From Yuukianura sp. NJ FZ-2021 (lineage: Eukaryota): a stretch of DNA of 64,000 bases. Where the stretch lies: positions 682,001-746,000 of the forward strand of contig CM102289.1 of NCBI GenBank assembly GCA_046563655.1, given 5' to 3'. Position 1 is the first letter of the stretch; each line of letters begins with the position of its first letter. Under the pieces are notes generated by a model. The model had not been told where the DNA came from. It did not search any database and worked only from the letters and a program-made list of their open reading frames with translations. The position numbers and the translations under genes are program-made. Positions 1-64,000 of this stretch are shown here, in pieces.

Positions 1-997
1 GGGCATGGTCAAAGCAAATCTTCAGTTGGCGTTTACGTTCAGCCGAGAAATCAGCTGTGCTCTCCAAGTGCGTGTTGAGTAAAAAGAGTTTGACTTGACC
101 GATGAATGCCTAAGAGAAAGTCAATGTTTGATATCTGCGTCAGTTTACTTCGATAGTTGAATAAAGAAAAAGTTGACCTCTGACCTTGGTGACAAGTAGA
201 TTTCGATCCATGGATGTATTAGGATATGGGATGATGTAGTCCTCCTCATGGAACACTTTGTTGTGACGAAGGAAGGTTGCAGTGAAGTACTGGGCCATTG
301 GATTGTTGGTTCCGATCACAGGAAAATACTTGTGCATAAGTTTACGAGCGATGAAATCAAACGTAGCAGGGATGAGTTCTTGAAAAAAGATGATATCATG
401 ATTCTCTCTGTGAAAAAAACATTGAACAATTAGATCCAAAAATGATGCTTCAGTTAATCGATTACTTACTTTTCAATGAGCGCTATAACTGCATCTGTTC
501 TCTTTTCCAAGTTCACTTCGTCTAATCCATCCAGATTCCAGCTGATCACCGAGAACTTCTCTGGAGCCCATTTAGAAAAAGATTTGTTCCCATCATCATG
601 ACCAGCTTTGTCCTCGTCCATGTCATCCAGAGTAACTTCCAAATGTGGCTTCTTTTGGTTCTGTTGTTGTGGTGATGGGGACAGTATGACGACATCGTCG
701 TCGTCGCTCTTTTGCCCAACTTCATCTCCATTTCCGTCCAAAAAGACATCAATAGCAGTCTGCAACAGATTAAAATCTAACTAATTCCAATTCCAAACAA
801 CCCCAACTGTTAGCAATTGTTGTCACCTGAATGTTCCATTTATGTCGTTCCAACATCGTTTTGGCCTCTGCCTCATCCACACTACAAATACTGCTGAGGT
901 CCCGTACTAACTGTGACTTCAAACCATCGTTCAAATCAATGATGACGTTTCGCACTTCGACTCCAGCGGTATCCTCTGTTCCGTGTCCAGTATCCAT
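1..997 (-). CDS. TDP2: Tyrosyl-DNA phosphodiesterase 2, 5' part (runs off the window start). Exons 997-827, 759-470, 407-185, 109-<1
   Basis: GT-AG introns join in frame: N-terminal UBA-like segment (ICSVDEAEAKTMLERHKWNIQTAIDVF) and EEP-domain motifs SWNLDGLD, DIIFFQE, YFTATFL, TSMDRNLL, LNTHLES. Confidence 0.92.
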
Positions 998-1717
998 TGA
1001 TTAGTAATCGGTTTATCCAAAAACAAGGTTTGCCAAGGTCGATTTTGCGACAGCCTACAGCCGGAAGTATAAAATAAATCAGTATTTATCATTTTAATCC
1101 AACAATTACACTAATTTAAAGGATTCCATACGATAAAGCCATTCTTACCTAACTCTTATCCAGCGATCGTCGTCTTCTACTCGAATTGTTAGCTAATTAA
1201 TCAGTAATCACGATTTAAAATTTGCAAATTCCGGAAAAGTTCGATTTACTAACCTGCAATTTCCTATCTAAAAATGTAAACAAACAAGGTTTGGTTGAAG
1301 TAAGGATTATATACAATTCTTGTTATTTCCGGTGTAGCTAATTCCACCATTTTTCGTTTGTACACTGTGCGGTAAATTATGTGGCCACTTTAAATTAGGC
1401 TAAGTTAAGGTGGCAACTTAAGTTGCCCCTCAAGTGTAGCCACGCAATGTAGCCACTAAAAACAAATGAGTTGCTACTAGATGGCTACAACAACGTTCCT
1501 CAATCCTTATTTGCACCAAAAATTGCCCCGCGGTTTTGCGGAGGTCGCCTAATCCTCTGAATTCGTCGGAAATTACGAGAATGTTCTACTTTGGTTAGAG
1601 TGCGGATTAAATAACCGTTGTGACCACACGGTGTACATTTTAAACTAAAATTTGTTAAACTTTGTATGTAATTTTTTAACATAAATTTGTAAACTGATTT
1701 TGAGAACATTGTCAATG

Positions 1718-4700
1718 TTATGAGGTTACGTCACTGTAGGAAGGAAAAGCAAAAAGCCACAGGATGAAAGCCACTAACGTAAAAACTATAAAGACTATGC
1801 GGTCCAGAATGAGGGCAACAAAAGCGCAGTCGTGGGGTCGAACGCTGGCGTCTGCGTTACTCGGATGCCCATCATCCACCAGTTCAATTCCATCTGCAGG
1901 AGTTGTCTTGTGATTTATTCCAAGCAACGCTCCGAGTTTTGATAGACGCTCCAAAATTATTTTACTCAACTGCAAACCCAATTTGAATTTTAAATTTTGC
2001 CGCAAAACGTTTGAAAATTTAAAAAATTTCAAACGAATACCCAGTATGGTAACGTTCCAGTTTGTCGGTAGAGCCAAAACAGAAACACGTTCACACCAAG
2101 CGTAAATTCACTCAACCCCCGCATTCCCTCGAAATACCGAACTGCAAACAAAAGTAATTAATTAATTACGTAATTACAAAAGTAATTACTTAATTTCAAA
2201 AGTAATTCAACGTATAAAATTGATTTAGTTCATCAGTCTTACTCATTGGTCCGCCTCGGTCTGTAGAATTTTGAAAAACTAAGGGATGATTGGTCATGAT
2301 GAAATACAGAACGGAGTAAATATATGCAAGGTGAAGTATAGCTGCAAGTAATTCAGAGTAGTTCAGAGTAATTCAATTTCCATTAATTCGTAATTACTCG
2401 ATGAATTACTTTACCAAAAGTAATTTTGTGTCCAGAAGTGACAGGAATGAGGAAGGAGAGTACAAGAGTGAAGCACATAAAAGAGTTGTCATGTTTTGCT
2501 TTGGCCAAAATGGTTTGTCCTTTTCGTCTTAAATGGATGACGTACGTGATGTCCATGTATGGATCAGGACAACATGCGTAGAAGATGGAGTTGCGACGTC
2601 CAGTCATTGCTAAAAACCATTTTCAAAAAAAAAAATAAAAAAAAAATATAGAATTTCAAAAAAAAAAAGTATAATTTTATTGGAATTATCTTATGGGGAC
2701 GTACATAGCAATTCCCAGTCGATGTTTGGAACGAAAGATGACACGTCTCCTGCTTCGGAGTCTTGCAGTTGTAAGTCTATCTAGATTATGAAAATTATGA
2801 AATTTTAGTGTCAAAAAAAAAGTGAAATTAAAAAATAAAAAGAGAATTTGAATTCATAGCCATACGCGACCACCATGGGACGTCCAGCTTCCAAATTTGA
2901 GTTCGCTACAAATCAAAATGAAAATGTTTTTTCAAAAACGATTTTTTCCGAGCGGCCTTTGACTTTTCGACTTTGACTTTTTGCCGTTTTGAGTTTTTGG
3001 ATTTTGCTTTTTTGACTCTGACATTTTGACTTTGGCTCTTTTACGCTGACTTTTTGACCTTGACATTACCTTTTGCCATGACTTTGGTTCTTTTGATTTT
3101 TTGACCTTGACCTTGACTTTGCCCTTTTGACTTTAACTTTGACTCTTACCACTTGTGCTCATCAAAAGGGAAATTTGCATAGGAAGTACGACATGTCGTA
3201 TAGTGGATTCCTGGAGGGATGAATGTGATGCTTCCGTTGTGCTTGACAACCGCATACGTGTGATACGTGTCATCAAACTGCTCCGAAGCAGAATTGTACA
3301 CGTAAATGTCCGGTTTCCAGATTCGGTGCGGTGGAATCATAAGTTCCGTTATGTTGTCATAGTCACTGGGATCCCAAACTAGACCAGTATCTGTCCATTC
3401 CTACCATTAGATGTTTCAAAATTAGGTTATTAGTAGAGCTGCAAAACATATACTTTTAAATATAAAATATTTAATATTTAAAAAAAATATTTGGGCAAAA
3501 AAGAAAATTAAAAATATTTAAGGAAATTTTAAATATCTACCTACATTTTTCGGCGATTTTCGAAAATATCATATAACTAGGCAATCCGTGGCGCCGCCTA
3601 CCGGCGGCGCTCGAACTAATAGGATAGAAATAGCAACTCAGTCAGTCTCAATGTGTGTGCTGTGCACCCTTCATAAGGAATCTGAGGAGTCCGAAATCTG
3701 ACCTTTAGCCAGACCCTGAGGAAGAGGACACACGAACACGCAGACGGGCTGAGGGGGATTTTCCCTTATGCTTATGATTAGCATGATATTTTGCCAATTT
3801 TTGAAGACAGCTTGAAAATTATGTGGCTTTATTATGATATATTGGCAAAAAATTTCACTCCGAAAAACAGGGAAAGTTTTTTTTGTGCGAATCTTATATT
3901 TTATAGGTTTTCTCATCAGAGAGGTATGACTTTACACTCTGTCTTCCGATGTAATTGCGTAAATAGAGACTGGTAAATTCTTCGTTTACGAAGAGTTTTG
4001 GACGAAGATTTTCCTCTCCGTCTGATGATCTCCGTTTGTTTTTAAATGCAGTGGTAATTTTCACGTAAAAAACGGAAACGGAGAAGCCTCGACTTTTCAG
4101 AAATATACAACTTGTACGAAATTGCGTCGATCTAGACCAGTTGTCGTTAAAACTCTTGACGGACGACAAGTCTCTTCGATGGTCGCCGCCGCCATTTTGA
4201 ATGTCGCCGCCGTTGTAAGAATAGATTTACAGTAGGTTGTAACAGTTTATTCATGGAACCAGTCTCGCAACTACTATTGCCAACGAACTCCCGCATAGGT
4301 CAACGGTCGCCGCCGCCATTTTGAATGTCGCTGTTTTTTTAACACTTGATTTACAACAGGTTATTGCTGGAACCGGCGTATAAAGTGGTATTGATGACGA
4401 ATGCCTACATCAGTTGACAGTCGCCGCCGCAATTTTGATCCAAGATGGCGACGACGGTAGCCAGCGCCATCTTGGATTTTATTTCACACATTACGCTTAC
4501 CAGTCCATCTATTTTCTCGTCACTTTAAGAAATCTATGCAAATGCTCGCATATGACCCTCGGCGTAAAATTTCAAGATGGCGCTGGCGACATTCAGTGGT
4601 CGTAATTTGTCGTCGCAACCAGTTTTGTAAGCTTTTACTATATTTATGTAGGGTATTTGAAGCATATCCCGGAAGAGGTGTTCAACAGTGTTTTTGGGCG

Positions 4701-6953
4701 ACATCCAAGATGGCGACGGCGACCGTCGGGTGACATTAATTTGTCGCTTTTAAGCAAGTCATCGTTTGGTCCACTCCTAGAAAAAATTCTTATAAAACTA
4801 CCGTAAAAGCGCTAGAAATCCGTTTCCATAAAATTTCAAGATGGCGGCGGCGACCATCGGTTGTCGTAATTTGTCAACAAACCTAAGTGTTACGGTTTTT
4901 ATAAATAAAATAATAATAAATAGAATTAAAATAAAATAAAATTAGAATAAAATTCAAATTAAATTAAAGTAATAATTTTCAAAATGGCGGCGGCGACATT
5001 AGTGTCACCATGGGTCATATTTCGTCATAAGCCGACGCCTACATGTCGTATTTTCGGCAGGGGATGCGAGCGACGCTCATGTAAAAAGTGAACGAAGATC
5101 GGACGGAGAGTAGGGCTTTTCTTCGTCAGAATCTCCGTAACGGAGACGGAGACGGAGAGTGAAAGTTTGATACGGAACAAAAAGGTTCCGCTTTTGGACC
5201 ATCTCCGTTCAAAAACTCTCCGTAAACGGAGAATTTACCAGTCCCTAATAGCTAAATTCTTGGAAATTTCGGACCTTATTTAACGCAAATTAAACGTTTT
5301 TGCGATAAATAATGCCCGTTTTAGTAAATATTTAGATACATATTTTCGGGTTTTGATAGTAAATATTAAATAAATATTTCACCGGTTTTTAGCACATATT
5401 TTTAGCAGCTCTAGTTATTAGGCTATTCATGTTAAGCTAACTTTAAGAACTAACATTCAAAATTAGTTTGGACTAGTTTCAGGCTACAATTCAATTTTTT
5501 AAGGTGTTCACATTTTTTAAGACGACTCACCAGGGTCTCCCAAATGTTTGATCTCAAAACTCCTTGTTGCTCGTACTACAAAATTTTAAAAATTAAATTT
5601 AGCCTTAGTCAAAAGTTAACATAACGTTAACTTAGTCTAGTTTATTGAGTTAGAGTTATACAAAATCCACAATTTGCATCAGAGTCACTCCGAATTTGAT
5701 TGTGACTGCATCAGTTTCCCTGGGAACGGGACGTGACAGCACTTGATATTCTCCTAAGAGATTGCGCAGCAGCACATCCGATGCGTTGGAACTATCAGTT
5801 CCTGAAAATTATTTAAACAAGGTAGGGCAATGCTCAAGGGTTGAGCATGGGTCTTCTGGAGGGAGTTGGCAATTGATGCGACTTAAACCGGTCTGCCTCA
5901 AAACTGTAGAACTGAGAAACCGTTTTCATGTAGCTGATGCACCAAAACGTCGCTCAAAATTTTCAGTGCAGATGTGGGGCCTTTTTGTGCACAATTGCAC
6001 CAAAATGTGAAAAAACCGTTTGCATAAGAATGTAGTTCAGCTTTTTAGTCCTGAACAGTTTTCACTCTCCTGAAAATTATTTTGATTCCCAACATTTTGC
6101 ATCAAATTGTTCTCAAATTATGCACAAAATTAGAATGACCTTAAATCTGTTCATGTAAATGCACAATTATTCGGATGTAAACACCATTCTAAATGTACGT
6201 GGAGTTGTTCTCCAGTATGCACAAATTTTGAAATAACAACGTCAATCAGCCAGCGTCAAAATAACTGCGCAATTCGGCATTTGTGCATCTACTGATAACT
6301 GTGTGCAAAATTGAGCTTTGAGGGGCAGGGGTCGAATACAGCTTGTTAAAATCGAAATTATCAAAATTTCTAGTAACTACAAATTTGACCTTTGTTATGC
6401 ACAATTCATGTATTAAGGATTTAAGCCCGATTTTCTACCCTCTGATCAGTCTTAATTTAACAAGGTAACTAAACATACTGTCAGAAAATGACCGGGTCGA
6501 AACTTCGTTGTTTAAGTATATTTTGAGTGTAATCGAAACCAAAATGTTTCCGGGAAACGACTGCACTTAGGGTGCATAAAGTGGCCGCCCATTTCCACGT
6601 TGTTAATATAACACTTTGAGTGCAATATAGACTTAATGAAAACACTTGAGGCATACATAACCCCCCGGACAAAATGGAGCTTATGTTTTAGTGCAAAAAA
6701 TTCTAAAAAATGTGACAGACAGACAGACAAAGTCGTATCAATAGTCTTCTTCAGCACGTCGTAGACGTGCGTCTCCAGAAGACTAAAACTATCTCCTTAA
6801 CTTAATTAATTCATGTTTATTTTATATAAAATATTCTACAAAAAGATCTGTAAACTATACAAAAGAATATTAGAGTTAAGCGTGTTTTTATGTTTTCAAA
6901 CCAGAAAATCGTAGAAAAAGAAGCAGTAGCAGTAGTGCTAAATTCTTGTCCAT
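1718..6953 (-). CDS. Divergent nicotinic acetylcholine receptor alpha-type subunit (Cys-loop channel), ~416 aa. Exons 6953-6902, 5801-5662, 5575-5531, 3400-3150, 2905-2866, 2780-2705, 2609-2415, 2341-2243, 2141-2041, 1969-1718
   Basis: All splice phases are compatible (1251 nt total). Signal peptide MDKNLALLLLLLFLRFSG; RPV, IWKPDIYVYN, Cys-loop CRTSYANFPFDEHKC, FGSWT, loop C FYACCPDPY, M4 ALILDRIVFIVF. Confidence 0.9.
2955..3143. repeat. Degenerate (TTTTGAC/TTGACC)n tandem repeat in nAChR intron 4
   Basis: About 25 imperfect 6-8-nt units visible directly. Confidence 0.8.
3577..3777 (-). mobile_element. Non-autonomous Helitron (201 bp)
   Basis: On the minus strand: 5' TC, 3' CTAG, GC hairpin GCGCCGCC-ggta-GGCGGCGC just upstream of the 3' end, inserted between A and T with no TSD. 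Absent from the related MITE copy at ~49670. Confidence 0.85.
3965..5246. mobile_element. Non-autonomous TIR element with 3-bp AAT TSD (PIF/Harbinger-like)
   Basis: TIR AG(A/G)GACTGGTAAATTCT(T/C)CGTTTACG; AAT at 3962-3964 and 5247-5249; empty site visible at ~49860; internal oppositely oriented AAGATGGCGGCGGCGAC-type repeats. Confidence 0.8.
6480..6790 (+). mobile_element. Helitron/Helentron (DINE-1/HINE-like) non-autonomous fragment; left border approximate
   Basis: (GACA)n microsatellite, then inverted repeat TAGTCTTCT...AGAAGACTA enclosing the hairpin GCACGTC-gta-GACGTGC. Confidence 0.5.
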
Positions 6954-9900
6954 TGTGAACTGCGTAGGATTAAAATTTAAAACAAAAACTTAAAATTTAA
7001 GAGAGTATGACGACTGTGCATCTGGAACTGAGATGAGACTAATTTTGGATTAGCTTAGATTTTGGACAACAGACGACGAGAGAGACACATTTGGAGCAAG
7101 AATTTGATAAAGTCACATTTCAAAATTGACCTAATTTATTCCAATTTAGCACTTAAAAGTGGGAAAGATTAAAAATTTGTTCCAAGAACTAAGAGTTTGT
7201 GTTAACTCAAAGACTTAGCATATCTTTCAAACCAAAGTTACTAAATTCAAATTAACAGTTATTCAGAAAAAGTGCATGGAAATGACTTTACAGTATTGTG
7301 AGTTTTTAAATAGTGATGGATGAAATTATGAGGTAGAGTATACATTACACAAAACATAAATTCGTAAGTTCAAATTTGGTTTAGTGTGAGTTTTAAAATT
7401 CAATGATTCAAAATTTTTCAAAATGCCAAGAGAAGGTCGACAGTGTATTCGACAGTATATTTCAGATAAAAAAAAATGAATATATTAAATAAATTGAAAT
7501 TTTACAACCGCTTGCTCTGTTCGTCAATTTCAAGGCTAGAGACGTCCAATTTGAAATCGGAAGTACGACGGCATTAAGGTGGTACTCCGGTATAAACTTT
7601 CCTTCTAAGTGAAAGTGAAGCTTTCTCTTAATGGAATTGACTCCTTGACCATAACGTTAGGTAGAATACGTTCAGGTAGGGGGAACATGACTATCGTCAA
7701 TTTGAGAACTTTAACAACATTCATCTCCTAATAGCACCGAACCCTACCGCCTTCTTTAACCCACCCTCCACACGTCGAAAGCCAAAGTGATTGACAGGCA
7801 TCATTTGGATTAGCACTCTACAAGTAACACGTCTCAACTTCATCTTCTAAAATTATGGACTGCATCTCCCTCCAAACCAAACACCATTTACTTCAAAAGT
7901 TACGTCCAAGATACTCCTGTGTTGTTCATCGACGATTAGGATTCGGTTTAAGTTTAGCTTAAGTTACGCGTGTAACTTTATATTACACTGTAAAAACTAA
8001 GTGAAACTCTTTACGGTTAGGAACTCAAATTTTCAACATTTTAAGATAGTCGAAACAACTTTTCTTCCAATCATCAAAAAGGCTCAACTTTATTATAAAA
8101 AATTTAGCAAAATGAACTTTTTTCGATTTTTTTAAATTTTTTTTTTACAATCTAATATTTTTGTAGTAATTTGATTTAATTTTGAGTTCAATTACTTCAG
8201 CATACATAGACATAGACACGGATACCACTCATGGTCGTAATCAAACCAATATTTTTTTCACTTCTCGGGCCAAGCCGAACTACTGCCATATTTTTTTTTT
8301 GAATATTTTATTTTTCATTTTTACGCTATTTCGTACAATTTTGTTTTCCTTGAATCTTAACTAGAACCCACATCAGTGGTCTTACTCTAATCAAGCAAGT
8401 ATTAACTAATTAAACTACAAGTCTTCCTCAATTTGAATCACCTCTTAAAAACTTCTTGTGTCTTCCGCCTTCCACTGCTTCAGTTCCCCACAAAATGAAT
8501 TCTCAAGAAAGATAAACTAGATTGGCAGTTCTATTGAGTTCGTGCTAAAACCTTGGCTTCAAGTTTTTTGGAATTTTGGATTTCAGAGCTTAAAAATCAA
8601 ACCACAATTTGGTTATATGATGTGGATGAACTCTAAGTCAATTGTACAAAGGAGTTGATAAAAATCGCTGAATCGAGGCCGATGAGGGCGATGTACTTAT
8701 TCTGTTTCTTACTCTATTTTTCATTAACTTCCTTTTTTTTAAAGTGAGCCCAAAACAGGAATGTGAGAGGGAAACAATTGCCCTAACTGCATTGCAATGA
8801 AGAGCCAGGTTATTAAGCCCGAAAAGTTAGTTACACGGCACTGCTCAAATCGATCTGAAAAATGCAACCAAAAAAATCACACAGCTAGCTAAAAAATCAA
8901 AAAAGTTATACCTAAGTTTGTCCCTTTTTAGAACGCACTTTTTGTTTTCGTTGTTGTTGTTATTTTCGCTTCCATTTTAACGCTTATTGAAAAACTCAGG
9001 TTTTCAAAAACACTTTCTCCATTAGGCTTATACGCAAAATGTCGAATAATTGATCATTTCTATATTAAGGGTTCATAAGACGACTGGAACTGTCTTTAAA
9101 TTTGGAAAGTGCCTTCTAAAAAGAGACAACTCTACAGTCGCAGTTTTCAAAGATTTGGTTTATGATCTAAATTTCCTTGTAAATTTTTTTAGCAAAAGCT
9201 TTGATGTTTTCGACAACTTTGACAATTTCTCAAAACCGTTCAAATTGTGGAAATGTATTTTGTGATTGGTCTTAGCTCAATGGTTAACTGACAATTTAGA
9301 TGCAAAAACGGAGCCGTTTTCAGAAAAGTAGCTGAACGAAGGCAATAAATGGTTGGTTCCAAGTGCCAGTTTCGGAAAAAATTGAAAAATCAGAAATTTT
9401 GTTTTGCTGAACAAAGTAAATTAAAAGTTAGCCATTTGATTAACTTAAGTTAATAACAACATTAGGTTCATAAACAACTTTTTCATTGAAGTTGAATACA
9501 GTTCGAATGAGTTTTGAGTTTCTTTAAAAGTGAACTGCTGTTTTTGAGTCAGCCTTTGAGGTTAACTTCGGTTGTTCATAAAATCTACTTAGTTAGTAAC
9601 TACAAATTTTGGGAGTTTAAATTTTTCAAAAAGTATATGCCTAAAGGCAAGTTCTTTTTGTGTCTAGAAATTCCTTTGCAGGAGTACAAGGCGAAAAATT
9701 TGGCACAAGGGATTGAATATTAGTTCGAAGAGAAGAAAGTTCTAATGAAAAATTTTTCCAGTGGAAATTATGTCGAGGAGTATTTTGTTGCACGTTTCTT
9801 GGGAGTTTTTTGAACTATGTATTGTCTCAAATTTAGTCGGAAGCCTTTATAAAGGAAGTAGTCAAAAAACAAGCAGTTTTAAGTTGGAGAGGCGATCGAC

Positions 9901-10012
9901 TGGATCAATTTCTGATCTACTTGACCTTATTTGACCTAACAACCAAAATTAAATTTTTAGTTGCTTGATTCGGTTGGTGGATTAAACACAATTAGTCAGT
10001 GACTCTACTAAG

Positions 10013-13000
10013 ATGCGGCGTGTTTTCGCAGCAGTTATTGCTGTCATAAGTAACAACGTATTTCCACATTCTCCTTTTCTGGGTTTTGTTTACATTTAGT
10101 CAAATTATTGTTCTTTTAAAAATTAGTGCTGTTTGGGGAAATTGATGAAACAAAAAATGAGTGTCCTATTGGCTCTGACCCACCGAGCACTGTCAACTGT
10201 AGCACCCTAGTAAATTCTGCATTCCGAACTATAAACGGAACTTGCAACCATAACATTGAAGTAACATGGGGAGCAGCAGGGCAAGTTTTTAATAGGTATT
10301 CGGAAAATTCAACAGGTAAGCCCATTTTCTGTACACTAATTCTTTAATTTTTAACATATCATGGCCTACGTTTGAAACTATTAGATACACTTCGCAAATC
10401 AGTAACTGGGAAAGATCTACCGAATCCAAGAGTCATCAGTACAACTATACATGAAGATGAGGATTCGAGATCAGACAACATCACTAATTTTTTTCCGTTT
10501 TTTGGATTATTTGTTGCACATGATATAGAAAAGATTGTAGTACCAAGTAAGATCTTTGATTGTAAAAAAAATACCAGGAACTACGGTTATTTTGTGTCAA
10601 TTTTGACAGATTCCTCAGGTTGTTGCAATCGAAACAGGCAGAAGCCATGCTTCCCAATTTCAATTCCAGCCAATGACTCATTCTACGCAAAGTTTAGAGT
10701 AAAGTGCATGGAATTTGCACGCTCTTGCAAAAAAGAAGGTAAATTACATATTGCAAATTTTATTTAATTTTTTTGGTATTTTGTTAAAGTTGTTGACTGG
10801 AATTGTGGTTAATTTTATACACATTCTAGGAAAGGTTGGTCCGTCACCACCACCAACAATAAGTGGCCATTATCAATTTAATGCCAACACTGTATTTTTG
10901 GATCTTTCACAAATTTACGGAAATGATGAAAATACGGCAGCAAAGTTGCGAACATTTTCCAATGGGCAATTGAAAACTTCTGTTTCGAGCGATGGCCAAC
11001 AACTCCTTCCTACCGTTGAACAAGCTGGAATGAGCGGAAGTGTGAAGGGAACTTTTGCCGCAGGAGATTCACGCGTCAACATGTTTTCACAACTCACAGC
11101 TATCTACACAAGTAAGGAAATATTCATACAATACATCCTAAAAATATGTACACAAATAACAGACATATGTACATGTGTACTGTTAATATGCATATGCAAA
11201 TTTATATTTATAAGTTGGCACTTGCGCATTACATATTCATAGGTGTTGGTATTGCTAAAATGAATTTGTAAGCAACAAATTCTCACACAACAAAAGTTGA
11301 TGTTACAAAGAATTTCACTTCTTAGTTTTTGTATTGGAGCACAATCAACTAGCAATGGACTTAAAGGCCGATTTTCCTGCTAAAACGGATGAGTGGTTGT
11401 ATCAACAAGCAAGGTTATAAGCTAATATTTTAAAATGATTTCGATATGATTTCAATATTTAAATATTTCGTTTATTCCAGACGATTATTGATTGGAATTT
11501 ATCAGAACATCATCTACAAAGAATATCTTCCTGTACTTGTTGGGGAAAACGGAGCGCGGTTCCACGGACTAAAGATAGAAGAGTCCGCCTCGAGTGCCTA
11601 CAACAATAAATTGTATCCGGACGTTTCCAATGAGAATGCTGTTGCAGGTAATCTGCATGTGTACAGTACAATAAGCGGAACGATGGAATACGGAACACGG
11701 AAAGTTCCCTTACATCAAACATTCTTCAACTCTTCATATGTACGACATCATGAATTTTGACAATATACATGTTGTTACAAATTTAACAATATATCCACTT
11801 ATTTATATAGGGATTAAGTTACTATCAACTTTAATTTACGTTAGCTTACTTTATTTCAAGTTAATTACAATAATTAAACACAAACTAGAATATAATTTAA
11901 TTTGAGTTAATTATTGTGCAACAGTGCAATATGAATTAGTTGTATTCATGACATCCATTTATTTTGTAGATACAAGCGCCCTCTGGATTGCTTCGTGTGA
12001 TACAGGGAATGTCTGCTCCAGCACAGAACTTTGACAGATTTGTTACCGCGGAACTCACAAATCATTTTCTACAACAAGAAAATCAGCAGTATGGTCTGGA
12101 TATTGTTGCACTCACACTTCAGGTAAAAGTGTCGACAAAAAACCAGAGTGGAATTTGTTGTAACTACCATTGTATACAGTGTCCCGTTAATCACTCAGTG
12201 GCTAAGAAAGCCTTTTTAATTTTACAGCGCGGTCGTGACCATACGTCGTTGACGTATTTGGAAGAACCTTATTCCTGCGTTCACGGTGTAAGATAACGAA
12301 ATTTTAGTAGTGGTTACTTTAAGTGGCAACTCTTCCGCTCTGCTTTGAACCCACCCTTTCCGTTCCTTATCCTTACACTTCTTCTCGGGCCCTTAGCAGT
12401 TTCACCTTAGAAGGGGGTTTCTTCCCTTCCAAGGGCCGACCGGTCACTCAAGGTCACGACTTGACCCCCTTTTACCTCTGGTAGTAATAGAAAGAAATTG
12501 GCATCAGTTGATCAGCTACTCCAGCCTGTTGCAGATTTCGAGTACTCTAGCCCGAAAATCCAGAATCCCGCACCCCAGTGCCGCACCAACCAGCAAAACA
12601 ACTCCACACGAACCAACCAGTACTAACTACCAATAATTGTCATGCCGCGGTACACAGCAATTTAAGGGGTCACCAACCCCGTGACATGAGACTGAGATGT
12701 TGTGAGTTCAAATCAAAACAACCAAAACAGAGAAACGCGCCGCGCCGCTTTACCGCGCTCAACTCGTTACGTTAACGTGAAAAAGCAATGATAAAAACCC
12801 AAATGAGAAAAACTCTAAATGAAACCAAACGTAAATCTGTAATTGAAAACCGCGTAGATTGAAACGGTAAAATGAAACGAAAACGAAACGGTAAACGAAA
12901 CGGTACTTTACGGAAAACGAAAACGGAACGAAACGCCGAACCCTACCGAGAATCTCCGGAAAACCGAAAGAGATCCGAACAACCTGTGGTAACAGGCGAG

Positions 13001-13978
13001 TTATCTCACCACGTCTACCGTACCTGTGACGTCTACTTGATCCGGCAGCATGACTCGGTCCCGAGTGTATGGAAGATTGCCTGTAGCTGCCTTCTCCCAT
13101 GGAAAAGGCAATCTCATCCATACACTCATTTCCTCATTTTAAACAACAGAAGAAAACAGCAGCTGAGACGAAATGACCAAAAACTAATCAACTTTTTACC
13201 CTGAGTTGATCAGTATTAGTTTTGTGATGATTCGGAGTCCCTAATTTTGAGTTAATTACGATTAACTAATTGAGGTTTGGTTTGTGTTTTTTTCCTGGCT
13301 TTTGACTTGAAAGTGAAAAGATGAGAAGTGGAAGAGTTGTCCCTAACACACCAATAGAGGGCGCGCGCTTCTCCCTTTCTTAACGACATGACGCTATATT
13401 TGCAGCCTCACAACGGGAAGAAAAAAGTTAAAGATTTCGCTGACCTCGTCTGGACAAGGTTGATGGAAGCTTTAACTGTGAACGAGCTGGAAGAAGTCTA
13501 TGCGGATCCCAAAGACATCGACTTCTACACTGGGGCTCTAAGTGAACTAAACAGTCCAGGAGGTATACTTGGTCCAACATTGAAGTGTACCCAGGTACAA
13601 CTTGGGAATGGTATTACCTTTAGCAAGGTTTATAAATATTTATATATTACGTGCTAGTTTACATTTCTAGGGACTTCAATTTAGGAACTTGAGGTATGGA
13701 GATAGGCTTTTCTACTCACACAAAACATCATTTACAGGTATTCAAATTTATCATCTCTCGAATGTTTCACTGGCAAGTATCGTCTGCAGAATGGTCAAAG
13801 GGTATCCAGACAACGTATTACCCAAATCACTGTAAGTTGGAAATTAACAAAACTGACTTTACTACAACTAGCGTCTGTTTTTTTTATTTCACCGTTTAGA
13901 ATTCTTCCGAGTGATGCAAACAAACCTGCGTCTTGTAGAAAACTATACAACTTGATAACTCGTCACTTTGATAAATAA
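10013..13978 (+). pseudogene. Animal heme peroxidase (peroxinectin/chorion-peroxidase-like) gene interrupted by an insertion in exon 9. Exons 10013-10049, 10127-10315, 10385-10546, 10610-10738, 10830-11111, 11326-11413, 11481-11739, 11970-12122, 12228-(insertion)-13594, 13671-13831, 13900-13978
   Basis: Spliced translation gives FRTINGTCN, LPNPRVIS, FVAHD, CMEFARS, FLDLSQIYG, AGDSRVN, LEHN, YKEYLP, QRGRDH, DIDFYTGALSE, LGPT, GDRLFY. I saw no frame-disrupting lesion other than the insertion. Confidence 0.88.
12255..13388. mobile_element. 1.1-kb insertion in peroxidase exon 9, probably a solo LTR
   Basis: Flanked by TGACG (12250-12254, 13389-13393); right end ...TAACGACA (TGTCGTTA on minus); removal restores the frame. 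The left end reads TA rather than TG, and an alternative 6-bp TATTTG duplication also fits, so borders are uncertain by a few bp. Confidence 0.65.
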
Positions 13979-14393
13979 TTGCAAGTATTTTTTCCCAAAT
14001 ATGCGCAATGTCATGCAAATCAGTTCTTTTGTTCTTGTATTTTTTGAATTCGAGACATTACGTCCTCAATTCTTAATTTTACATATAAGAGTTCCCGGAA
14101 TTTCATATATTCGCAGAGAAATAAACAACAAAACAATTAAACCAACAGACAAGTTAAAATTTTAAGTTGTTCTGTTCAAAACTAAAGAAATCAGCAGCTT
14201 TTAGTCTGTAAGTTACGAGAAGCGACAATATTATTGAACCGGTACTGCGTCTGAAAAGTTTTAGGTTGGGTGAGGTTAAAGCTTTCTTCAAAACTGAACT
14301 GAAGATTTCTCTTTTAGTGGAATTTTCTCGTTGACCACAACGTTAGGCAGATTATGTTATGTAACCAAACACCATGTATTTCAAAACAGGTTC

Positions 14394-15024
14394 CAGGTCA
14401 TTAGCGCGAAAACAAAAGGCGCGAATTCATTAGGCGCGAATGCGTTAAACGCGAATAAAATAAGGGCGACGGTAAATAAGCGTGAAGGTAATTAAGCGCG
14501 AATGGAAATAAGGGCGAACGCAATTGGCGCGCCCCTACATTAGCGCGAACGTAAATAGGCGCGAATTTCTAAGAAAAAAAAACATGGATATTGAAGTTCG
14601 TTGTTTTATATAAATTGGAACCATTTATATAATTTTATATAAATTATATGAATGGTTCGCAATTTTTAATAACGAACCACATGAATGGAAACTTAACCAA
14701 ACCTAACCTACAAGTGACAAAACCATAGTTTTAATGTTTAACCTAACTCAACCTTCGCTAGCTAACAAGTAAAATAAATACAAAAAAATATTTCGAGAAA
14801 AACTAAACCTACAAACCCTGTTCTAACTGTAGATTTAGCAAACATAAGCTATTTGAAACCCAAATTCAAAAAACCAAATTCAATTTCCATTTCACATTAG
14901 GAATTTGCGCCTATTTTATTTTTATTTACATTTGTGCTTAATTACCTTTGCGCTTATTTACCCTCGCCCATATTGTATTCACGCCAAGTGAATTCGCGCC
15001 TTTTATTTTCGCGCTAATGACCTG
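14394..15024. mobile_element. MITE with long imperfect TIRs and subterminal GCGCGAA repeats
   Basis: CAGGTCATTAGCGCGAAAACAAAAGGCGCGAATTCA matches the reverse complement of the right end; TSD not clear. Confidence 0.8.
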
Positions 15025-18000
15025 CTACGCTAACTTTATACCAAACTGTAAAACCATAGTGAAACTCTTCCCGGTTAGGCACTTAATTGTCAACATTTTG
15101 GAAAACCAGAAACAACTTTGTTCCAATCATCAAAAACGCTCAACTTTTGTTGATTGCCAAGCATAAAAGAATAGACTTAAAAGAATTTTTTTTTCGATCG
15201 TAGGTTTTATTTAGGTAGGTTGTTTTTATTTGAAAATGAAATTCCACGGTCAACTCTTTTTTTAAATTCGAACGTAACTCCACTCTTCTTAATCTTTGTT
15301 CAACACTTTTGCAAAAACTAACTAATCTAACTTTGGCAGTTTGGACTTTGGAGTTGCTAAATTCTAAGCACAATTTTTTTGAGATCTGTTACACGATCAA
15401 TGTCTGAAAAAAAAATTATTACAAAATGTTGTTACGATGAATTTTCTCCATTTATTAAAAACTTTAGTCAGTACACGTTTAGATTTTAGCGTGTAGATGG
15501 CGCTGGGCTGCCGAGTGAAGACAAAACTATTGACTTTGTTGAAGAAATTGATAATTTTTCTTTTCTGCTTTAGTATTTCACCGTTCACTTTAAATTTCCT
15601 CGGGTGATTTTTTTTTAAACAACCAGAACTAAAAACCGCTGTTGGTTCTGGAATGGATCCTGTTGCGATTCGTCTCTGCTTTGGAATGGTTCCGATGGAG
15701 GGTGATTTTCCAAACCGGTTCCCCTGGTATCCTCAGTACCAACTTGGGATTTGGACATGGTGCATCTCCCTCACATCTCAGTACAATAAACTTTCAAATT
15801 CAAAATTCCCGCTTCTCATTTCAGGACAAATGGACATGTCTGTATAGGCAATTGTCCAAGTGACATTGACTAATTAGCAAAGGAGTGACAGGGAATTGTA
15901 CGGGGCAAAGTGAGACTTTGGACAAGTTGACAGGCGGATTGAGTTTCAATCTTTTATGTACAATTACAATTGCTAAAGGTTTCTGACAAATGAGGGGGCA
16001 TTGTGCTGTGCAACCTACAATTTCAACACAATTGCAAAATTGAAATTTTCAAAAAAAATTTGCAAAAAAAAAATTCAAACGGCTTCTGAGAAGCTCCAGG
16101 TACTTTCTGAATCACCAAAAACGAACAGGTAAGTGTCACTTTCAAATTTTTGATTTGTGTTTTTGTGAATGTTGTAACTCAAAACTGCTTTTTTGTGAAC
16201 ATAAAAAAGGGGGCGGAGCTTAGGGATGACCAAGAAGTCATAAATTACAATTTAAAAAAGCTTTGTTTCTAACCCATTCTCCATTTGATTTAAATTTGCT
16301 CAACTGTCATCTTATGGCCAAACTCCCGCCATATTATGAATCATCTCAAAAAACTTCTTGGCTCTTCCTCTTTCCACTTCTTTGGTTTCTCACAGTATGA
16401 ATTCTCAAAAAGTAAGAAAAAAGGTTGGAAATGAACATTTTATTTACTCTTGTGTCTCATTCTTCTCAAAAGAATGTTTTCGTGCTTTTGCATAACTAAA
16501 AAAATTCAAAATTTCCCTCTCATACCAAAAATCAGCCAAAAAACTGTCAAACCAAAATCAAATAAAAGTTTTTATTATCTTGCGGTTGGCAACAATAATA
16601 AACTTCGAGAAATAAAATGTGGACAAAATGTTTTTTTTTTCTCAAAAGCTCGGAAAGCATAACTCAATTTCATTTCTTCGGATTTTGATAGAAAATTGAA
16701 AAAAGAAACTTTCAAATTCTGAAATATTCTTGGCATTTTTCCATTTCGTCATTTTCATATTACATCCCCCTTTATTGTCCAGTCGTCATCGTCGTTTCCT
16801 CTGCCAAATTTTCTTCTCATATTTTTTTTTAAATTGAAAATCTAGTTTTTTATGTTTTAGTTTTTTGAGTTGGAGTTTTTTTTTACTTTATCTTGCATAA
16901 AGTTACGTTAATCTAAGCAAATTTTGAAAGCATTGCCTGAGGAAATTTTCTTAACCTAATTTTAGCCTAACAAAAACCTGAAGCTCAGATTGAGTTTTTA
17001 AGAAGTCCGGAGACTTTTCCAGCATAATAGCAAGGTTTAGCGTTAAAGTGAAGTCTAGACAGTTAGGTTTACGTTAGGTTATGTCCAGACGGTTAGGTTA
17101 GTTAGGTTTGAGCTTGGGAAGTCCTAGGAGAATTCGTCTTCTTCAAGAAGTTGTTGCTTCGGAGACTCCTGACACTTTAAAGTCCCCTTCCATGTACTTC
17201 GTCTCGATCACTCACTCCTTATTGCCTTGTACTTTGGGAAATCTCACACATTCTGGGACTTAGAACAGAAGGGAGGGAAATTTCAAAAAAACTCAAAACA
17301 AGCCTCCCTCGTCTGTTCTAAAATTTCTCAGATGCTAAGCTCATCTTAGAACATGCGAAGATTCTCCAAAGATTCTCTCTGAAAAACGAGTGAGGATGAA
17401 GGTGTTGTTGAACCTCACAAAATCTCTAATCTTTTTGTCTCCCTGTGTGGCAGTTGTCAAGTTCCAGGGACCCTTAAGTCCCCCTCTGCCAAATGGTACC
17501 CTTAAACACGACTCTAACCTAACAAACCTAATGTAAGCCTAACTAACCTAACAAAACATAGCCTAACTTTTAACAATATCCTAACAACTGACCTGTCCTC
17601 TTCACCATTTCTGAAATCCGATACCAAATTCTTTGAATTCTACAATCTCGCTGAGTCATCTTTGTTTTTTCAGAAACCAATTTCAAAATAGTTGTTATTT
17701 TTAAACTCCTTTTTTGAATTTGTTCAAAATTTCAAAAAAGTAGGTTATGCAGAGAAAGTTTGATTTTGTTTTGGTTAGGTTGCCAAATCGGTGTAATTTT
17801 GATACGATGGGGTGTAATTTAAAGTTTGACCTGCGACTTTATCTTATTTTTTGCTTCTCTTTAGTTTCAAAAACTCCATCAACTGAACTCCTGTTTTCCA
17901 TTTTGGAAAAGTTTTTTGAAATTGGATTTGTGTTTTGGTTTGGTGAAAATCGGAGTTGTGTAAATTGGACTTGGGATTTGATGTTGTCATTTTGCAAATG

Positions 18001-18708
18001 GGAAAAGTAGAGAGTGGAATAAGTTTTCCTGTTTCCATGGAGACAGCATAAGGGAATTGGATGTAAGATAAGAAAGTACCAAGTACTTTTGGGATAATGG
18101 AAATGGAAAACAATTCTCTTGGATCTCTATCAAGAATTAAATTAGGTATTAAGGAAGTGTATTAAAGAGAACTACGAAGTATACTGGCAGCATCTTGGAA
18201 TATGCTGGCAGTATACTGGAATGTACTGGCAGTAGTTTCAGTATCTAGAACCTCCTGGAGCATCCCAGAAGGCACAAGGAATGAGACAAAGGGTGAAAGT
18301 TAATGATTCTGAGACAAAGCCTTTAAAGGTGACTCTTTTCAAATTCCCCCGCCACTTGAATCTAAATGTCGTAGTCGCTTGGAGTCTCACTTTGCCCCAA
18401 CTAAAACTTTTGTGGTGCACCTAACATACAGAACACAAATTTCAACTCAAAAACACAAATTTCAATTTCAAACCATAAATTTACACTCAAAAACACAAAT
18501 TTCAAATCAAATCCCCAACTTTACATTTCCACAACTTTACATCAACACTAAAGACAAAGAAATTCGCACTAAAGACACAAAATTACACTAAAAAGCGGAA
18601 TCTTACCTTCAAAATCATAAATTTTTTACTCAAAAGTACAAATTTTAAGTGAGCGAGAAAATTTGAGTTTTCATGCTAAAAAATCCGGCTAAATTTTGGG
18701 AACTTGTA

Positions 18709-18943
18709 CAGGGTGTACCACCAGAAAGGAAACACCAAGAATTCGTTGCTATGAGCAACTTCCCAAAAACCTGTAAACATGGAGGGGAAAACGTACTCAA
18801 TAATAACGAGCGTTAAAAAATTTATAACTGAGTGCTTATGATGTTAGGTTTTTTCTAATATTTGCTACGATTTCCCCCTCATATCCGATCAAATAAACAA
18901 AGACATTAGTTTTCGAGTGTTTCCTTTCTGGTGGTACACCCTG
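18709..18943. mobile_element. Tc1/mariner-type MITE (235 bp)
   Basis: Perfect 27-bp TIR CAGGGTGTACCACCAGAAAGGAAACAC with TA on both sides. Confidence 0.9.
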
Positions 18944-21854
18944 TACTTTTATTTTGTTTGAGAAATTTTCACTTTGTTTAAAACTGGTCGCCTTCGACAA
19001 ATTTCTGAACCTGATTTCAATTTATTTCGAATTTGGGCGCCTTTTTTTCAATGTGTTCCTCTCCAATAAGTTTCGCACGTTTGAGGAAAGATTCTCATAA
19101 TGAAGGAATGAGCATTTTGGAGAAGCCCGCCTAGAATTCAAAATGAGTAAAGATTAAAATCGGAGCGTTTCATTTCACTATCTGTAGAAAAGCGTAGTTC
19201 GAACTTAAAGCACAGCGTTACAATGGATTTTCAAAAAAAAGAGCCGCTGAACATAAAAATTCAAGAGGTGTACACAAATTCGAAAAAGAAAAAGAGCTGA
19301 TTTGGATCTTCCCGCTTTGATTCAATTATTCCCAACTTCAAACAAATGCAAATCACTTCTACACTCCAAATTTCCAAAAACTCATTTGAACAATTCCAAA
19401 TTCCCAACAAATCACAAACTTCCTTTCTCGTCCAAACTTCAAATTTTACAACAAACTCGAAATCAAATTTGTCCAAAATTTCCAAAAATTAGTCCACTGT
19501 TGTGTGAAACATTTCAAAGGAAAACTGCCTCTAAAATGACAAATTTCACAAATTTTGTTTCTTCAAGTTAATTAGAAGGGGAGAAAGCAACATTTTCCAT
19601 TTTCCGACGCTTTTCCGTTTTTCCAAGAAAACTATAAAGTTGAAGTTGCTCTTCGTTTGGCGCATTTTCTTCTTAATCAAGTTAATGAATAGGAGAATAG
19701 CGTAGGTTGAGATTAGTTCAACTTATGGTCGTTTCTTGTGTACTTTAAGAAAAGTCATCATGTTTTTCAGTAAGTCAGGAAATGGTGATGATATTTTTCT
19801 ACTTTCCCGCTTCTCATTCCATTTTCATACCATCGAAACCTAACCAAAAACCTAACATAACCTTCTCCCCCTCAAGTTCTTATTTCGTTTACTCTCTAAA
19901 AGTCGTTTACTCTTTCCGAAAAAGTAGCTTGGGGTGGTGGGTGCTGGACGAAAGTAGGAAAAGTCGTAAAAGTTTAATGAGGAAAAGTTTTGGATTAGAA
20001 GTCATTGGAAGGAGGGCGGAATGATGATGATAAGAAGGTGAGAGACTTCGGGACTTCTGGTTTTAGGTGAGGATCGGGACATAGTTACTCCCTCCACTTC
20101 TATTTACATAGTCAACCTAATGTTAGATACATGATTCAATGCCATTTCTCCGAATCAATTCTTCCGAAACAGATTACTCCGAATTGGCACGAATCCAATT
20201 GCTCCAAGGTAAACGAGGCAATTCATTCGGAGAATTTCCTTCGGAACAACTCGTTTCGAAACATTTCATTCGGAACAAGGGCGTGCTATCTATGCACAAA
20301 ACCTTAACATATTCACCTTAGGCCAAAGTGTAAAAATAAGGAAATCCGAATGTGACTTTACTTTCTGCAGTTGATTAAGGCTCCTCTTTTGAAAATGAGC
20401 CCTTGAGGCCCTTCGTTGTGCTTTTTATGTAAAATGGGCCTCGGGAGAGGCCTTAACTCGATAATGAATCGGAGCCTGCCAGAGTCTAATTAATTCAAAG
20501 ATCAAAAGGCTATGGAAGGAAAAGCGCGGGAAAGAAGGTAGTAGTGCACGGAATTCAAAATTAGTCACCATACTTTAGTTTCTGAAAAGCAAAAAAACCA
20601 CAGTTTTCTAGAGAAGTGGGTTCAACGCCTCTTTAATTTTCAAAATTTAGCGGTCTTTTGTTTCAAAAATTCTCTGGGTTGAAAAAGGTTTTGATTTCCC
20701 GAATCTCGGTTTTTAGAAAACTGAATTATTGAAATTTTGTTGCAGAAAACATTTCAAAACAAGAACAAGAATACCACAGCGCAGAAAAATTTAGGCTTCT
20801 AAAAAGAGAAATTTTTGAATCCAAAGTTTGGTTTTCGGTGTGTTTCAATTTTTTAAAAAAAATTTTTGTCTGTGCGATTTTTGTAGGTTTTTTTTTTGCT
20901 TTTTTTGTTCTTAGGTGGTTTGAATTTCTGCTTCTTCTTTGCTTTCAGATCGTTTGAATATTTGATTTTTTGCACATGCTGAATTTATGTTGCCGCCAAA
21001 CAAAAAAAGTGAGGATAATAAATATTTACTTTCTTTTGCAAAAACTTTTCTCTTTTCTCTGAGAGTCCAAACAGTTTCCGAATGAGATAAAGGAAGTTAT
21101 TCGCACAACTTTTTAGTTTTGGTTCCGCTCGTTCTCTCTTTTTAGAAAACCAGTTTTCCATTGAACAGAACTTTTAGAACAACTTTGTGAATGGAATATT
21201 TATGGACTCCAGCAGGCCTTTTCAAATACAGCACTTTCTCTGTGTTTTGAATTTTATTTATATTTTGTTCGTCTGGACAATTTCGGACTAAAATTTTGAA
21301 AGACTCCGCAGCGGCACTTTTCTAATAGTTTTAGAAACTTTTTACTTTTTTTCTCTTAGTTTAGCTCCACAAAGAGAAAATTGAGTCTCGGAGGAGAGAA
21401 AGTTGGTTTCTCTCCAAAGTGAGAATTTTCATCCAATCTACTTTAGCCTTTATTATTATTATTTATTTCTTCCTCTAACTTATTTTTTGTAGCACTGAAA
21501 CTTACTTTTGCTATGAAAAACTAAGTGGGAAGGTAGCTTATATTCCCTGGAGGAAAAACGACTTTTCCCATTTCCTGTTTTCTTCTTTCCCTCATAACTG
21601 AAATGCTGTTGCCATAGTAACCAGGAAACAAGAAGTTGATTAGGCAGCAAATATTTGTTTGTTCTCATTATGAACCAGGCTGTACATTACGTAAGTTGTA
21701 CCAGAATCAAGTTTCTCATTACCAGAATCCAGATTCGTACCAGAATATTGCAGTGCTATAACATTGCAACAAATCTGGAACACAAACATGTCATCCACAC
21801 TTGATCCAATTAGAATCTAGACGACTAGGAGTTACACTTATTAGTTTTTCCAAG

Positions 21855-21952
21855 AACAACAGGAAAACAACAACAGCAACAGGAAAACCTTCAGCGACAA
21901 CAGGAGAAAGAACAGGGACAACAGGAACAGCAACAGGGACAACAGGAAAAGT
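21855..21952. repeat. Short degenerate CAACAGG(A/G) tandem repeat
   Basis: Seven ACAGG-containing units visible. Confidence 0.65.
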
Positions 21953-23287
21953 TACAACAAAAAATGACTTTTCTAAAAAAGTAAAAGTTTATTAGACAAA
22001 ATGGAAATTGGATTCTGGATTTAGGGAAAAACTTAACATGAAGAAATGCTTGTTTCAGAAATTTTTTTCAAAATTTTTTGTTAGTTGATACTGACCTTTT
22101 GCATCTGTTTGGCGTTAATTTTGAAACTTTTTCTGAAATTTTTAATGCGGATGTTAATTCTTTCAGAATTTTGGGCTAATTTTAAGTATTCCCTTACCTT
22201 CTAAAATTTTTATTGACTTTGAAGAGTAAAGTGTTTTTTTTTTCAAAAAAGTCAGAAAAACTACCGCCAAGAATTTTAGGAGAAAAACAATTTGGACTTT
22301 GGATTTTTATGTTCTCGCGTGTCCCCTAATTTTTTGGCAATTCATTTTCTTTACTTTTCGAAAAAATTTTAAAAGCCAACGTACTTAACGAGGCGGTTCG
22401 GTACGCTTGAAATGTCGTTTTCAAAAAAAATGTTCAACAGTGAGAAACAGCGTCGTTTGACAGTTGGAAGCTTACAACTTGCAACTGTTGATTAGTTTTT
22501 TTTTCAAAAATACCACTCTGACACAAACTACTTTTCTAAAAATTTCTTTCTCTAAAATTTTAGAACCTTTTTTTCAAATCCCATCAAAATCTGGGAGGCT
22601 CTAAATTTCAATTCACACGTCGAAACAAATGAACCCGAGAAAAGTACATTTTTTTCGGTTTTCGAAAAAACAGAGCCTCTTTTCTCCGCTCTCTTGCAGG
22701 ATTTAGTTCTAATCCTCTCAAAAATTCAACGCGCGAAGAGCGCATAGCGCGGCGCACAGATTTTTACGACGCTCTTCTCTTTTCTCCCTTCGTGCCATAA
22801 ATAATGAGGACAAGTCGTTGTTTCTCCTTGTGTTTTTCGTAATAATGGAAACAATTAGGAAATCTCAACTGTCGTGTAAGGAACAGAAAATCTACACACA
22901 ATTTCATTTTCGGTTCGCTCCACTTGCTCAATCCGGGAGAGGAAAAAGCGGGAGAATTTGAAAATACCCGGGAATCGGAGAAACTGCGATTGCATTAGAT
23001 TCTGTACAGTAAATTAGTTTTCTTTGACGACGTCTCGCACTCCTGCGTCTTCCTTCCGCTGTGCAGTGGAGGAGTGATCGAATATTTCTTGGTCCATTAA
23101 CTCACCCTCAGATGAGTAGGGGAAAGCATTCCTTTTTATTTTTATGTTGTCTTATTACCACCAGTGCACCACTATCCAATGTACAGTGTGGTCCACAAAC
23201 TTAGTTCAGAGCGGGAAATTCAAAATTTACTTTGAGAGAGAGCAATGTGAGGTTCAGGACTTACATTGATTTGAAGACGGAGCTAAA

Positions 23288-23375
23288 GATAGTGTAGAAA
23301 AATACTTGAACCGAGTGGGATTCGAACCCACATCTCTTCAATCCGGGAAGTTCTCTAACCCTTGAGCTATCGGGC
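23288..23375 (-). mobile_element. tRNA-derived SINE head / tRNA pseudogene
   Basis: Minus strand GCCCGATAGCTCAAGGGTTAGAG...GTGGGTTCGAATCCCAC (A- and B-box-like), followed by a tail TATTTTTCTACACT similar to that of the 62850 copy. Confidence 0.7.
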
Positions 23376-25754
23376 ACCTTGAATTTTCACTTTTCTCTTT
23401 CTGAGTTTCCGAGACTTTAGAATTTTTGTTTTCTTTTCTGTAAATTGCGGATGATTGTGTGATGTTTTTGAATTCTCTATGATAAATTTTGGTTTTGACG
23501 GTGTTTTTGAACCACTCTGTACATTTTTGCGGGAATCTTTTGGCTTCAAACTGGTTTGTCACTGCACAGAGTCTCCTCTCCCTCCTTACATCTCCATTTT
23601 ATTGCCTCTCATCATATTCACCCATAAAGAAAACACCTCAAATGACAATTTCACCAGAATCGGGATCACCAAAAATATGCGACCCCAAGCTTTTTCGAAA
23701 AAATTTTGGCGGTAAAACGGATCCGCCCATTTATGTTTCAAAATTTCCCGCGTTCCAAGTTTTGTTAACAACCGACGCCTTTGAAAAAAAAAACTTTACC
23801 GGAGCCTCACAGTTTAAAATTTTTAGTAAAAATTAAAAATTTTGATTTTTTGTCGGAAGAACTTAGATTCACTGCGTTTTAATTTTTTTAAGACATTTTT
23901 TAGTGAATGGGAGTCATATTTATCAGTTTGAAAATAAAATACATTAGAAATTTTCCGAATTCTGAAAAAGTCGTATTTCATTTTTTGAAATGTTGGTGCC
24001 GAGCCGATGTCAACCGTAATTTGCGTGTCTCGCTGAAAAAAAAATGTTCAGATTTCTTTGAAAAACATTTTTTTTTTTCGAAAAAAATCAGAGCAGAGTG
24101 GTATGTGAAAGGATTTCACTTGTGAAAGGTTTAATGGTGGAGGTGATGGCATATTGATTGAAGTGAAAAATTGTGTACAGGAAATATGTACCGGGTGTTT
24201 CAAAATTTTCACCAAAAGAGTGCCACGCCCAAACTGTACTTTTTTTTGACTTTTTCGTTTTTCTCACTCTTTTTTGCGTTAGACTACTAAAAGACTTTAC
24301 TAATTTGTAACACCATACCTCATCGTTCCATCATCCGGCCTGTCATTTAGCAGCTAGAAAAGGTTTTAGCACACAATAAATGGAACTCTCCCTCTCTAAG
24401 CCTAAAGTAGGTTTCTGCTAGGTTAGAACTCTCCTGCCTAAAAGTGAAGTTTCATGTCTCATCTTTCCAAAAGCTCAAAACCGATCACTTTTCCCTCTTC
24501 TTTGAAAATTTTACGTCAAAAAGGCATTAAAAACCAAACTCCGCACTTCTTCCTCTTTTCCGAATTGTGCATCTGACATTTTTCAAAAACCGAAAAAAAG
24601 TGTCATCATCTCCCCCTTCTCGCTTTTAAGGCACTTCAAATCCGTCAAGGCAAAAAACATAATGGCATCAAGGGACGCATGACTCTATTTACACTTAGAC
24701 TTATTCAAAAACATAATTTTTTCAAAAATTTTTCAAAATTTTGAATTTCAGTTATGTTAAAAGTGTTTGGTCGGTCTGTCCCACACTTGACCTAGCTTCT
24801 CGAGGCTACGCAAAAGTTTTCTTGAGCTTTTTGAAGTGTTTTGATCTTTTCGAGTTTGAATTTTCTTGAGTCCTTTTTGAATTTCAAAAAAGAAACGCAC
24901 GGAATTCAACAGTTTTCGTCCTTTGACCATTTTCGACAGTCAAAATATTTTTGTTTCTAGATTTGACAGATTTGGCAGGGTTTGAATTTTGAAACGTTTA
25001 AAATCTTGGAGCCTTTTTTGAAATTGTTCAAACAGTGATTTATGGCTAGACAAAGATTAAGTTGAAAATAATTCTTTTAAGGAGACTGGAAATGTTTGAG
25101 TGTAAAAGGGATTTGGAGATAATAAATTATAAGCAAATTGCTCAAAGTCACTTTTTTCCGCATTCACTTTCATTAATTATGCACCCGATTTTGGCAAGCG
25201 GAGGATTATTTTTTTTAAAAAGCGAAACTAAAAACAAGTTTTTCAAATTTTAGCATCGCGGGTGACAAGATGAGGCGTGAGGTACGACACACACCAAGCG
25301 TTTTTTGGTTGAAAGCGAAGAAGCGCCAAGTTGAAATTTATTTGGCACTGAGCAGAATGTTTTCGTAGAACACACAAGGAAGAAGAGCTTTTAACTTGAT
25401 TCCTCCCTGACAAGTGAAATATTCGAGTGTCGTTAGGAAGTGTCCCACAAGTTGAGGCTCATTTGTAACTCTGGAGCATGCGCAACCCATTTTCAAAACT
25501 GAGATACTGAAAAGTAAACTTTAGTTTCAAAAAACGAGGGAAATCAAAAAAGTGGCCAGTTGGTTTGGTAGTCGTGATTTGTTGAAAGGTCAATCAGCTT
25601 CCATTTCTTTACTTTTCTTCCACTTTTTCTGGAAATTGTCCATTCAGCATGTCACGATTTGTCAATGCAACTGGTTTTCGTTTTTCAGAAAAAAAGAAAG
25701 AGTTAAGGTATGTTCCCACTCTCAAAATTTACTTCAACGTTTACTATCTCAACC

Positions 25755-26140
25755 AGTGTTGCTGGATATCCACTTTTTTATAATTCGTCCAGGTTATATC
25801 CACTGGATATATGGATAAATCCGGATAAAACCCAGTTTACCGAAATTGAATTTCATCCGGAAGAAACCAATAAAATCCGAATATATCTACCACTTTCGAG
25901 AAGAGTGGAAAAATTATTTTATCCATCCAGCAACACTCTTTGAAAAGCATTTACTTCGACGTTGTTGTGAACGACGAGCTTTTTATTGAGTGTGGCTGGA
26001 TAGATAAAAGATTTCTTCCACTCTCCTCGCAGTTGGTGGATTTTATTAGTTTGTTCCGGATGAAACTCAGTTTCGTCCATCGTAAACTGGGTTTTATCCG
26101 GATTTATCCATTTATCCTTTGGATATCAGCTGGACAAAAT
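25755..26140. repeat. Pair of inverted, diverged copies of a small MITE-like unit (CAGTGTTGCTGGAT ends, GGAT/ATCC repeats)
   Basis: 25790-25938 is the approximate reverse complement of 25988-26130. Confidence 0.7.
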
Positions 26141-29100
26141 GCTGGAAAAGTGAATATACAGGTTTTGCTACATGATTTTTTCAGCTTTATTAAAGATTAA
26201 AGTTAAAATTTGAAACCAATGAGCAAATTGCAAAAATATATGCAACTTTGTCCCTCTTTTTTGGTATGGTAAAATGTGAGTGTGCACGTAGCTTAACTTT
26301 TGTATTTTAAGAAAAGAGAGAAACTTTGAGTGAGAGCCTGGAGTAAGGAGTGTGTAGACAAGGAAAATTGAAGTCGTTCAAAGGAGATCTCAAAACTGAA
26401 TCTAAAATGAAATGTTTAAAAGATCCTCTTTTTTTCTTCATCCCTGAAGATGTTTTAAAATGGAGATGATCTCCCTCCTTCTTCTTCAGCAGACGAAAAA
26501 TGTTAAGATTTTCGGTAGATACGGAATATCTCCAGAGCACAAAGTAACAAAGGGCCTCTTTTTGTTGCTCGTTGGGCGTTTTCTTATAATGAGCCCTTGA
26601 TAGATAGAATCCAGGACCCTCAAGGGCCCCGAGGTCACCAGAAGGCTCTCGGCCTTCCTAAAAGCTAAACAGTGATGGACATCATCCACTCCACTGCTCC
26701 AATCATCCAAAAATTTCATTTTTTCTTTCAAGTTTTCCCACCACAAACTAAAACTCACTCTTTTGGAAGCCAGCAATGTTGACATTAGATTATAAGACTA
26801 TGAGGGTAAACTAAACTTTGGAAGTGTTACTTTTAGTTCCTTTTGGATTAGAAAAGTGCCTCCAGAAATTTGAAAAAGTGCGGGAGATTATGAAATGGAA
26901 AAATGACACTTGACTTTATTGTGTTCTCTCCCCAACTAACGCTAACTTTTCCTAAAATTTTTTTGTAAGAAAAGAAAACAATTGCGGGAAATTGGAATTT
27001 TTTGCTTTGGGCTTTTGTTCTTTTGAAGTGGAGGGGCGAAGAAGCTAAGCTTATTTTGAGGAAAAATTTATCAAGTACCATTGGGAATTGGGTGTTTCCA
27101 TGACAACGGAGAGGGGCAGATGGATTTTCGATGTTTTCAGAAAATAGTGGACCACTTTGTACATTTTGGTTGTAGAAATTAGGTTTTTGGTTTCTTGGAG
27201 TGGATTTTCAAGGAATTGTTGTTACAGCTGTTTCGCTTCGTCATGTCCATTGGTTTGATTTTCGACTACTGACATACACATTAGTCTCTGGTGCATCATG
27301 TATGCCACATACACAACATACATGCAACATGTATGCAGCATACATAAATAGATATACAGTGGTGACCATGTGTCTGTCCACACAACTAAAAGTGAAAAAA
27401 CGACCAGACGCGTCCATTAGGCCGAACGTAAACAACGCTCCCCTTCTTCTCTCCGAATTTTCGGGGTTTCGGATTTCTCGAAATTTTGCACTTTACTGTA
27501 TTCTGACTTTCTGAAAACGAAAAACGAAAAGATATTTTTGTTTTTAGAATTTTCGAAATTTTTCCGTCTTGTCTTAGGTCAACATGCACTTTGTCAAGTT
27601 GGTTGTGTGAAGATTAAGCAATGTTGACCAAGGTTAAGGTTAAGAACAGAGTGTTTGTGTAAGATAAAACTAAAAGTTAAAGTTGATTTTTACTTTTTTT
27701 GAACGAATTTTTCAAAATTTCAAAAGTAAAACCTGTTTCCTTGTAAAGTTGAGTACATCATGTTCCAAATTTTTGAAAAGGAGTTTAGCCACGACACACG
27801 CCACAGAAGTGAAACGTCAAGTTCGATTGGCGGGTTTTCCAAAGGAATTCCAAATTGAAATAATGTCGAATCCATCTTATTCTCTTTTCAAAAACCAAAA
27901 TCCCGCTCTTTTTGATGTGTCAAAATGTCTCCTTTTGTCTCACTTCGCCCCAATCACTCCACCAGTTCAGATGTCGCTTCTCATCCAAACGTCTTTTCAA
28001 AAAAACGTCTTCTTAAAAAATGTCCTTTCTTATTTCAAAGATGAAAAACCAAATTTTTTTTTTTACTCAATTGAGGATTCCCGCCTTGTAATCTGGTTCA
28101 ATTCACAATGACAGTTTGACAGCACGGCCAAGAAGAGCAGCCACATCAATAGAATTCTTTTTCCAAAATGACAACTTTCTTTTTCCAATTTGCACCAAAA
28201 TTTTCAAAAAATTTCAATTCCACTACACGTTTTCATCATTCTCTTAAAAAAGATAAAAGAAATGTCTTTAACTTAAAGAAAATGTCCTCCTCAATCCCAT
28301 TTTCTAAAGAAAATTGCAAATTTTCTCTAAATTGTCATATTTTGCAGAATTCAACAAATTTCAAAAGGAGGAAAATTTCATCAACATTTTCATCAAAAAG
28401 GAAGAAAATTGTGTGAACCAAATGCAAATTAGAAGCCACGCGACCAAAAAAAAACTTTTTTTTTTTTTTGAAAAAGTGTCTTTCTCTGCACTTTTCCGTT
28501 CCAATATCCTTTGCACTCTTGCTCATGCGTATCTAATCGTCTAAACACTTTTCGTTTTTCCCGCTTTTTTCAACTTTTTGAACGATTCATCATTTTCTTC
28601 ATCTTCCTTCCTCATACTAAAAAGAACTAAGGTGTATGATATGAAAAAAGAGAAAAGAGGAAAAGCAAGTGAGGCGTGATGTTCTTCTTCCAAAGACAAT
28701 TTAAAATTTGAAGTGGCGGGAAGCGGAAGAGACCCGCCATTTTCAAATATCCCGCCCTCCGCTTTCTCCCGCAATTGAAATCCAATGAAGGAAATGCAAA
28801 ATCCAAAAGAGGGGAGACAGGAAAGAGTCTGTTTTTAAAGAAAGTGTTTCAAAAAACGCTTTTTTCAGACCAAAAAGTTCAAATTCGACTTTCCCAGGAG
28901 CTCATTATTTCCAAATCTTGTGTCGAAACCAAACGGCGCCCACTTTTAAACAAACAAGAGCTCAAAGAAAGCTTCTGTTGTTTCACAGATTCAAATCTTG
29001 CCGCTTTCGAGTGAGTCAGAGACAAAAGTCAAAGGTTTAAAAAAATAGGCGCCATTTTCAAAAAAAGTTTTAAAAAAACCTCAAAGAGTGGACTTTTGCT

Positions 29101-32100
29101 TTGACAAACTTAAGAAGCTTAACCTTTTTTGAACCAAATTTGGAAAACGCTGTTTAAAAACAGTTGCAAAGTGAAGGAAGCTTTTGTTCAAGTACAAACG
29201 GAAAATGTGCTGCTCCAGCACATTGATGTAATACTTGCCAGCACATCAGAGAAAGTACTTAGCCCCCCGTCAATTTCAAATTTATTTTCCCGCTCCAACT
29301 GTTATTAATTGTAGCTCATCATTTCGATTTAATCGAAACTCTGTTTCTGTCCATTGTTCTCAACTTCAATTTTTTTGCTACTGAAGATGAACAAGGCAGA
29401 TGAAAATGTACAGAGTGTTTCAAAATTAAACAGAAAATTGACACGGATCGTAGATTGTATTTTCCAAACAAATGACCGTCATTTTATGAACTCATAAATC
29501 ATTCACAAATGGATTTTATTACTAACTATATTTTTCAAATTGCTTAGTATACTAAACGTCATTCAAAAAACTAAAATTTTGAAACCCTTATAAAATGTCG
29601 AAACTTTTTGAATGTTATAGGGGCGGACACCTTGCTGTTGTAACATCCATGTCCAGCTGTCAGCCTTCCATGTGTCGCCATATAAAAATTAAGACCAATT
29701 ACTAACTTTGTGAAATAAAACGAACAACTTTAACAAGGTAAGCTCTAAAAACTGTTCAAATTCTTTTTCTAAATGAAATTTTGAAAGTCAAATTTTCAAA
29801 CTAGCACTCATAAAACCGGAATCAGTCGTTAGTCATCTAAAATGGTTTTGGAAACTTGTTGCACGTTTTCGAATGGAACTTTTGTGACCTCTTTTTTTCG
29901 TTTTCGACATTTTTCTTTTTTAAAAAACTGGCGCCCACGTCCAAACTTGTGACAAATGTCCACTTGTAGAGTTGGGCGTTGCCAAAAGTCTCTTGAAAGG
30001 ATTCTATTGTTAGCATTTGAACTTCAAACAATGAATTTGTGAGTAGCATAACAATGAGATGCGCATGACAGTGATGGGACACTGGACAAGCAAAAAATTT
30101 GAAAAACTGACTCTCAAAAGTGCCCATCTCTGAAACATCTTGTTCCTCGAGGACTTTTTCTGTGAGATGTCAATCAGATGCGCTCTTTTCAAACGAAAGA
30201 TGACAATAGCTTTTCAAAAGACGAAAAAGAACCATGTAATTTTCGAATTATGAAACCTAAAGACGGATTGGATCCACGAAGATAAGAAAAGAACAAAAAA
30301 AAGCGCGGAAGATTCAAAAAAAACTTTTTGTTTTCAAAGTCTTATCACTTTCACGCAGGCCCGCCTTAGTTCAAAGCCAAAGTCGGTTTTTCTTTGTCCA
30401 GCCACTTTCAATTAAGTTTTTTTTTCGGTCAGGAGACAATTTCCGCACTTTTCTTACAATTTCCCGCTTTTTTCAAAATCTAAAAAAAAACGCGGGAAGA
30501 ATAAAAGGTGGATGATGGAAAATGGACTTTTTAGGCACAGCAGTGCTTAGTGGAACCTCATCAATCTATATTTCGGGGATTGTGTCAAGGGAAGTAGGGA
30601 ATTTTCATGGATTTCCTTTTGTGGCGGGAACGAGATTTTTTGGCGGGAAAATTCAAACTAACATAACATTGGGCTGACACGGGAGAGATTTATTGTGCTT
30701 CTGTTCAATTCCATTTCCGTTCTTTATTATTGGTTTCATCAGACGAGAGTAAAAGCTTCCTCACCTTCACCATCACCACTCATCATCATTAATCCAAAAG
30801 AGTCTCACTTCACCCCAGTCAAGCAACCATAATGGAGCGTGACGCGCCGAGAGCGCGCTTTTCAAATCTTCATCTTTTGAGCATTAGCATCTTTCAACTT
30901 GACAAGGGAGGATCAGGCGAAGGCAAAAGAATTTGCCGGGAGAAATTCAAATTCAATAGATCCAGAACCTGGATCACAAAAAGTCATCTTCGGCTTCCAG
31001 AAAAAAAAGTGAAAGGAATGTGGCGCTAATTCGAGAGTCATGAAAATTCCAAAGAGATTAATTTTTTCAAAAAAAAAAGTTTTTGAAATTTTTCTATCTG
31101 AAATTTCACGCCCATCTACACCGTGTCCACATTTTTCTGAATAACCCGCCCTAAGTTACCCGGTTTTTCTAAGTTTTGTAAATTTTTCGCGATTTTTCTC
31201 AAAAATCTTCGCGATTTTTTGTCGTTTCTGTTTTTTTCCAAAACCCACAACATTTTTGAGGGGTTTTTAAATGTTTTTTGAATGTTAAATTTAAAAGCCG
31301 TTTAAAATTGTTGAAATTTGTTAAAATTGAGAACATGTGAACAAAGTTCAGATCTGCAGGCAGTTCACAAATCGTTCAAAAATCCAGAAAAAGTTTAGAA
31401 TTCAAAAAAAGAGGCATGCGGGACACATCTTTCATCTGTCCAAGCTCCCGCGTCGTTGTCTCATTTTCCCGCTGCATTGTTTTAAAACCTTCCAGGAAGG
31501 AAGATCGCAGTATAAAGTTGAATGTGGGCATGGAGAATCGTGTCTCAGCATGACTTTGGGATTAGATCAAATGCGGTAGGTACACTTGTGAGTTACTTTG
31601 GAAAATGTTTGGAGATGACATGGGCTCCGAGTGCCAAAACGACTCCTTCCCTATGCTAATGCACTGTTCAGTTATAAACTTCCAGCATAATTCCTAGCAT
31701 AGGTTATGTTTAAGGTTAACCTTTTCATGGTGGCCTCATTTGCTCCCATCCGAATCTTTAGAAAGAGACAGGAACCCGGGCGTTGGATTTCAGCCCGGGA
31801 GTCCCATTCAAATTTTCAAATTCTCCCGCTTTAATTGTACCCAACAGGCGGCTTAATGGGCTTCCTCTTCTCTAATTCCTACAACACACGGTGTGTCGCA
31901 ATCTGGCACGACTAATCATACGGAACAAAAAGCTTCCCTCTCAAAATCCAATGTAAAAAACACATACGTCTTTACACAATAACACAATACAATAAATACA
32001 ACACATACAATACACGCATACACGTACATCAATACGTGCACTAAATACACGCATTACACACTTTTTTACACAGTACAAAGTATTTGAAAGAAATTTGTAA

Positions 32101-33499
32101 AAAGTGAAACTGGAGACAGGACGAAGAAAAAAGTGAAGAATGGGAATACACAAGTATCGAAAGTTTCACATTATTTTAAGATCAGGTTTTTCGTTATTCA
32201 GGCTAGGTTTTTGATATGTTAAGGTTAGTTTTGTGTTATGTTAAGGTTAGTTTTTTGTTATGTTATGCTAGGTTAGTGTTTCGTCTTTTGTGCGAGGGCA
32301 TCCAGCGGATCCTAAATTGGTGGAAATGTATCGAATCCATAAATAAACAAGGGTGAAACACTTTTTATTCTGGAGGTGCGTGGAGAGGGGGACTTAAGGG
32401 CCTTCCTTAGAAAAAGAAGAAAGGACTCTCTCTTCCTGACTTATGTTTAGTGTAGCCTTTTCTTTTGTGTGCTGGAGTCCTTAATCCCTCGTGGCACAAT
32501 GAATGTCTCCGAGTTGTTCAGTTTCTTCTTCTCCATCTTGGAAAAACGGTGAATTGACTCAGTCGACCAGAAATCTCTACAGTTTACGAAACCATAAATT
32601 ACACAGCAGCGTCTGCGCCCGGCTACACTATGCAAGTAGAAGTCGAAATTTCTCGGGTTTTCCCCGAATTCTGAGGATTAGTCACTATTTTACGTGGGAG
32701 AAAATTACAGGGTTGGATAAGTTCTCTCTCCTTTGACTTTCACCTGGTGACGTCATCCGATGGCAATTTTTTGGCTAAATCTCCTGCTTAAAAGTTTCCA
32801 CCTTAAAAATTTTCGACAAAATTTTTAAAATTGAAATTTCTGGTAAACAAAAAATTTTTTAATTGAAAGATTGGAAATTTTGGTAAAAAAATAACTTTGA
32901 AATTGAAAATTTTGAACTCGGTACAGTGATGAGAGGTTGAAGATGAAGGTTGATGAGACATTTTGATGCTTAGCAGGTTTCAATACTTTTGAAGACTGAT
33001 GTTAAAATCGAAGTCTATCTCCTTGGTATCGGGGGATTGTCAGGGGTAAGAGGACTTGAGAAATAGTGGGGGGGGGGACTTGAAAAATGTTGAGGGTGGG
33101 GTGACTTGAGAAATAGTTGACATGTGCTTCTGAATTGAAGAATATGAGTCTAGTCTCCTTGCACAGATGGAGATGATCAGCCCCTCCATCCACTTTCTCA
33201 TCATTCAAGGCAAGGCGAATCTCCCAAAGTCCCACCAGACTCCAAGCTCCAAATGGATCCAATTTTTGAATGAGATTCCCACTTTTTCATTATACTTTGT
33301 GCAGGAGCTTACAAAAGTATATTACTGCAGAGAATAAGGGCGGTAGGATTCAAAAAGTAAGCCCACTCTTACAACACGTTTCGTCGTTAGGCTTTTTTAG
33401 TACACAGCTCCAAAAATCCATGATACAAAAGTAGCGAAGGCAAAACAAGAACTATCCGCCAGCACAAAAATTTGAAAAAGTAACTCCTGTCAACATGTA

Positions 33500-34066
33500 G
33501 TCCCTAAGAAATTTTCTCAAGGTCATTGACCTTTGACATTTGAAACCAGTTAGCCCTGTTTATGATTTTGTCGCTTGAAGGACCTAACTTGAGCTGTCGC
33601 TGTCAATTGTTAAAAGAAACAAAATGGCAGAAACACGGAACAAATACAATTTTATGAGCACCTTATTATGCTCAAGGTCATTTAGATCTTAAAACTAACA
33701 ATTATTTGTGATGACACTCTAGTCCATGAGAAGTGTTGACTTTGTCCACGCCAAAGTCAACGCTCTCCTAATGGGGTCTCCACACAAAGTCGACACACAC
33801 CCCGACCTTGACTTCTCACTTTTTTTATGAGTCCAGAATTTGCCTTGGTTGACTTTGTAAGTCAACTGAGGGCCAACCATAAACTCAACTAGAGCCACAA
33901 ACATTTTGTTATGATATAAGTATAGTGAAAAACTTGATTTTTAAAAAGTGAGGAAGCACTAGCAGTTAGATGATTAAAAAAAAAGATTTAAAAAGTGCGC
34001 TAAATTAAATTGTAAATCTGTGACAGACAGACAGGCAGACGGACAGTACGATTTCATTATGTAGGA
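33500..34066 (-). mobile_element. Helitron-like 5' end fragment; extent approximate
   Basis: Minus strand begins TCCTACATAATGAAATCG followed by (CTGT)n, resembling the Helitron-like 5' ends at 49141/50399; TGACC(T)TTGAC motifs further inside. Confidence 0.4.
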
Positions 34067-37045
34067 ATTTCCGGAGAACGGCAATATTTCTGCCTTTCCC
34101 ACGAAAGTGTGAGAGACACGATGATAGTTTCATCTTCCATTCTTATCTTGGTCCGCACTTTGTGTCATTTTTTTCTCGTCGTCCAAAATGTCGCCGTCGC
34201 TAATGTCGCTTTTTCTTCATCCTCCCGAAAAAAAAGTTGCAGTTCCTGCTCTCCTTGTAATTCCTTTTAACAAGATCCGCTCTCCGGTCATCGCTTCCAC
34301 CTTACGTCATTTATTTTTTTTTGTTCAATTTTTTCCTCCTATGCTGTCGCTTCCAGATTGAGTGAAATCCACTCTCCTACTCGACACGATCCACCAAAAA
34401 TCATCATCTCCTTTCTCCTCCCGCTTTTAAAGAGCGTTGTCACTGTCACTTTTTCAGACATGATTGATCATCTGACGACGTTTTTTTAAAACTCCCGCTT
34501 TTTTAAAAACTCACGTTCAGCTTTTCTTCACTTTCTTAAAAACAATAGAGGTCATTGACCTTCTGCCGTTGAGTGGAGCGGGGAACGGAAGCATCACACC
34601 TTGAAATGTGTTCAAACAGACCAAAAATCGACTTCGTTCTTCCATTCTTTAAGGAAGAAAGTGAAGAAAGGAGAAAAGAAAAGTTTTGAATTCTGCCGCC
34701 TTCTTCTTTTGTTTAAAAATGAGTCTTTTGTTGTAAAAAGAAAGTGCGCGGAAGAGTTTTCAATTCACAAGGAAAACGGAAACTACTGTGTGGAGAAAGG
34801 AGAGAAGTAGTTTCAACTTCCTCCTTTTCCAAGAGAACTTTTGATTATAAAATGTTATAATTTGGAGATCTATTTTTAGAAGGTCTATAGAAAAAAGTTT
34901 ATATAGTATAATACATTAATATAATATAATAATATAGTTTATATAATAAGACTTTAAGGAAGTTCCTAGAAGATGAGCTTTCTCTCCTGGTTCCACAATC
35001 CCCAGGAGTCTCTCTGCTTTCTCTTTTCTATCAAAAGTTTTGGGGCTCAAAAGAAGCTCAGAAAATTACTACTTTTTCAAATTTTCAAAATTAGATAAAC
35101 TTTTTTTCATTTTTAGTACTACTTTTTAGCAATTTGGGAAATTTTTAGTTGTGAGGCTATCAAAAACCACAAGATTTCGGTTAGACGCTGAAAGTTGAAA
35201 ATTAAATTTCAAAATTTTGTTGAGCCAGCACAGAAAAAAGTTTTTCAGTGGCGTTAATGAGCGTTTTAAAGAAGAATCAAAGCCTTCAACTTCAAAATAA
35301 TTATGAAAATAATGATGTCGTTTAAAAGATGAAGAAACTGAGATGAAAAGTTTGCAATTTAAGGAGATTTTTGAGTTTTCAAAAGATGGAGAGGGGATTA
35401 AGTCTGTTTTGAAATTTGGAAACTTTTGAATTTTGCCGCCATCTTGCTGTTTCATCTTTTGGAAAAGTTTGTTTTTGAAAAGGGCTTCCTGCCATTGAAA
35501 TCCTCCAACATTTTCTGTCTAATTAAGTTATGTGCTTTACCTTCGGTTTTGTCTGCCTCGCTGGCGGGAAAGTTTTCAAAACGTTTGGTTTCAAAATCTT
35601 GATTTTGAATTTGGAGAAACCGCGGGAGGATTTAAAATCCATTTTCGTCTTCTCCCGCTCTCTCGCTCTTCAAAATCTTCTTGTTAATTGCAACTTTTAT
35701 CTTGATTTGATTTTAATTTCTCAAGAAACTTAAGAACTTAAGCCTAAAAGATGAAAACTGCCTTCTCTTTTTAAAAAACAGCTTTTTTTAAAAGCTTTCT
35801 AAAAAAACGTGTTTAAAAAATGTCCTGCAGCGAAATGTTTCTGTTTGAACAAATTCTCTAATTGAGTTTTGTCTCTTACATTTTCCGTTTTTTAAAAAGT
35901 GTAAAATGGTAATTTTATTCCATGAGAAATGGCAAAAAGATAACATTTTCTTGCAGAAACAGCAAAGTACAAAAGTGGTTCATAACTCATGTCGTTTCTT
36001 TGTTCAAAATTCAAACTTTTCGCGCGCCAAAACTTTTAATAAGCTGTGCACATGGTCGGACTGTTTCTTATCAAGTTCAAAAAGTGGCGCCGTTCGTCAT
36101 TCTTTATCCTACTTTTATATTCATCTCTGGACCAAAACACAATAGCACTCTATTATAAGAAAAAGATGAAGGCATATGAAAAATGACCCACTAGTTGGTC
36201 AGAGATTACGGACTCCGTGACAACCGACGCAAAGCTGCGCACAACTCCAAAAGTAGAGTTGTGCGCAGGTTCTTTCCTTACTTTGTGCTGATGTCCAAAT
36301 AAGGTGCAGTTATCTGATTTATGGATCCGAATATTTCCCTATTTTTTCCACTTATAGATGCCAGAAAGGCGGAAATTTCAAATTCAAAATCCTGATTTAT
36401 TTTGTAATAGGAGGGAGCAACTGTGTTTTCTTTTTTCAAAATGGTCAACTTTCACTGCACTTTTTGATTTGAAAAATTTTGATTTATACCAAATTCGAAA
36501 ACGGTTCCCGCCAAAGCTACCAAAATTTACATTTCAAAATTCCCAAAATAAAACAAAACCAATTTGAATTAAAAATTTGAAAAAAGATCAAAAACAACAC
36601 AGATCCACTCTTAACCGACCACCTTAATGCACTCCTACCACTTTCCTACCACTTGCTCCACAACTCACAAACAAGTTTTAAAAAAAATGACTTTCAAATT
36701 CAACTTAGCTTGACGTCTAAAGAAAATCTTTTTTTTTTTTGAACCATTCAACATCAAAATTTGCGGGAAAAAATTTCAAATTTTGCCATCCACGAATCTC
36801 CGAGAGCAATTCTGAAACATCGTAGCTTTCGTGTTTCAGTTTTCTTTTTTCAGAAAGTACAAAATGCTCATTTTGAAAAACGCTTAAAAGGAAAAAGGAG
36901 AAAAACGATTTTCTAAAACTAGAAAACCGTTTTTTCTAAAAGTAGAAAATCGTTTTTTGAAAAAAGGAAGTGACATTGACAATTTATGAAAGTGACTTTG
37001 TATCTGGCGTTACCTGGCCGTTTGTTCCCAGAGTCTCAATCCAAT

Positions 37046-37430
37046 TGTTGTGAAGTAAACTCATTCTCCAGATTATGTTAATAATCTTTTGTTCTTTCTG
37101 CAAACTATCTGTTTTGCACATATAATCCAGTTAGAACTAGTTCTCTAAGTTAAAAATAGATTTTTAACTGTTAGTCTTTTGTTCTGTTCAAATGTAAGCT
37201 ACATTTCAATTTACATCCAAGCATTACGGCACGTGTCAGAGGCCTATAAAAAGGCTCGGCCGTGACCTCCAGACTTCACTTCTAATCCCAAACTAAAACT
37301 TACCAGAACTCTGTCCGTTCTGCGAACGGACCAGAGGTCAACAACCTAACTTTCTGAAAATAAAGTTATACTCTACTTTACTCTGCAATTTGCGAGTCTC
37401 AGCTAGCAGAAAACGATCATTTTCAGAACA
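37046..37430 (+). repeat. 5' LTR (385 bp)
   Basis: TG...CA, TATAAAA at ~37245, AATAAA at ~37359; direct repeat of 42894-43276. Confidence 0.97.
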
Positions 37431-37450
37431 TTGGTGGACGAGCTAAAACG

Positions 37451-38368
37451 ATGACCTCGACCTCCACTTCTATGAATGCTATAACTGAAACAAAACCCAC
37501 CGGGTCCGCTTCGGCGTCGACCAAGGGTTTTGACCTTAAGGCGGTGGTCCGCTCGATCCCTCCGTTTGACGGAAGGACGAACGTTGACCTGTTGACCCTG
37601 AGGTGTGATGCATTATTGGCATCAGGTGCTGTGGATAGCAATTCGCTGATCCTGCACTTCCATCAATTGATGGAAGGCGAAGCACTGGAATGGTGGCGTT
37701 GGTCACAGACCAAAATTCTAAGGGGATTGACCCCTGCCAATGCAGATACAAAATGGAATGAACTAAAATATGCAATTAGGTCATTCTATGACCCCGAAAA
37801 CGTCAAAAATGACGCGAAAAAGAAACTCAAATCCATTTTGTTTCAAAACTGTGACTCACCATCCGAGTACGTTGCTAAACGTTTGGCATGCCTCTCGATT
37901 ATTGACCCTGACATGTCAGACGAGAAGCAAGTTGAAAAACTCATCAAGGGCTTACCTTATAGCATGCGAAACATGATGACATTAGTTGACCCACAAAGTC
38001 CAGCTGAATTTTTGCAGAAAATTCGCAAATGCGAAAAACCAAACTTCACTGACAAAAGAGGTCAAAGTCAAGGTCAAACTCCTGGTCAAAGTCAAAATGC
38101 ACAATACAAAAACAAATCACATGCAAATTCTGGACAGCAATTAGACAATGGTAATTCCACAAACACAAAAGATTCCACTGTCACTGGAACTTCAGAAACT
38201 GAAGTTGACAAACAGTCCAGTTTTCGCAAACGCAAATTTTGCAGTTTTTGCAAACGAAATGGACACACACTAGAAGAATGCTACTCTAAAAATAGAGTCA
38301 AAACTGTTAGTGCTTCTTTCAGTTCTGTTGACACAGAACAAACAGAAAATGTAAATACAAAAAACTAA
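37451..38368 (+). CDS. gag: Gag (305 aa) with CCHC zinc knuckle
   Basis: IPPFDG, MEGEALEWW, LIKGLP capsid-like motifs; CSFCKRNGHTLEEC. Confidence 0.92.
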   Translation: MTSTSTSMNAITETKPTGSASASTKGFDLKAVVRSIPPFDGRTNVDLLTLRCDALLASGAVDSNSLILHFHQLMEGEALEWWRWSQTKILRGLTPANADTKWNELKYAIRSFYDPENVKNDAKKKLKSILFQNCDSPSEYVAKRLACLSIIDPDMSDEKQVEKLIKGLPYSMRNMMTLVDPQSPAEFLQKIRKCEKPNFTDKRGQSQGQTPGQSQNAQYKNKSHANSGQQLDNGNSTNTKDSTVTGTSETEVDKQSSFRKRKFCSFCKRNGHTLEECYSKNRVKTVSASFSSVDTEQTENVNTKN

Positions 38369-38411
38369 AAACACCGGGTGTATACGCTCACCCTATAGCA
38401 AAATCAGCGTA
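38359..38411 (+). promoter_or_regulatory. Programmed -1 ribosomal frameshift signal
   Basis: A AAA AAC heptamer immediately before the gag TAA; downstream GGGTG/CACCC and TACGCT/AGCGTA stems form an H-type pseudoknot; the -1 frame is open into the protease. Confidence 0.82.
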
Positions 38412-41400
38412 CACATTAACTGCACAGGATGTAAACAAATGCATCCTGGGGCAAAATACCTTAGTATTTGAAAATTCAAAATTTTCAAAAATTCAAACAA
38501 ATTATACTACTAGCGACACCTACGCTAGTAAAGTAAAACAAAATTTAAATAAAAACAATCTTACGGATTCAATTCCGGAAACTTCTGTTGAAGGAACAAC
38601 AGTACAAGTACCTTTCCGAAAATGGAGGTACGGCCCAAAGGTCTTTACCGAACTCACGTTCGGTAACCAAACATACAAAATACAAGTCGATGAAGGAGCA
38701 AACTTCAGCAGCATCGGCTTGGACTTTTTAAATGAACTCAAGGATTTTGTTCATAAGAGGTACCAGATTTGCCCAGTGTTGGTCAACACAGCCAACAGTG
38801 AAACACAAATTGATGAAATGGTTGAACTGAAGTTCACCTACAACAATGTTCTCACTGTATGGGGCTTTCACCTAATGAAAGGACTGAAGCCCAAAATGCT
38901 GTTAGGAACCGATTGGACAACTAGAAACCTCAACAAAAAGGAAATTCCAACAATTAATGAAAATGTACCTCTGAATTTGCCAAAGGCTGAGGAAAATGCA
39001 CCTCGGTTAAACAAATTCAAGTTAACAAAAACAATTAGGCTTCAACCAAAAATGAATTCGAGAATTACGGTGGAGTCTGATCGAATTATTTCAGGTTCAA
39101 TAATACTGAATCCAAACAAGAAACTCAATGAGACATATGCCTTACTCCAACCATATGTGTACTCGACAGTCAGAGACTGCTGTGCAGATATATGGCTCAC
39201 AAATCTGAACAATTTTCCTGTGACCTTATCAAAAGGCACAACAATTTGTTACGGTGAAGAATGTCCTCCTAACAAAAATTTGTATTACCTTACGGAAGAT
39301 GGCGAGACCGTCGAATCCGAGGAATGCATGATTGGAAATTTTAACCCAAAATTAGGAGATAACCTAACAAATGAGGAAAAATCTGAGATTACAAAAATAA
39401 TTAATCAATATCCAATGCTCTTTGCTGAGGATGAAACGGATTTAGGAAAAACTAGCCTTGTACGTCACAAAATTGACACTGGCGACAGTTTACCAATTCG
39501 TAGTCATCCGTACCGGGTCTCATACCCCCAAAGAAGCAAAATGGAACATTGTACTTGTGTACTTGGATGATCTTGTTATTTGGGGTAGAACCTTTGACGA
39601 GCATAAATACAGGCTGGTTACGGTTCTCAACCGACTTAAAGAAGCCGGATTAACCCTGAAAATTAGTAAATGCATCTTTGGGACAAGCAAATTAAATTAT
39701 TTGGGTCATATTATTTCTGAAGAGGGAATTCAGGTTGACCCCAACAAGACAAATGCAATCGAAAACTTCCCAATTCCGAAAAATCAAACGGATGTAAAGT
39801 CATTTTTAGGAATGTGTGGCTACTACCGAAGATTTATTCAAAATTTCGGAAAAATAGCAATACCTCTCAACACACTTCTTAGGAAAAATCAAACATTTCA
39901 ATGGGGAGAAAAACAAAATTTGGCATTTCAAACACTGAAAAGTCATTTGGTCAATAGCCCAATACTGGCTTACCCTATGGACAATGTACCCACAGAAGTA
40001 CACTGTGATAGTAGTGGGTATGGGGTTGGAGCAACCCTGGTTCAAATTCAAAATGGCAAACCCTGCGTTATTTGTTATGCAAGTCGAACTATGAACGACG
40101 CAGAACGCAACTACTCGGCTTCTGAACAGGAATGTCTGGCTGTTGTCTATGCAGTTAAGAAATTTAGACCTTACATTTACGGTACTAAATACACTGTGTA
40201 CACAGACCATAGCGCCCTCAGGTGGTTGTTTTCTGTAAAAGATGTAAACAGTCGTTTAGCTCGATGGTCGATAACCTTGCAGAACCAAGATATGACCATC
40301 GTCCATAGACCGGGGAGGACTGCCAATGACGTTGACCCATTGTCAAGGTACCCAGTTGACCCACCAGAGAGTATGGACAGTTCAGAAGTCCTTGTTCTGG
40401 ATGGAGTACCAGATTTATTTTCGAAAAAGGAATTAAAAGTGAAGCAAAGATCCGATAATTTCCTAAGATCAATTATTTTGTACATTGAATCTGAGGAGAA
40501 AGGGGAAAGTAACATCCCAAGACCAAATGTAAAACAATTGGATCAATACAGTCTCCAAGAAGGAATTTTATTATTTCCAAATTTTGCACCTTCTGGACAC
40601 CAATGGAAAATTGTACTTCCAAAATGTTTACGAAAAATCGTATTCGATTCCCTACATGCCGGAGACCTAGCTGGTCACTCGGGCATTACTAAAACTTGGG
40701 ATTTACTCAGAAGTCGTTTCTATTGGGTAGGAATGTACAGGGATACGAGAAAATACATTCTCGGTTGCCCCACTTGCCAAAAATTTCGAAAGCGAGTTGG
40801 CCCTGAATATGGTCTAATGCAAAGTTTTGACGATGTCACTCGTCCATTTGAACGCGTGGGAATTGATTTTGTTGGCCCCATAGTGACATCTAACGCTGGA
40901 AACAAGTACGCCATTGTTTTCATAGACCATTTCACTCGATACGTCGAAACACTCGCCATTCCTGCAGCTACGGCAGAGGAAGCAGTCAAGGCAATTAAAT
41001 CAAAAATCATTTTTAAGCATTCCTTGCCGAAAGAATTTGTAACTGACAGAGGACGACAATTCATTTCAAACTTAGTCAAAGCGTCTGCGCAGGAATTCAG
41101 CTTTAAACTGAAATTTACAGCGCCATATCACCCACAAGCCAATGGCATGACAGAACGCTGCAACAAAACGATCAAAAAGTCAATTGCCAAAACCGTTGAC
41201 GAAAATCAGAAAAACTGGGATTTATGTTTGGACCGAGTAACTTTCAGTTACAACATCCAAAAGCATTGTTCTACTGAATTTTCACCATTTTACTTGGTAT
41301 TTGGCAGAGAAGCTGTTTTACCAATTGATTTAGCACTGCCAAATTTCGATTCGGACCAAGAAATTGACTTGGAGAGATTACATGAAGCTAGACATGAATC

Positions 41401-42280
41401 TCAACTGAATTCTAGGAAAAATCAGGAAAAATCCAAAGCTAGAGTCGATAAAAATCGAATTAAGAAAACTTTTAAGAAGGGCGAATTAGTTTTAAGATCA
41501 AAGCCAATTATCAAGAAAGGGCTTACAAAAGCTTTTATTGCTCAAAAAGATGGTCCATACAAAATTTTAAGACAAACGAGTGATGTTAATTTCGAAATTC
41601 AGAAATTAAATTCTCGTTCTAAAAAGTTAATTGTACATGTCAGAGACATTGAGCATTTTAACTCTGAATTTGTGCCCAGCTCTGATAGTGAGAGTGAAAG
41701 TGAAAGTGAAAGTAGCTTCACTGATCACTCGAAACAGAATCATCCATCAAAAAGCCAAGGACGCTACGTGCGACTCAGAGGGAAAGAGAGAAACTGCGCG
41801 AAATCGGCTAAGTCCGCCGATTCGTCTCCCCCGAAGAAGTCAACTGATGTAAACAAACAAAATAGTCAAATTTCCTGCAGAGACACAAACTCGTCTGTTG
41901 GTAGTCAAATTAGGTCACATTCAAACAAGAAAAGTTCAAGTCACGACTTTAGTTCCAGTTATCGGTCATTGTCCGGACATTCTGGACATTCAAAGTCACG
42001 TAGGAGCACTCCTCGTGCAAAAACACAAAGTGACAGTGACAGTGCCGATGACCCCAAGGCTATAAAAGAGCCTGAGGATGACGAAGCAGTTGTCACTCCA
42101 GTTTCATCTTCATCATCTGAAGAAGAAGACCCGTCTCTTCTTGCTCCTGCCAAGCCAAAGGTCAACGACACAGCCACTCCAAGGAGAACTGGACGTACAA
42201 GGAAACCACCAGACCGTTATGGAGAGTGGATCTACTACAATGGACGTAGACGCAGAAGACCATCATCTTCGTCAAATTGA
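38365..42280 (+). pseudogene. pol: Pol (PR, truncated RT, RNase H, integrase, Ser-rich tail) with internal deletion and frameshift near 39535
   Basis: PR IQVDEGA; PIRSHPYR joins almost directly to VYLDD in another frame; RH HCDSSGYGVGA, TDHSAL; IN HHCC, GIDFVGP, TDRG, GMTER; tail RKPPDRYG. Confidence 0.92.
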
Positions 42281-42882
42281 CGAAGAAGTCTCACGTAAGG
42301 CGACTTTTGACCTTTACAGGTCATTTAAGTTCACGTCCGCACTCTCCATTCCATTCCCCAACTTCTATTTTTATTGTTCATTTCATCTCTAATATATTTT
42401 TCTTTTATTTTTCAGGTCAATTGAGGGAACTCCAGATGACACAGAGTGCCCCTTCTCCAGCCATCTCCACTTCATCTTCAACTTCCGGAACCCCCACGGT
42501 ACCATTATTGATCAATGTCAATCCGCCCGATGGGAGAACGGACTTTACGAAATGGAGAATTCCAAAGAAGACTACGCCAAAGCCAACTCCGGATCCTCGA
42601 CCAATTACCATCCGCCGACATGATAGACGACAACACAACTTCCCCAGGATGAGTACTTCATTGCCGCCTCAAACCGCCCAAGGTCAACCGAGGTCATCAG
42701 GACGCCCAATCATCGTCCTTTCCGATCCCCGTGACCTGCGAGCCACCCTAAGGTCAATGGCCCCGGAGAATCCTCCTCGTCATCGCCCAAAACCCTGCTT
42801 CATTTGCAGTCAAGTCGGCCACAAACGTAAGAACTGTCCGCTACTTCCAGTTTCTCGAAACTCAGGAGATTTTCCTAACTAA
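42219..42882 (+). CDS. Predicted spliced third ORF of the retrotransposon (~180 aa; exons 42219-42294 and 42416-42882), Pro/Ser/Arg-rich with C-terminal CCHC knuckle
   Basis: Donor C|GTAAGG at 42295 and strong polypyrimidine acceptor TTTTCAG| at 42415 are both phase 1, giving ...QIDEEVSRQLRELQM...; CFICSQVGHKRKNC; the stop lies just before the PPT. Confidence 0.7.
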
Positions 42883-42893
42883 CGGTAGGGAAA

Positions 42894-43276
42894 TGTTGTG
42901 AAGTAAACTCATTCTCCAGATTATGTTAATAATCTTTTGTTCTTTCTGCAAACTATCTGTTTTGCACATATAATCCAGTTAGAACTAGTTCTCTAAGTTA
43001 AAAATAGATTTTTAACTGTTAGTCTTTTGTTCTGTTCAAATGTAAGCTACATTTCAATTTACATCCAAGCATTACGGCACGTGTCAGAGGCCTATAAAAA
43101 GGCTCGGCCGTGACCTCCAGACTTCACTTCTAATCCCAAACTAAAACTTACCAGAACTCTGTCCGTTCTGCGAACGGACCAGAGGTCAACAACCTAACTT
43201 TCTGAAAATAAAGTTACACTACTCTACTCTGCAATTTGCGAGTCTCAGCTAGCAGTAAACGATCATTTTCAGAACA
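42894..43276 (+). repeat. 3' LTR (383 bp)
   Basis: Matches the 5' LTR except a few differences near the U5 end. Confidence 0.97.
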
Positions 43277-46200
43277 CAATATTCGAATTCCCAAATCATA
43301 AATCTCCAATTTGTTTAAATCGATCCGCCTCGAGCTGCAGTGGCGGGAAAAGTGCTTGGGCGCGCGGGAGATTCAAATTGTTTTGCCTCTACTTGGAAGA
43401 AGGAAGAGAAGTTTCCAGGTCATAAACAATGGAATTGATCTTTTAGGAGAATCTTTATGGGAGGCTACAATTCACAAATCCAAAACAACCTTATGTCGCA
43501 TACTTCCACTTTTTCAAAAAAAAAGAGACACTGAAAAAGGAAGATAGTTTTTCGGAAAAGATGATTTTTATGAGATTTGAACTTACGTTTTACTTCCATT
43601 TCAAGTTTGAGGATCAAGATCTCAAAAAATGGGTTTTAAATGTCCGATTTTTTCTGCGAAAAAGAAACTTTATGAAGATGAAATTTGAAAAAAGTATGGC
43701 TTCGGTCATACTTTTTCCGTATTCGAGATGATGACACTTTTCGATTTATTTGAAAAGGGAGAAGATGAAAAAGATTTTTTTTTTACTTTGAAGTTGAGAA
43801 TGGCTGGAAAGTGCTTCATTTTTTTTTTGAATCTGTGGAACGTACGGTTGACTTCCGCTTTTCCCGCCACCTTCGTTCGTCTTCATTTGAATCTTCCCGG
43901 GAAAAGTCCTTTTTGGCACGAAACTCAAAACTCATTTTCTCCTTTGGCTTCATTTCCGTTTTCGTGGTAGTTGGAACCTAAATGCGGTTGGACCAAAATC
44001 CAAGAAACCACTTTACTATTTCTGAATCACGCTTTCTTCAGAAATTTCCAACAAAACGAAAATTTTGGATAATCGCACTCGAGTTTCAAAAAAAAATTCA
44101 AAAAGAGCCCGGGTTTTCCCACGAATCAGGCCAAATCCCTCCCGTTTTTCGATTTTCTCCAAAAGTTGCAAAAATTCCAAATTTTCCTTTAAAAAATTGT
44201 TCTCTCAAAAACTCTTATGCTAAAAACGTTTCTAGGAGGGTAAACCTCAAGGGTGAAATTTTGAAAACGTAAATTATGTTGAGCTGCAAATTTTTAAATT
44301 TGAAAACTTTTTGAAACTGCGCATGAGCATATAATCTTTTGTTTCAAAGCTTCCGCCGCTCCCAATTTGGGAATCAATTAATAAAAGTTTCGGAGAACAA
44401 CAGACGCAGAATCTTGCTGAGCTCACCTTTCATTTTTCTTGATTAAAAGAGCCTGTTGTTTTTCCCGCTCTTTTTGCGCTCTCTCGCTCCTAAACATTGT
44501 ATCCAACGTACGAAAGTGTAGCAGTAGTTACTCCCTCCAGAACTTTCTCCTGCACTTATTCATTAAAATCTAATTGATCTCGTCTTTCATCATCCTTTAC
44601 ACACAACAAAGGACTCGATTTCCAATTATGGCTACATGGGATTACTCTGCTGGAGATCCACTCTTTTTCCGTTTTTCAAAATCTCCCGCTCTTCCATCTC
44701 TCGATCATCGATCTCTCCGCTCCCGCATTTCAAAAGCTCTCGAGGAGCTCAAATTCCACTTGTATCTCTCCTCAGCATCTGTCGACCTCTTCAAATCAAC
44801 AACGGATTGGTCCAATTTGACGTTCCCAGTTCAAATTAATCTCCCGATAGACACAAATGTTCAGGGAATTTCAAAATCTCAAATTTCAAAACTAAATATT
44901 CCGCTGAAAACTGAATTTTCAGTGAAATACATTTTCGAAACTTTAGTTTCGATTTTGTAGTAAATTCTAACAGAGTTGGGGCGAAGGGAGATTTTTTTCG
45001 GTGAAATGAGGCAGAAGTGAGATTTTTGCTACGAATTGGGGCCAAGTGAAATTTTTTTTTTGCAGGGGGAGACAAATAGGCAGAATTGCGGAAAATTTGT
45101 AAAGTTGTCAGTTTGATTTAGAGCGAGATTCTTGTGGCTAACCGCGTCACTTCAAGCGTACTATGCAGTCACTGCCTTCGTGGAATGTCGAAAGTGACCA
45201 CACTATGCTAAATGGACACCAGACAGCAGGGGTTGACTAAACCACTGAATCAGCAGATATTTGTGAATAAGGAGCGGGGATATTGGATGATACAATGTAT
45301 AAATTTGAATCCAATATTTGGATTCAGTGGTTTTCAATGAAGAGGAGCGTCGTGAAACGTGTGGATTTGTGCTGAGTCAGGATTGGAGCTAAAAAGAGCC
45401 CTGTACATGGAGAGTGACTGACTGGAAGTGGGGAGACCATTAGTCACTGTCCAAGTGGGAAGTGATGACATGAAGAAATGACCCAGAGGTCTGTCACGAT
45501 GTCACTCATGGTCAACCTAAGTCTCCAAGGGCCCCCTCCCACGAAAGGAAGTGGGGCCTTGATCTGGTGGTTCCGAGGATGAGGCAGACGTTGATGAAGC
45601 TGAGTACAATACAATTAATCCTCTCCACACAACATCAATCTAAGCTACTGGATCAGAGTCACAGCTGGCAAAGGATGCTGCGCAGTAGCATCAAGTTGAT
45701 GTATGTCGTCACAATGGCCCATGTTCTGTCACATACAAAATACAGTCACATACACTAACACGTCATTTATCTACTGACTTTATAGTCATTATGCAACATT
45801 CCAGTATTTAACATATCAGTATAGCATCCTATTTGACATGCCAAGAATGCCATGTATCACATACTTGCATATCGTAATATTCAGTATCTCCATACTGAAT
45901 CAAGTAATATTCGGTAGCCTCGTATAGACAGACCTGCCAAAAATATTTATTAAAAACCGGCAAAATATTGCCACATATTGCTATTGTCATATTCGATGAG
46001 CCCATTATATATCAAGTGTATATTTTGAATATTCCACTATTCCCTAATATGTGTAAGTGACATATCTCAATATCGCATATTTTGTGTCATTCCAATATGC
46101 CCATTTTTGTGCCTACATTCATCCAACGTTGAATATGCCAATGACGGTATGTGATTTGTCACATAATTATAGGAATGTTGTGTCACATACTTTTGAGGAA

Positions 46201-48569
46201 ACATTTGTGCATGTGTGAACTTTAAGTTGATTATAATTTAAATGACATCAAAAGACTAAATGAAATGAACCGTTTAAGGAAATTTGAAATTGGATCCAAA
46301 CCAGAACTCGTGTTGAGGTGAAATTCTTTTTGTCACTTTTTGTTCTGGTCATAAAAGCTCATGTCCACTTAAGCTCCGCTTAGTCACTGGGATTTGGCAC
46401 TAAAAACCGGATTTGAAATGGAGATCGTTGACTCTTCACTTGTACCTGTTTGACAATGACATTTCCTAAAGACTACGCATGCGTCAAGGTGTCACACTCT
46501 CTTAGTTTAAGGCATAACACTTTACCCAAGTATTTGTCATTTTACTCCCAAGTACTTTTCAACTGATCACAATCACCCAGGCAGAACAGAAACAGGATCT
46601 ACCAGTGTCCAGAGTTCTTGTTCCTCCAAAGGCAGTTTTTGGTAAAGCTTAATTTCAAAAAAAAGTTGATGCGTTATGTTTTTCATTCATTTGTGACTGT
46701 TTTTTTAAAAGTTTTGTACTTTTGTACCACGGTGTACACCTTGACGCCATGTCACACGCTGTGATACAAATGGACACTCCGCATTGTTCTTTTTTATTCT
46801 TCTCTTATGCATTTACACCGTTTTAATTTGAAGTAAAATCTATAGGGGGGCTTTTTCAAAATTTCAAAAAAGAAAAGTCATTTCAAAACCCAGCTTTTTC
46901 CAAATCCGGACTTCCGCTTATGATAATTGAATTCACATTGGATTAACAACGATTGAAAAAAATGGGTTGTCTAAAAACGTAGTTTTTAAAAAAATATAGT
47001 TTTTGAAATTATCAAAAAATGAAAATAAATTCTTAACGAATTTGTGCTTGTAATGTTATGTTTTTTGGAGAACTTTTTAAAAAGATTTGGAAAGTTTGAG
47101 CTGGTTTTAGCATACAAATTGGACACGGAGCTTCCTTTCCAGGAGATAACTTTTGGCACGGTGTTTGGCTTGGTGCTCGTTAGCTTTTTTTGAGTTTATT
47201 TTTTCAAAAAGTGTTTTTTGAAACCGAAAGACAAAAGAAGCAGTGGGCTAATGGTTACGAATATTTAGAGAAGATGGAGCTCATTAGACTGAAGGGATTA
47301 ATCGAATATCGTTAGTTGTGCTGCTCTGCTCCTCATTAATTCTGAAAAGCTCCAGAGAAAGTTTCCTAACAAAAAAAATTTCTTGAACTCACTATGAGTT
47401 TTCAAAAAAAAAGCCTGAGAAACAAAAAATATTTTTGTTTTTTGCCAGAAACCGAGAAAGTAATAAGCAGGAATTGGAGAAAAACTGGCAGGAATAGTTT
47501 TGTGAGAGAAAAGCTCAATTTTCGCTCTACTTTCTTCTCTTCCATTCCAAATGTACCGCATGGTCCATAATTCTCAAACAGAAGATCCTGAAACCATAAA
47601 CCCATTTGTTTTATACCTCTTTCAAGATACTGGGGAAATGTCTATGTACATTGAAGTTGTACATGTCTATACTCTCCCAAAGTTCAAACTATCGTTTTTC
47701 CTGTGTTCCACAATAAAATATTGCCGGAAAAAGTGGACCAAGCTGTACATTGTTGTTGGAGTTGTGGAAATGGCAAAAGTTGAGCCTCTTCTGATCTTCA
47801 TCTTGGTTGTGCCTGTGCCTCTTAAGGTCTCTCGGGTCCAATTTCCAAAGGACAATTTTCCAAAAGCTCCTTTGCCCTACTTTCTCCCGCTTCTTTTTTT
47901 TGAAAATCCCGGTTCTGCCAAAATTTCAGTTCAAATTTTCCATCTCCCGATAATGAGAGAATGTGATTATATTACCACAAAAGCGTTTTTGAAAAACATT
48001 TGTCTGAAATTTGAAAATGAGGACTACTATAAAGGTAGAAAAGTCATTGAAATTGAACTATAAAGTACACATTTAAAATTGCACAAAAGGAAAGTGACAT
48101 GGCAGTGAAAGTTTATAACAAGAATTGAAGTTTGTGCGTATGTAGTATGGCTGATTTTGAAATTCCGGAGAAAGCGCGGGAGTTTGAAACTGGAATTAAT
48201 TAGTGTCAAAACGGCCACCGAAGCTGACACAGATGGGAACAAATAATTAATTGGCATCACACACAATTCTATCATGTTCCATCACTTCCTTCGCTCTTTG
48301 TTATGCTAAATCCATTTGTTTTCATAAACAAAACCAAAAACATGCGGTAACTGTCGTTTTTGCATAAAATGTGGGTACACCTAGCCATAACCTATGCAAA
48401 TATCAGAAACAATACAAATGTTACAAAGTATTACAAATATTACACAATATTCCACAAATATCAAAGGAATCACATACCACCGGTACTATGGAGGGATATT
48501 AGTAGCAAAACTAATTAAACTTTCCCCCGTCAATTAAAGTTTCCCCAATTAAAAAAGTTAATTTTCGCC

Positions 48570-48950
48570 AATTTATTAATTGGCGTAAACTTAATTGGCG
48601 GAAAGTTAATCGGGGAAATTTTAAACGGCGAAAAGTTAATTGGGGGGAATTTAAACGGCGAAAAGTTAATTGGGGAAATTTTAAACGGCGAGAAGTTAAT
48701 TGGGGAAATTTTAAACGGCGAAAAGTTAATTGGGGGGAATTTAAACGGCGAAAAGTTAATTGGGGAAATTTTAAACGGCGAAAAGTTAATTGGGGAAATT
48801 TTAAACGGCGAAAAGTTAATTGGGGGGAATTTAAACGGCGAAAAGTTAATCGGGGAAACTTTAAACGGCGAAAAGTTAATCGGAGAAACTTTAAACGGCG
48901 AGAAGTAAATTGGGGAAACTTTAATCGGCGAAAAGTTTACGTTCCCCCAA
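48570..48950. repeat. 30-bp minisatellite (TTAAACGGCGAAAAGTTAATTGGGGAAATT)n, left arm, ~12 copies
   Basis: Direct reading; made of two related 15-bp half-units. Confidence 0.95.
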
Positions 48951-50591
48951 TAAACTTCATTCGCCAGAAATGCCAGGTGGTGTAATGTTATGGTAGTAAA
49001 AAATGATATAGGGATACGGGCCCGAGTTCGAATCTCGCTAAGGATGTTATTTTTTGTGTTCCAATTAATTTTTAAAATACAACCATCAATTTTTTTATTG
49101 AATGCCATATTAGTAATGATAATAATAATAATAATAATCATCTCTATATATAAAATCGAGACTCTGTTAATCTGTGTCTTTGTCCTGCTACTCCTCCGAA
49201 ACTACTGTACCGATTTGGACAAATGAGGTGTCTTTTTCATCGTGAGGTCACCCCGAAGAGCACTGGTGATGTCGCATATTGACCCGTGACCTTGGACCCT
49301 TGACCTTGCGCGGTGACCTCACAAAATCATACCAAGCACAAGCAAGTGGCATGCTATTCTAAAGCAGAGGTCAAATGGAGTTGATTTGTGTATGACATAT
49401 CGACCTATGACCTTTGACCTTTGACCTAGGGCAGTCACCCCATAAGAAGTATACACAAACATAGGCATGTGATATGTCATTCGAAAGCGGAGATTCAGTG
49501 GAGTAGACCTTGACCTTTGACTTATCGCTACGGCGGCAAAATATATACTTTTAAACATAAAATATTTTAATATTTAAAAAAATATTTGAGCAAAAAAGGA
49601 AATCAAAAATATTTACGAAAATTTTAAATTATAAAAATCCTTCATTTTTTGGCGATTTTTGAAAAAAATCAAGAAATTAGCATGATGTTTTGCCAATTTT
49701 TGAAAAGAGCTTGAAAATTAGATGGCTTATTATGATATCTTGGCAAAAAGTTTCACTCCGAAAAACAGTGACGTTTTTCTTTTGTGCGAATCTTCTTTTG
49801 TAAAGGTTTTCTCTAAAAGAGAGTATGAGATTACACTCTGTCTTCCGAAGTAATTGAGTAAATCGCTAAATTCATGGAAATTTCGGACCTTATTTAACGC
49901 AAATTAAACTTTCTTCGCGATAAATCGTACCCATTTTAGTAAATATTTAGATACATATTTTTTTTAATATTAAAATATTTTATGTTTAAAAGTTATATAT
50001 TTTGCCGCCCTAGCGATAAGTCAAAGGTCAAGGTCTACTCCACTGAATCTCCGCTTTCGAATGACATATCACATGCCTATGTTTGTGTATACTTCTTATG
50101 GGGTGACTGCCCTAGGTCAAAGGTCAAAGGTCATAGGTCGATATGTCATACACAAATCAACTCCATTTGACCTCTGCTTTAGAATAGCATGCCACTTGCT
50201 TGTGTTTGGTATGATTTTGTGAGGTCACCGCGCAAGGTCAAGGGTCCAAGGTCACGGGTCAATATGCGACATCACCAGTGCTGTTCGGGGTGACCTCACG
50301 AAGAAAAAGACACCTCATTTGTCCAAATCGGTACAGTAGTTTCGGAGGAGTAGCAGGACAAAGACACAGATTAACAGAGTCTCGATTTTATATATAGAGA
50401 TGATTATTATTATTATTTTTATCATTACTAGTATGGCATTCAATAAAAAAATTGATGGTTGTATTTTAAAAATTAATTGGAGCACAAAAAAAAAAATAAC
50501 ATCCTTAGCGAGATTCGAACTCGGGCCCGTATCCCTATATCATTTTTTACTACCATAACATTACACCACCTGGCATTTCTGGCGAATGAAG

Positions 50592-51065
50592 TTTATTGGG
50601 GGAACGTAAACTTTTCGCCGATTAAAGTTTCCCCAATTTACTTCTCGCCGTTTAAAGTTTCTCCGATTAACTTTTCGCCGTTTAAAGTTTCCCCGATTAA
50701 CTTTTCGCCGTTTAAATTCCCCCCAATTAACTTTTCGCCGTTTAAAATTTCCCCAATTAACTTTTCGCCGTTTAAAATTTCCCCAATTAACTTTTCGCCG
50801 TTTAAATTCCCCCCAATTAACTTTTCGCCGTTTAAAATTTCCCCAATTAACTTTTCGCCGTTTAAATTCCCCCCAATTAACTTTTCGCCGTTTAAATTCC
50901 CCCCAATTAACTTTTCGCCGTTTAAAATTTCCCCAATTAACTTTTCGCCGTTTAAATTCCCCCCAATTAACTTTTCGCCGTTTAAAATTTCCCCAATTAA
51001 CTTTTCGCCGTTTAAAATTTCCCCGATTAACTTTCCGCCAATTAAGTTTACGCCAATTAATAAAT
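50592..51065. repeat. 30-bp minisatellite, right arm (inverted), ~15 copies
   Basis: Reverse complement of the left array with about three extra units. Confidence 0.95.
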
Positions 51066-53793
51066 TGGCGAAAATTAACTTTTTTAATTGGGGAAACTTT
51101 AATTGACGGGGGAAAGCTTAATTAGTTTTGCTACTAATATCCCTCCATACGGTACCAAATTTGAACAAAAAATTTGTCAACCAAAATTTGAGACGTTAAC
51201 AAAGATATGATTGAGAAAAAATCAAAATTTGACTAAACTTTACATTCAGTACACTTTTTAAAAGCGTATTTTTGTGTATTTTTTTGCATTTTGATGTGAA
51301 AGCGAGTGTAAATTGAATTAGAAGTTGAAAATTTTGAAAGAGTTGTACCGTGCGTATTCGGTTTTTGATTGGGCTTGACTTCTTAGCGTTTTCTAAACTG
51401 TTGACGTGACTGTTAATCTTGATCTGCAAATAAATGGGAGGGAGTCAGTTCCGCTAAAATTCAAAAAGTGCAAAATGCACACACATGCAAATTTCCTTTT
51501 AAGACTTTAACACAAAACTGAGATCGCGTGTTGTTTGAAGGTATTGACTCAAACCACCACATACTAATGTGCATGGGGAGTCGTTTTCAGTGTAACTTTT
51601 CAAAAAAGCTCTTTTTTCTAAAAAAAAAAAAGTAAAAACGAAAGAAACCTGTGGAAAGGGCCAAACGACGGATTAATGCTAGATCACCACGAAATGGCCC
51701 ATAAAGCCAAATGAAAAAAAAAGTAAAAGTTTTTGTGTTGATTGTGTTTCCAATTCCTCTACTTTTTTTTCTCGTTTTTCTAAAACTATACTTAAACCCA
51801 AAGTCTTTTACTTTTTTACAACCTTGTTTAAGCCCACTCAGCACTTTTACAATGGGGTTTCAAAAACTATCACAATGAAATTAGGCTTTTACAACCTTCA
51901 ACCAGTTAAAACACTCTGATTTCAATTCATTCTTTTACACCTGCGCAGACAAGACACAGTTTTTACTCTTCTGCGCAGCATTCATACTACTCTGAACCAA
52001 ATTTTTACAATGCCAGGCAACATTCCTACTATTCAGCACAAAATTTTAAGGAATTTGCTCAGATGTTTTGTGGATTTTCGAATTCAGTGATGATAAAATT
52101 TTTTCGTCATCTTCAAATTTCTGTGTTTTTTTTAAATTCACCAAATTCGTTCTCGGTTTTTGAAAATTTTTGTTGTATTTGGTGTAGTGGCGAAGCTATG
52201 GAAGTTATTGCGTTGTTTTTTCACTTTTAAGTTAGGTTTTGTTTGGCGTTATGTTGGATAAGGTTAGTTTTAGATTCGGCTAGGCTGGCAAAAGCTAGTT
52301 TTACGTTAGGTTTTGCTGGGAAAAGTTAGTTTTTTAGTTAGTTTCCGGTAGACTTTGATACATGAATCGAGCGGAGCGCTTTTATATCCCAATTTCGTTA
52401 GTTTTCTTTAGGTTAGTTCAGTTATGTTAGTTTTTGGGAAGAGTTAGAGTGGCGTTATAAGGAGAGGGACAGGAAATGAGAAAAGTGTCAGCATGAGATT
52501 CCGTTGGCCTCAAAAACACTACGTACAGGGTCCATGGACTGCCTGGAAATGAGGCTGGGAGCGTAACGTATTGCCGCACAGGGACACTTGAGATTTTACC
52601 ATTTTGAAACAGAGCGCCATTCCAGCTAGGAAGTGTGTCGCGGGATACTGAAAAGCACTAGTACTAGTCTAACCTAACGTTAGCCTAACAAAACCTAATG
52701 TAAAAAACCTAACTTTTGTAAGGGGGACTCAAGGGCCCTGGCCTCCTCCGGGTCCCTTATCCTCTTCAAGGCTCATAAACGACCTCATGGCTCTTTAAGA
52801 TCAAGGGATTAGTCATTTAAAAAATTTAGACTTTTTGAATTTCCCGCCTTAATCTCTCCCTCTTCAGTCCGACTACAAAATACAATGACTTTGGGAGAGG
52901 AACGAGCAGAGATGGGCATAAAATGGAAAGTGATACGCAGGGTCATAAAAATTCTTGTGCCCAACTCTGTGTCTCTTCAATTCCCAAACGTACCAGTAAT
53001 TAACTGTACATCCAATTTAAATTTCCCGCTTTCCAATTTTTCAAATTTTAAATTTCCCGCTCTCCCCTCTACCAAACTCGTGCTAAAAGAAAAGGGAGCT
53101 GGAAATTAGAAAAGCTAAGCATAGTGTGAAAAATTGTTTGTCTTGTTTTAAAAATTTAAAAAAGCGGGAGATTTTCAAATTAGGCGGGAATTGGAAGTTT
53201 GAACATAAGAGTTGTGCAATTAATCAGACTACGGAGAGACATAACGGGCGAAGGAACGAAGCAATGGCGCGGAAATTTTGACAAGTGGAATGTGGATGAC
53301 TAAAAAGAAAAGAAAAAAGTTTGAGTCATCCCGCGCTCTCCTTTCAAAACTTTTTTTTGCGTATTACCCCCACTTGACTGACTTTGGTGTAGAAAAGACA
53401 ACAAAGACAAAGTAAACTTTTGAAAAAAAAACGAGTATAAAGCCCAATTTATACTTTTCGTTTCCCTGACGTTGCCCAGGAAAAAGTTTGTCGTAGGCGT
53501 CTATAACAACGGAATTTAAAACACAAACGTAATGAAATTTTTATTAAAATAGTGAACTACGACAAACTTTTTCCTGGGCAACGTCAGCGAAACGAAAAGT
53601 ATAAATTGGGCTTAAGGAAGAAAAGAAGAAAAAAGGAGCAGATTCTAATAAAAAAGTTAAAGAACAAAGAAAGTCTAGAAACATTTCTCCTTTTTTCTTG
53701 CTTATTTCAGCGAGAAAATTTAAAAGTTTGTCAGATTCTTTCTGTCCCGCCAAGTTTTGAATTTCGTTTCACAAATTTTCTGTTTCAGCTGAA

Positions 53794-54204
53794 TAGTGCT
53801 TCAAGTTCGGGCCCGAAATGAAAAGTTCGAACTTCGAACCTAAGTTCGAACTTTCTGATGAGCAAGTTCGAACTTTCGAACCTTTTTTCTACATGTAAAA
53901 AGCAAGGGGCGGTGAAAAAATGGTTAGGGTAATAAATTTCGAAATTCACATCCGAAGTACATTTCACCCTGTATTTGAATTCTTTTTCAAAAACTAACTT
54001 AAAACAATAGGTTTAAAGTGAACTACAACTACTTTCTGTGGCAATACGCCACGGTTTTTGTAGAAATACATGCATTGTTGAATATTTGCCAATATTGACG
54101 TGTAGGTTCGAACTCTTTTGGCTGAAGTTCGAACTTCGAACCTAGGAAAACAGCCAGGTTCGAGTTCGGAAGTTCGAACTCTAAAGTTCGAACTTGAAGC
54201 ACTA
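53794..54204. mobile_element. hAT-type MITE (411 bp)
   Basis: TIR TAGTGCTTCAAGTTCG, perfect 8-bp TSD CAGCTGAA (53786-53793, 54205-54212), many subterminal GTTCGAAC palindromes. Confidence 0.92.
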
Positions 54205-55188
54205 CAGCTGAACAACTTTGAAATAATCCGACCACTTTTTTTAACCAAAATTTTACATAACAAAAACTTCTAAAAAGAATCTTGTTTTTAAATTCAATTT
54301 CGTCTAATGAATTTTGTCGAATTCAATGTAGTCTAATTTTTGTTTGTCGAACGACCGTTTGACCTTTAAATTGTGACTGTCAAAATTTTGAAAAAGAGCG
54401 GGAAACACTGAACTTTGTCTAATCAGCGATGGACAATGTTTGTTCAATGACCTTCCAAGTCTGAAATTGTAAAGTAAAATAAAATTTTGAACATCGAAGT
54501 TTCAAATCCAGTAAAACGAAAAACTTTTTTTTTTTTGGAAGTTAATGAAGGAAGCAAACAGAGTTCTCAATTTCTTTTTCTTTTCTATTCCCTGATGATC
54601 CAATTTGACTTTTGGGAACTTTTACACAAAAGAAGTAAAAAAGTGAAAGTAAAGAGAAAGTGTACGAAGGCAGAGGTAGAGTGGATCAAAGTTTTTGAGT
54701 TTAAGAGAGTTGATTTAATGAAATTAGAGACTCCTGCGTCCATTCCATTCTTCTCAAAAAATAGCGGGAGTTTTCAAATCCACTCAGTTGGAATTGAGTC
54801 GCATTTCTTCTGTCTCTGGAGAGACAGGAGTAGACTGTCCACATCCACAAGCACAAAAACCGAGTCAACTTGAAAAATTGTCCAAATATGAGCACCCCCC
54901 CCCCCCCTCCTTCTGAAAAAGTTTCATTCAAAACCTTTCCGCCACTCATACCATTCTTTTGCTTTTACGCTTCGCTTTCCTTTGTTTACGTTTTAAAAAC
55001 AAAGGAAAGTTGATTCACCGATTCAGTACAAGGGCCAACGCTCTTCAAAATTTGCAAATCACCGTTTGGAAAGTTAGTTTTTGTATTCTATGCATAGTAG
55101 CTTTTGCATGAAATCAAATAAATTTATTTACATTTTTTTTAATATATTTAACGATAAATTCTTTGTAGTTGAACAATGTACATGAGAA

Positions 55189-58036
55189 CTAGTTCGCTCT
55201 AGGTTGTCTTAATTCAATCCAATTGGATCTGTGTATTATTCTACGACTACATTTAGTTGAAATCCATGTTGCAACTTCTGTTAGTAGAAGTTTCAATTCT
55301 GTGCGAAATTTGTTTCCGAGAATTGCGTAGAGGATGAAATTGAGAGCAGAATTAATGAGTATGGGGAGAGAGACAATTGTGGCTGCAACTTCAGGCTCCA
55401 CTCCCTTCAGAATAAAGTTGAGTTCCAGTGCAGCAGCCAAGGAGTTAAGCAGGATGAACACAAACACAACTGAAAGCAACATTCTGGTTAGGGAACTGTC
55501 ATGAGCAGTAGTGTGTGTGGTTGCAGTAAGGCGCCGCTCTCTCGCTGCTTTGGTTACCTTTAATATAACATCAAAAAACACATTTTACTCCTTTAGTTTT
55601 GTGTTTTTTTTATAACCGTTGTTTTAAATTTACCGCCTTAATGATGAGTATGTTGAGTGTGACGATGGTAACAAAGGGAATGAAGTAGATGCATGTATAC
55701 CAGAGCAGTTGCTGGTACATGATTTGGTAGAATGGAAATCTGTGCAACTGACGAGGAAAACTTCTGCTCCACTCGGTAGACGATGCTTCGTAGCTCCATT
55801 TTACAAATTCCAGCCAACGCGGTAAATTTAAAAATGTTGCAAATCCGAATACTAGCAGTGTGTAACGTCGTGTCTTGCGTAATGTAAAAATTGATGATAC
55901 GAGTAGTGGCTGCGAAATCGCTACAAAGCGCTCCACCGTAACCAAAATCGTCATGAGTACCGATGCTGTATACACTGTTGAAAAAGTGTTAAATAAATAA
56001 TATAATATCGTTTATACATATGAACATACATATTTTAAATGTATTATGAATATTTCGTCCTAAGCTTAAATACTTACTTGTTTTGTTAGTTGGATACGCG
56101 ACATATCCATTCATATTTGAGCGCCGGAATTTTTCATGAAACAAATTGCCGAATTCCTCCGAAGTAACGAACGTAGTAATCAAGTACATGGAATCACAAC
56201 ATGTGAGTCCCAACAGAAGTATGCTTGTTGAGCTGCGCATTGCTCTGCGCATGAGCACAACGAACGTCAAGCTGTTACAAATGAGTCCAATACCACAAAT
56301 GCAGTAAACAAATACCATGTACGTGTAGTAAATTTGTAATAACAACGTTGAAGTTATTTCTTCTTCCGAGAATCCATGTAATTTCAAATGACGTGCAATC
56401 CTGTACTCTTTCTTGAGCCAACGATCATACTGGACTTCGTTCAACCGGTAACCATCTGTCTCGTTGAAAGTAAACCATAGTGACTCGTCCTGGTCATATG
56501 TAAAAGTGTTGGCGGAAAATGTGGTGTTGAAAATTGATTCTATGACTCTTTTAAATTGAGTTGTGACCTTTGCTCTGACGCGGTTGACAGGTATTTTGAT
56601 GATGATTGCCTGAGGTCGTTGCTTTACAAATTCCAAAAGCAACCGTTGAGACAATACATCCTCCATATTCATCGCTACTTGCTCTACATGTGGAAAAATA
56701 CTGCCAATATTGTCCAAAATTGTGTCCTCAATTGAGCACCCCTTGAACGACAAATATTTCAAACTTGACAAAGGCTGCTCTGGTAGCATTTTGACTCTAA
56801 CGTCAACAAATTGCAAATGTAAGGTTTCTAGTGATCTCAATTCGGGTGACCCCAGGTCAACTACTGGACACTCTTCTTCCAAATACTGACAGTCGATGGA
56901 CAGAGATTCCAATTCATGGATTTTCAAAATAGCATCTAATGTAGTGTTCCACAAATACGAATTGAATAGTTGAAGTTGTCGAAATTGTTTGGATAAATTG
57001 AAAACACCGAGGTCAAGGTCACCAAAGGTCACACTTATCTCCTGTAGTTGGGTGAACTGTTGTATTAACTGAGGAGGAGCCGAGTTGTAGCGGAAACTCA
57101 ACGATTCTGTTTTAATGTTGACTAGTGATTTGGCGGGAAGCATTGCGACGTCAATTGCTTCAGGAGCTTTGCTATAAATCTCTAGATTTTGAAGGACCAT
57201 AGCAGATTCCATAAGTTGTGATATGGAGCCGCCCATGATGTCACTGTACCGCAAGTCCAAAGTTTTGGTAAACGTCAAATTTATTAACTTCACATCAATT
57301 GTACAAAACACTGCGGTGAACGTTTTGAACATTGGGATCATGCTGTAAAGCAGTCTCCAAATGGTATCATCTCTAATCTTGGTTACTGTCAACCATGAAT
57401 TGCTCAATACGAAGTGTCCGTCTAGGCCAACAAAGCAAGAAATGTAAAAATTCAAATCCTGGAGGACAGTGGCTATTCCGGCTCCTCTGCTTTCATTTGT
57501 GTAAAAGAACATGAATGACTCTACTGCTTCGCGGACGTTCCAATCATATCTTGAACCATAAATTTGCTTGAATTCGAAATTTTTCAAATTTGGAAGGTAA
57601 ATGTTTTCGACATTCGTTTCACTTTTCCACTCCCACTCTACTAAGGCCAACTTCAAAGTTATCAAATTGGTACAATTGGTTAAAAAATTTGCAAGTGTGG
57701 ATCTTTTCACTCGCACCCATTTCAATTTCACTTCCGTTATTGCACACTGCCCATCCACTGCTAACATTTTCTCAACTTCGTCGAAATCCTCCAGAAAAGT
57801 TCTGTTTCCTTCCAGTAATATTTTATTTTCCTTCAAAAATTAAAAAAATGTGCAATTCTTTCGTTTATAAATAATTAGACACTCTTATATTAATCTACGT
57901 TATATTATGTTATCTATACATTAATGTATATTTTATGACCCGGTGTAGCCAACTTTGAGGTACTTACGGTGACGTATCTTTCGGCCTTCGCCTCTGAAAC
58001 AAGCAAAAATATGAATAAACTGATGCACAAATTCAT
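55189..58036 (-). CDS. Class A GPCR (FMRFamide-receptor-like 7TM) with a long LRR-like extracellular N-terminus, ~843 aa. Exons 58036-57968, 57830-56078, 55974-55634, 55557-55189
   Basis: Phases are compatible (2532 nt). Signal peptide MNLCISLFIFLLVSEAKA; LxxLxL repeats; GIGLICNSLT, LLGLTCCD, VTVERFVAI, LNLPRW, IPFVTIVTLNILI, INSALNFILY, KFR. Confidence 0.88.
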
Positions 58037-61000
58037 GATGCAAAAAAATTTAAATGGAATAACGCGCGAGAATGTTGCTTCTTGGAAATTTTTTGTATTC
58101 TAAAAGCGAAACGGGCAAGTAATGTCTTTTTATCGGAGCTTAAAAATAAAAATATCGGTTTAGTTTAATTTTTGTTTTTGAGTTGCCTAATCAAGCAAGC
58201 AAATTGTCTTTACCTTTTCTTTTTATTTTACAAAAATTCACTATCACTCGTTTTTTCATTATATTTTTTGCCTCTGATTTTTTTCATGTTACAAGAGGAA
58301 CCACAAAAGATAGCTCGTTCTTCAGCCAAAACCATCTAAAAAAAAACCATCCAAGTATTGCGTCAATGTTGTCCCGGAGGGAGTAACTATTCGGTTTTGG
58401 CGTGGTAGTTATTTAGTTTCATCATGGAGGGAGTAACTATTTGAACCTCCACAATGACCCGTTCAGCTCCAGATCTGTCACCAACTCGTTTTCCCCTGTC
58501 TTTTTCAAAGGTTGTCCAACCCGACACAATGCCCAACTCTGTTCCCATTGTTCCCGGTATTTCCCACCGTTGAAACAAAGCAAAAGCAGAGACGGGCATT
58601 TCTGTTGTTCCATGTGATTGTGTGCTGCTAATGAACATTTTCCTCTCCCTTCATCAATACCTCCACTTTCAAGTTTAATTTCCAAATTTTGAAATTTAAA
58701 AAGACGGACAAGTTCCCGCCCTCTCTTTACTCTGCAGACAGCCAGAAGTCCACTTTTTGTTTTATCAACCGACTCTCCTGCCCTTGTATTCATCACAACT
58801 TCCTAATTCCTATGATTATCCCCTCCGAAATAACTGTTATTAACTTATCATCAACTTTTACAAAATGCTAACTTCTCAAAGTGGACTTTTTACTTTCATG
58901 GGAATTTCGAAATTTTTTTTTAAAAAAATGAAAAAATGTGTTCCGTTTGAAAAGGTGGGATAAGTAGAGCTGTACATTTTAAGTCTTAAGTGGAAATTAT
59001 TTGATCACGGATGAACCTTGTTTGACTTTTTAAGAAATGGAAAGAAAACAAAGCAGGAAATGGTTTCAAAACAATGGAGTTCAAGGAGGCAAATTTCAAA
59101 TTCAATTCCGTCGGCAAAATACAAAAAAAAAATGCTAACAAGAAAAAAACTTAAAAAAGTAAACTGAATCGAAGAAAGTTTTATATTTTCACACAAACTG
59201 AAAACTTTGCAGTACTGAGAAGAATTTTTTTACCTACACAAAAATATTCCTTATTCTCAAATTTTAACGTGGGAAAACTTACAAATTCGGGAGTTTTGCG
59301 CGAAAATTCTAAAATTCGCGAAATTTGTGTGATTTTGAATGTTCGACGAGATTTTGCCTTAAGAGAAAAATTGAATTTTTTAACTTTTGAAAAAGTGGAA
59401 GTATGAAATTCAAAATTTCTTTGACTTTTTCGTCTTTTCTTGTGGCGGAAATGCATGACAAGGTTTCCTTCTTTCGTAAATTACAAAAGACGAGAAAAGA
59501 GTGTTGCGAAAGTGTCAAGTTGCCAAATCCATTTCATATTGTGAAACAAAAGAGTTTTTCCCTTTGTGTGCCATCTCAAGTGTAGGAGAAAGTGCGGGAA
59601 AAGTGAAACACAAAGGACTAAGGCTCAAAGTGTGAGGATATCAATCATTTTCCGCCTCCAAATTAATAGGAACCGAGACAAAGTGAAAGGAAACAATGAA
59701 AAGTCATTTTCTTGCCAAAAGTCATTCAGAAATGGCAAAAAAGAACAAATTTTCTTTTTGAACGGCGCAAGAGAAACCAAAATTTCAAACGTTTCAGTTC
59801 AAAAAGATCCTCACTTTGGTGAAAACTGGGCGTCATTTTCAACAAAAAAAAGTTTTGTAGCTTCTGTTTGACAAATGAAAGAGTTTTGAAAACTGGGTGC
59901 CATATTCTGCTCGTTAGCATTGTTTATATTGGCACTAGATTTTACTAATTACCGTTTCAGTTTTTGAAAAAGTGGATTCTTTGAATTGAACTTTTGAATT
60001 ACTTTACTTTTGAAATGTAAAAACAGTAAGTTGGGATTCAAATTTTTCAACAACCATTGTCTTCTTGCTCTTTTTTGAAAACAAAGAGTTCAAATTTCGA
60101 GCTCCGTTCGCTCCTTTGTCCAATGTCTTTTCAAAAACCGGTTTTTGGAACAATTACATTTGAATTTGAATTTTTGAATTTGTATTTAGCGGGAACTGTG
60201 TTGAGTAGGAGCAGAAGTTGGGGTGGAGTGATACAAATCATTTGACTTGTGAATAATTACCCACCATTTCTTAATTTGACTCCACCCTATGCACTCCTGA
60301 CTTCTCTCCCTGCTAACTAATGCACTAAATTTTGAATTTTTTTAGCCGCCACTTTTCGAAACTGAAAATGAGAAGCATTTTTACCGTAGTTGTTCCTTCG
60401 TTGATACGGATCTTAAAGTGAGTAATTAATAATGAACATTAAGTAAGTGGCTGCCACTTGGACGCCGTAAATCTTAGCCTAAAAAGAGTTCCGTCGAGGC
60501 AAAGTGTTTCTAAACAACAAAAATTTCAAATTCAAAATTTCCCGCCAGCAGCTATTTAGTTTCCTCCATGTTCGGCCGACACAAGAGAAAACTGTTTGGA
60601 AACAAAACTGCTTAAAAACCTGATCACTTTTCAATATCTGATCAGTTAGCATTGTACCACTTGGTTCATCAATTTACGATTTACTGCTGCAAAACGCAAC
60701 TAAATTTTACCAAATCCCATTTTTCAAAATTTTACATTTTTCTCTAAATTTTGTCATTTTTCTCTCTACATTTCCACATTTTTTCTACATTTCTACATTT
60801 TTCTTTAAATTTTTGCATTTTCACTCTACATTTCCATATTTTTTTTCTACATTTCTAATTTTTTTTTTCGATATTTCTATATTTGTGCCTTGTGCGGTTT
60901 GAAGAACCGGAAAATTCAAAATTCCCCAAAAATGTTTCTTAAATTCTTAAATTTTTTTGAAATAAAATTTTTCATTGGTTGTAAAGGCAGAAAATCCAAA

Positions 61001-61942
61001 CTGCTAAAAACTTTTTCTTGTTTCGGTGGCGTTTTGAAGCGAAAATTATCAATCAGTTTTATTTGGTCAGGTTAGCATTTGTTTTTTTCCCAAAACAAAT
61101 GCTGTTGTGGTGGTGTCGCTTTCTCGGAATTATCAGATTAAAAAAAACGTAAAAGTTTTGACGACTTTTGGCATTTTTAGCAAAATATGAACGTACGTAG
61201 TTAATAAAGCCTTGTATTCACAGTTTCACTAAAAAAACGAGAAGAGGCGTGCAAGTTTGAGAGAATTGTTGCGTGACCTCCGTTCGTCGTCTAATTAAAA
61301 TATCGCATGGGGTCAGTCCCACCAGGTCATAACTCATTCCCACTAAAAACAAACAACAAGCTCACAGTTATGCACAAAAAACTAACAACAAGCTAAAGGT
61401 TATGCACAAAAAACTAACTTTTATGTCCAGTCCATAACAATCAGGAATTTCTTTACGAAATCACTACCTACTCACATATATATTTACTTTTCTCAGTCAT
61501 GCATGCTCCAACTAGTGACACTTCCAACCTAATCTAATAGCCTAACCTAATCTTATAGCCTAACCTAATAACATCAACCTAACAAAAAAGCCTAATGCAA
61601 TCAATTGTCGTCACTGATCCTAATCTCAGTACAACTTAAAGCGTCTTTTGCTTTTAACACACAACTCAGTTTGAAAAAGGTGTCAGAACTTGTTTTCTCG
61701 AGTGATTTTTCTCACTGTTTCTCAGAAATTTAACAAAAAGAGGCCCATGACTCTTATACGACAGAATTTAAATGGAGATGCGCAATCGTCGAAATTGAGA
61801 TGCGCATGAGTCACTTCAGGGACTAGACATGCCTGGGACTGAATTTTAATCAAGTCCTTTAAGCCGCTTAAGGACTCTGTTCAGTTTTACATTTATTTTC
61901 ACTTTTGCAGCAAAACTGACGTGATTCTCCTTCAAAGTGAAG

Positions 61943-62087
61943 ATGGATCGGAGAGGAAACCGTCTCGGCTGGGCCCCACCGCCGTCCCACCAAGCCTCAC
62001 GTGTCTACGGTGGTTCTTCTGAGGGATCCTCTTCTGTCAATCCCTATGAGAGCATCGATGAAGAACGAGACAGACGCTCCAGACATG
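61943..62087 (+). CDS. Probable first coding exon of an unidentified large gene (exon 61911-62087); continues beyond what I can trace
   Basis: Strong acceptor TTTTCACTTTTGCAG| at 61910, AAGATGG start context, GC-richer open frame MDRRGNRLGWAPPPSHQASRVYGG...NPYESIDEERDRRSRH, donor G|GTAAGC. Confidence 0.6.
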
Positions 62088-62849
62088 GTAAGCACAAGGA
62101 TTTTGAGTTACGCACTTTTAGCGCGTATTTTTTTTTTTGAATTGTCCCCCTCTTTTGATAAGAACCGACCCTGACAGGATTTTGTGAATGAATCCACCCG
62201 AAAAGTTCAATTAATTGAAAACGGAGGGTCATGGCCCTGGGAAAGAAGCTTTTTTAGACTCAAGTGTGCCCGGGAGTATTTGAATTCAAACGAAGCTGTG
62301 AGAAGTCTTGTGTTTTACAACACAAAAAGGCTCCCTGCACAAGTACAAAAAGGCTCCCTGCCCGTTTTTGTTTATTTATATTCATTGAATAGGAAAAAAC
62401 AAACTGGGATCAGATAAGTTGTCACATTGGAGAAGAGGAAATCCTGGTCTTCCGTAAACGACATTGACATTGAGTACATGATGGGTTAGGGACACGAGGG
62501 CTCCCTGGGCCCTTAAGCCTCTGTCCCATAGGGATTACCCATGTCACGAACTTCTGTATCGATATTATTACAAGAAACTTTTACTTTTAGTCTCTTTCTC
62601 TATCCGAGTTTTGTGTATTGAAGGGATTTTCAGGTCAGTTTGAAGAGAAATCTATCCAGTTCCAATCCAAAACCTAGAGTACCGTAAATCTCCAAATATT
62701 GCCCTCGTTTTATGCTAGTCTTTAGTCGGAGGCTTTGAATTTCACTCGGCACTGGTTGGATTCCAAGAACATCTTGAGAATTAGCAATTTATTGGCGTTT
62801 TTTTTGTAGTTTATATAGATTAATGATTAATAGAGAGGTGATTAATAGA

Positions 62850-62940
62850 GCCGGATAGCCTAATTGGTAGAGAGCTTATTCCTGGAATACAGAGATGTGG
62901 GTTCGAGTCCCACACGTTCTCTATTTTTTTCTGCACTGTC
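62850..62940 (+). mobile_element. tRNA-derived SINE head / tRNA pseudogene, same family as 23288-23375
   Basis: GCCGGATAGCCTAATTGGTAGAG...GAGATGTGGGTTCGAGTCCCAC plus a similar tail TATTTTTTCTGCACT. Confidence 0.7.
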
Positions 62941-64000
62941 CAACCAGAAATAACCTGTTTCCAAGAAATGTGCCAAAACTTCGGAGTTTCTATACGTGGT
63001 AGGGCCATTATTAAGAAATTTTACGGTATCGGAATCCCGTTTCTGGAGGGACCCTGTGTCCCTTTGGTAAACACTTCATGTTATTCATGAGTCTTGTGTT
63101 ATTCATCTTGGAGACAAAATGATTTGAATGAATGATGATAGAAGGGTGGATGGTCTGTTGCATCCAATGTACACTGCATCTGCTCAGGAGCTTACCGCCT
63201 TCGAACTTTTCTTCTCTCAACAAAAGACTCTGTTCTCAAGGGATTAGGATTCCAGTTCAGAGCTACTTTTCCTCTCTAAACTTCATTTGAACTTTTCATA
63301 ACTGGAGGAACAAGGAGGATGGAGGAGGTGGAGGAAGGTGGAGGCAGGTGTGGAGCGTCAGAATTAAATCCAGGCTCTCCTCATCGAATTCGGCCCCAAA
63401 CTTCCGTCTCGGGTCTTAAATTCGTTACTTAATTAAATCTCGAAGACCAAGTTATTTTAGGTAAGCGGATTACTAGTTACTCTATGCTGCGACTATATTA
63501 GCATTACCGTATTTCGTCGGTATTACCTCAGTCATTACCTCAGTGTAGGTACAGAAGCCTTACCTATTTACCATTGTGAAGAAGGAGATGAGATGATAGG
63601 GACACGTCCCTTGACATGGAGCTTAAGGGCACAGGGCCCTTCACCTTCCATTTGGAATTATTCAGACTGTAATCGATCCGCTAAGCTCCTCTGGATTCAC
63701 TGGACCAAAAATTTCCATTTCTCAAAAAATTTGAGAGCCAAAATCCAAATTCCTTGAAAAATTTGAATTCTTTGCAAAAAAAAAAAATTCATTTCCTCCT
63801 AACCAAATTTCTTTTTGTATTACAACCTCAGCAGTTTCGTAAGATGCAACTATATATGCAGATATGCCGTTAGTACATTAGTTTACGTATGGTATTACTA
63901 ACATATAGAGAAGTAAAGTAAATTTCAAAATTGAAAATTTTCAAATTTTGGGGAAAATTAAGTTTTTGTGAAATTTTGTACGTGGGTCGCGATAAAATGT

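What the first reader, a model, noticed from the sequence alone, without database searches (positions are those of the whole stretch)
2243..2609. nAChR alpha subunit with an intact agonist site but a rebuilt pore
Seen: loop A Tyr, loop B Trp, loop D Trp and loop C Y-x-CC...Y are all kept. M2 aligns without gaps to alpha7 ([27 protein letters not shown]) as SGHKITFAILHLAYIYSVLYFIMTNHP: -1' Glu>His, 6' Thr>Leu, 9' Leu>Ala, 13' Val>Ser. The first half of M1 is polar (KGQTILAKAKHDNSF), M3 has charged residues and the M3-M4 loop is short. Established: -1' Glu and 13' Val govern cation selectivity in alpha7, and 9' Leu forms the gate. Inference: altered selectivity (possibly anion- or pH-dependent), a leaky or non-conducting modulatory subunit, or relaxed selection on the TM domain. 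An open frame over 10 exons argues against a dead gene.
Basis: partly seen in the sequence, partly recalled or inferred. Interest (0 to 1): 0.7.

Follow-up and report, generated by a model that had tools for sequence, protein, structure and literature searches.

The report
Conserved nicotinic receptor with rebuilt pore
This is an intact ten-exon gene for an acetylcholine-receptor-type subunit that keeps a normal ligand pocket but has a heavily altered membrane pore, and the same odd pore in a second species shows it is maintained by selection and is not decay.

Summary
On the minus strand, 10 GT..AG exons (6953..1718) give a 416-codon open frame. The ligand-binding domain hits Pfam Neur_chan_LBD and keeps the Cys-loop, YxCC and the aromatic-box residues. 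The membrane exons get no Pfam hit, whereas a canonical control piece does.

Against 37 canonical relatives, the gene has His at -1' (Glu in 35), Leu at 6' (Thr/Ser in 35) and Ala at 9' (Leu in 36). It has no acidic residue at -4' or 20'. The first half of M1 is polar and M3 carries charges.

New here: metagenome contig L001 carries a second intact gene with the same exon sizes and phases and the same odd membrane domain. Synonymous sites between the two are saturated. Non-synonymous difference is equally low in both domains (pN 0.29 and 0.31).

This rejects decay, relaxed selection and mis-splicing. The pore was rebuilt before the two species split and has been conserved since. Whether it conducts ions, and which ions, remains inference. 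No RNA data and no named nematode proteomes were available.

The parts
6902..6953 (-). Exon 1: start codon, 17 codons of hydrophobic signal-like peptide plus 1 base (phase 1), donor GT
   Evidence: best-scoring of the ATG-to-phase-1-donor candidates upstream of exon 2; it joins in frame. L001 has an equivalent phase-1 first exon.
5662..5801 (-). Exon 2 (140 nt): N-terminal helix and beta1 of the ligand-binding domain
   Evidence: Pfam PF02931 E 2.3e-4 on this piece alone. Same size (140 nt) in L001.
5531..5575 (-). Exon 3 (45 nt): beta1-beta2 loop and loop D Trp
   Evidence: 45 nt in L001 too.
3150..3400 (-). Exon 4: loop A, loop E region and the first 14 residues of the Cys-loop
   Evidence: PF02931 E 8.2e-26. 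Top solved-structure matches are alpha4, alpha7 and beta2.
2866..2905 (-). Exon 5: second Cys of the Cys-loop and loop B Trp
   Evidence: Fused with exon 4 in L001 (251+40 = 291 nt).
2705..2780 (-). Exon 6: loop F region
2415..2609 (-). Exon 7: loop C with vicinal Cys (2569-2580), pre-M1 Arg pair, polar M1a (2479-2523), hydrophobic M1b, pre-M2 with -1' His (2428-2430)
   Evidence: 39 of 64 columns are invariant with L001 exon 7. No Pfam hit, while a canonical control piece hits PF02932 at 8.5e-6.
2243..2341 (-). Exon 8: M2 from 4' (6' Leu, 7' His, 9' Ala at 2325-2327) and the M2-M3 linker, which is 4 residues longer than canonical
2041..2141 (-). Exon 9: M3 with a conserved one-sided polar stripe (Glu/Gln, Arg/Lys, Glu)
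1718..1969 (-). Exon 10: post-M3 helix, short cytoplasmic loop (about 50 residues), strongly hydrophobic M4, stop codon at 1718-1720
   Evidence: Weak M4 match to canonical P0001 (E 0.036).

Best explanation
The gene encodes a functional, selectively maintained member of a small divergent clade of nicotinic-type alpha subunits, in animals whose gene architecture looks nematode-like.

Shown. The ligand-binding domain is that of an ordinary nicotinic alpha subunit. It has the aromatic box, the vicinal Cys and the Cys-loop. The gating-coupling elements are also kept: the pre-M1 Arg pair, the Cys-loop FPFD motif and the M2-M3 Pro. The membrane domain still descends from the canonical one, but it was rebuilt on the stem branch of the clade and has been conserved since. 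The rebuilt features are:
- an M1 outer half that is polar, with a conserved Lys and Asn;
- an M3 with a conserved charged stripe on one helical face;
- an M2-M3 linker 4 residues longer than canonical;
- loss of all three acidic rings (-4', -1', 20');
- His at -1', Leu at 6' and a small residue at 9'.

Inferred. The protein still assembles as a pentameric, agonist-gated subunit, and binding of a quaternary-ammonium ligand (acetylcholine, choline or betaine type) is coupled to the membrane domain. The pore cannot select cations in the classical way. A ring of His next to the 0' Lys would make permeation anion-leaning or non-selective and sensitive to pH. The hydrophobic constriction would sit at 6' instead of 9'. 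The polar faces of M1 and M3 would pair across or within subunits.
For: Intact gene: 10 exons, 18 GT/AG splice sites, 416 codons.

Second gene: L001 has 9 exons and 418 codons. Exon sizes match: 140/140, 45/45, 291/291, 76/79, 195/195, 99/99, 101/101, 252/246 nt, with identical phases.

Selection: pS is 0.75 overall, which is saturated. pN is 0.287 in the ligand-binding domain and 0.305 in M1-M3. Fisher p is 3e-27 and 2.5e-8 respectively. Amino-acid identity is 115/207 in the ligand-binding domain, 52/103 in M1-M3 and 8/15 in polar M1a.

Conservation inside the clade is normal. At ligand-binding-domain identity 0.55, membrane-domain identity is 0.47. The 173 canonical pairs at comparable ligand-binding-domain identity (0.45-0.60) average 0.51. 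Identity of the window gene's membrane domain to canonical subunits is 0.18 (maximum 0.22). That is below the minimum (0.24) of 317 canonical pairs at comparable ligand-binding-domain identity.

Phylogeny: ligand-binding-domain-only trees join the window gene and L001 at 100/99.

Pore: in M2, 9 of the 10 positions from -1' to 8' are identical between the two genes, including -1' His and 7' His.

Descent: the membrane domain still scores 18.8 and 23.2 bits against a canonical membrane-domain profile. The best of the 397 reported shuffles (400 made) scores 6.4.

Helix faces: the M3 polar residues sit at helical angles 340-40 degrees in both genes.

Background: Glu at -1' is described as the hallmark of cation-selective subunits in passages read from PMC4055736.
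Against: No expression evidence was obtained.

No conduction, selectivity or ligand data exist. The step from sequence to permeation is pure inference.

The Pro-Ala motif that marks known anion-selective nicotinic channels is absent.

M3 of the window gene is barely hydrophobic (mean 0.42, against 1.31 in L001 and 1.64 in relatives). M1 has lost its conserved mid-helix Pro. A canonical four-helix bundle is therefore not assured.

The window lineage shows more unique membrane-domain departures from canonical than L001 does: 9 against 1 with a consensus outgroup (p 0.021), and 10 against 4 with P0050 as outgroup (p 0.18). Some extra relaxation in this species cannot be excluded.

Only two clade members were found. 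Flanking genes show no synteny (166 window ORFs against L001, no hit), so orthology as opposed to old paralogy is not settled.
Confidence: 0.55

Rival explanations
1. It is a non-conducting or modulatory subunit. The protein keeps its ligand pocket and pentameric assembly but no longer forms a working pore. It would act as a membrane-anchored acetylcholine binder or sink, as a silent or dominant-negative partner in heteromers, or as a ligand sensor that signals through conformational change and not ion flow.
For: Polar M1a and weakly hydrophobic M3. Loss of the conserved M1 Pro, the 9' Leu gate and all acidic rings. Very short cytoplasmic loop without the usual long pre-M4 helix. No Pfam membrane-domain hit on the exon pieces, while a control piece hits. 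M4 is the one strongly hydrophobic helix (2.73) and could serve as an anchor.
Against: The lower, selectivity-filter half of M2 is the best-conserved part of the membrane domain (9 of 10 positions from -1' to 8'). That is hard to explain if no ions pass. The gating-coupling elements are retained in both genes: pre-M1 Arg, Cys-loop FPFD, M2-M3 Pro. A mere anchor would not need M1-M3 under the same constraint as the ligand-binding domain.
Confidence: 0.3
2. It is a decaying gene. The membrane exons would be under relaxed selection or the locus would be a young pseudogene, and the open frame would be residual.
For: The membrane domain is unlike canonical ones (identity 0.18). The window lineage shows a slight excess of unique membrane-domain changes. 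No expression evidence was obtained.
Against: The same unusual membrane domain occurs in a second species at saturated synonymous divergence, with pN 0.305 against pS 0.684. There is no stop or frameshift in 416 and 418 codons, and all splice sites are intact in both genes. The ligand-binding and membrane domains are equally constrained.
Confidence: 0.05
3. It is a reading artefact. The true transcript would use other exons or splice sites and encode a canonical M1/M2.
For: None found. The gene model is read from sequence alone, without RNA.
Against: tblastn of a canonical subunit (P0001) against the whole window finds only these exons. The one other match is a 13-residue chance hit at 61125-61163, outside any receptor context. 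L001 has the same exon borders and phases and the same sequence features.
Confidence: 0.02

Closest known systems
Homomer-type neuronal nicotinic alpha subunits (vertebrate alpha7; nematode ACR-16 group as described in PMC8841521)
   Same: Pfam Neur_chan_LBD, Cys-loop, YxCC loop C and aromatic box. Exon 7 aligns without gaps to human alpha7 residues 179-240. Alpha4, alpha7 and beta2 are the top solved-structure matches for exon 4. Four-segment membrane topology with matching segment lengths.
   Different: No Glu at -1'. No acidic residue at -4' or 20'. 6' Leu, 9' Ala, polar M1a, charged M3. M2-M3 linker longer by 4 residues. Cytoplasmic loop of about 50 residues.
Anion-selective nicotinic-type channels of Lymnaea and Schistosoma (SmACC), passages read from PMC4055736
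   Same: They descend from nicotinic receptors, some are alpha-type with YxCC, and they have lost the -1' Glu that marks cation-selective subunits.
   Different: Those carry a Pro-Ala motif at that position. Here the pre-M2 has canonical length, with Ser-Gly-His-Lys. Their M1 and M3 are not reported as polar. The tree here cannot place them, because no named sequences were available.
Unnamed database protein P0050 (437 aa), sister to the clade in ligand-binding-domain-only trees (support 99/91, 40 rows)
   Same: Alpha-type loop C, short cytoplasmic loop, -1' not acidic (Ser), 9' Ala.
   Different: It keeps the canonical M1 Pro, -4' Asp and 20' Glu. It passes Pfam Neur_chan_memb at 82 bits and scores 68.4 bits on the canonical membrane-domain profile, against 18.8 and 23.2 for the clade. 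It looks like an intermediate state.
C. elegans orphan nicotinic-like subunits and DEG-3-group M2 variants
   Same: Nematodes are known for very large and divergent receptor families. PMC8841521 (passage read) gives 29 core subunits plus 32 orphan subunits. Recalled, not seen in any call: Mongan et al. 2002 reported M2 variants such as a 0' His in ACR-22.
   Different: The orphans are described there as non-alpha, whereas this gene is alpha-type. Membership in any named C. elegans group could not be tested, because no named nematode sequences were reachable.

Membership tests
Cys-loop (pentameric) ligand-gated ion channel superfamily | Neur_chan_LBD domain with a C-x13-C Cys-loop | tested here: met
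   PF02931 E 8.2e-26 on exon 4 and 2.3e-4 on exon 2. The Cys-loop with FPFD is read in the spliced frame.
Cys-loop (pentameric) ligand-gated ion channel superfamily | Neur_chan_memb domain (four hydrophobic membrane helices) | tested here: inconclusive
   No PF02932 hit at E<=1 on the window's exons 7 to 10, each tested on its own. L001's exon-7, -8 and -9 equivalents also get none, and its last exon only E 0.2. A canonical 65-residue control piece hits at 8.5e-6. The spliced domain could not be sent to Pfam. A home-made canonical profile still scores 18.8 and 23.2 bits, against at most 6.4 among the 397 reported shuffles of 400 made. M3 hydropathy peaks at only 0.61.
Nicotinic receptor alpha subunit | Vicinal Cys pair in loop C (YxCC) | tested here: met
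   Present in the window gene and in L001.
Nicotinic receptor alpha subunit | Aromatic box: loop A Tyr, loop B Trp, loop C two Tyr, loop D Trp | tested here: met
   Columns read in alignments with relatives. The Tyr two residues after the loop B Trp is replaced (Ser here, Ala in L001).
Cation-selective nicotinic receptor | Glu at -1' (intermediate ring), with acidic -4' and 20' rings | tested here: not met
   -1' is His in both genes, against Glu in 35 of 37 canonical rows. -4' is Thr/Ser, against Asp/Glu in 32. 20' is Thr/Asn, against Glu/Asp in 25.
Cation-selective nicotinic receptor | 9' Leu hydrophobic gate and 6' Ser/Thr ring | tested here: not met
   9' is Ala/Cys, against Leu in 36 of 37. 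6' is Leu/Leu, against Thr/Ser in 35 of 37.
Anion-selective nicotinic-type channels (Lymnaea, SmACC) | Pro-Ala motif replacing the -1' Glu | tested here: not met
   The pre-M2 reads Ser-Gly-His-Lys with no inserted Pro. The motif is as defined in PMC4055736.
Named nematode groups (ACR-16, DEG-3, UNC-38, UNC-29, ACR-8, orphan lgc) | Clustering with named members in a phylogeny | not testable with these tools
No annotated nematode proteome is held.

The most novel reading that the evidence does not exclude
A previously undescribed, conserved clade of nicotinic alpha-type receptors reached a non-cationic pore by a route different from the known Pro-Ala route. Its marks are a His ring at -1', no acidic rings, a gate shifted to 6', and a new charged M1-M3 interface in the outer leaflet. 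Such a pore might be anion-permeable or proton-gated or proton-modulated. P0050 would represent an intermediate step. This would be a third, independent way for acetylcholine-type receptors to change the sign or nature of their signal.
Probability: 0.25. Interest if true: 0.75.

Novelty: new variant of a known kind. Interest (0 to 1): 0.6.

Why it matters
Charge selectivity in this receptor superfamily is usually explained by a few pore rings. Natural receptors that break those rules and are nevertheless kept by selection are the best test cases.

Here a normal acetylcholine-type pocket is joined to a pore with none of the three acidic rings, a His ring, a displaced hydrophobic constriction, and charged residues inside two membrane helices. 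All of this is conserved between two species at saturated synonymous divergence.

If the protein conducts, it shows a new solution for selectivity and gating. If it does not, it is a natural example of a receptor-derived ligand sensor without a channel.

Nematode receptors of this superfamily are also the main anthelmintic targets, so a lineage-restricted, constrained subunit is of practical interest.

The caveat is that it may already exist as an unnamed or uncharacterised gene model in nematode databases that I could not search.

Tried and rejected
- **Whole genome:** none is held.
- **RNA evidence:** no RNA holder was listed for 1700-3420.
- **Earlier notes of this scan:** none by place, by sequence or by words.
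- **Word-index protein searches:**
  - Exon 4, setting 'longer', gave only the canonical P0001.
  - P0007 residues 1-96, 'longer', gave only the canonical P0152.
  - The exon-7 alignment A1, 'near', gave nothing.
- **Metagenome scan with the window's exon 7:** 487 pattern matches, none confirmed.
- **Other loci fetched with P0007:** L002 to L004 are distant receptor-like genes (25-35% identity) with a canonical Glu-Arg pre-M2. L005 matches over one 36-residue exon only. None belongs to the clade.
- **Synteny:** 166 flanking window ORFs against L001 gave no hit at E<=1e-3.
- **Second receptor gene in the window:** the 13-residue M1-like match at 61125-61163 lies in an unrelated short frame.
- **Frameshift origin of polar M1a:** the other two frames of exon 7 do not encode a canonical M1 either.
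- **Literature:**
  - Five short motifs of the odd membrane domain occur in no held paper.
  - Three keyword searches for comparable nematode subunits found none: searches returned nothing relevant, and one search returned only the background paper PMC4055736 (passages read).
  - This does not show that the clade is unpublished, because most subscription papers and all sequence databases lie outside these searches.
- **Structure prediction:** the spliced protein is not a letter-for-letter translation of one stretch, so no fold or pentamer model was made.
Full report
**What is at the coordinates.** The interval 2243-2609 holds two exons of a minus-strand gene. I read all three frames from 6400 to 1650 and fixed the exon borders at GT..AG sites. 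The exons are 5801-5662, 5575-5531, 3400-3150, 2905-2866, 2780-2705, 2609-2415, 2341-2243, 2141-2041 and 1969-1718. Exon 2 starts in phase 1. A scan for ATG-to-phase-1-donor segments upstream gave one clear signal-peptide-like first exon at 6953-6902. The ten exons join into 416 codons without a stop. Short introns and TTTTCAG-type acceptors look nematode-like. That is an inference, and I did not try to identify the source.

**Family.** Exon 4 hits Pfam Neur_chan_LBD at 8.2e-26 and exon 2 at 2.3e-4. Exons 7 to 10 give nothing at E<=1. As a control, the equivalent 65-residue piece of a canonical relative (P0001) hits Neur_chan_memb at 8.5e-6. The best solved-structure matches are nicotinic alpha4, alpha7 and beta2 for exon 4 and alpha7 for exon 7. 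Exon 7 aligns without gaps to alpha7 residues 179-240, with no identity in the first half of M1. The Cys-loop, YxCC and the loop A, B, C and D aromatic residues are present.

I compared the gene with 41 relatives drawn from an exhaustive HMMER search. That search returned 3678 proteins at E<=0.001 and listed the best 150.
- M1a has hydropathy -0.84, against a mean of 1.18 and a minimum of -0.31, and 5 charged or His residues against a mean of 1.2.
- On a 19-residue window the hydropathy peaks are 1.51 for M1, 1.63 for M2, 0.61 for M3 and 2.73 for M4.
- Among 37 canonical rows, -4' is Asp/Glu in 32, -1' is Glu in 35, 6' is Thr/Ser in 35, 9' is Leu in 36, 20' is Glu/Asp in 25 and 23' is Pro in 37.
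- The window gene has Thr, His, Leu, Ala, Thr and Pro at those positions.
- A profile of 39 canonical membrane domains aligns the window gene without gaps from M1b to 23' Pro. In L001 the profile places the extra 4 residues after 23', in the M2-M3 linker.

**The key new result.** The HMMER search contained a 135-residue fragment, P0007. It is 57% identical to the window protein over 96 residues and shares derived ligand-binding-domain traits. Using it to scan metagenome contigs fetched L001, a 7922-nt contig with 42.7% G+C, against about 36% for the window.

L001 carries a complete gene on its plus strand. It has 9 GT..AG exons between 2188 and 3994 and 418 codons. Exon sizes in the window and in L001 are 140/140, 45/45, 251+40=291/291, 76/79, 195/195, 99/99, 101/101 and 252/246 nt, and the phases are the same.

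Its membrane domain has the same oddities:
- polar M1a (8 of 15 residues identical);
- the same pre-M2 with -1' His;
- 6' Leu and 7' His;
- a small 9' residue (Cys);
- the longer linker with the same Gly-Gly-Pro;
- the same charged positions in M3.

**Selection.** By the Nei-Gojobori method, synonymous sites are saturated (pS 0.751 overall). pN is 0.287 in the ligand-binding domain and 0.305 in M1-M3. Where it can be computed, omega for M1-M3 is about 0.21. Fisher tests of non-synonymous against synonymous differences give 3e-27 for the ligand-binding domain and 2.5e-8 for M1-M3.

Within the pair, ligand-binding-domain identity is 0.55 and membrane-domain identity is 0.47. This is inside the range of 173 canonical pairs with ligand-binding-domain identity of 0.45-0.60, whose membrane-domain identity has mean 0.51 and minimum 0.28.

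Against canonical rows, the window gene has ligand-binding-domain identity 0.39 and membrane-domain identity 0.18 (maximum 0.22). That is below the minimum of 0.24 among 317 canonical pairs with ligand-binding-domain identity of 0.35-0.45 (38 of the 41 rows were complete enough to use).

The pattern is a burst of change on the stem branch followed by ordinary constraint. That is the signature of a changed function, not of decay.

The membrane domain is still recognisably descended from the canonical one. It scores 18.8 and 23.2 bits on the canonical profile, against at most 6.4 among the 397 reported shuffles of 400 made. P0050 scores 68.4.

**Phylogeny.** Trees built on the ligand-binding domain alone leave out the odd columns. 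They join the window gene and L001 with SH-aLRT 100 (46 rows, quick search) and with 100/99 (40 rows, careful search, after dropping six long-branch rows). P0050 is their sister at 88 and at 99/91.

P0050 has -1' Ser, 6' Ala and 9' Ala. It keeps -4' Asp, 20' Glu and the M1 Pro, and it passes Pfam Neur_chan_memb. This suggests stepwise remodelling.

**Results that cut the other way.**
- Relative-rate counts show equal change in the ligand-binding domain (23 against 23). In the membrane domain the window lineage has more unique departures: 10 against 4 (p 0.18) with P0050 as outgroup, and 9 against 1 (p 0.021) with a consensus outgroup.
- The window's M3 is much less hydrophobic than L001's (0.42 against 1.31).
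- Flanking genes show no synteny with L001.
- Only two clade members were found.
- There is no RNA evidence.

**Mechanism (inferred).** The pre-M1 Arg pair, the Cys-loop FPFD motif and the M2-M3 Pro are all kept, so agonist binding is probably still coupled to the membrane domain.

The best-conserved membrane stretch is the selectivity-filter half of M2 (9 of 10 positions from -1' to 8'). This argues that the pore matters. Passages read in PMC4055736 describe the -1' Glu as the hallmark of cation-selective subunits and describe Pro-Ala as the anion route. Here there is no acidic ring, a His sits next to the 0' Lys, and there is no Pro-Ala motif. Classical cation selection is therefore unlikely. 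An anion-leaning, non-selective or pH-dependent pore is the most economical reading.

In both genes the polar residues of M3 fall on one helical face: positions 4, 7 and 11 of the segment, at angles 40, 340 and 20 degrees. The conserved M1 Lys and Asn fall within 20-80 degrees. That fits a structured polar interface better than random loss of hydrophobicity.

A non-conducting, modulatory or ligand-sink role is the main rival.

**Novelty.** Nematode receptor families are known to be large and divergent. A passage read in PMC8841521 gives 29 core plus 32 orphan subunits in C. elegans. A divergent subunit as such is therefore expected. What is unusual is an alpha-type pocket joined to a conserved, polar-faced M1/M3 and a pore without acidic rings.

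I found no description of this. Motif strings occur in no held paper, and keyword searches found no comparable nematode subunit.

I rate it a new variant of a known kind. Confidence is high that the feature is real and selected, and low to moderate for the proposed permeation mechanism.

Noticed in passing
window 3953-5258 (inside intron 3 of the receptor gene): An element of about 1.3 kb is bounded by 50-nt inverted repeats (3953-4002 and 5209-5258, 82% complementary). It is filled with subrepeats of about 130 nt built around a GC-rich 20-mer that occurs in both orientations. It looks like a non-autonomous DNA transposon.
   Followed up: partly
window 2906-3149 (intron 4): The intron consists largely of degenerate short repeats of a GTCAAAG-like unit.
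   Followed up: no
window 1-1000, minus strand: The neighbouring gene has a UBA-like domain (PF14555, E 1.6e-5) followed by a weak Endonuclease/Exonuclease/phosphatase match (PF03372, E 0.012). From memory, this resembles a tyrosyl-DNA phosphodiesterase 2-type protein.
   Followed up: partly
window 55989-57839, minus strand: A single open frame of 616 residues has a weak F-box-associated LRR match (PF24758, E 1.7e-5). Its hydrophobic C-terminal part looks like the start of a multi-pass membrane protein.
   Followed up: no
protein P0050 (database protein, 437 aa): This unnamed alpha-type nicotinic-like protein has -1' Ser, 6' Ala, 9' Ala and a short cytoplasmic loop. It is sister to the clade in ligand-binding-domain-only trees. 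It may be an intermediate form and would be worth testing alongside the clade.
   Followed up: partly
loci L002-L004 (metagenome contigs): These are distant Cys-loop receptor-like genes with a 9-residue insertion before loop A and a Cys-Gly-Glu-Arg pre-M2. They appear to be encoded without introns over at least 700 nt, and their source organism is unknown.
   Followed up: no

Follow-up and report, generated by a model that had tools for sequence, protein, structure and literature searches.

A CCHC zinc-knuckle reading frame downstream of pol in a Ty3/Gypsy element and its nearest relatives, a candidate accessory gene

Structure of the Ty3/Gypsy element and of its third reading frame

Analysis of the window, that is, the whole 64-kb stretch of DNA under study, placed the third open reading frame (ORF3) within a 6.2-kb Ty3/Gypsy element (37046-43276) in which gag, a primer-binding site (PBS) and a polypurine tract (PPT) are present (Table 1). 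The element possesses direct long terminal repeats (LTRs) ending in TG...CA and sharing 98.45% identity over 388 columns, a short target-site duplication, a PBS following the 5' LTR and a PPT preceding the 3' LTR, in agreement with its assignment to Ty3/Gypsy. The first 7 bases of the PBS are common to the loci L001 (130), L004 (4577), and L003 (4594). No copy of the element besides this single one was found in the 64-kb window.

The pol region is split into two frames. The second of them harbors the Pfam domains RVT_1 (residues 33-90), RT_RNaseH (153-280), Integrase_H2C2 (392-449), and rve (465-563), together with Integrase_p58_C, and the resulting order of reverse transcriptase (RT), RNase H and integrase is of the Ty3/Gypsy type, though the RT is truncated by an internal deletion. 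In particular, RVT_1 is retained only at Pfam positions 146-205 and most of the RT is missing, a point absent from the first-pass annotation of this DNA; relative to P0001 and P0003, approximately 140 alignment columns are lacking and the frame changes at that spot. With most of its RT lost, this copy of the element is defective. No Pfam family was detected in 38332-39567 at E 0.01 or better; precomputed protease families are present in the relatives P0003 and P0004, and of the first pol frame only the end aligns with P0001 and P0003, within their N-terminal part. At the other extremity, the C-terminal pol motif matches the end of P0001. Since pol stops where P0001 stops, its end is natural, and the possibility that ORF3 is a frameshifted pol tail was ruled out by the alignment of the last conserved pol motif with the C-terminus of P0001. 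Inspection of 42250-42280 by eye revealed no slippery heptamer that could shift pol translation by -1 into the frame of ORF3.

The frame of ORF3 is open over 210 codons (42250-42882) and closes just before the PPT, with which the 3' LTR is contiguous. Of 20,000 mononucleotide shuffles, 1 kept the stretch 42250-42879 open and 72 the part beginning with the ATG (42436-42879); elsewhere in the window, beyond the element, frames of at least 200 codons are limited to one gene and two frames within tandem repeats. The product deduced from ATG 42436 contains 17.6% Pro, 11.5% Arg and 10.8% Ser, and has a pI of 11.6. Its highest 19-residue Kyte-Doolittle mean is 0.58, with no membrane-span-like stretch, and neither a signal peptide nor the membrane-spanning segment of an Env was found by this analysis. 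The zinc knuckle in which it ends reached 19.8 bits (E 0.0008) against the Pfam family zf-CCHC (PF00098), for which the curated cut-off is 20.8. Coordinates, shuffles and measured composition thus agree with the first-pass annotation, according to which a third ORF at the env position ends in CX2CX4HX4C and stops just before the PPT, and encodes a Pro/Ser/Arg-rich product that is not Env-like; that this is a genuine third ORF is supported.

Outside the knuckle, the body of ORF3 has no Pfam match and no homologue, at near lengths or otherwise, among 5.8 billion clustered proteins, and each of the 13 matches obtained in 1.84 billion representatives covers the knuckle only. Its language-model neighbours are retrotransposon gag/CCHC clusters with scores of 0.80 or lower, which we use as a lead only. 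The protein is predicted to be mostly disordered, and the two AlphaFold models obtained are of low confidence (mean pLDDT 55 and 45). The GC content of ORF3 is 52% vs about 40% in the rest of the element, and the codon-usage log-likelihood is +4.0 for its frame vs -23.4 and -19.9 for the other frames, a weak support. Hydrophobic-then-acidic stretches recur before the knuckle. The knuckle was also considered as a copy of the one in the element's own gag, a candidate rejected as similarity to gag stays at knuckle level; likewise, fusions of gag with ORF3 were discarded, the donor at 37603 being out of phase and that at 38151, compatible in phase, being a weak site (score 2.1). As this single copy has its RT deleted, the intactness of ORF3 says little on selection.

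Table 1. Features of the element and of the ORF3 region, in window coordinates
Feature	Position	Strand	Details
Target-site duplication, left copy	37042-37045	+	4 bp; identical bases at 43277-43280 beyond the other LTR end
5' LTR	37046-37430	+	TATA-like box 37245-37254, AATAAA 37359-37364; TTTTCAG 37420-37426
Primer-binding site (PBS)	37432-37443	+	Read from sequence
gag	37451-38368	+	305 aa, one CCHC knuckle; Pfam Retrotrans_gag E 4.8e-07
First pol frame	38332-39570	+	Putative protease region and RT start; ends at the internal RT deletion
Second pol frame	39446-42280	+	RT remnant, RNase H, integrase, Ser-rich tail (Pfam); stop TGA 42278-42280
Candidate exon 1	42219-42294	+	Frame open 42066-42392; overlaps the pol end
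Candidate intron or spacer	42295-42415	+	GTAAGG...TTTTCAG; 121 nt, 34% GC, 69% pyrimidine
Pyrimidine tract and CAG, acceptor-like	42399-42415	+	Best-scoring within the element; ORF3 ATG 20 nt downstream
ORF3 from its own ATG	42436-42882	+	148 aa, basic, Pro/Arg/Ser-rich; stop TAA 42880-42882
Zinc knuckle of ORF3	42796-42837	+	CX2CX4HX4C (pattern); aligns with the first knuckle of the relatives
Polypurine tract (PPT)	42884-42893	+	Read from sequence; adjoins the 3' LTR
3' LTR	42894-43276	+	AATAAA 43207-43212; followed by the right target-site duplication 43277-43280

Related elements and their reading frames downstream of pol

The DNA downstream of pol was surveyed in 33 metagenome loci whose pol match extended to at least query residue 600 and was followed by at least 600 nt. 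A CCHC motif on the same strand was found in L001, L002, and L004, with two knuckles each, and in L042, a contig with terminal repeats in which the motif is that of the gag knuckle; it was absent downstream of pol in 29 of the 33 loci, 21 of which had at least 900 nt in that region. L001, L002, and L004 are the three nearest relatives with downstream DNA (pol 45-48% identical to that of the window element), and all of them carry a small CCHC ORF in the position corresponding to ORF3. In the quick tree that served as pol phylogeny, the group of the window element, P0001 and P0002 and the group of P0003, L001, L002, and L004 form one clade (SH-aLRT 99); the pol sequences of P0001 and P0002, which belong to the subclade of the window element, are 50-58% identical to its own. 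Downstream DNA is known for four rows of this clade, every one of which has a CCHC ORF behind pol, and the small CCHC ORF in this position is supported as a shared trait of the clade, with the contigs of L001, L002, and L004 sharing one name prefix and hence being not fully independent samples. The pol relatives sought in viral contigs and genome contigs amounted to pattern matches, none of them confirmed.

The ORF3 proteins of the three relatives (P0134, P0135, and P0136) consist of 115-117 aa, are Lys/Val-rich with a pI of 9.0, and pass the Pfam zf-CCHC cut-off with 42.9, 33.5, and 32.5 bits. Those of L001 and L002 are homologous (E 6e-20, 38% identity), the corresponding pol sequences being 56% identical. 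As far as our searches go, these two-knuckle proteins have been previously undescribed. They share with the window ORF3 the pol clade, the start of the PBS, the position, the strand, the small size and basic character of the product, an acceptor-like signal before the ATG, and a first knuckle that can be aligned together with the residues after it. The differences lie in the second knuckle (the window ORF3 has one, and only the first of the relatives aligns), in an N-terminal part without significant similarity to the window ORF3, and in the lack of a candidate intron. Accordingly, BLASTP of the window ORF3 against the relatives returned the knuckle only (E 2e-4 to 4e-4), and hhalign aligned 23 columns with a probability of 39%; for the part preceding the knuckle, the score against the relatives was reached in 363 of 5,000 shuffles (maximum) and in 538 of 5,000 (summed). 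The profile built from the ORF3 rows recovered only the three ORF3 proteins of L001, L002, and L004.

Signals for ORF3 expression and alternative readings of the locus

The acceptor-like signal at 42415/42416 is the best-scoring one in the whole element, and an equally good signal is found within 30 nt upstream at 0.8% of window positions. A pyrimidine tract with YAG lies 0-20 nt before the ORF3 ATG in all four elements (0-7 nt between YAG and ATG in L001, L002, and L004), the background fractions for such signals in the four elements being 0.008, 0.122, 0.006, and 0.070. The word TTTTCAG as such is not enriched in the window (40 observed vs 34.8 expected from dinucleotide shuffles). Judged from these sequences, the recurring signal would fit expression from a spliced subgenomic RNA. 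As to the donor, a GTAAG occurs in L001 and L004 downstream of the PBS and ahead of the gag ATG, where retroviruses have their major donor. The corresponding leader of the window element is only 19 nt long and contains neither GTRAG nor a consensus donor. Within the transcribed part, GTRAG precedes the acceptor only at 41688 and 42295, and these findings make a local donor more plausible than one in the leader.

On balance, we lean towards regarding ORF3 (42436-42882) as a genuine accessory gene found in a small animal Ty3/Gypsy clade and read from ATG 42436 on a spliced subgenomic mRNA. From the observed frame, knuckle, clade-specific position and recurring acceptor-like signal we infer that translation of ORF3 would most likely begin at this ATG of a processed subgenomic mRNA. 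As for retroviral env and Cer1 cerv, the mRNA would be generated via the acceptor 42415/42416, and its 3' end would be set by the poly(A) signal of the 3' LTR. Three candidates may be considered for the 5' partner of the acceptor, namely a donor within the R-U5 leader, the nearby donor 42294/5, and a spliced leader. The encoded protein probably binds nucleic acid, most plausibly the RNA of the element itself, and would act on the fate of that RNA, i.e. its export, packaging or chaperoning. The first-pass annotation had likewise proposed an accessory protein made from a spliced subgenomic RNA, for which it suggested a role in export, packaging or anti-silencing, a role that we also regard as conceivable. 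Expression from a spliced RNA would fit the acceptor-like signal present in four out of four elements, whereas the local donor and first exon of that proposal lack a counterpart in the relatives, and the proposal as a whole is partly supported.

The gene model of the first-pass annotation comprises two exons: translation would start at ATG 42219 (or 42240), and the 121-nt intron 42295-42415 would be removed from the mRNA and kept in the unspliced genome, giving a protein of about 180 aa, the N-terminal 26 residues of which derive from exon 1. Its sequence features were all confirmed in place, namely the ATG, the donor (C/GTAAGG at 42294/42295), the 121-nt distance and the acceptor (TTTTCAG/G at 42415/42416), and the phases agree, one base before the donor and two after the acceptor forming one Arg codon within the junction peptide already given there. 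The candidate intron thus has GT/AG borders, a pyrimidine tract and compatible phases; it is sharply AT- and T-rich relative to its flanks, and its length falls within the range of roughly 70-250 nt estimated by eye for host introns. The donor ranks in the top 1.1% of the 3,372 GT sites of the window, on a matrix not trained on this host, and it is one of the two GTRAG upstream of the acceptor in the transcribed part; the GTAAGG hexamer was also seen by eye after the Pfam-matched peroxidase exon of the host. We estimate that, with 5 GTRAG per 6.2 kb, an in-phase GTRAG would occur by chance within the 135 nt from the pol stop to the acceptor with a probability of about 0.03-0.04.

Several observations argue against this two-exon gene. 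The local donor and exon 1 are absent in L001, L002, and L004, although the acceptor-like signal is present there, so that the expected conservation of the splice sites did not hold for the donor; moreover, the ORF3 ATG of these relatives lies 21-68 nt past the pol stop, leaving no room for such an exon and intron; the corresponding spacer of the window element measures 155 nt. ATG 42219 arises as a by-product of Tyr-Gly codons at the conserved pol end. If only the 121-nt intron is removed, about 4.8 kb still separate the start codon from the 5' end, and a further upstream splice or an internal start would be needed, yet there is no strong acceptor between 41242 and 42410. Window-wide, GTAAG-N90-120-TTTCAG pairs are at chance level (2 observed vs 2.05 expected), and no information can be drawn from the candidate intron being open in the frame of ORF3, since 4,021 of 20,000 shuffles were open as well. 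The similarity of exon 1 to the relatives' proteins is ambiguous: it is the best non-knuckle tblastn match of the L001 ORF3 in this kilobase (9/17 identical, E 0.028) and its maximum score was reached in 71 of 5,000 composition-preserving shuffles, a borderline result, but its summed score was matched by 1,385 of 5,000. Similarly, the frame-B piece comes 5th among 2,811 six-frame pieces compared with the profile of the relatives' N-termini, but with an E of 9.9 and behind four unrelated pieces, and a stretch in exon 2 aligns to the identical motif of all three relatives, making the assignment of this motif ambiguous. Taken together, the two-exon gene is possible but doubtful.

It is improbable that the ORF3 frame is a decaying or chance-open remnant without present function, maybe a degenerate derivative of the two-knuckle ORF3. 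The defective state of this copy, the composition of ORF3 unlike that of the rest of the element (GC and Pro contents), the missing second knuckle, the lack of detectable homology beyond the remaining one and the weak codon-usage support would all be consistent with a remnant. On the other hand, a frame of 148 to 210 codons is improbable by chance according to the shuffles described above, the 98.5% identity of the LTRs leaves little time for decay or for the opening of a new frame, and the knuckle, the ATG, the acceptor and the stop at the PPT are intact and in the expected order.

Even less probable, in our view, is trans-splicing of a leader at the acceptor 42415/6, with the upstream sequence acting as an outron, so that the ORF3 mRNA would start 20 nt before ATG 42436, and likewise at the TTTTCAG before gag. 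For Cer1, trans-splicing of SL1 onto the mRNAs is described, with the acceptor ahead of the initiator ATG (PMC3315495, PMC10309623). In the element, TTTTCAG is twice followed by an ATG at a distance of 20-24 nt (24 for gag, 20 for ORF3), and in the relatives the ATG follows YAG by 0-7 nt. Nevertheless, the gag-proximal TTTTCAG scores low, a signal as good being found within 30 nt upstream at 29% of window positions, and the hints of a nematode or other trans-splicing animal as host are limited to a weak Srx-type 7TM match and an animal haem peroxidase. A nematode host, suggested by TTTTCAG counts relative to a mononucleotide expectation, was rejected in view of the dinucleotide-shuffle control and of the host introns inspected by eye. 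The host acceptors recognized by eye are TTCTAG, TTCCAG, and TTTGTAG, and no SL RNA family was detected in the window, in which the single Rfam match is a tRNA. Finally, a good donor sits 121 nt upstream of the acceptor, and such a donor normally converts an outron into an intron.

An in-frame fusion of integrase with ORF3, through the GTGAGA/GTGAAA run from 41688 or through C/GTAGAC at 42245/6, is highly improbable: both donors leave one base of a pol codon, in agreement with the phase of the acceptor, but such agreement arises by chance in one case out of three, both score below 2 on the donor matrix, 41688 sits in a 6-nt coding repeat, and in the relatives the ORF3 ATG comes after a stop, with an in-frame TAG directly before it in L004.

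Significance and comparison with known systems

To our knowledge, the extra genes of LTR retrotransposons are few and, apart from env and Cer1 CERV, almost uncharacterised. If the favoured reading of ORF3 as an accessory gene expressed from a spliced subgenomic mRNA is true, the element would represent a second case, independent of the first, of retrovirus-like 'complex' gene expression in a retrotransposon, based on a clade-specific knuckle protein encoded after pol with an acceptor upstream, and ORF3 would offer a very small and tractable protein with which to study the handling of unspliced RNA by such elements. The locus also bears on annotation, as ORF3 is missed by family libraries and its only relatives among the 5.8 billion clustered proteins are the ORF3 proteins, or fragments of them, of L001, L002, and L004. 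More speculatively, and in our opinion unlikely as a complete scenario, an animal Gypsy lineage may have evolved a Rev/CERV-like regulator from a nucleocapsid-type knuckle: a small disordered RNA-binding protein, with spliced RNA as its sole source, would recognise the genome in its unspliced form and channel it either to export or packaging or to splicing. The retained intron at the pol end would then be the switch, spliced RNA giving the regulator and intron-containing RNA being its target, and a host factor would dock at the hydrophobic-then-acidic stretches that precede the knuckle.

Among known proteins, the nucleocapsid part of Gag (PF00098) resembles ORF3 in having CX2CX4HX4C in a basic, disordered context, but ORF3 forms a frame of its own downstream of pol, supplementing the knuckle already present in gag, and has no capsid-like part. 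In the Ogre elements of legumes, a spliceosomal intron is kept in the genomic copy of a Gypsy element and interrupts gag-pro/pol; the candidate intron described here differs in lying after pol and before an accessory ORF. With the env genes of retroviruses and errantiviruses the locus shares an acceptor just before the 3'-end ORF and, in the relatives L001 and L004, a leader donor between PBS and gag, and it is stated in general terms that ENV and ORF3 are made from spliced messages (PMC10309623; PMC5408684). The ORF3 product is, however, far too small for a fusion glycoprotein and contains no membrane-span-like stretch, and the leader of the window element has no consensus donor.

The first-pass statement that third ORFs of Gypsy elements are typically env-like proved too narrow, since several non-env ORF3 types are described in LTR retrotransposons (PMC5408684). 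Those of the bdelloid rotifer elements Vesta, Juno and TelKA and the aORFs of plants are described as GDSL esterase, DEDDy exonuclease, coiled-coil, transmembrane and env-like types; the words 'zinc' and 'CCHC' do not occur in the main text of either of the two papers on these rotifer ORF3 types and plant aORFs, and searches of the open-access literature returned no Gypsy element described as having a CCHC ORF behind pol. A close parallel in expression is CERV of Cer1, a Gypsy/Ty3 element of Caenorhabditis elegans, of which the ORF after pol is a part and which is described as translated from a spliced subgenomic mRNA and shown to be needed for nuclear export of the genomic RNA, the unspliced RNA serving as genome and as gag-pol mRNA (PMC10309623; PMC3315495). 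According to its description, CERV consists of 517 aa encoded by five exons, three of them in the gag frame, has three predicted folded domains (H, M, and G) and a cysteine-rich region, diverges fast and has no homologues outside close relatives (PMC10309623). The window ORF3, with 148 aa (about 180 with the proposed exon), differs in being predicted as mostly disordered, in its CCHC knuckle and in having no evident gag-derived exon; size (148 vs 517 aa) and predicted disorder would argue against membership of the CERV family. CERV nonetheless sets a precedent: downstream of its pol, the Gypsy element Cer1 is known to encode an accessory protein that is not an Env and is expressed by splicing.

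A young but defective Ty3/Gypsy copy

ORF3, the small third open reading frame after pol, lies at the 3' end of a plus-strand LTR retrotransposon (see the table). In the second pol frame, what is left of RT is followed by RNase H and integrase domains in the Gypsy order; the remnant covers only positions 146-205 of the Pfam RVT_1 profile, with positions 1-145 absent. In the alignment with P0001 and P0003, two relatives known from their pol proteins, about 140 RT columns are missing and the frame changes at that place. This internal deletion and frame change (39440-39570) occurred despite LTRs that are 98.5% identical; the near-identical LTRs and the RT loss therefore identify the copy as young but defective, either recently damaged, or non-autonomous and moved in trans. 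No second copy of the element was found within the 64-kb window.

Elsewhere in the window, a host haem peroxidase gene has introns that, read by eye, are about 70-250 nt long; their donors are GTAAAT, GTAAGG and GTTATA, and their acceptors TTCTAG, TTCCAG and TTTGTAG. The long open frames that the 15-nt-unit arrays produce on either strand are artificial, and the 7TM receptor fragment adjoins an open frame of 616 codons that weakly matches a leucine-rich repeat.

Coordinates of features in the window and of ORF3 in related metagenome loci
Feature	Position	Strand	Remarks
Haem peroxidase gene (animal)	10348-13654	+	at least 5 exons
tRNA gene	23307-23376	-	Rfam RF00005, 34.2 bits; only Rfam match in window
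Target duplication	37042-37045 and 43277-43280		identical four bases; flanks both LTRs
Direct repeats (LTRs)	37046-37430 and 42894-43276	+	98.45% identical, 388 columns; TG start, CA end
Primer-binding site (PBS)	start 37432	+
gag	37451-38368	+	Pfam Retrotrans_gag E 4.8e-07; one CCHC knuckle
pol, two frames	38332-39570 and 39446-42280	+
Purine tract	42884-42893	+	abuts 3' LTR
15-nt-unit arrays	48516-48995 and 50564-51122		30-nt super-unit; inverted, ~2 kb apart
Rhodopsin-family 7TM receptor fragment	55192-57839	-	7tm_1 E 2.7e-08; Srx E 1.6e-06
L001 ORF3	5188-5535		116 aa
L002 ORF3	4790-5134		115 aa
L004 ORF3	9582-9743 and 9747-9935		two pieces, frame break between

Open frame and candidate splice sites of ORF3

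The first-pass annotation had described the third ORF as intron-containing, and every sequence feature that it listed is present at the position given. The pol stop (42278-42280) is overlapped by a second frame (frame B, open 42066-42392) containing ATG 42219; a C/GTAAGG donor at 42294/5 and a TTTTCAG/G acceptor at 42415/6 are spaced 121 nt apart, with matching phases and the junction peptide quoted in that annotation. The third frame, open over 42250-42882, carries a CX2CX4HX4C knuckle (42796-42837) near its end and stops (42880-42882) one base ahead of the purine tract. From ATG 42436, the product is rich in Pro, Arg and Ser (17.6, 11.5 and 10.8%, respectively), has a pI of 11.6 and contains no membrane-span-like stretch. 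The open frame is beyond chance, staying open in 1 of 20,000 shuffles over 42250-42879 and in 72 of 20,000 over 42436-42879. The Pfam score of its knuckle (19.8 bits) is slightly under the cut-off, which the ORF3 of relatives pass. An assignment of ORF3 to the pol tail was rejected: the final conserved motif of pol lines up with the extreme C-terminus of P0001, whose pol is 50% identical, and the pol stop at 42280 is therefore natural.

The evidence on the splice-like words is less clear-cut than that on the open frame. The acceptor at 42415/6 is the best-scoring in the whole element, and a site at least as good lies within 30 nt upstream of only 0.8% of window positions; by this score, defined after the sites had been seen, the background fractions are 0.008, 0.122, 0.006 and 0.070 for the window and the related metagenome loci L001, L002 and L004, respectively. 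TTTTCAG is not enriched in the window (40 observed vs 34.8 from dinucleotide shuffles), and GTAAG...TTTCAG pairs at this spacing occur window-wide at the chance rate (2 vs 2.05); the splice-like words are unusual by place, not by existence. The ORF3 ATG of the relatives is found 21-68 nt past the pol stop and 0-7 nt past a pyrimidine tract ending in YAG, and the window has the same arrangement, with 20 nt from TTTTCAG/G to ATG 42436.

Retroviral subgenomic mRNAs join a leader donor to an acceptor ahead of the 3' ORF. At the position of the retroviral major splice donor, between PBS and gag ATG, L001 and L004 contain a GTAAG (at 197 and 4623; chance about 0.15 and 0.07 from their own GTAAG densities), and the window leader has no such site. 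Passages of PMC5408684 describe the ORF3s of LTR retrotransposons as typically expressed from spliced messages. In Cer1, the Gypsy/Ty3 element of Caenorhabditis elegans, the ORF after pol is, according to PMC10309623 and PMC3315495, the C-terminal half of the accessory protein CERV, which is required for genomic RNA export and whose 2.4-kb mRNA is spliced and partly SL1-trans-spliced. Together with the arrangement in the relatives and their candidate leader donors, these precedents point to acceptor 42415/6 and ATG 42436 as most likely the core of the ORF3 expression unit; an ORF3 mRNA would use this candidate acceptor and be translated from ATG 42436.

What was most striking in the original claim, the intron, is a candidate, and the complete model, with exon 1 starting at ATG 42219 and a 121-nt intron ahead of ORF3, is rather unlikely. 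A donor matrix not trained on this host places its donor among the best 1.1% of GT sites. In the transcribed part of the element, whose 19-nt leader lacks a consensus donor, just two GTRAG sites precede the acceptor, and this donor (42295) is one of them. It has the GTAAGG hexamer that, read by eye, also follows a Pfam-matched exon of the host peroxidase gene; the interval is intron-like in composition (34% GC and 45% T vs 52% GC and 33% C in the ORF behind). Against the model, the relatives have the acceptor-like signal before the ORF3 ATG, but an exon and intron of this kind would not fit into their sequence. The exon 1 peptide is the best non-knuckle match of L001 ORF3 in this kilobase (9/17 identical, E 0.028), yet composition-preserving shuffles reach the observed score in 71 of 5,000 cases by maximum and 1,385 of 5,000 by sum, a stretch in exon 2 can be aligned to that motif in each of the three relatives, and their N-terminal profile matches the frame-B piece at E 9.9 (rank 5 of 2,811 pieces). 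Moreover, ATG 42219 arises incidentally from codons that are conserved in pol, and removal of the 121-nt intron alone would leave the start codon far from any 5' end. Trans-splicing at the ORF3 acceptor would be possible only if the host trans-splices. A reading of the host as a nematode was rejected on the dinucleotide-shuffle control, the Rfam result and the splice sites of the host introns. An in-frame pol-ORF3 fusion via 41688 or 42245/6 is a weak alternative, both donors being weak; a GTGAGA/GTGAAA hexamer run (41688-41712), where the pol tail has a Ser/Glu repeat, is in the phase that would join pol to ORF3 in frame via 42416.

Distribution of the knuckle ORF among related elements

As a query, window ORF3 matched generic knuckles alone. 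A pol alignment gave no confirmed relatives in viral and prokaryote collections and 188 among metagenome contigs, the best 80 of which were analysed further. Within these 80, tblastn of ORF3 found mostly gag knuckles upstream of pol, and matches downstream of pol in L001, L002 and L004. Of the loci with sequence beyond pol, these three are the closest (45-48% identity); their contigs have a common name prefix and are not fully independent samples. Each carries a small ORF after pol with two CCHC knuckles at its end. L004 is a decayed copy (9340-9560, 9744-9747) with no detectable LTR pair, its pol split over several frames and its ORF3 with a break that separates the N-terminal part from the knuckles. 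L003 (44% identity) was left out of the judgement, as its contig ends 119 nt after pol.

Among the 33 loci with pol matched to at least query residue 600 and at least 600 nt downstream, a CCHC motif follows on the pol strand in four (L001, L002, L004 and L042) and is absent from 29, of which 21 have at least 900 nt downstream and several are near-duplicates of one another. The L042 motif was rejected as an ORF3: its contig has repeated ends, and the motif is the knuckle of gag. The ORF3 proteins of L001 and L002 are homologous (E 6e-20, 38% identity; pol proteins 56% identical), and a profile of the ORF3 rows, searched against 5.8 billion clustered proteins, returned only those of L001, L002 and L004. 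A pol phylogeny (quick maximum-likelihood search, 36 rows) united the window, P0001 and P0002 (a further pol-protein relative) with P0003, L001, L002 and L004 in one clade (SH-aLRT 99), in which all four rows with known downstream DNA carry a knuckle ORF. The first seven PBS bases are common to the window, L001, L003 and L004. The knuckle ORF after pol is thus a trait of this Gypsy clade.

Window ORF3 has a single knuckle and is composed very differently from the two-knuckle ORF3 of L001, L002 and L004, and no similarity to them was detectable outside the knuckle: BLASTP aligned the knuckle alone (E 2e-4 and 4e-4), and hhalign 23 columns (probability 39%). The case for homology between them consequently rests on the knuckle, on size class, and on a common clade, position and strand.

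Possible role and known counterparts

AlphaFold models of the window and L001 ORF3 are of low confidence and mostly coil (mean pLDDT 55 and 45, respectively), with one helix at residues 99-108 in the former, and language-model neighbours of ORF3 are gag/CCHC clusters (scores of at most 0.80). A nucleocapsid-type knuckle, set in a disordered and basic chain, is the one firm module, and it argues for nucleic-acid binding; by analogy with CERV and nucleocapsid, the protein may help to export, package or chaperone the RNA of its own element.

LTR retrotransposons are known to carry ORF3s other than env and accessory genes expressed by splicing, among them CERV (PMC10309623, PMC3315495), the rotifer ORF3 types and plant aORFs. 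No description of a CCHC-knuckle ORF after pol was found in open-access full text, and the words 'zinc' and 'CCHC' are absent from the main text of the two review-type papers on the rotifer and plant ORFs. A further TTTTCAG (37420-37426; 43266-43272 in the 3' LTR) closes the LTR, 24 nt ahead of the start codon of gag. It is reminiscent of the SL1 acceptor that precedes the initiator ATG in Cer1, but is not unusual by acceptor score (29% of positions have an equally good site within 30 nt upstream).
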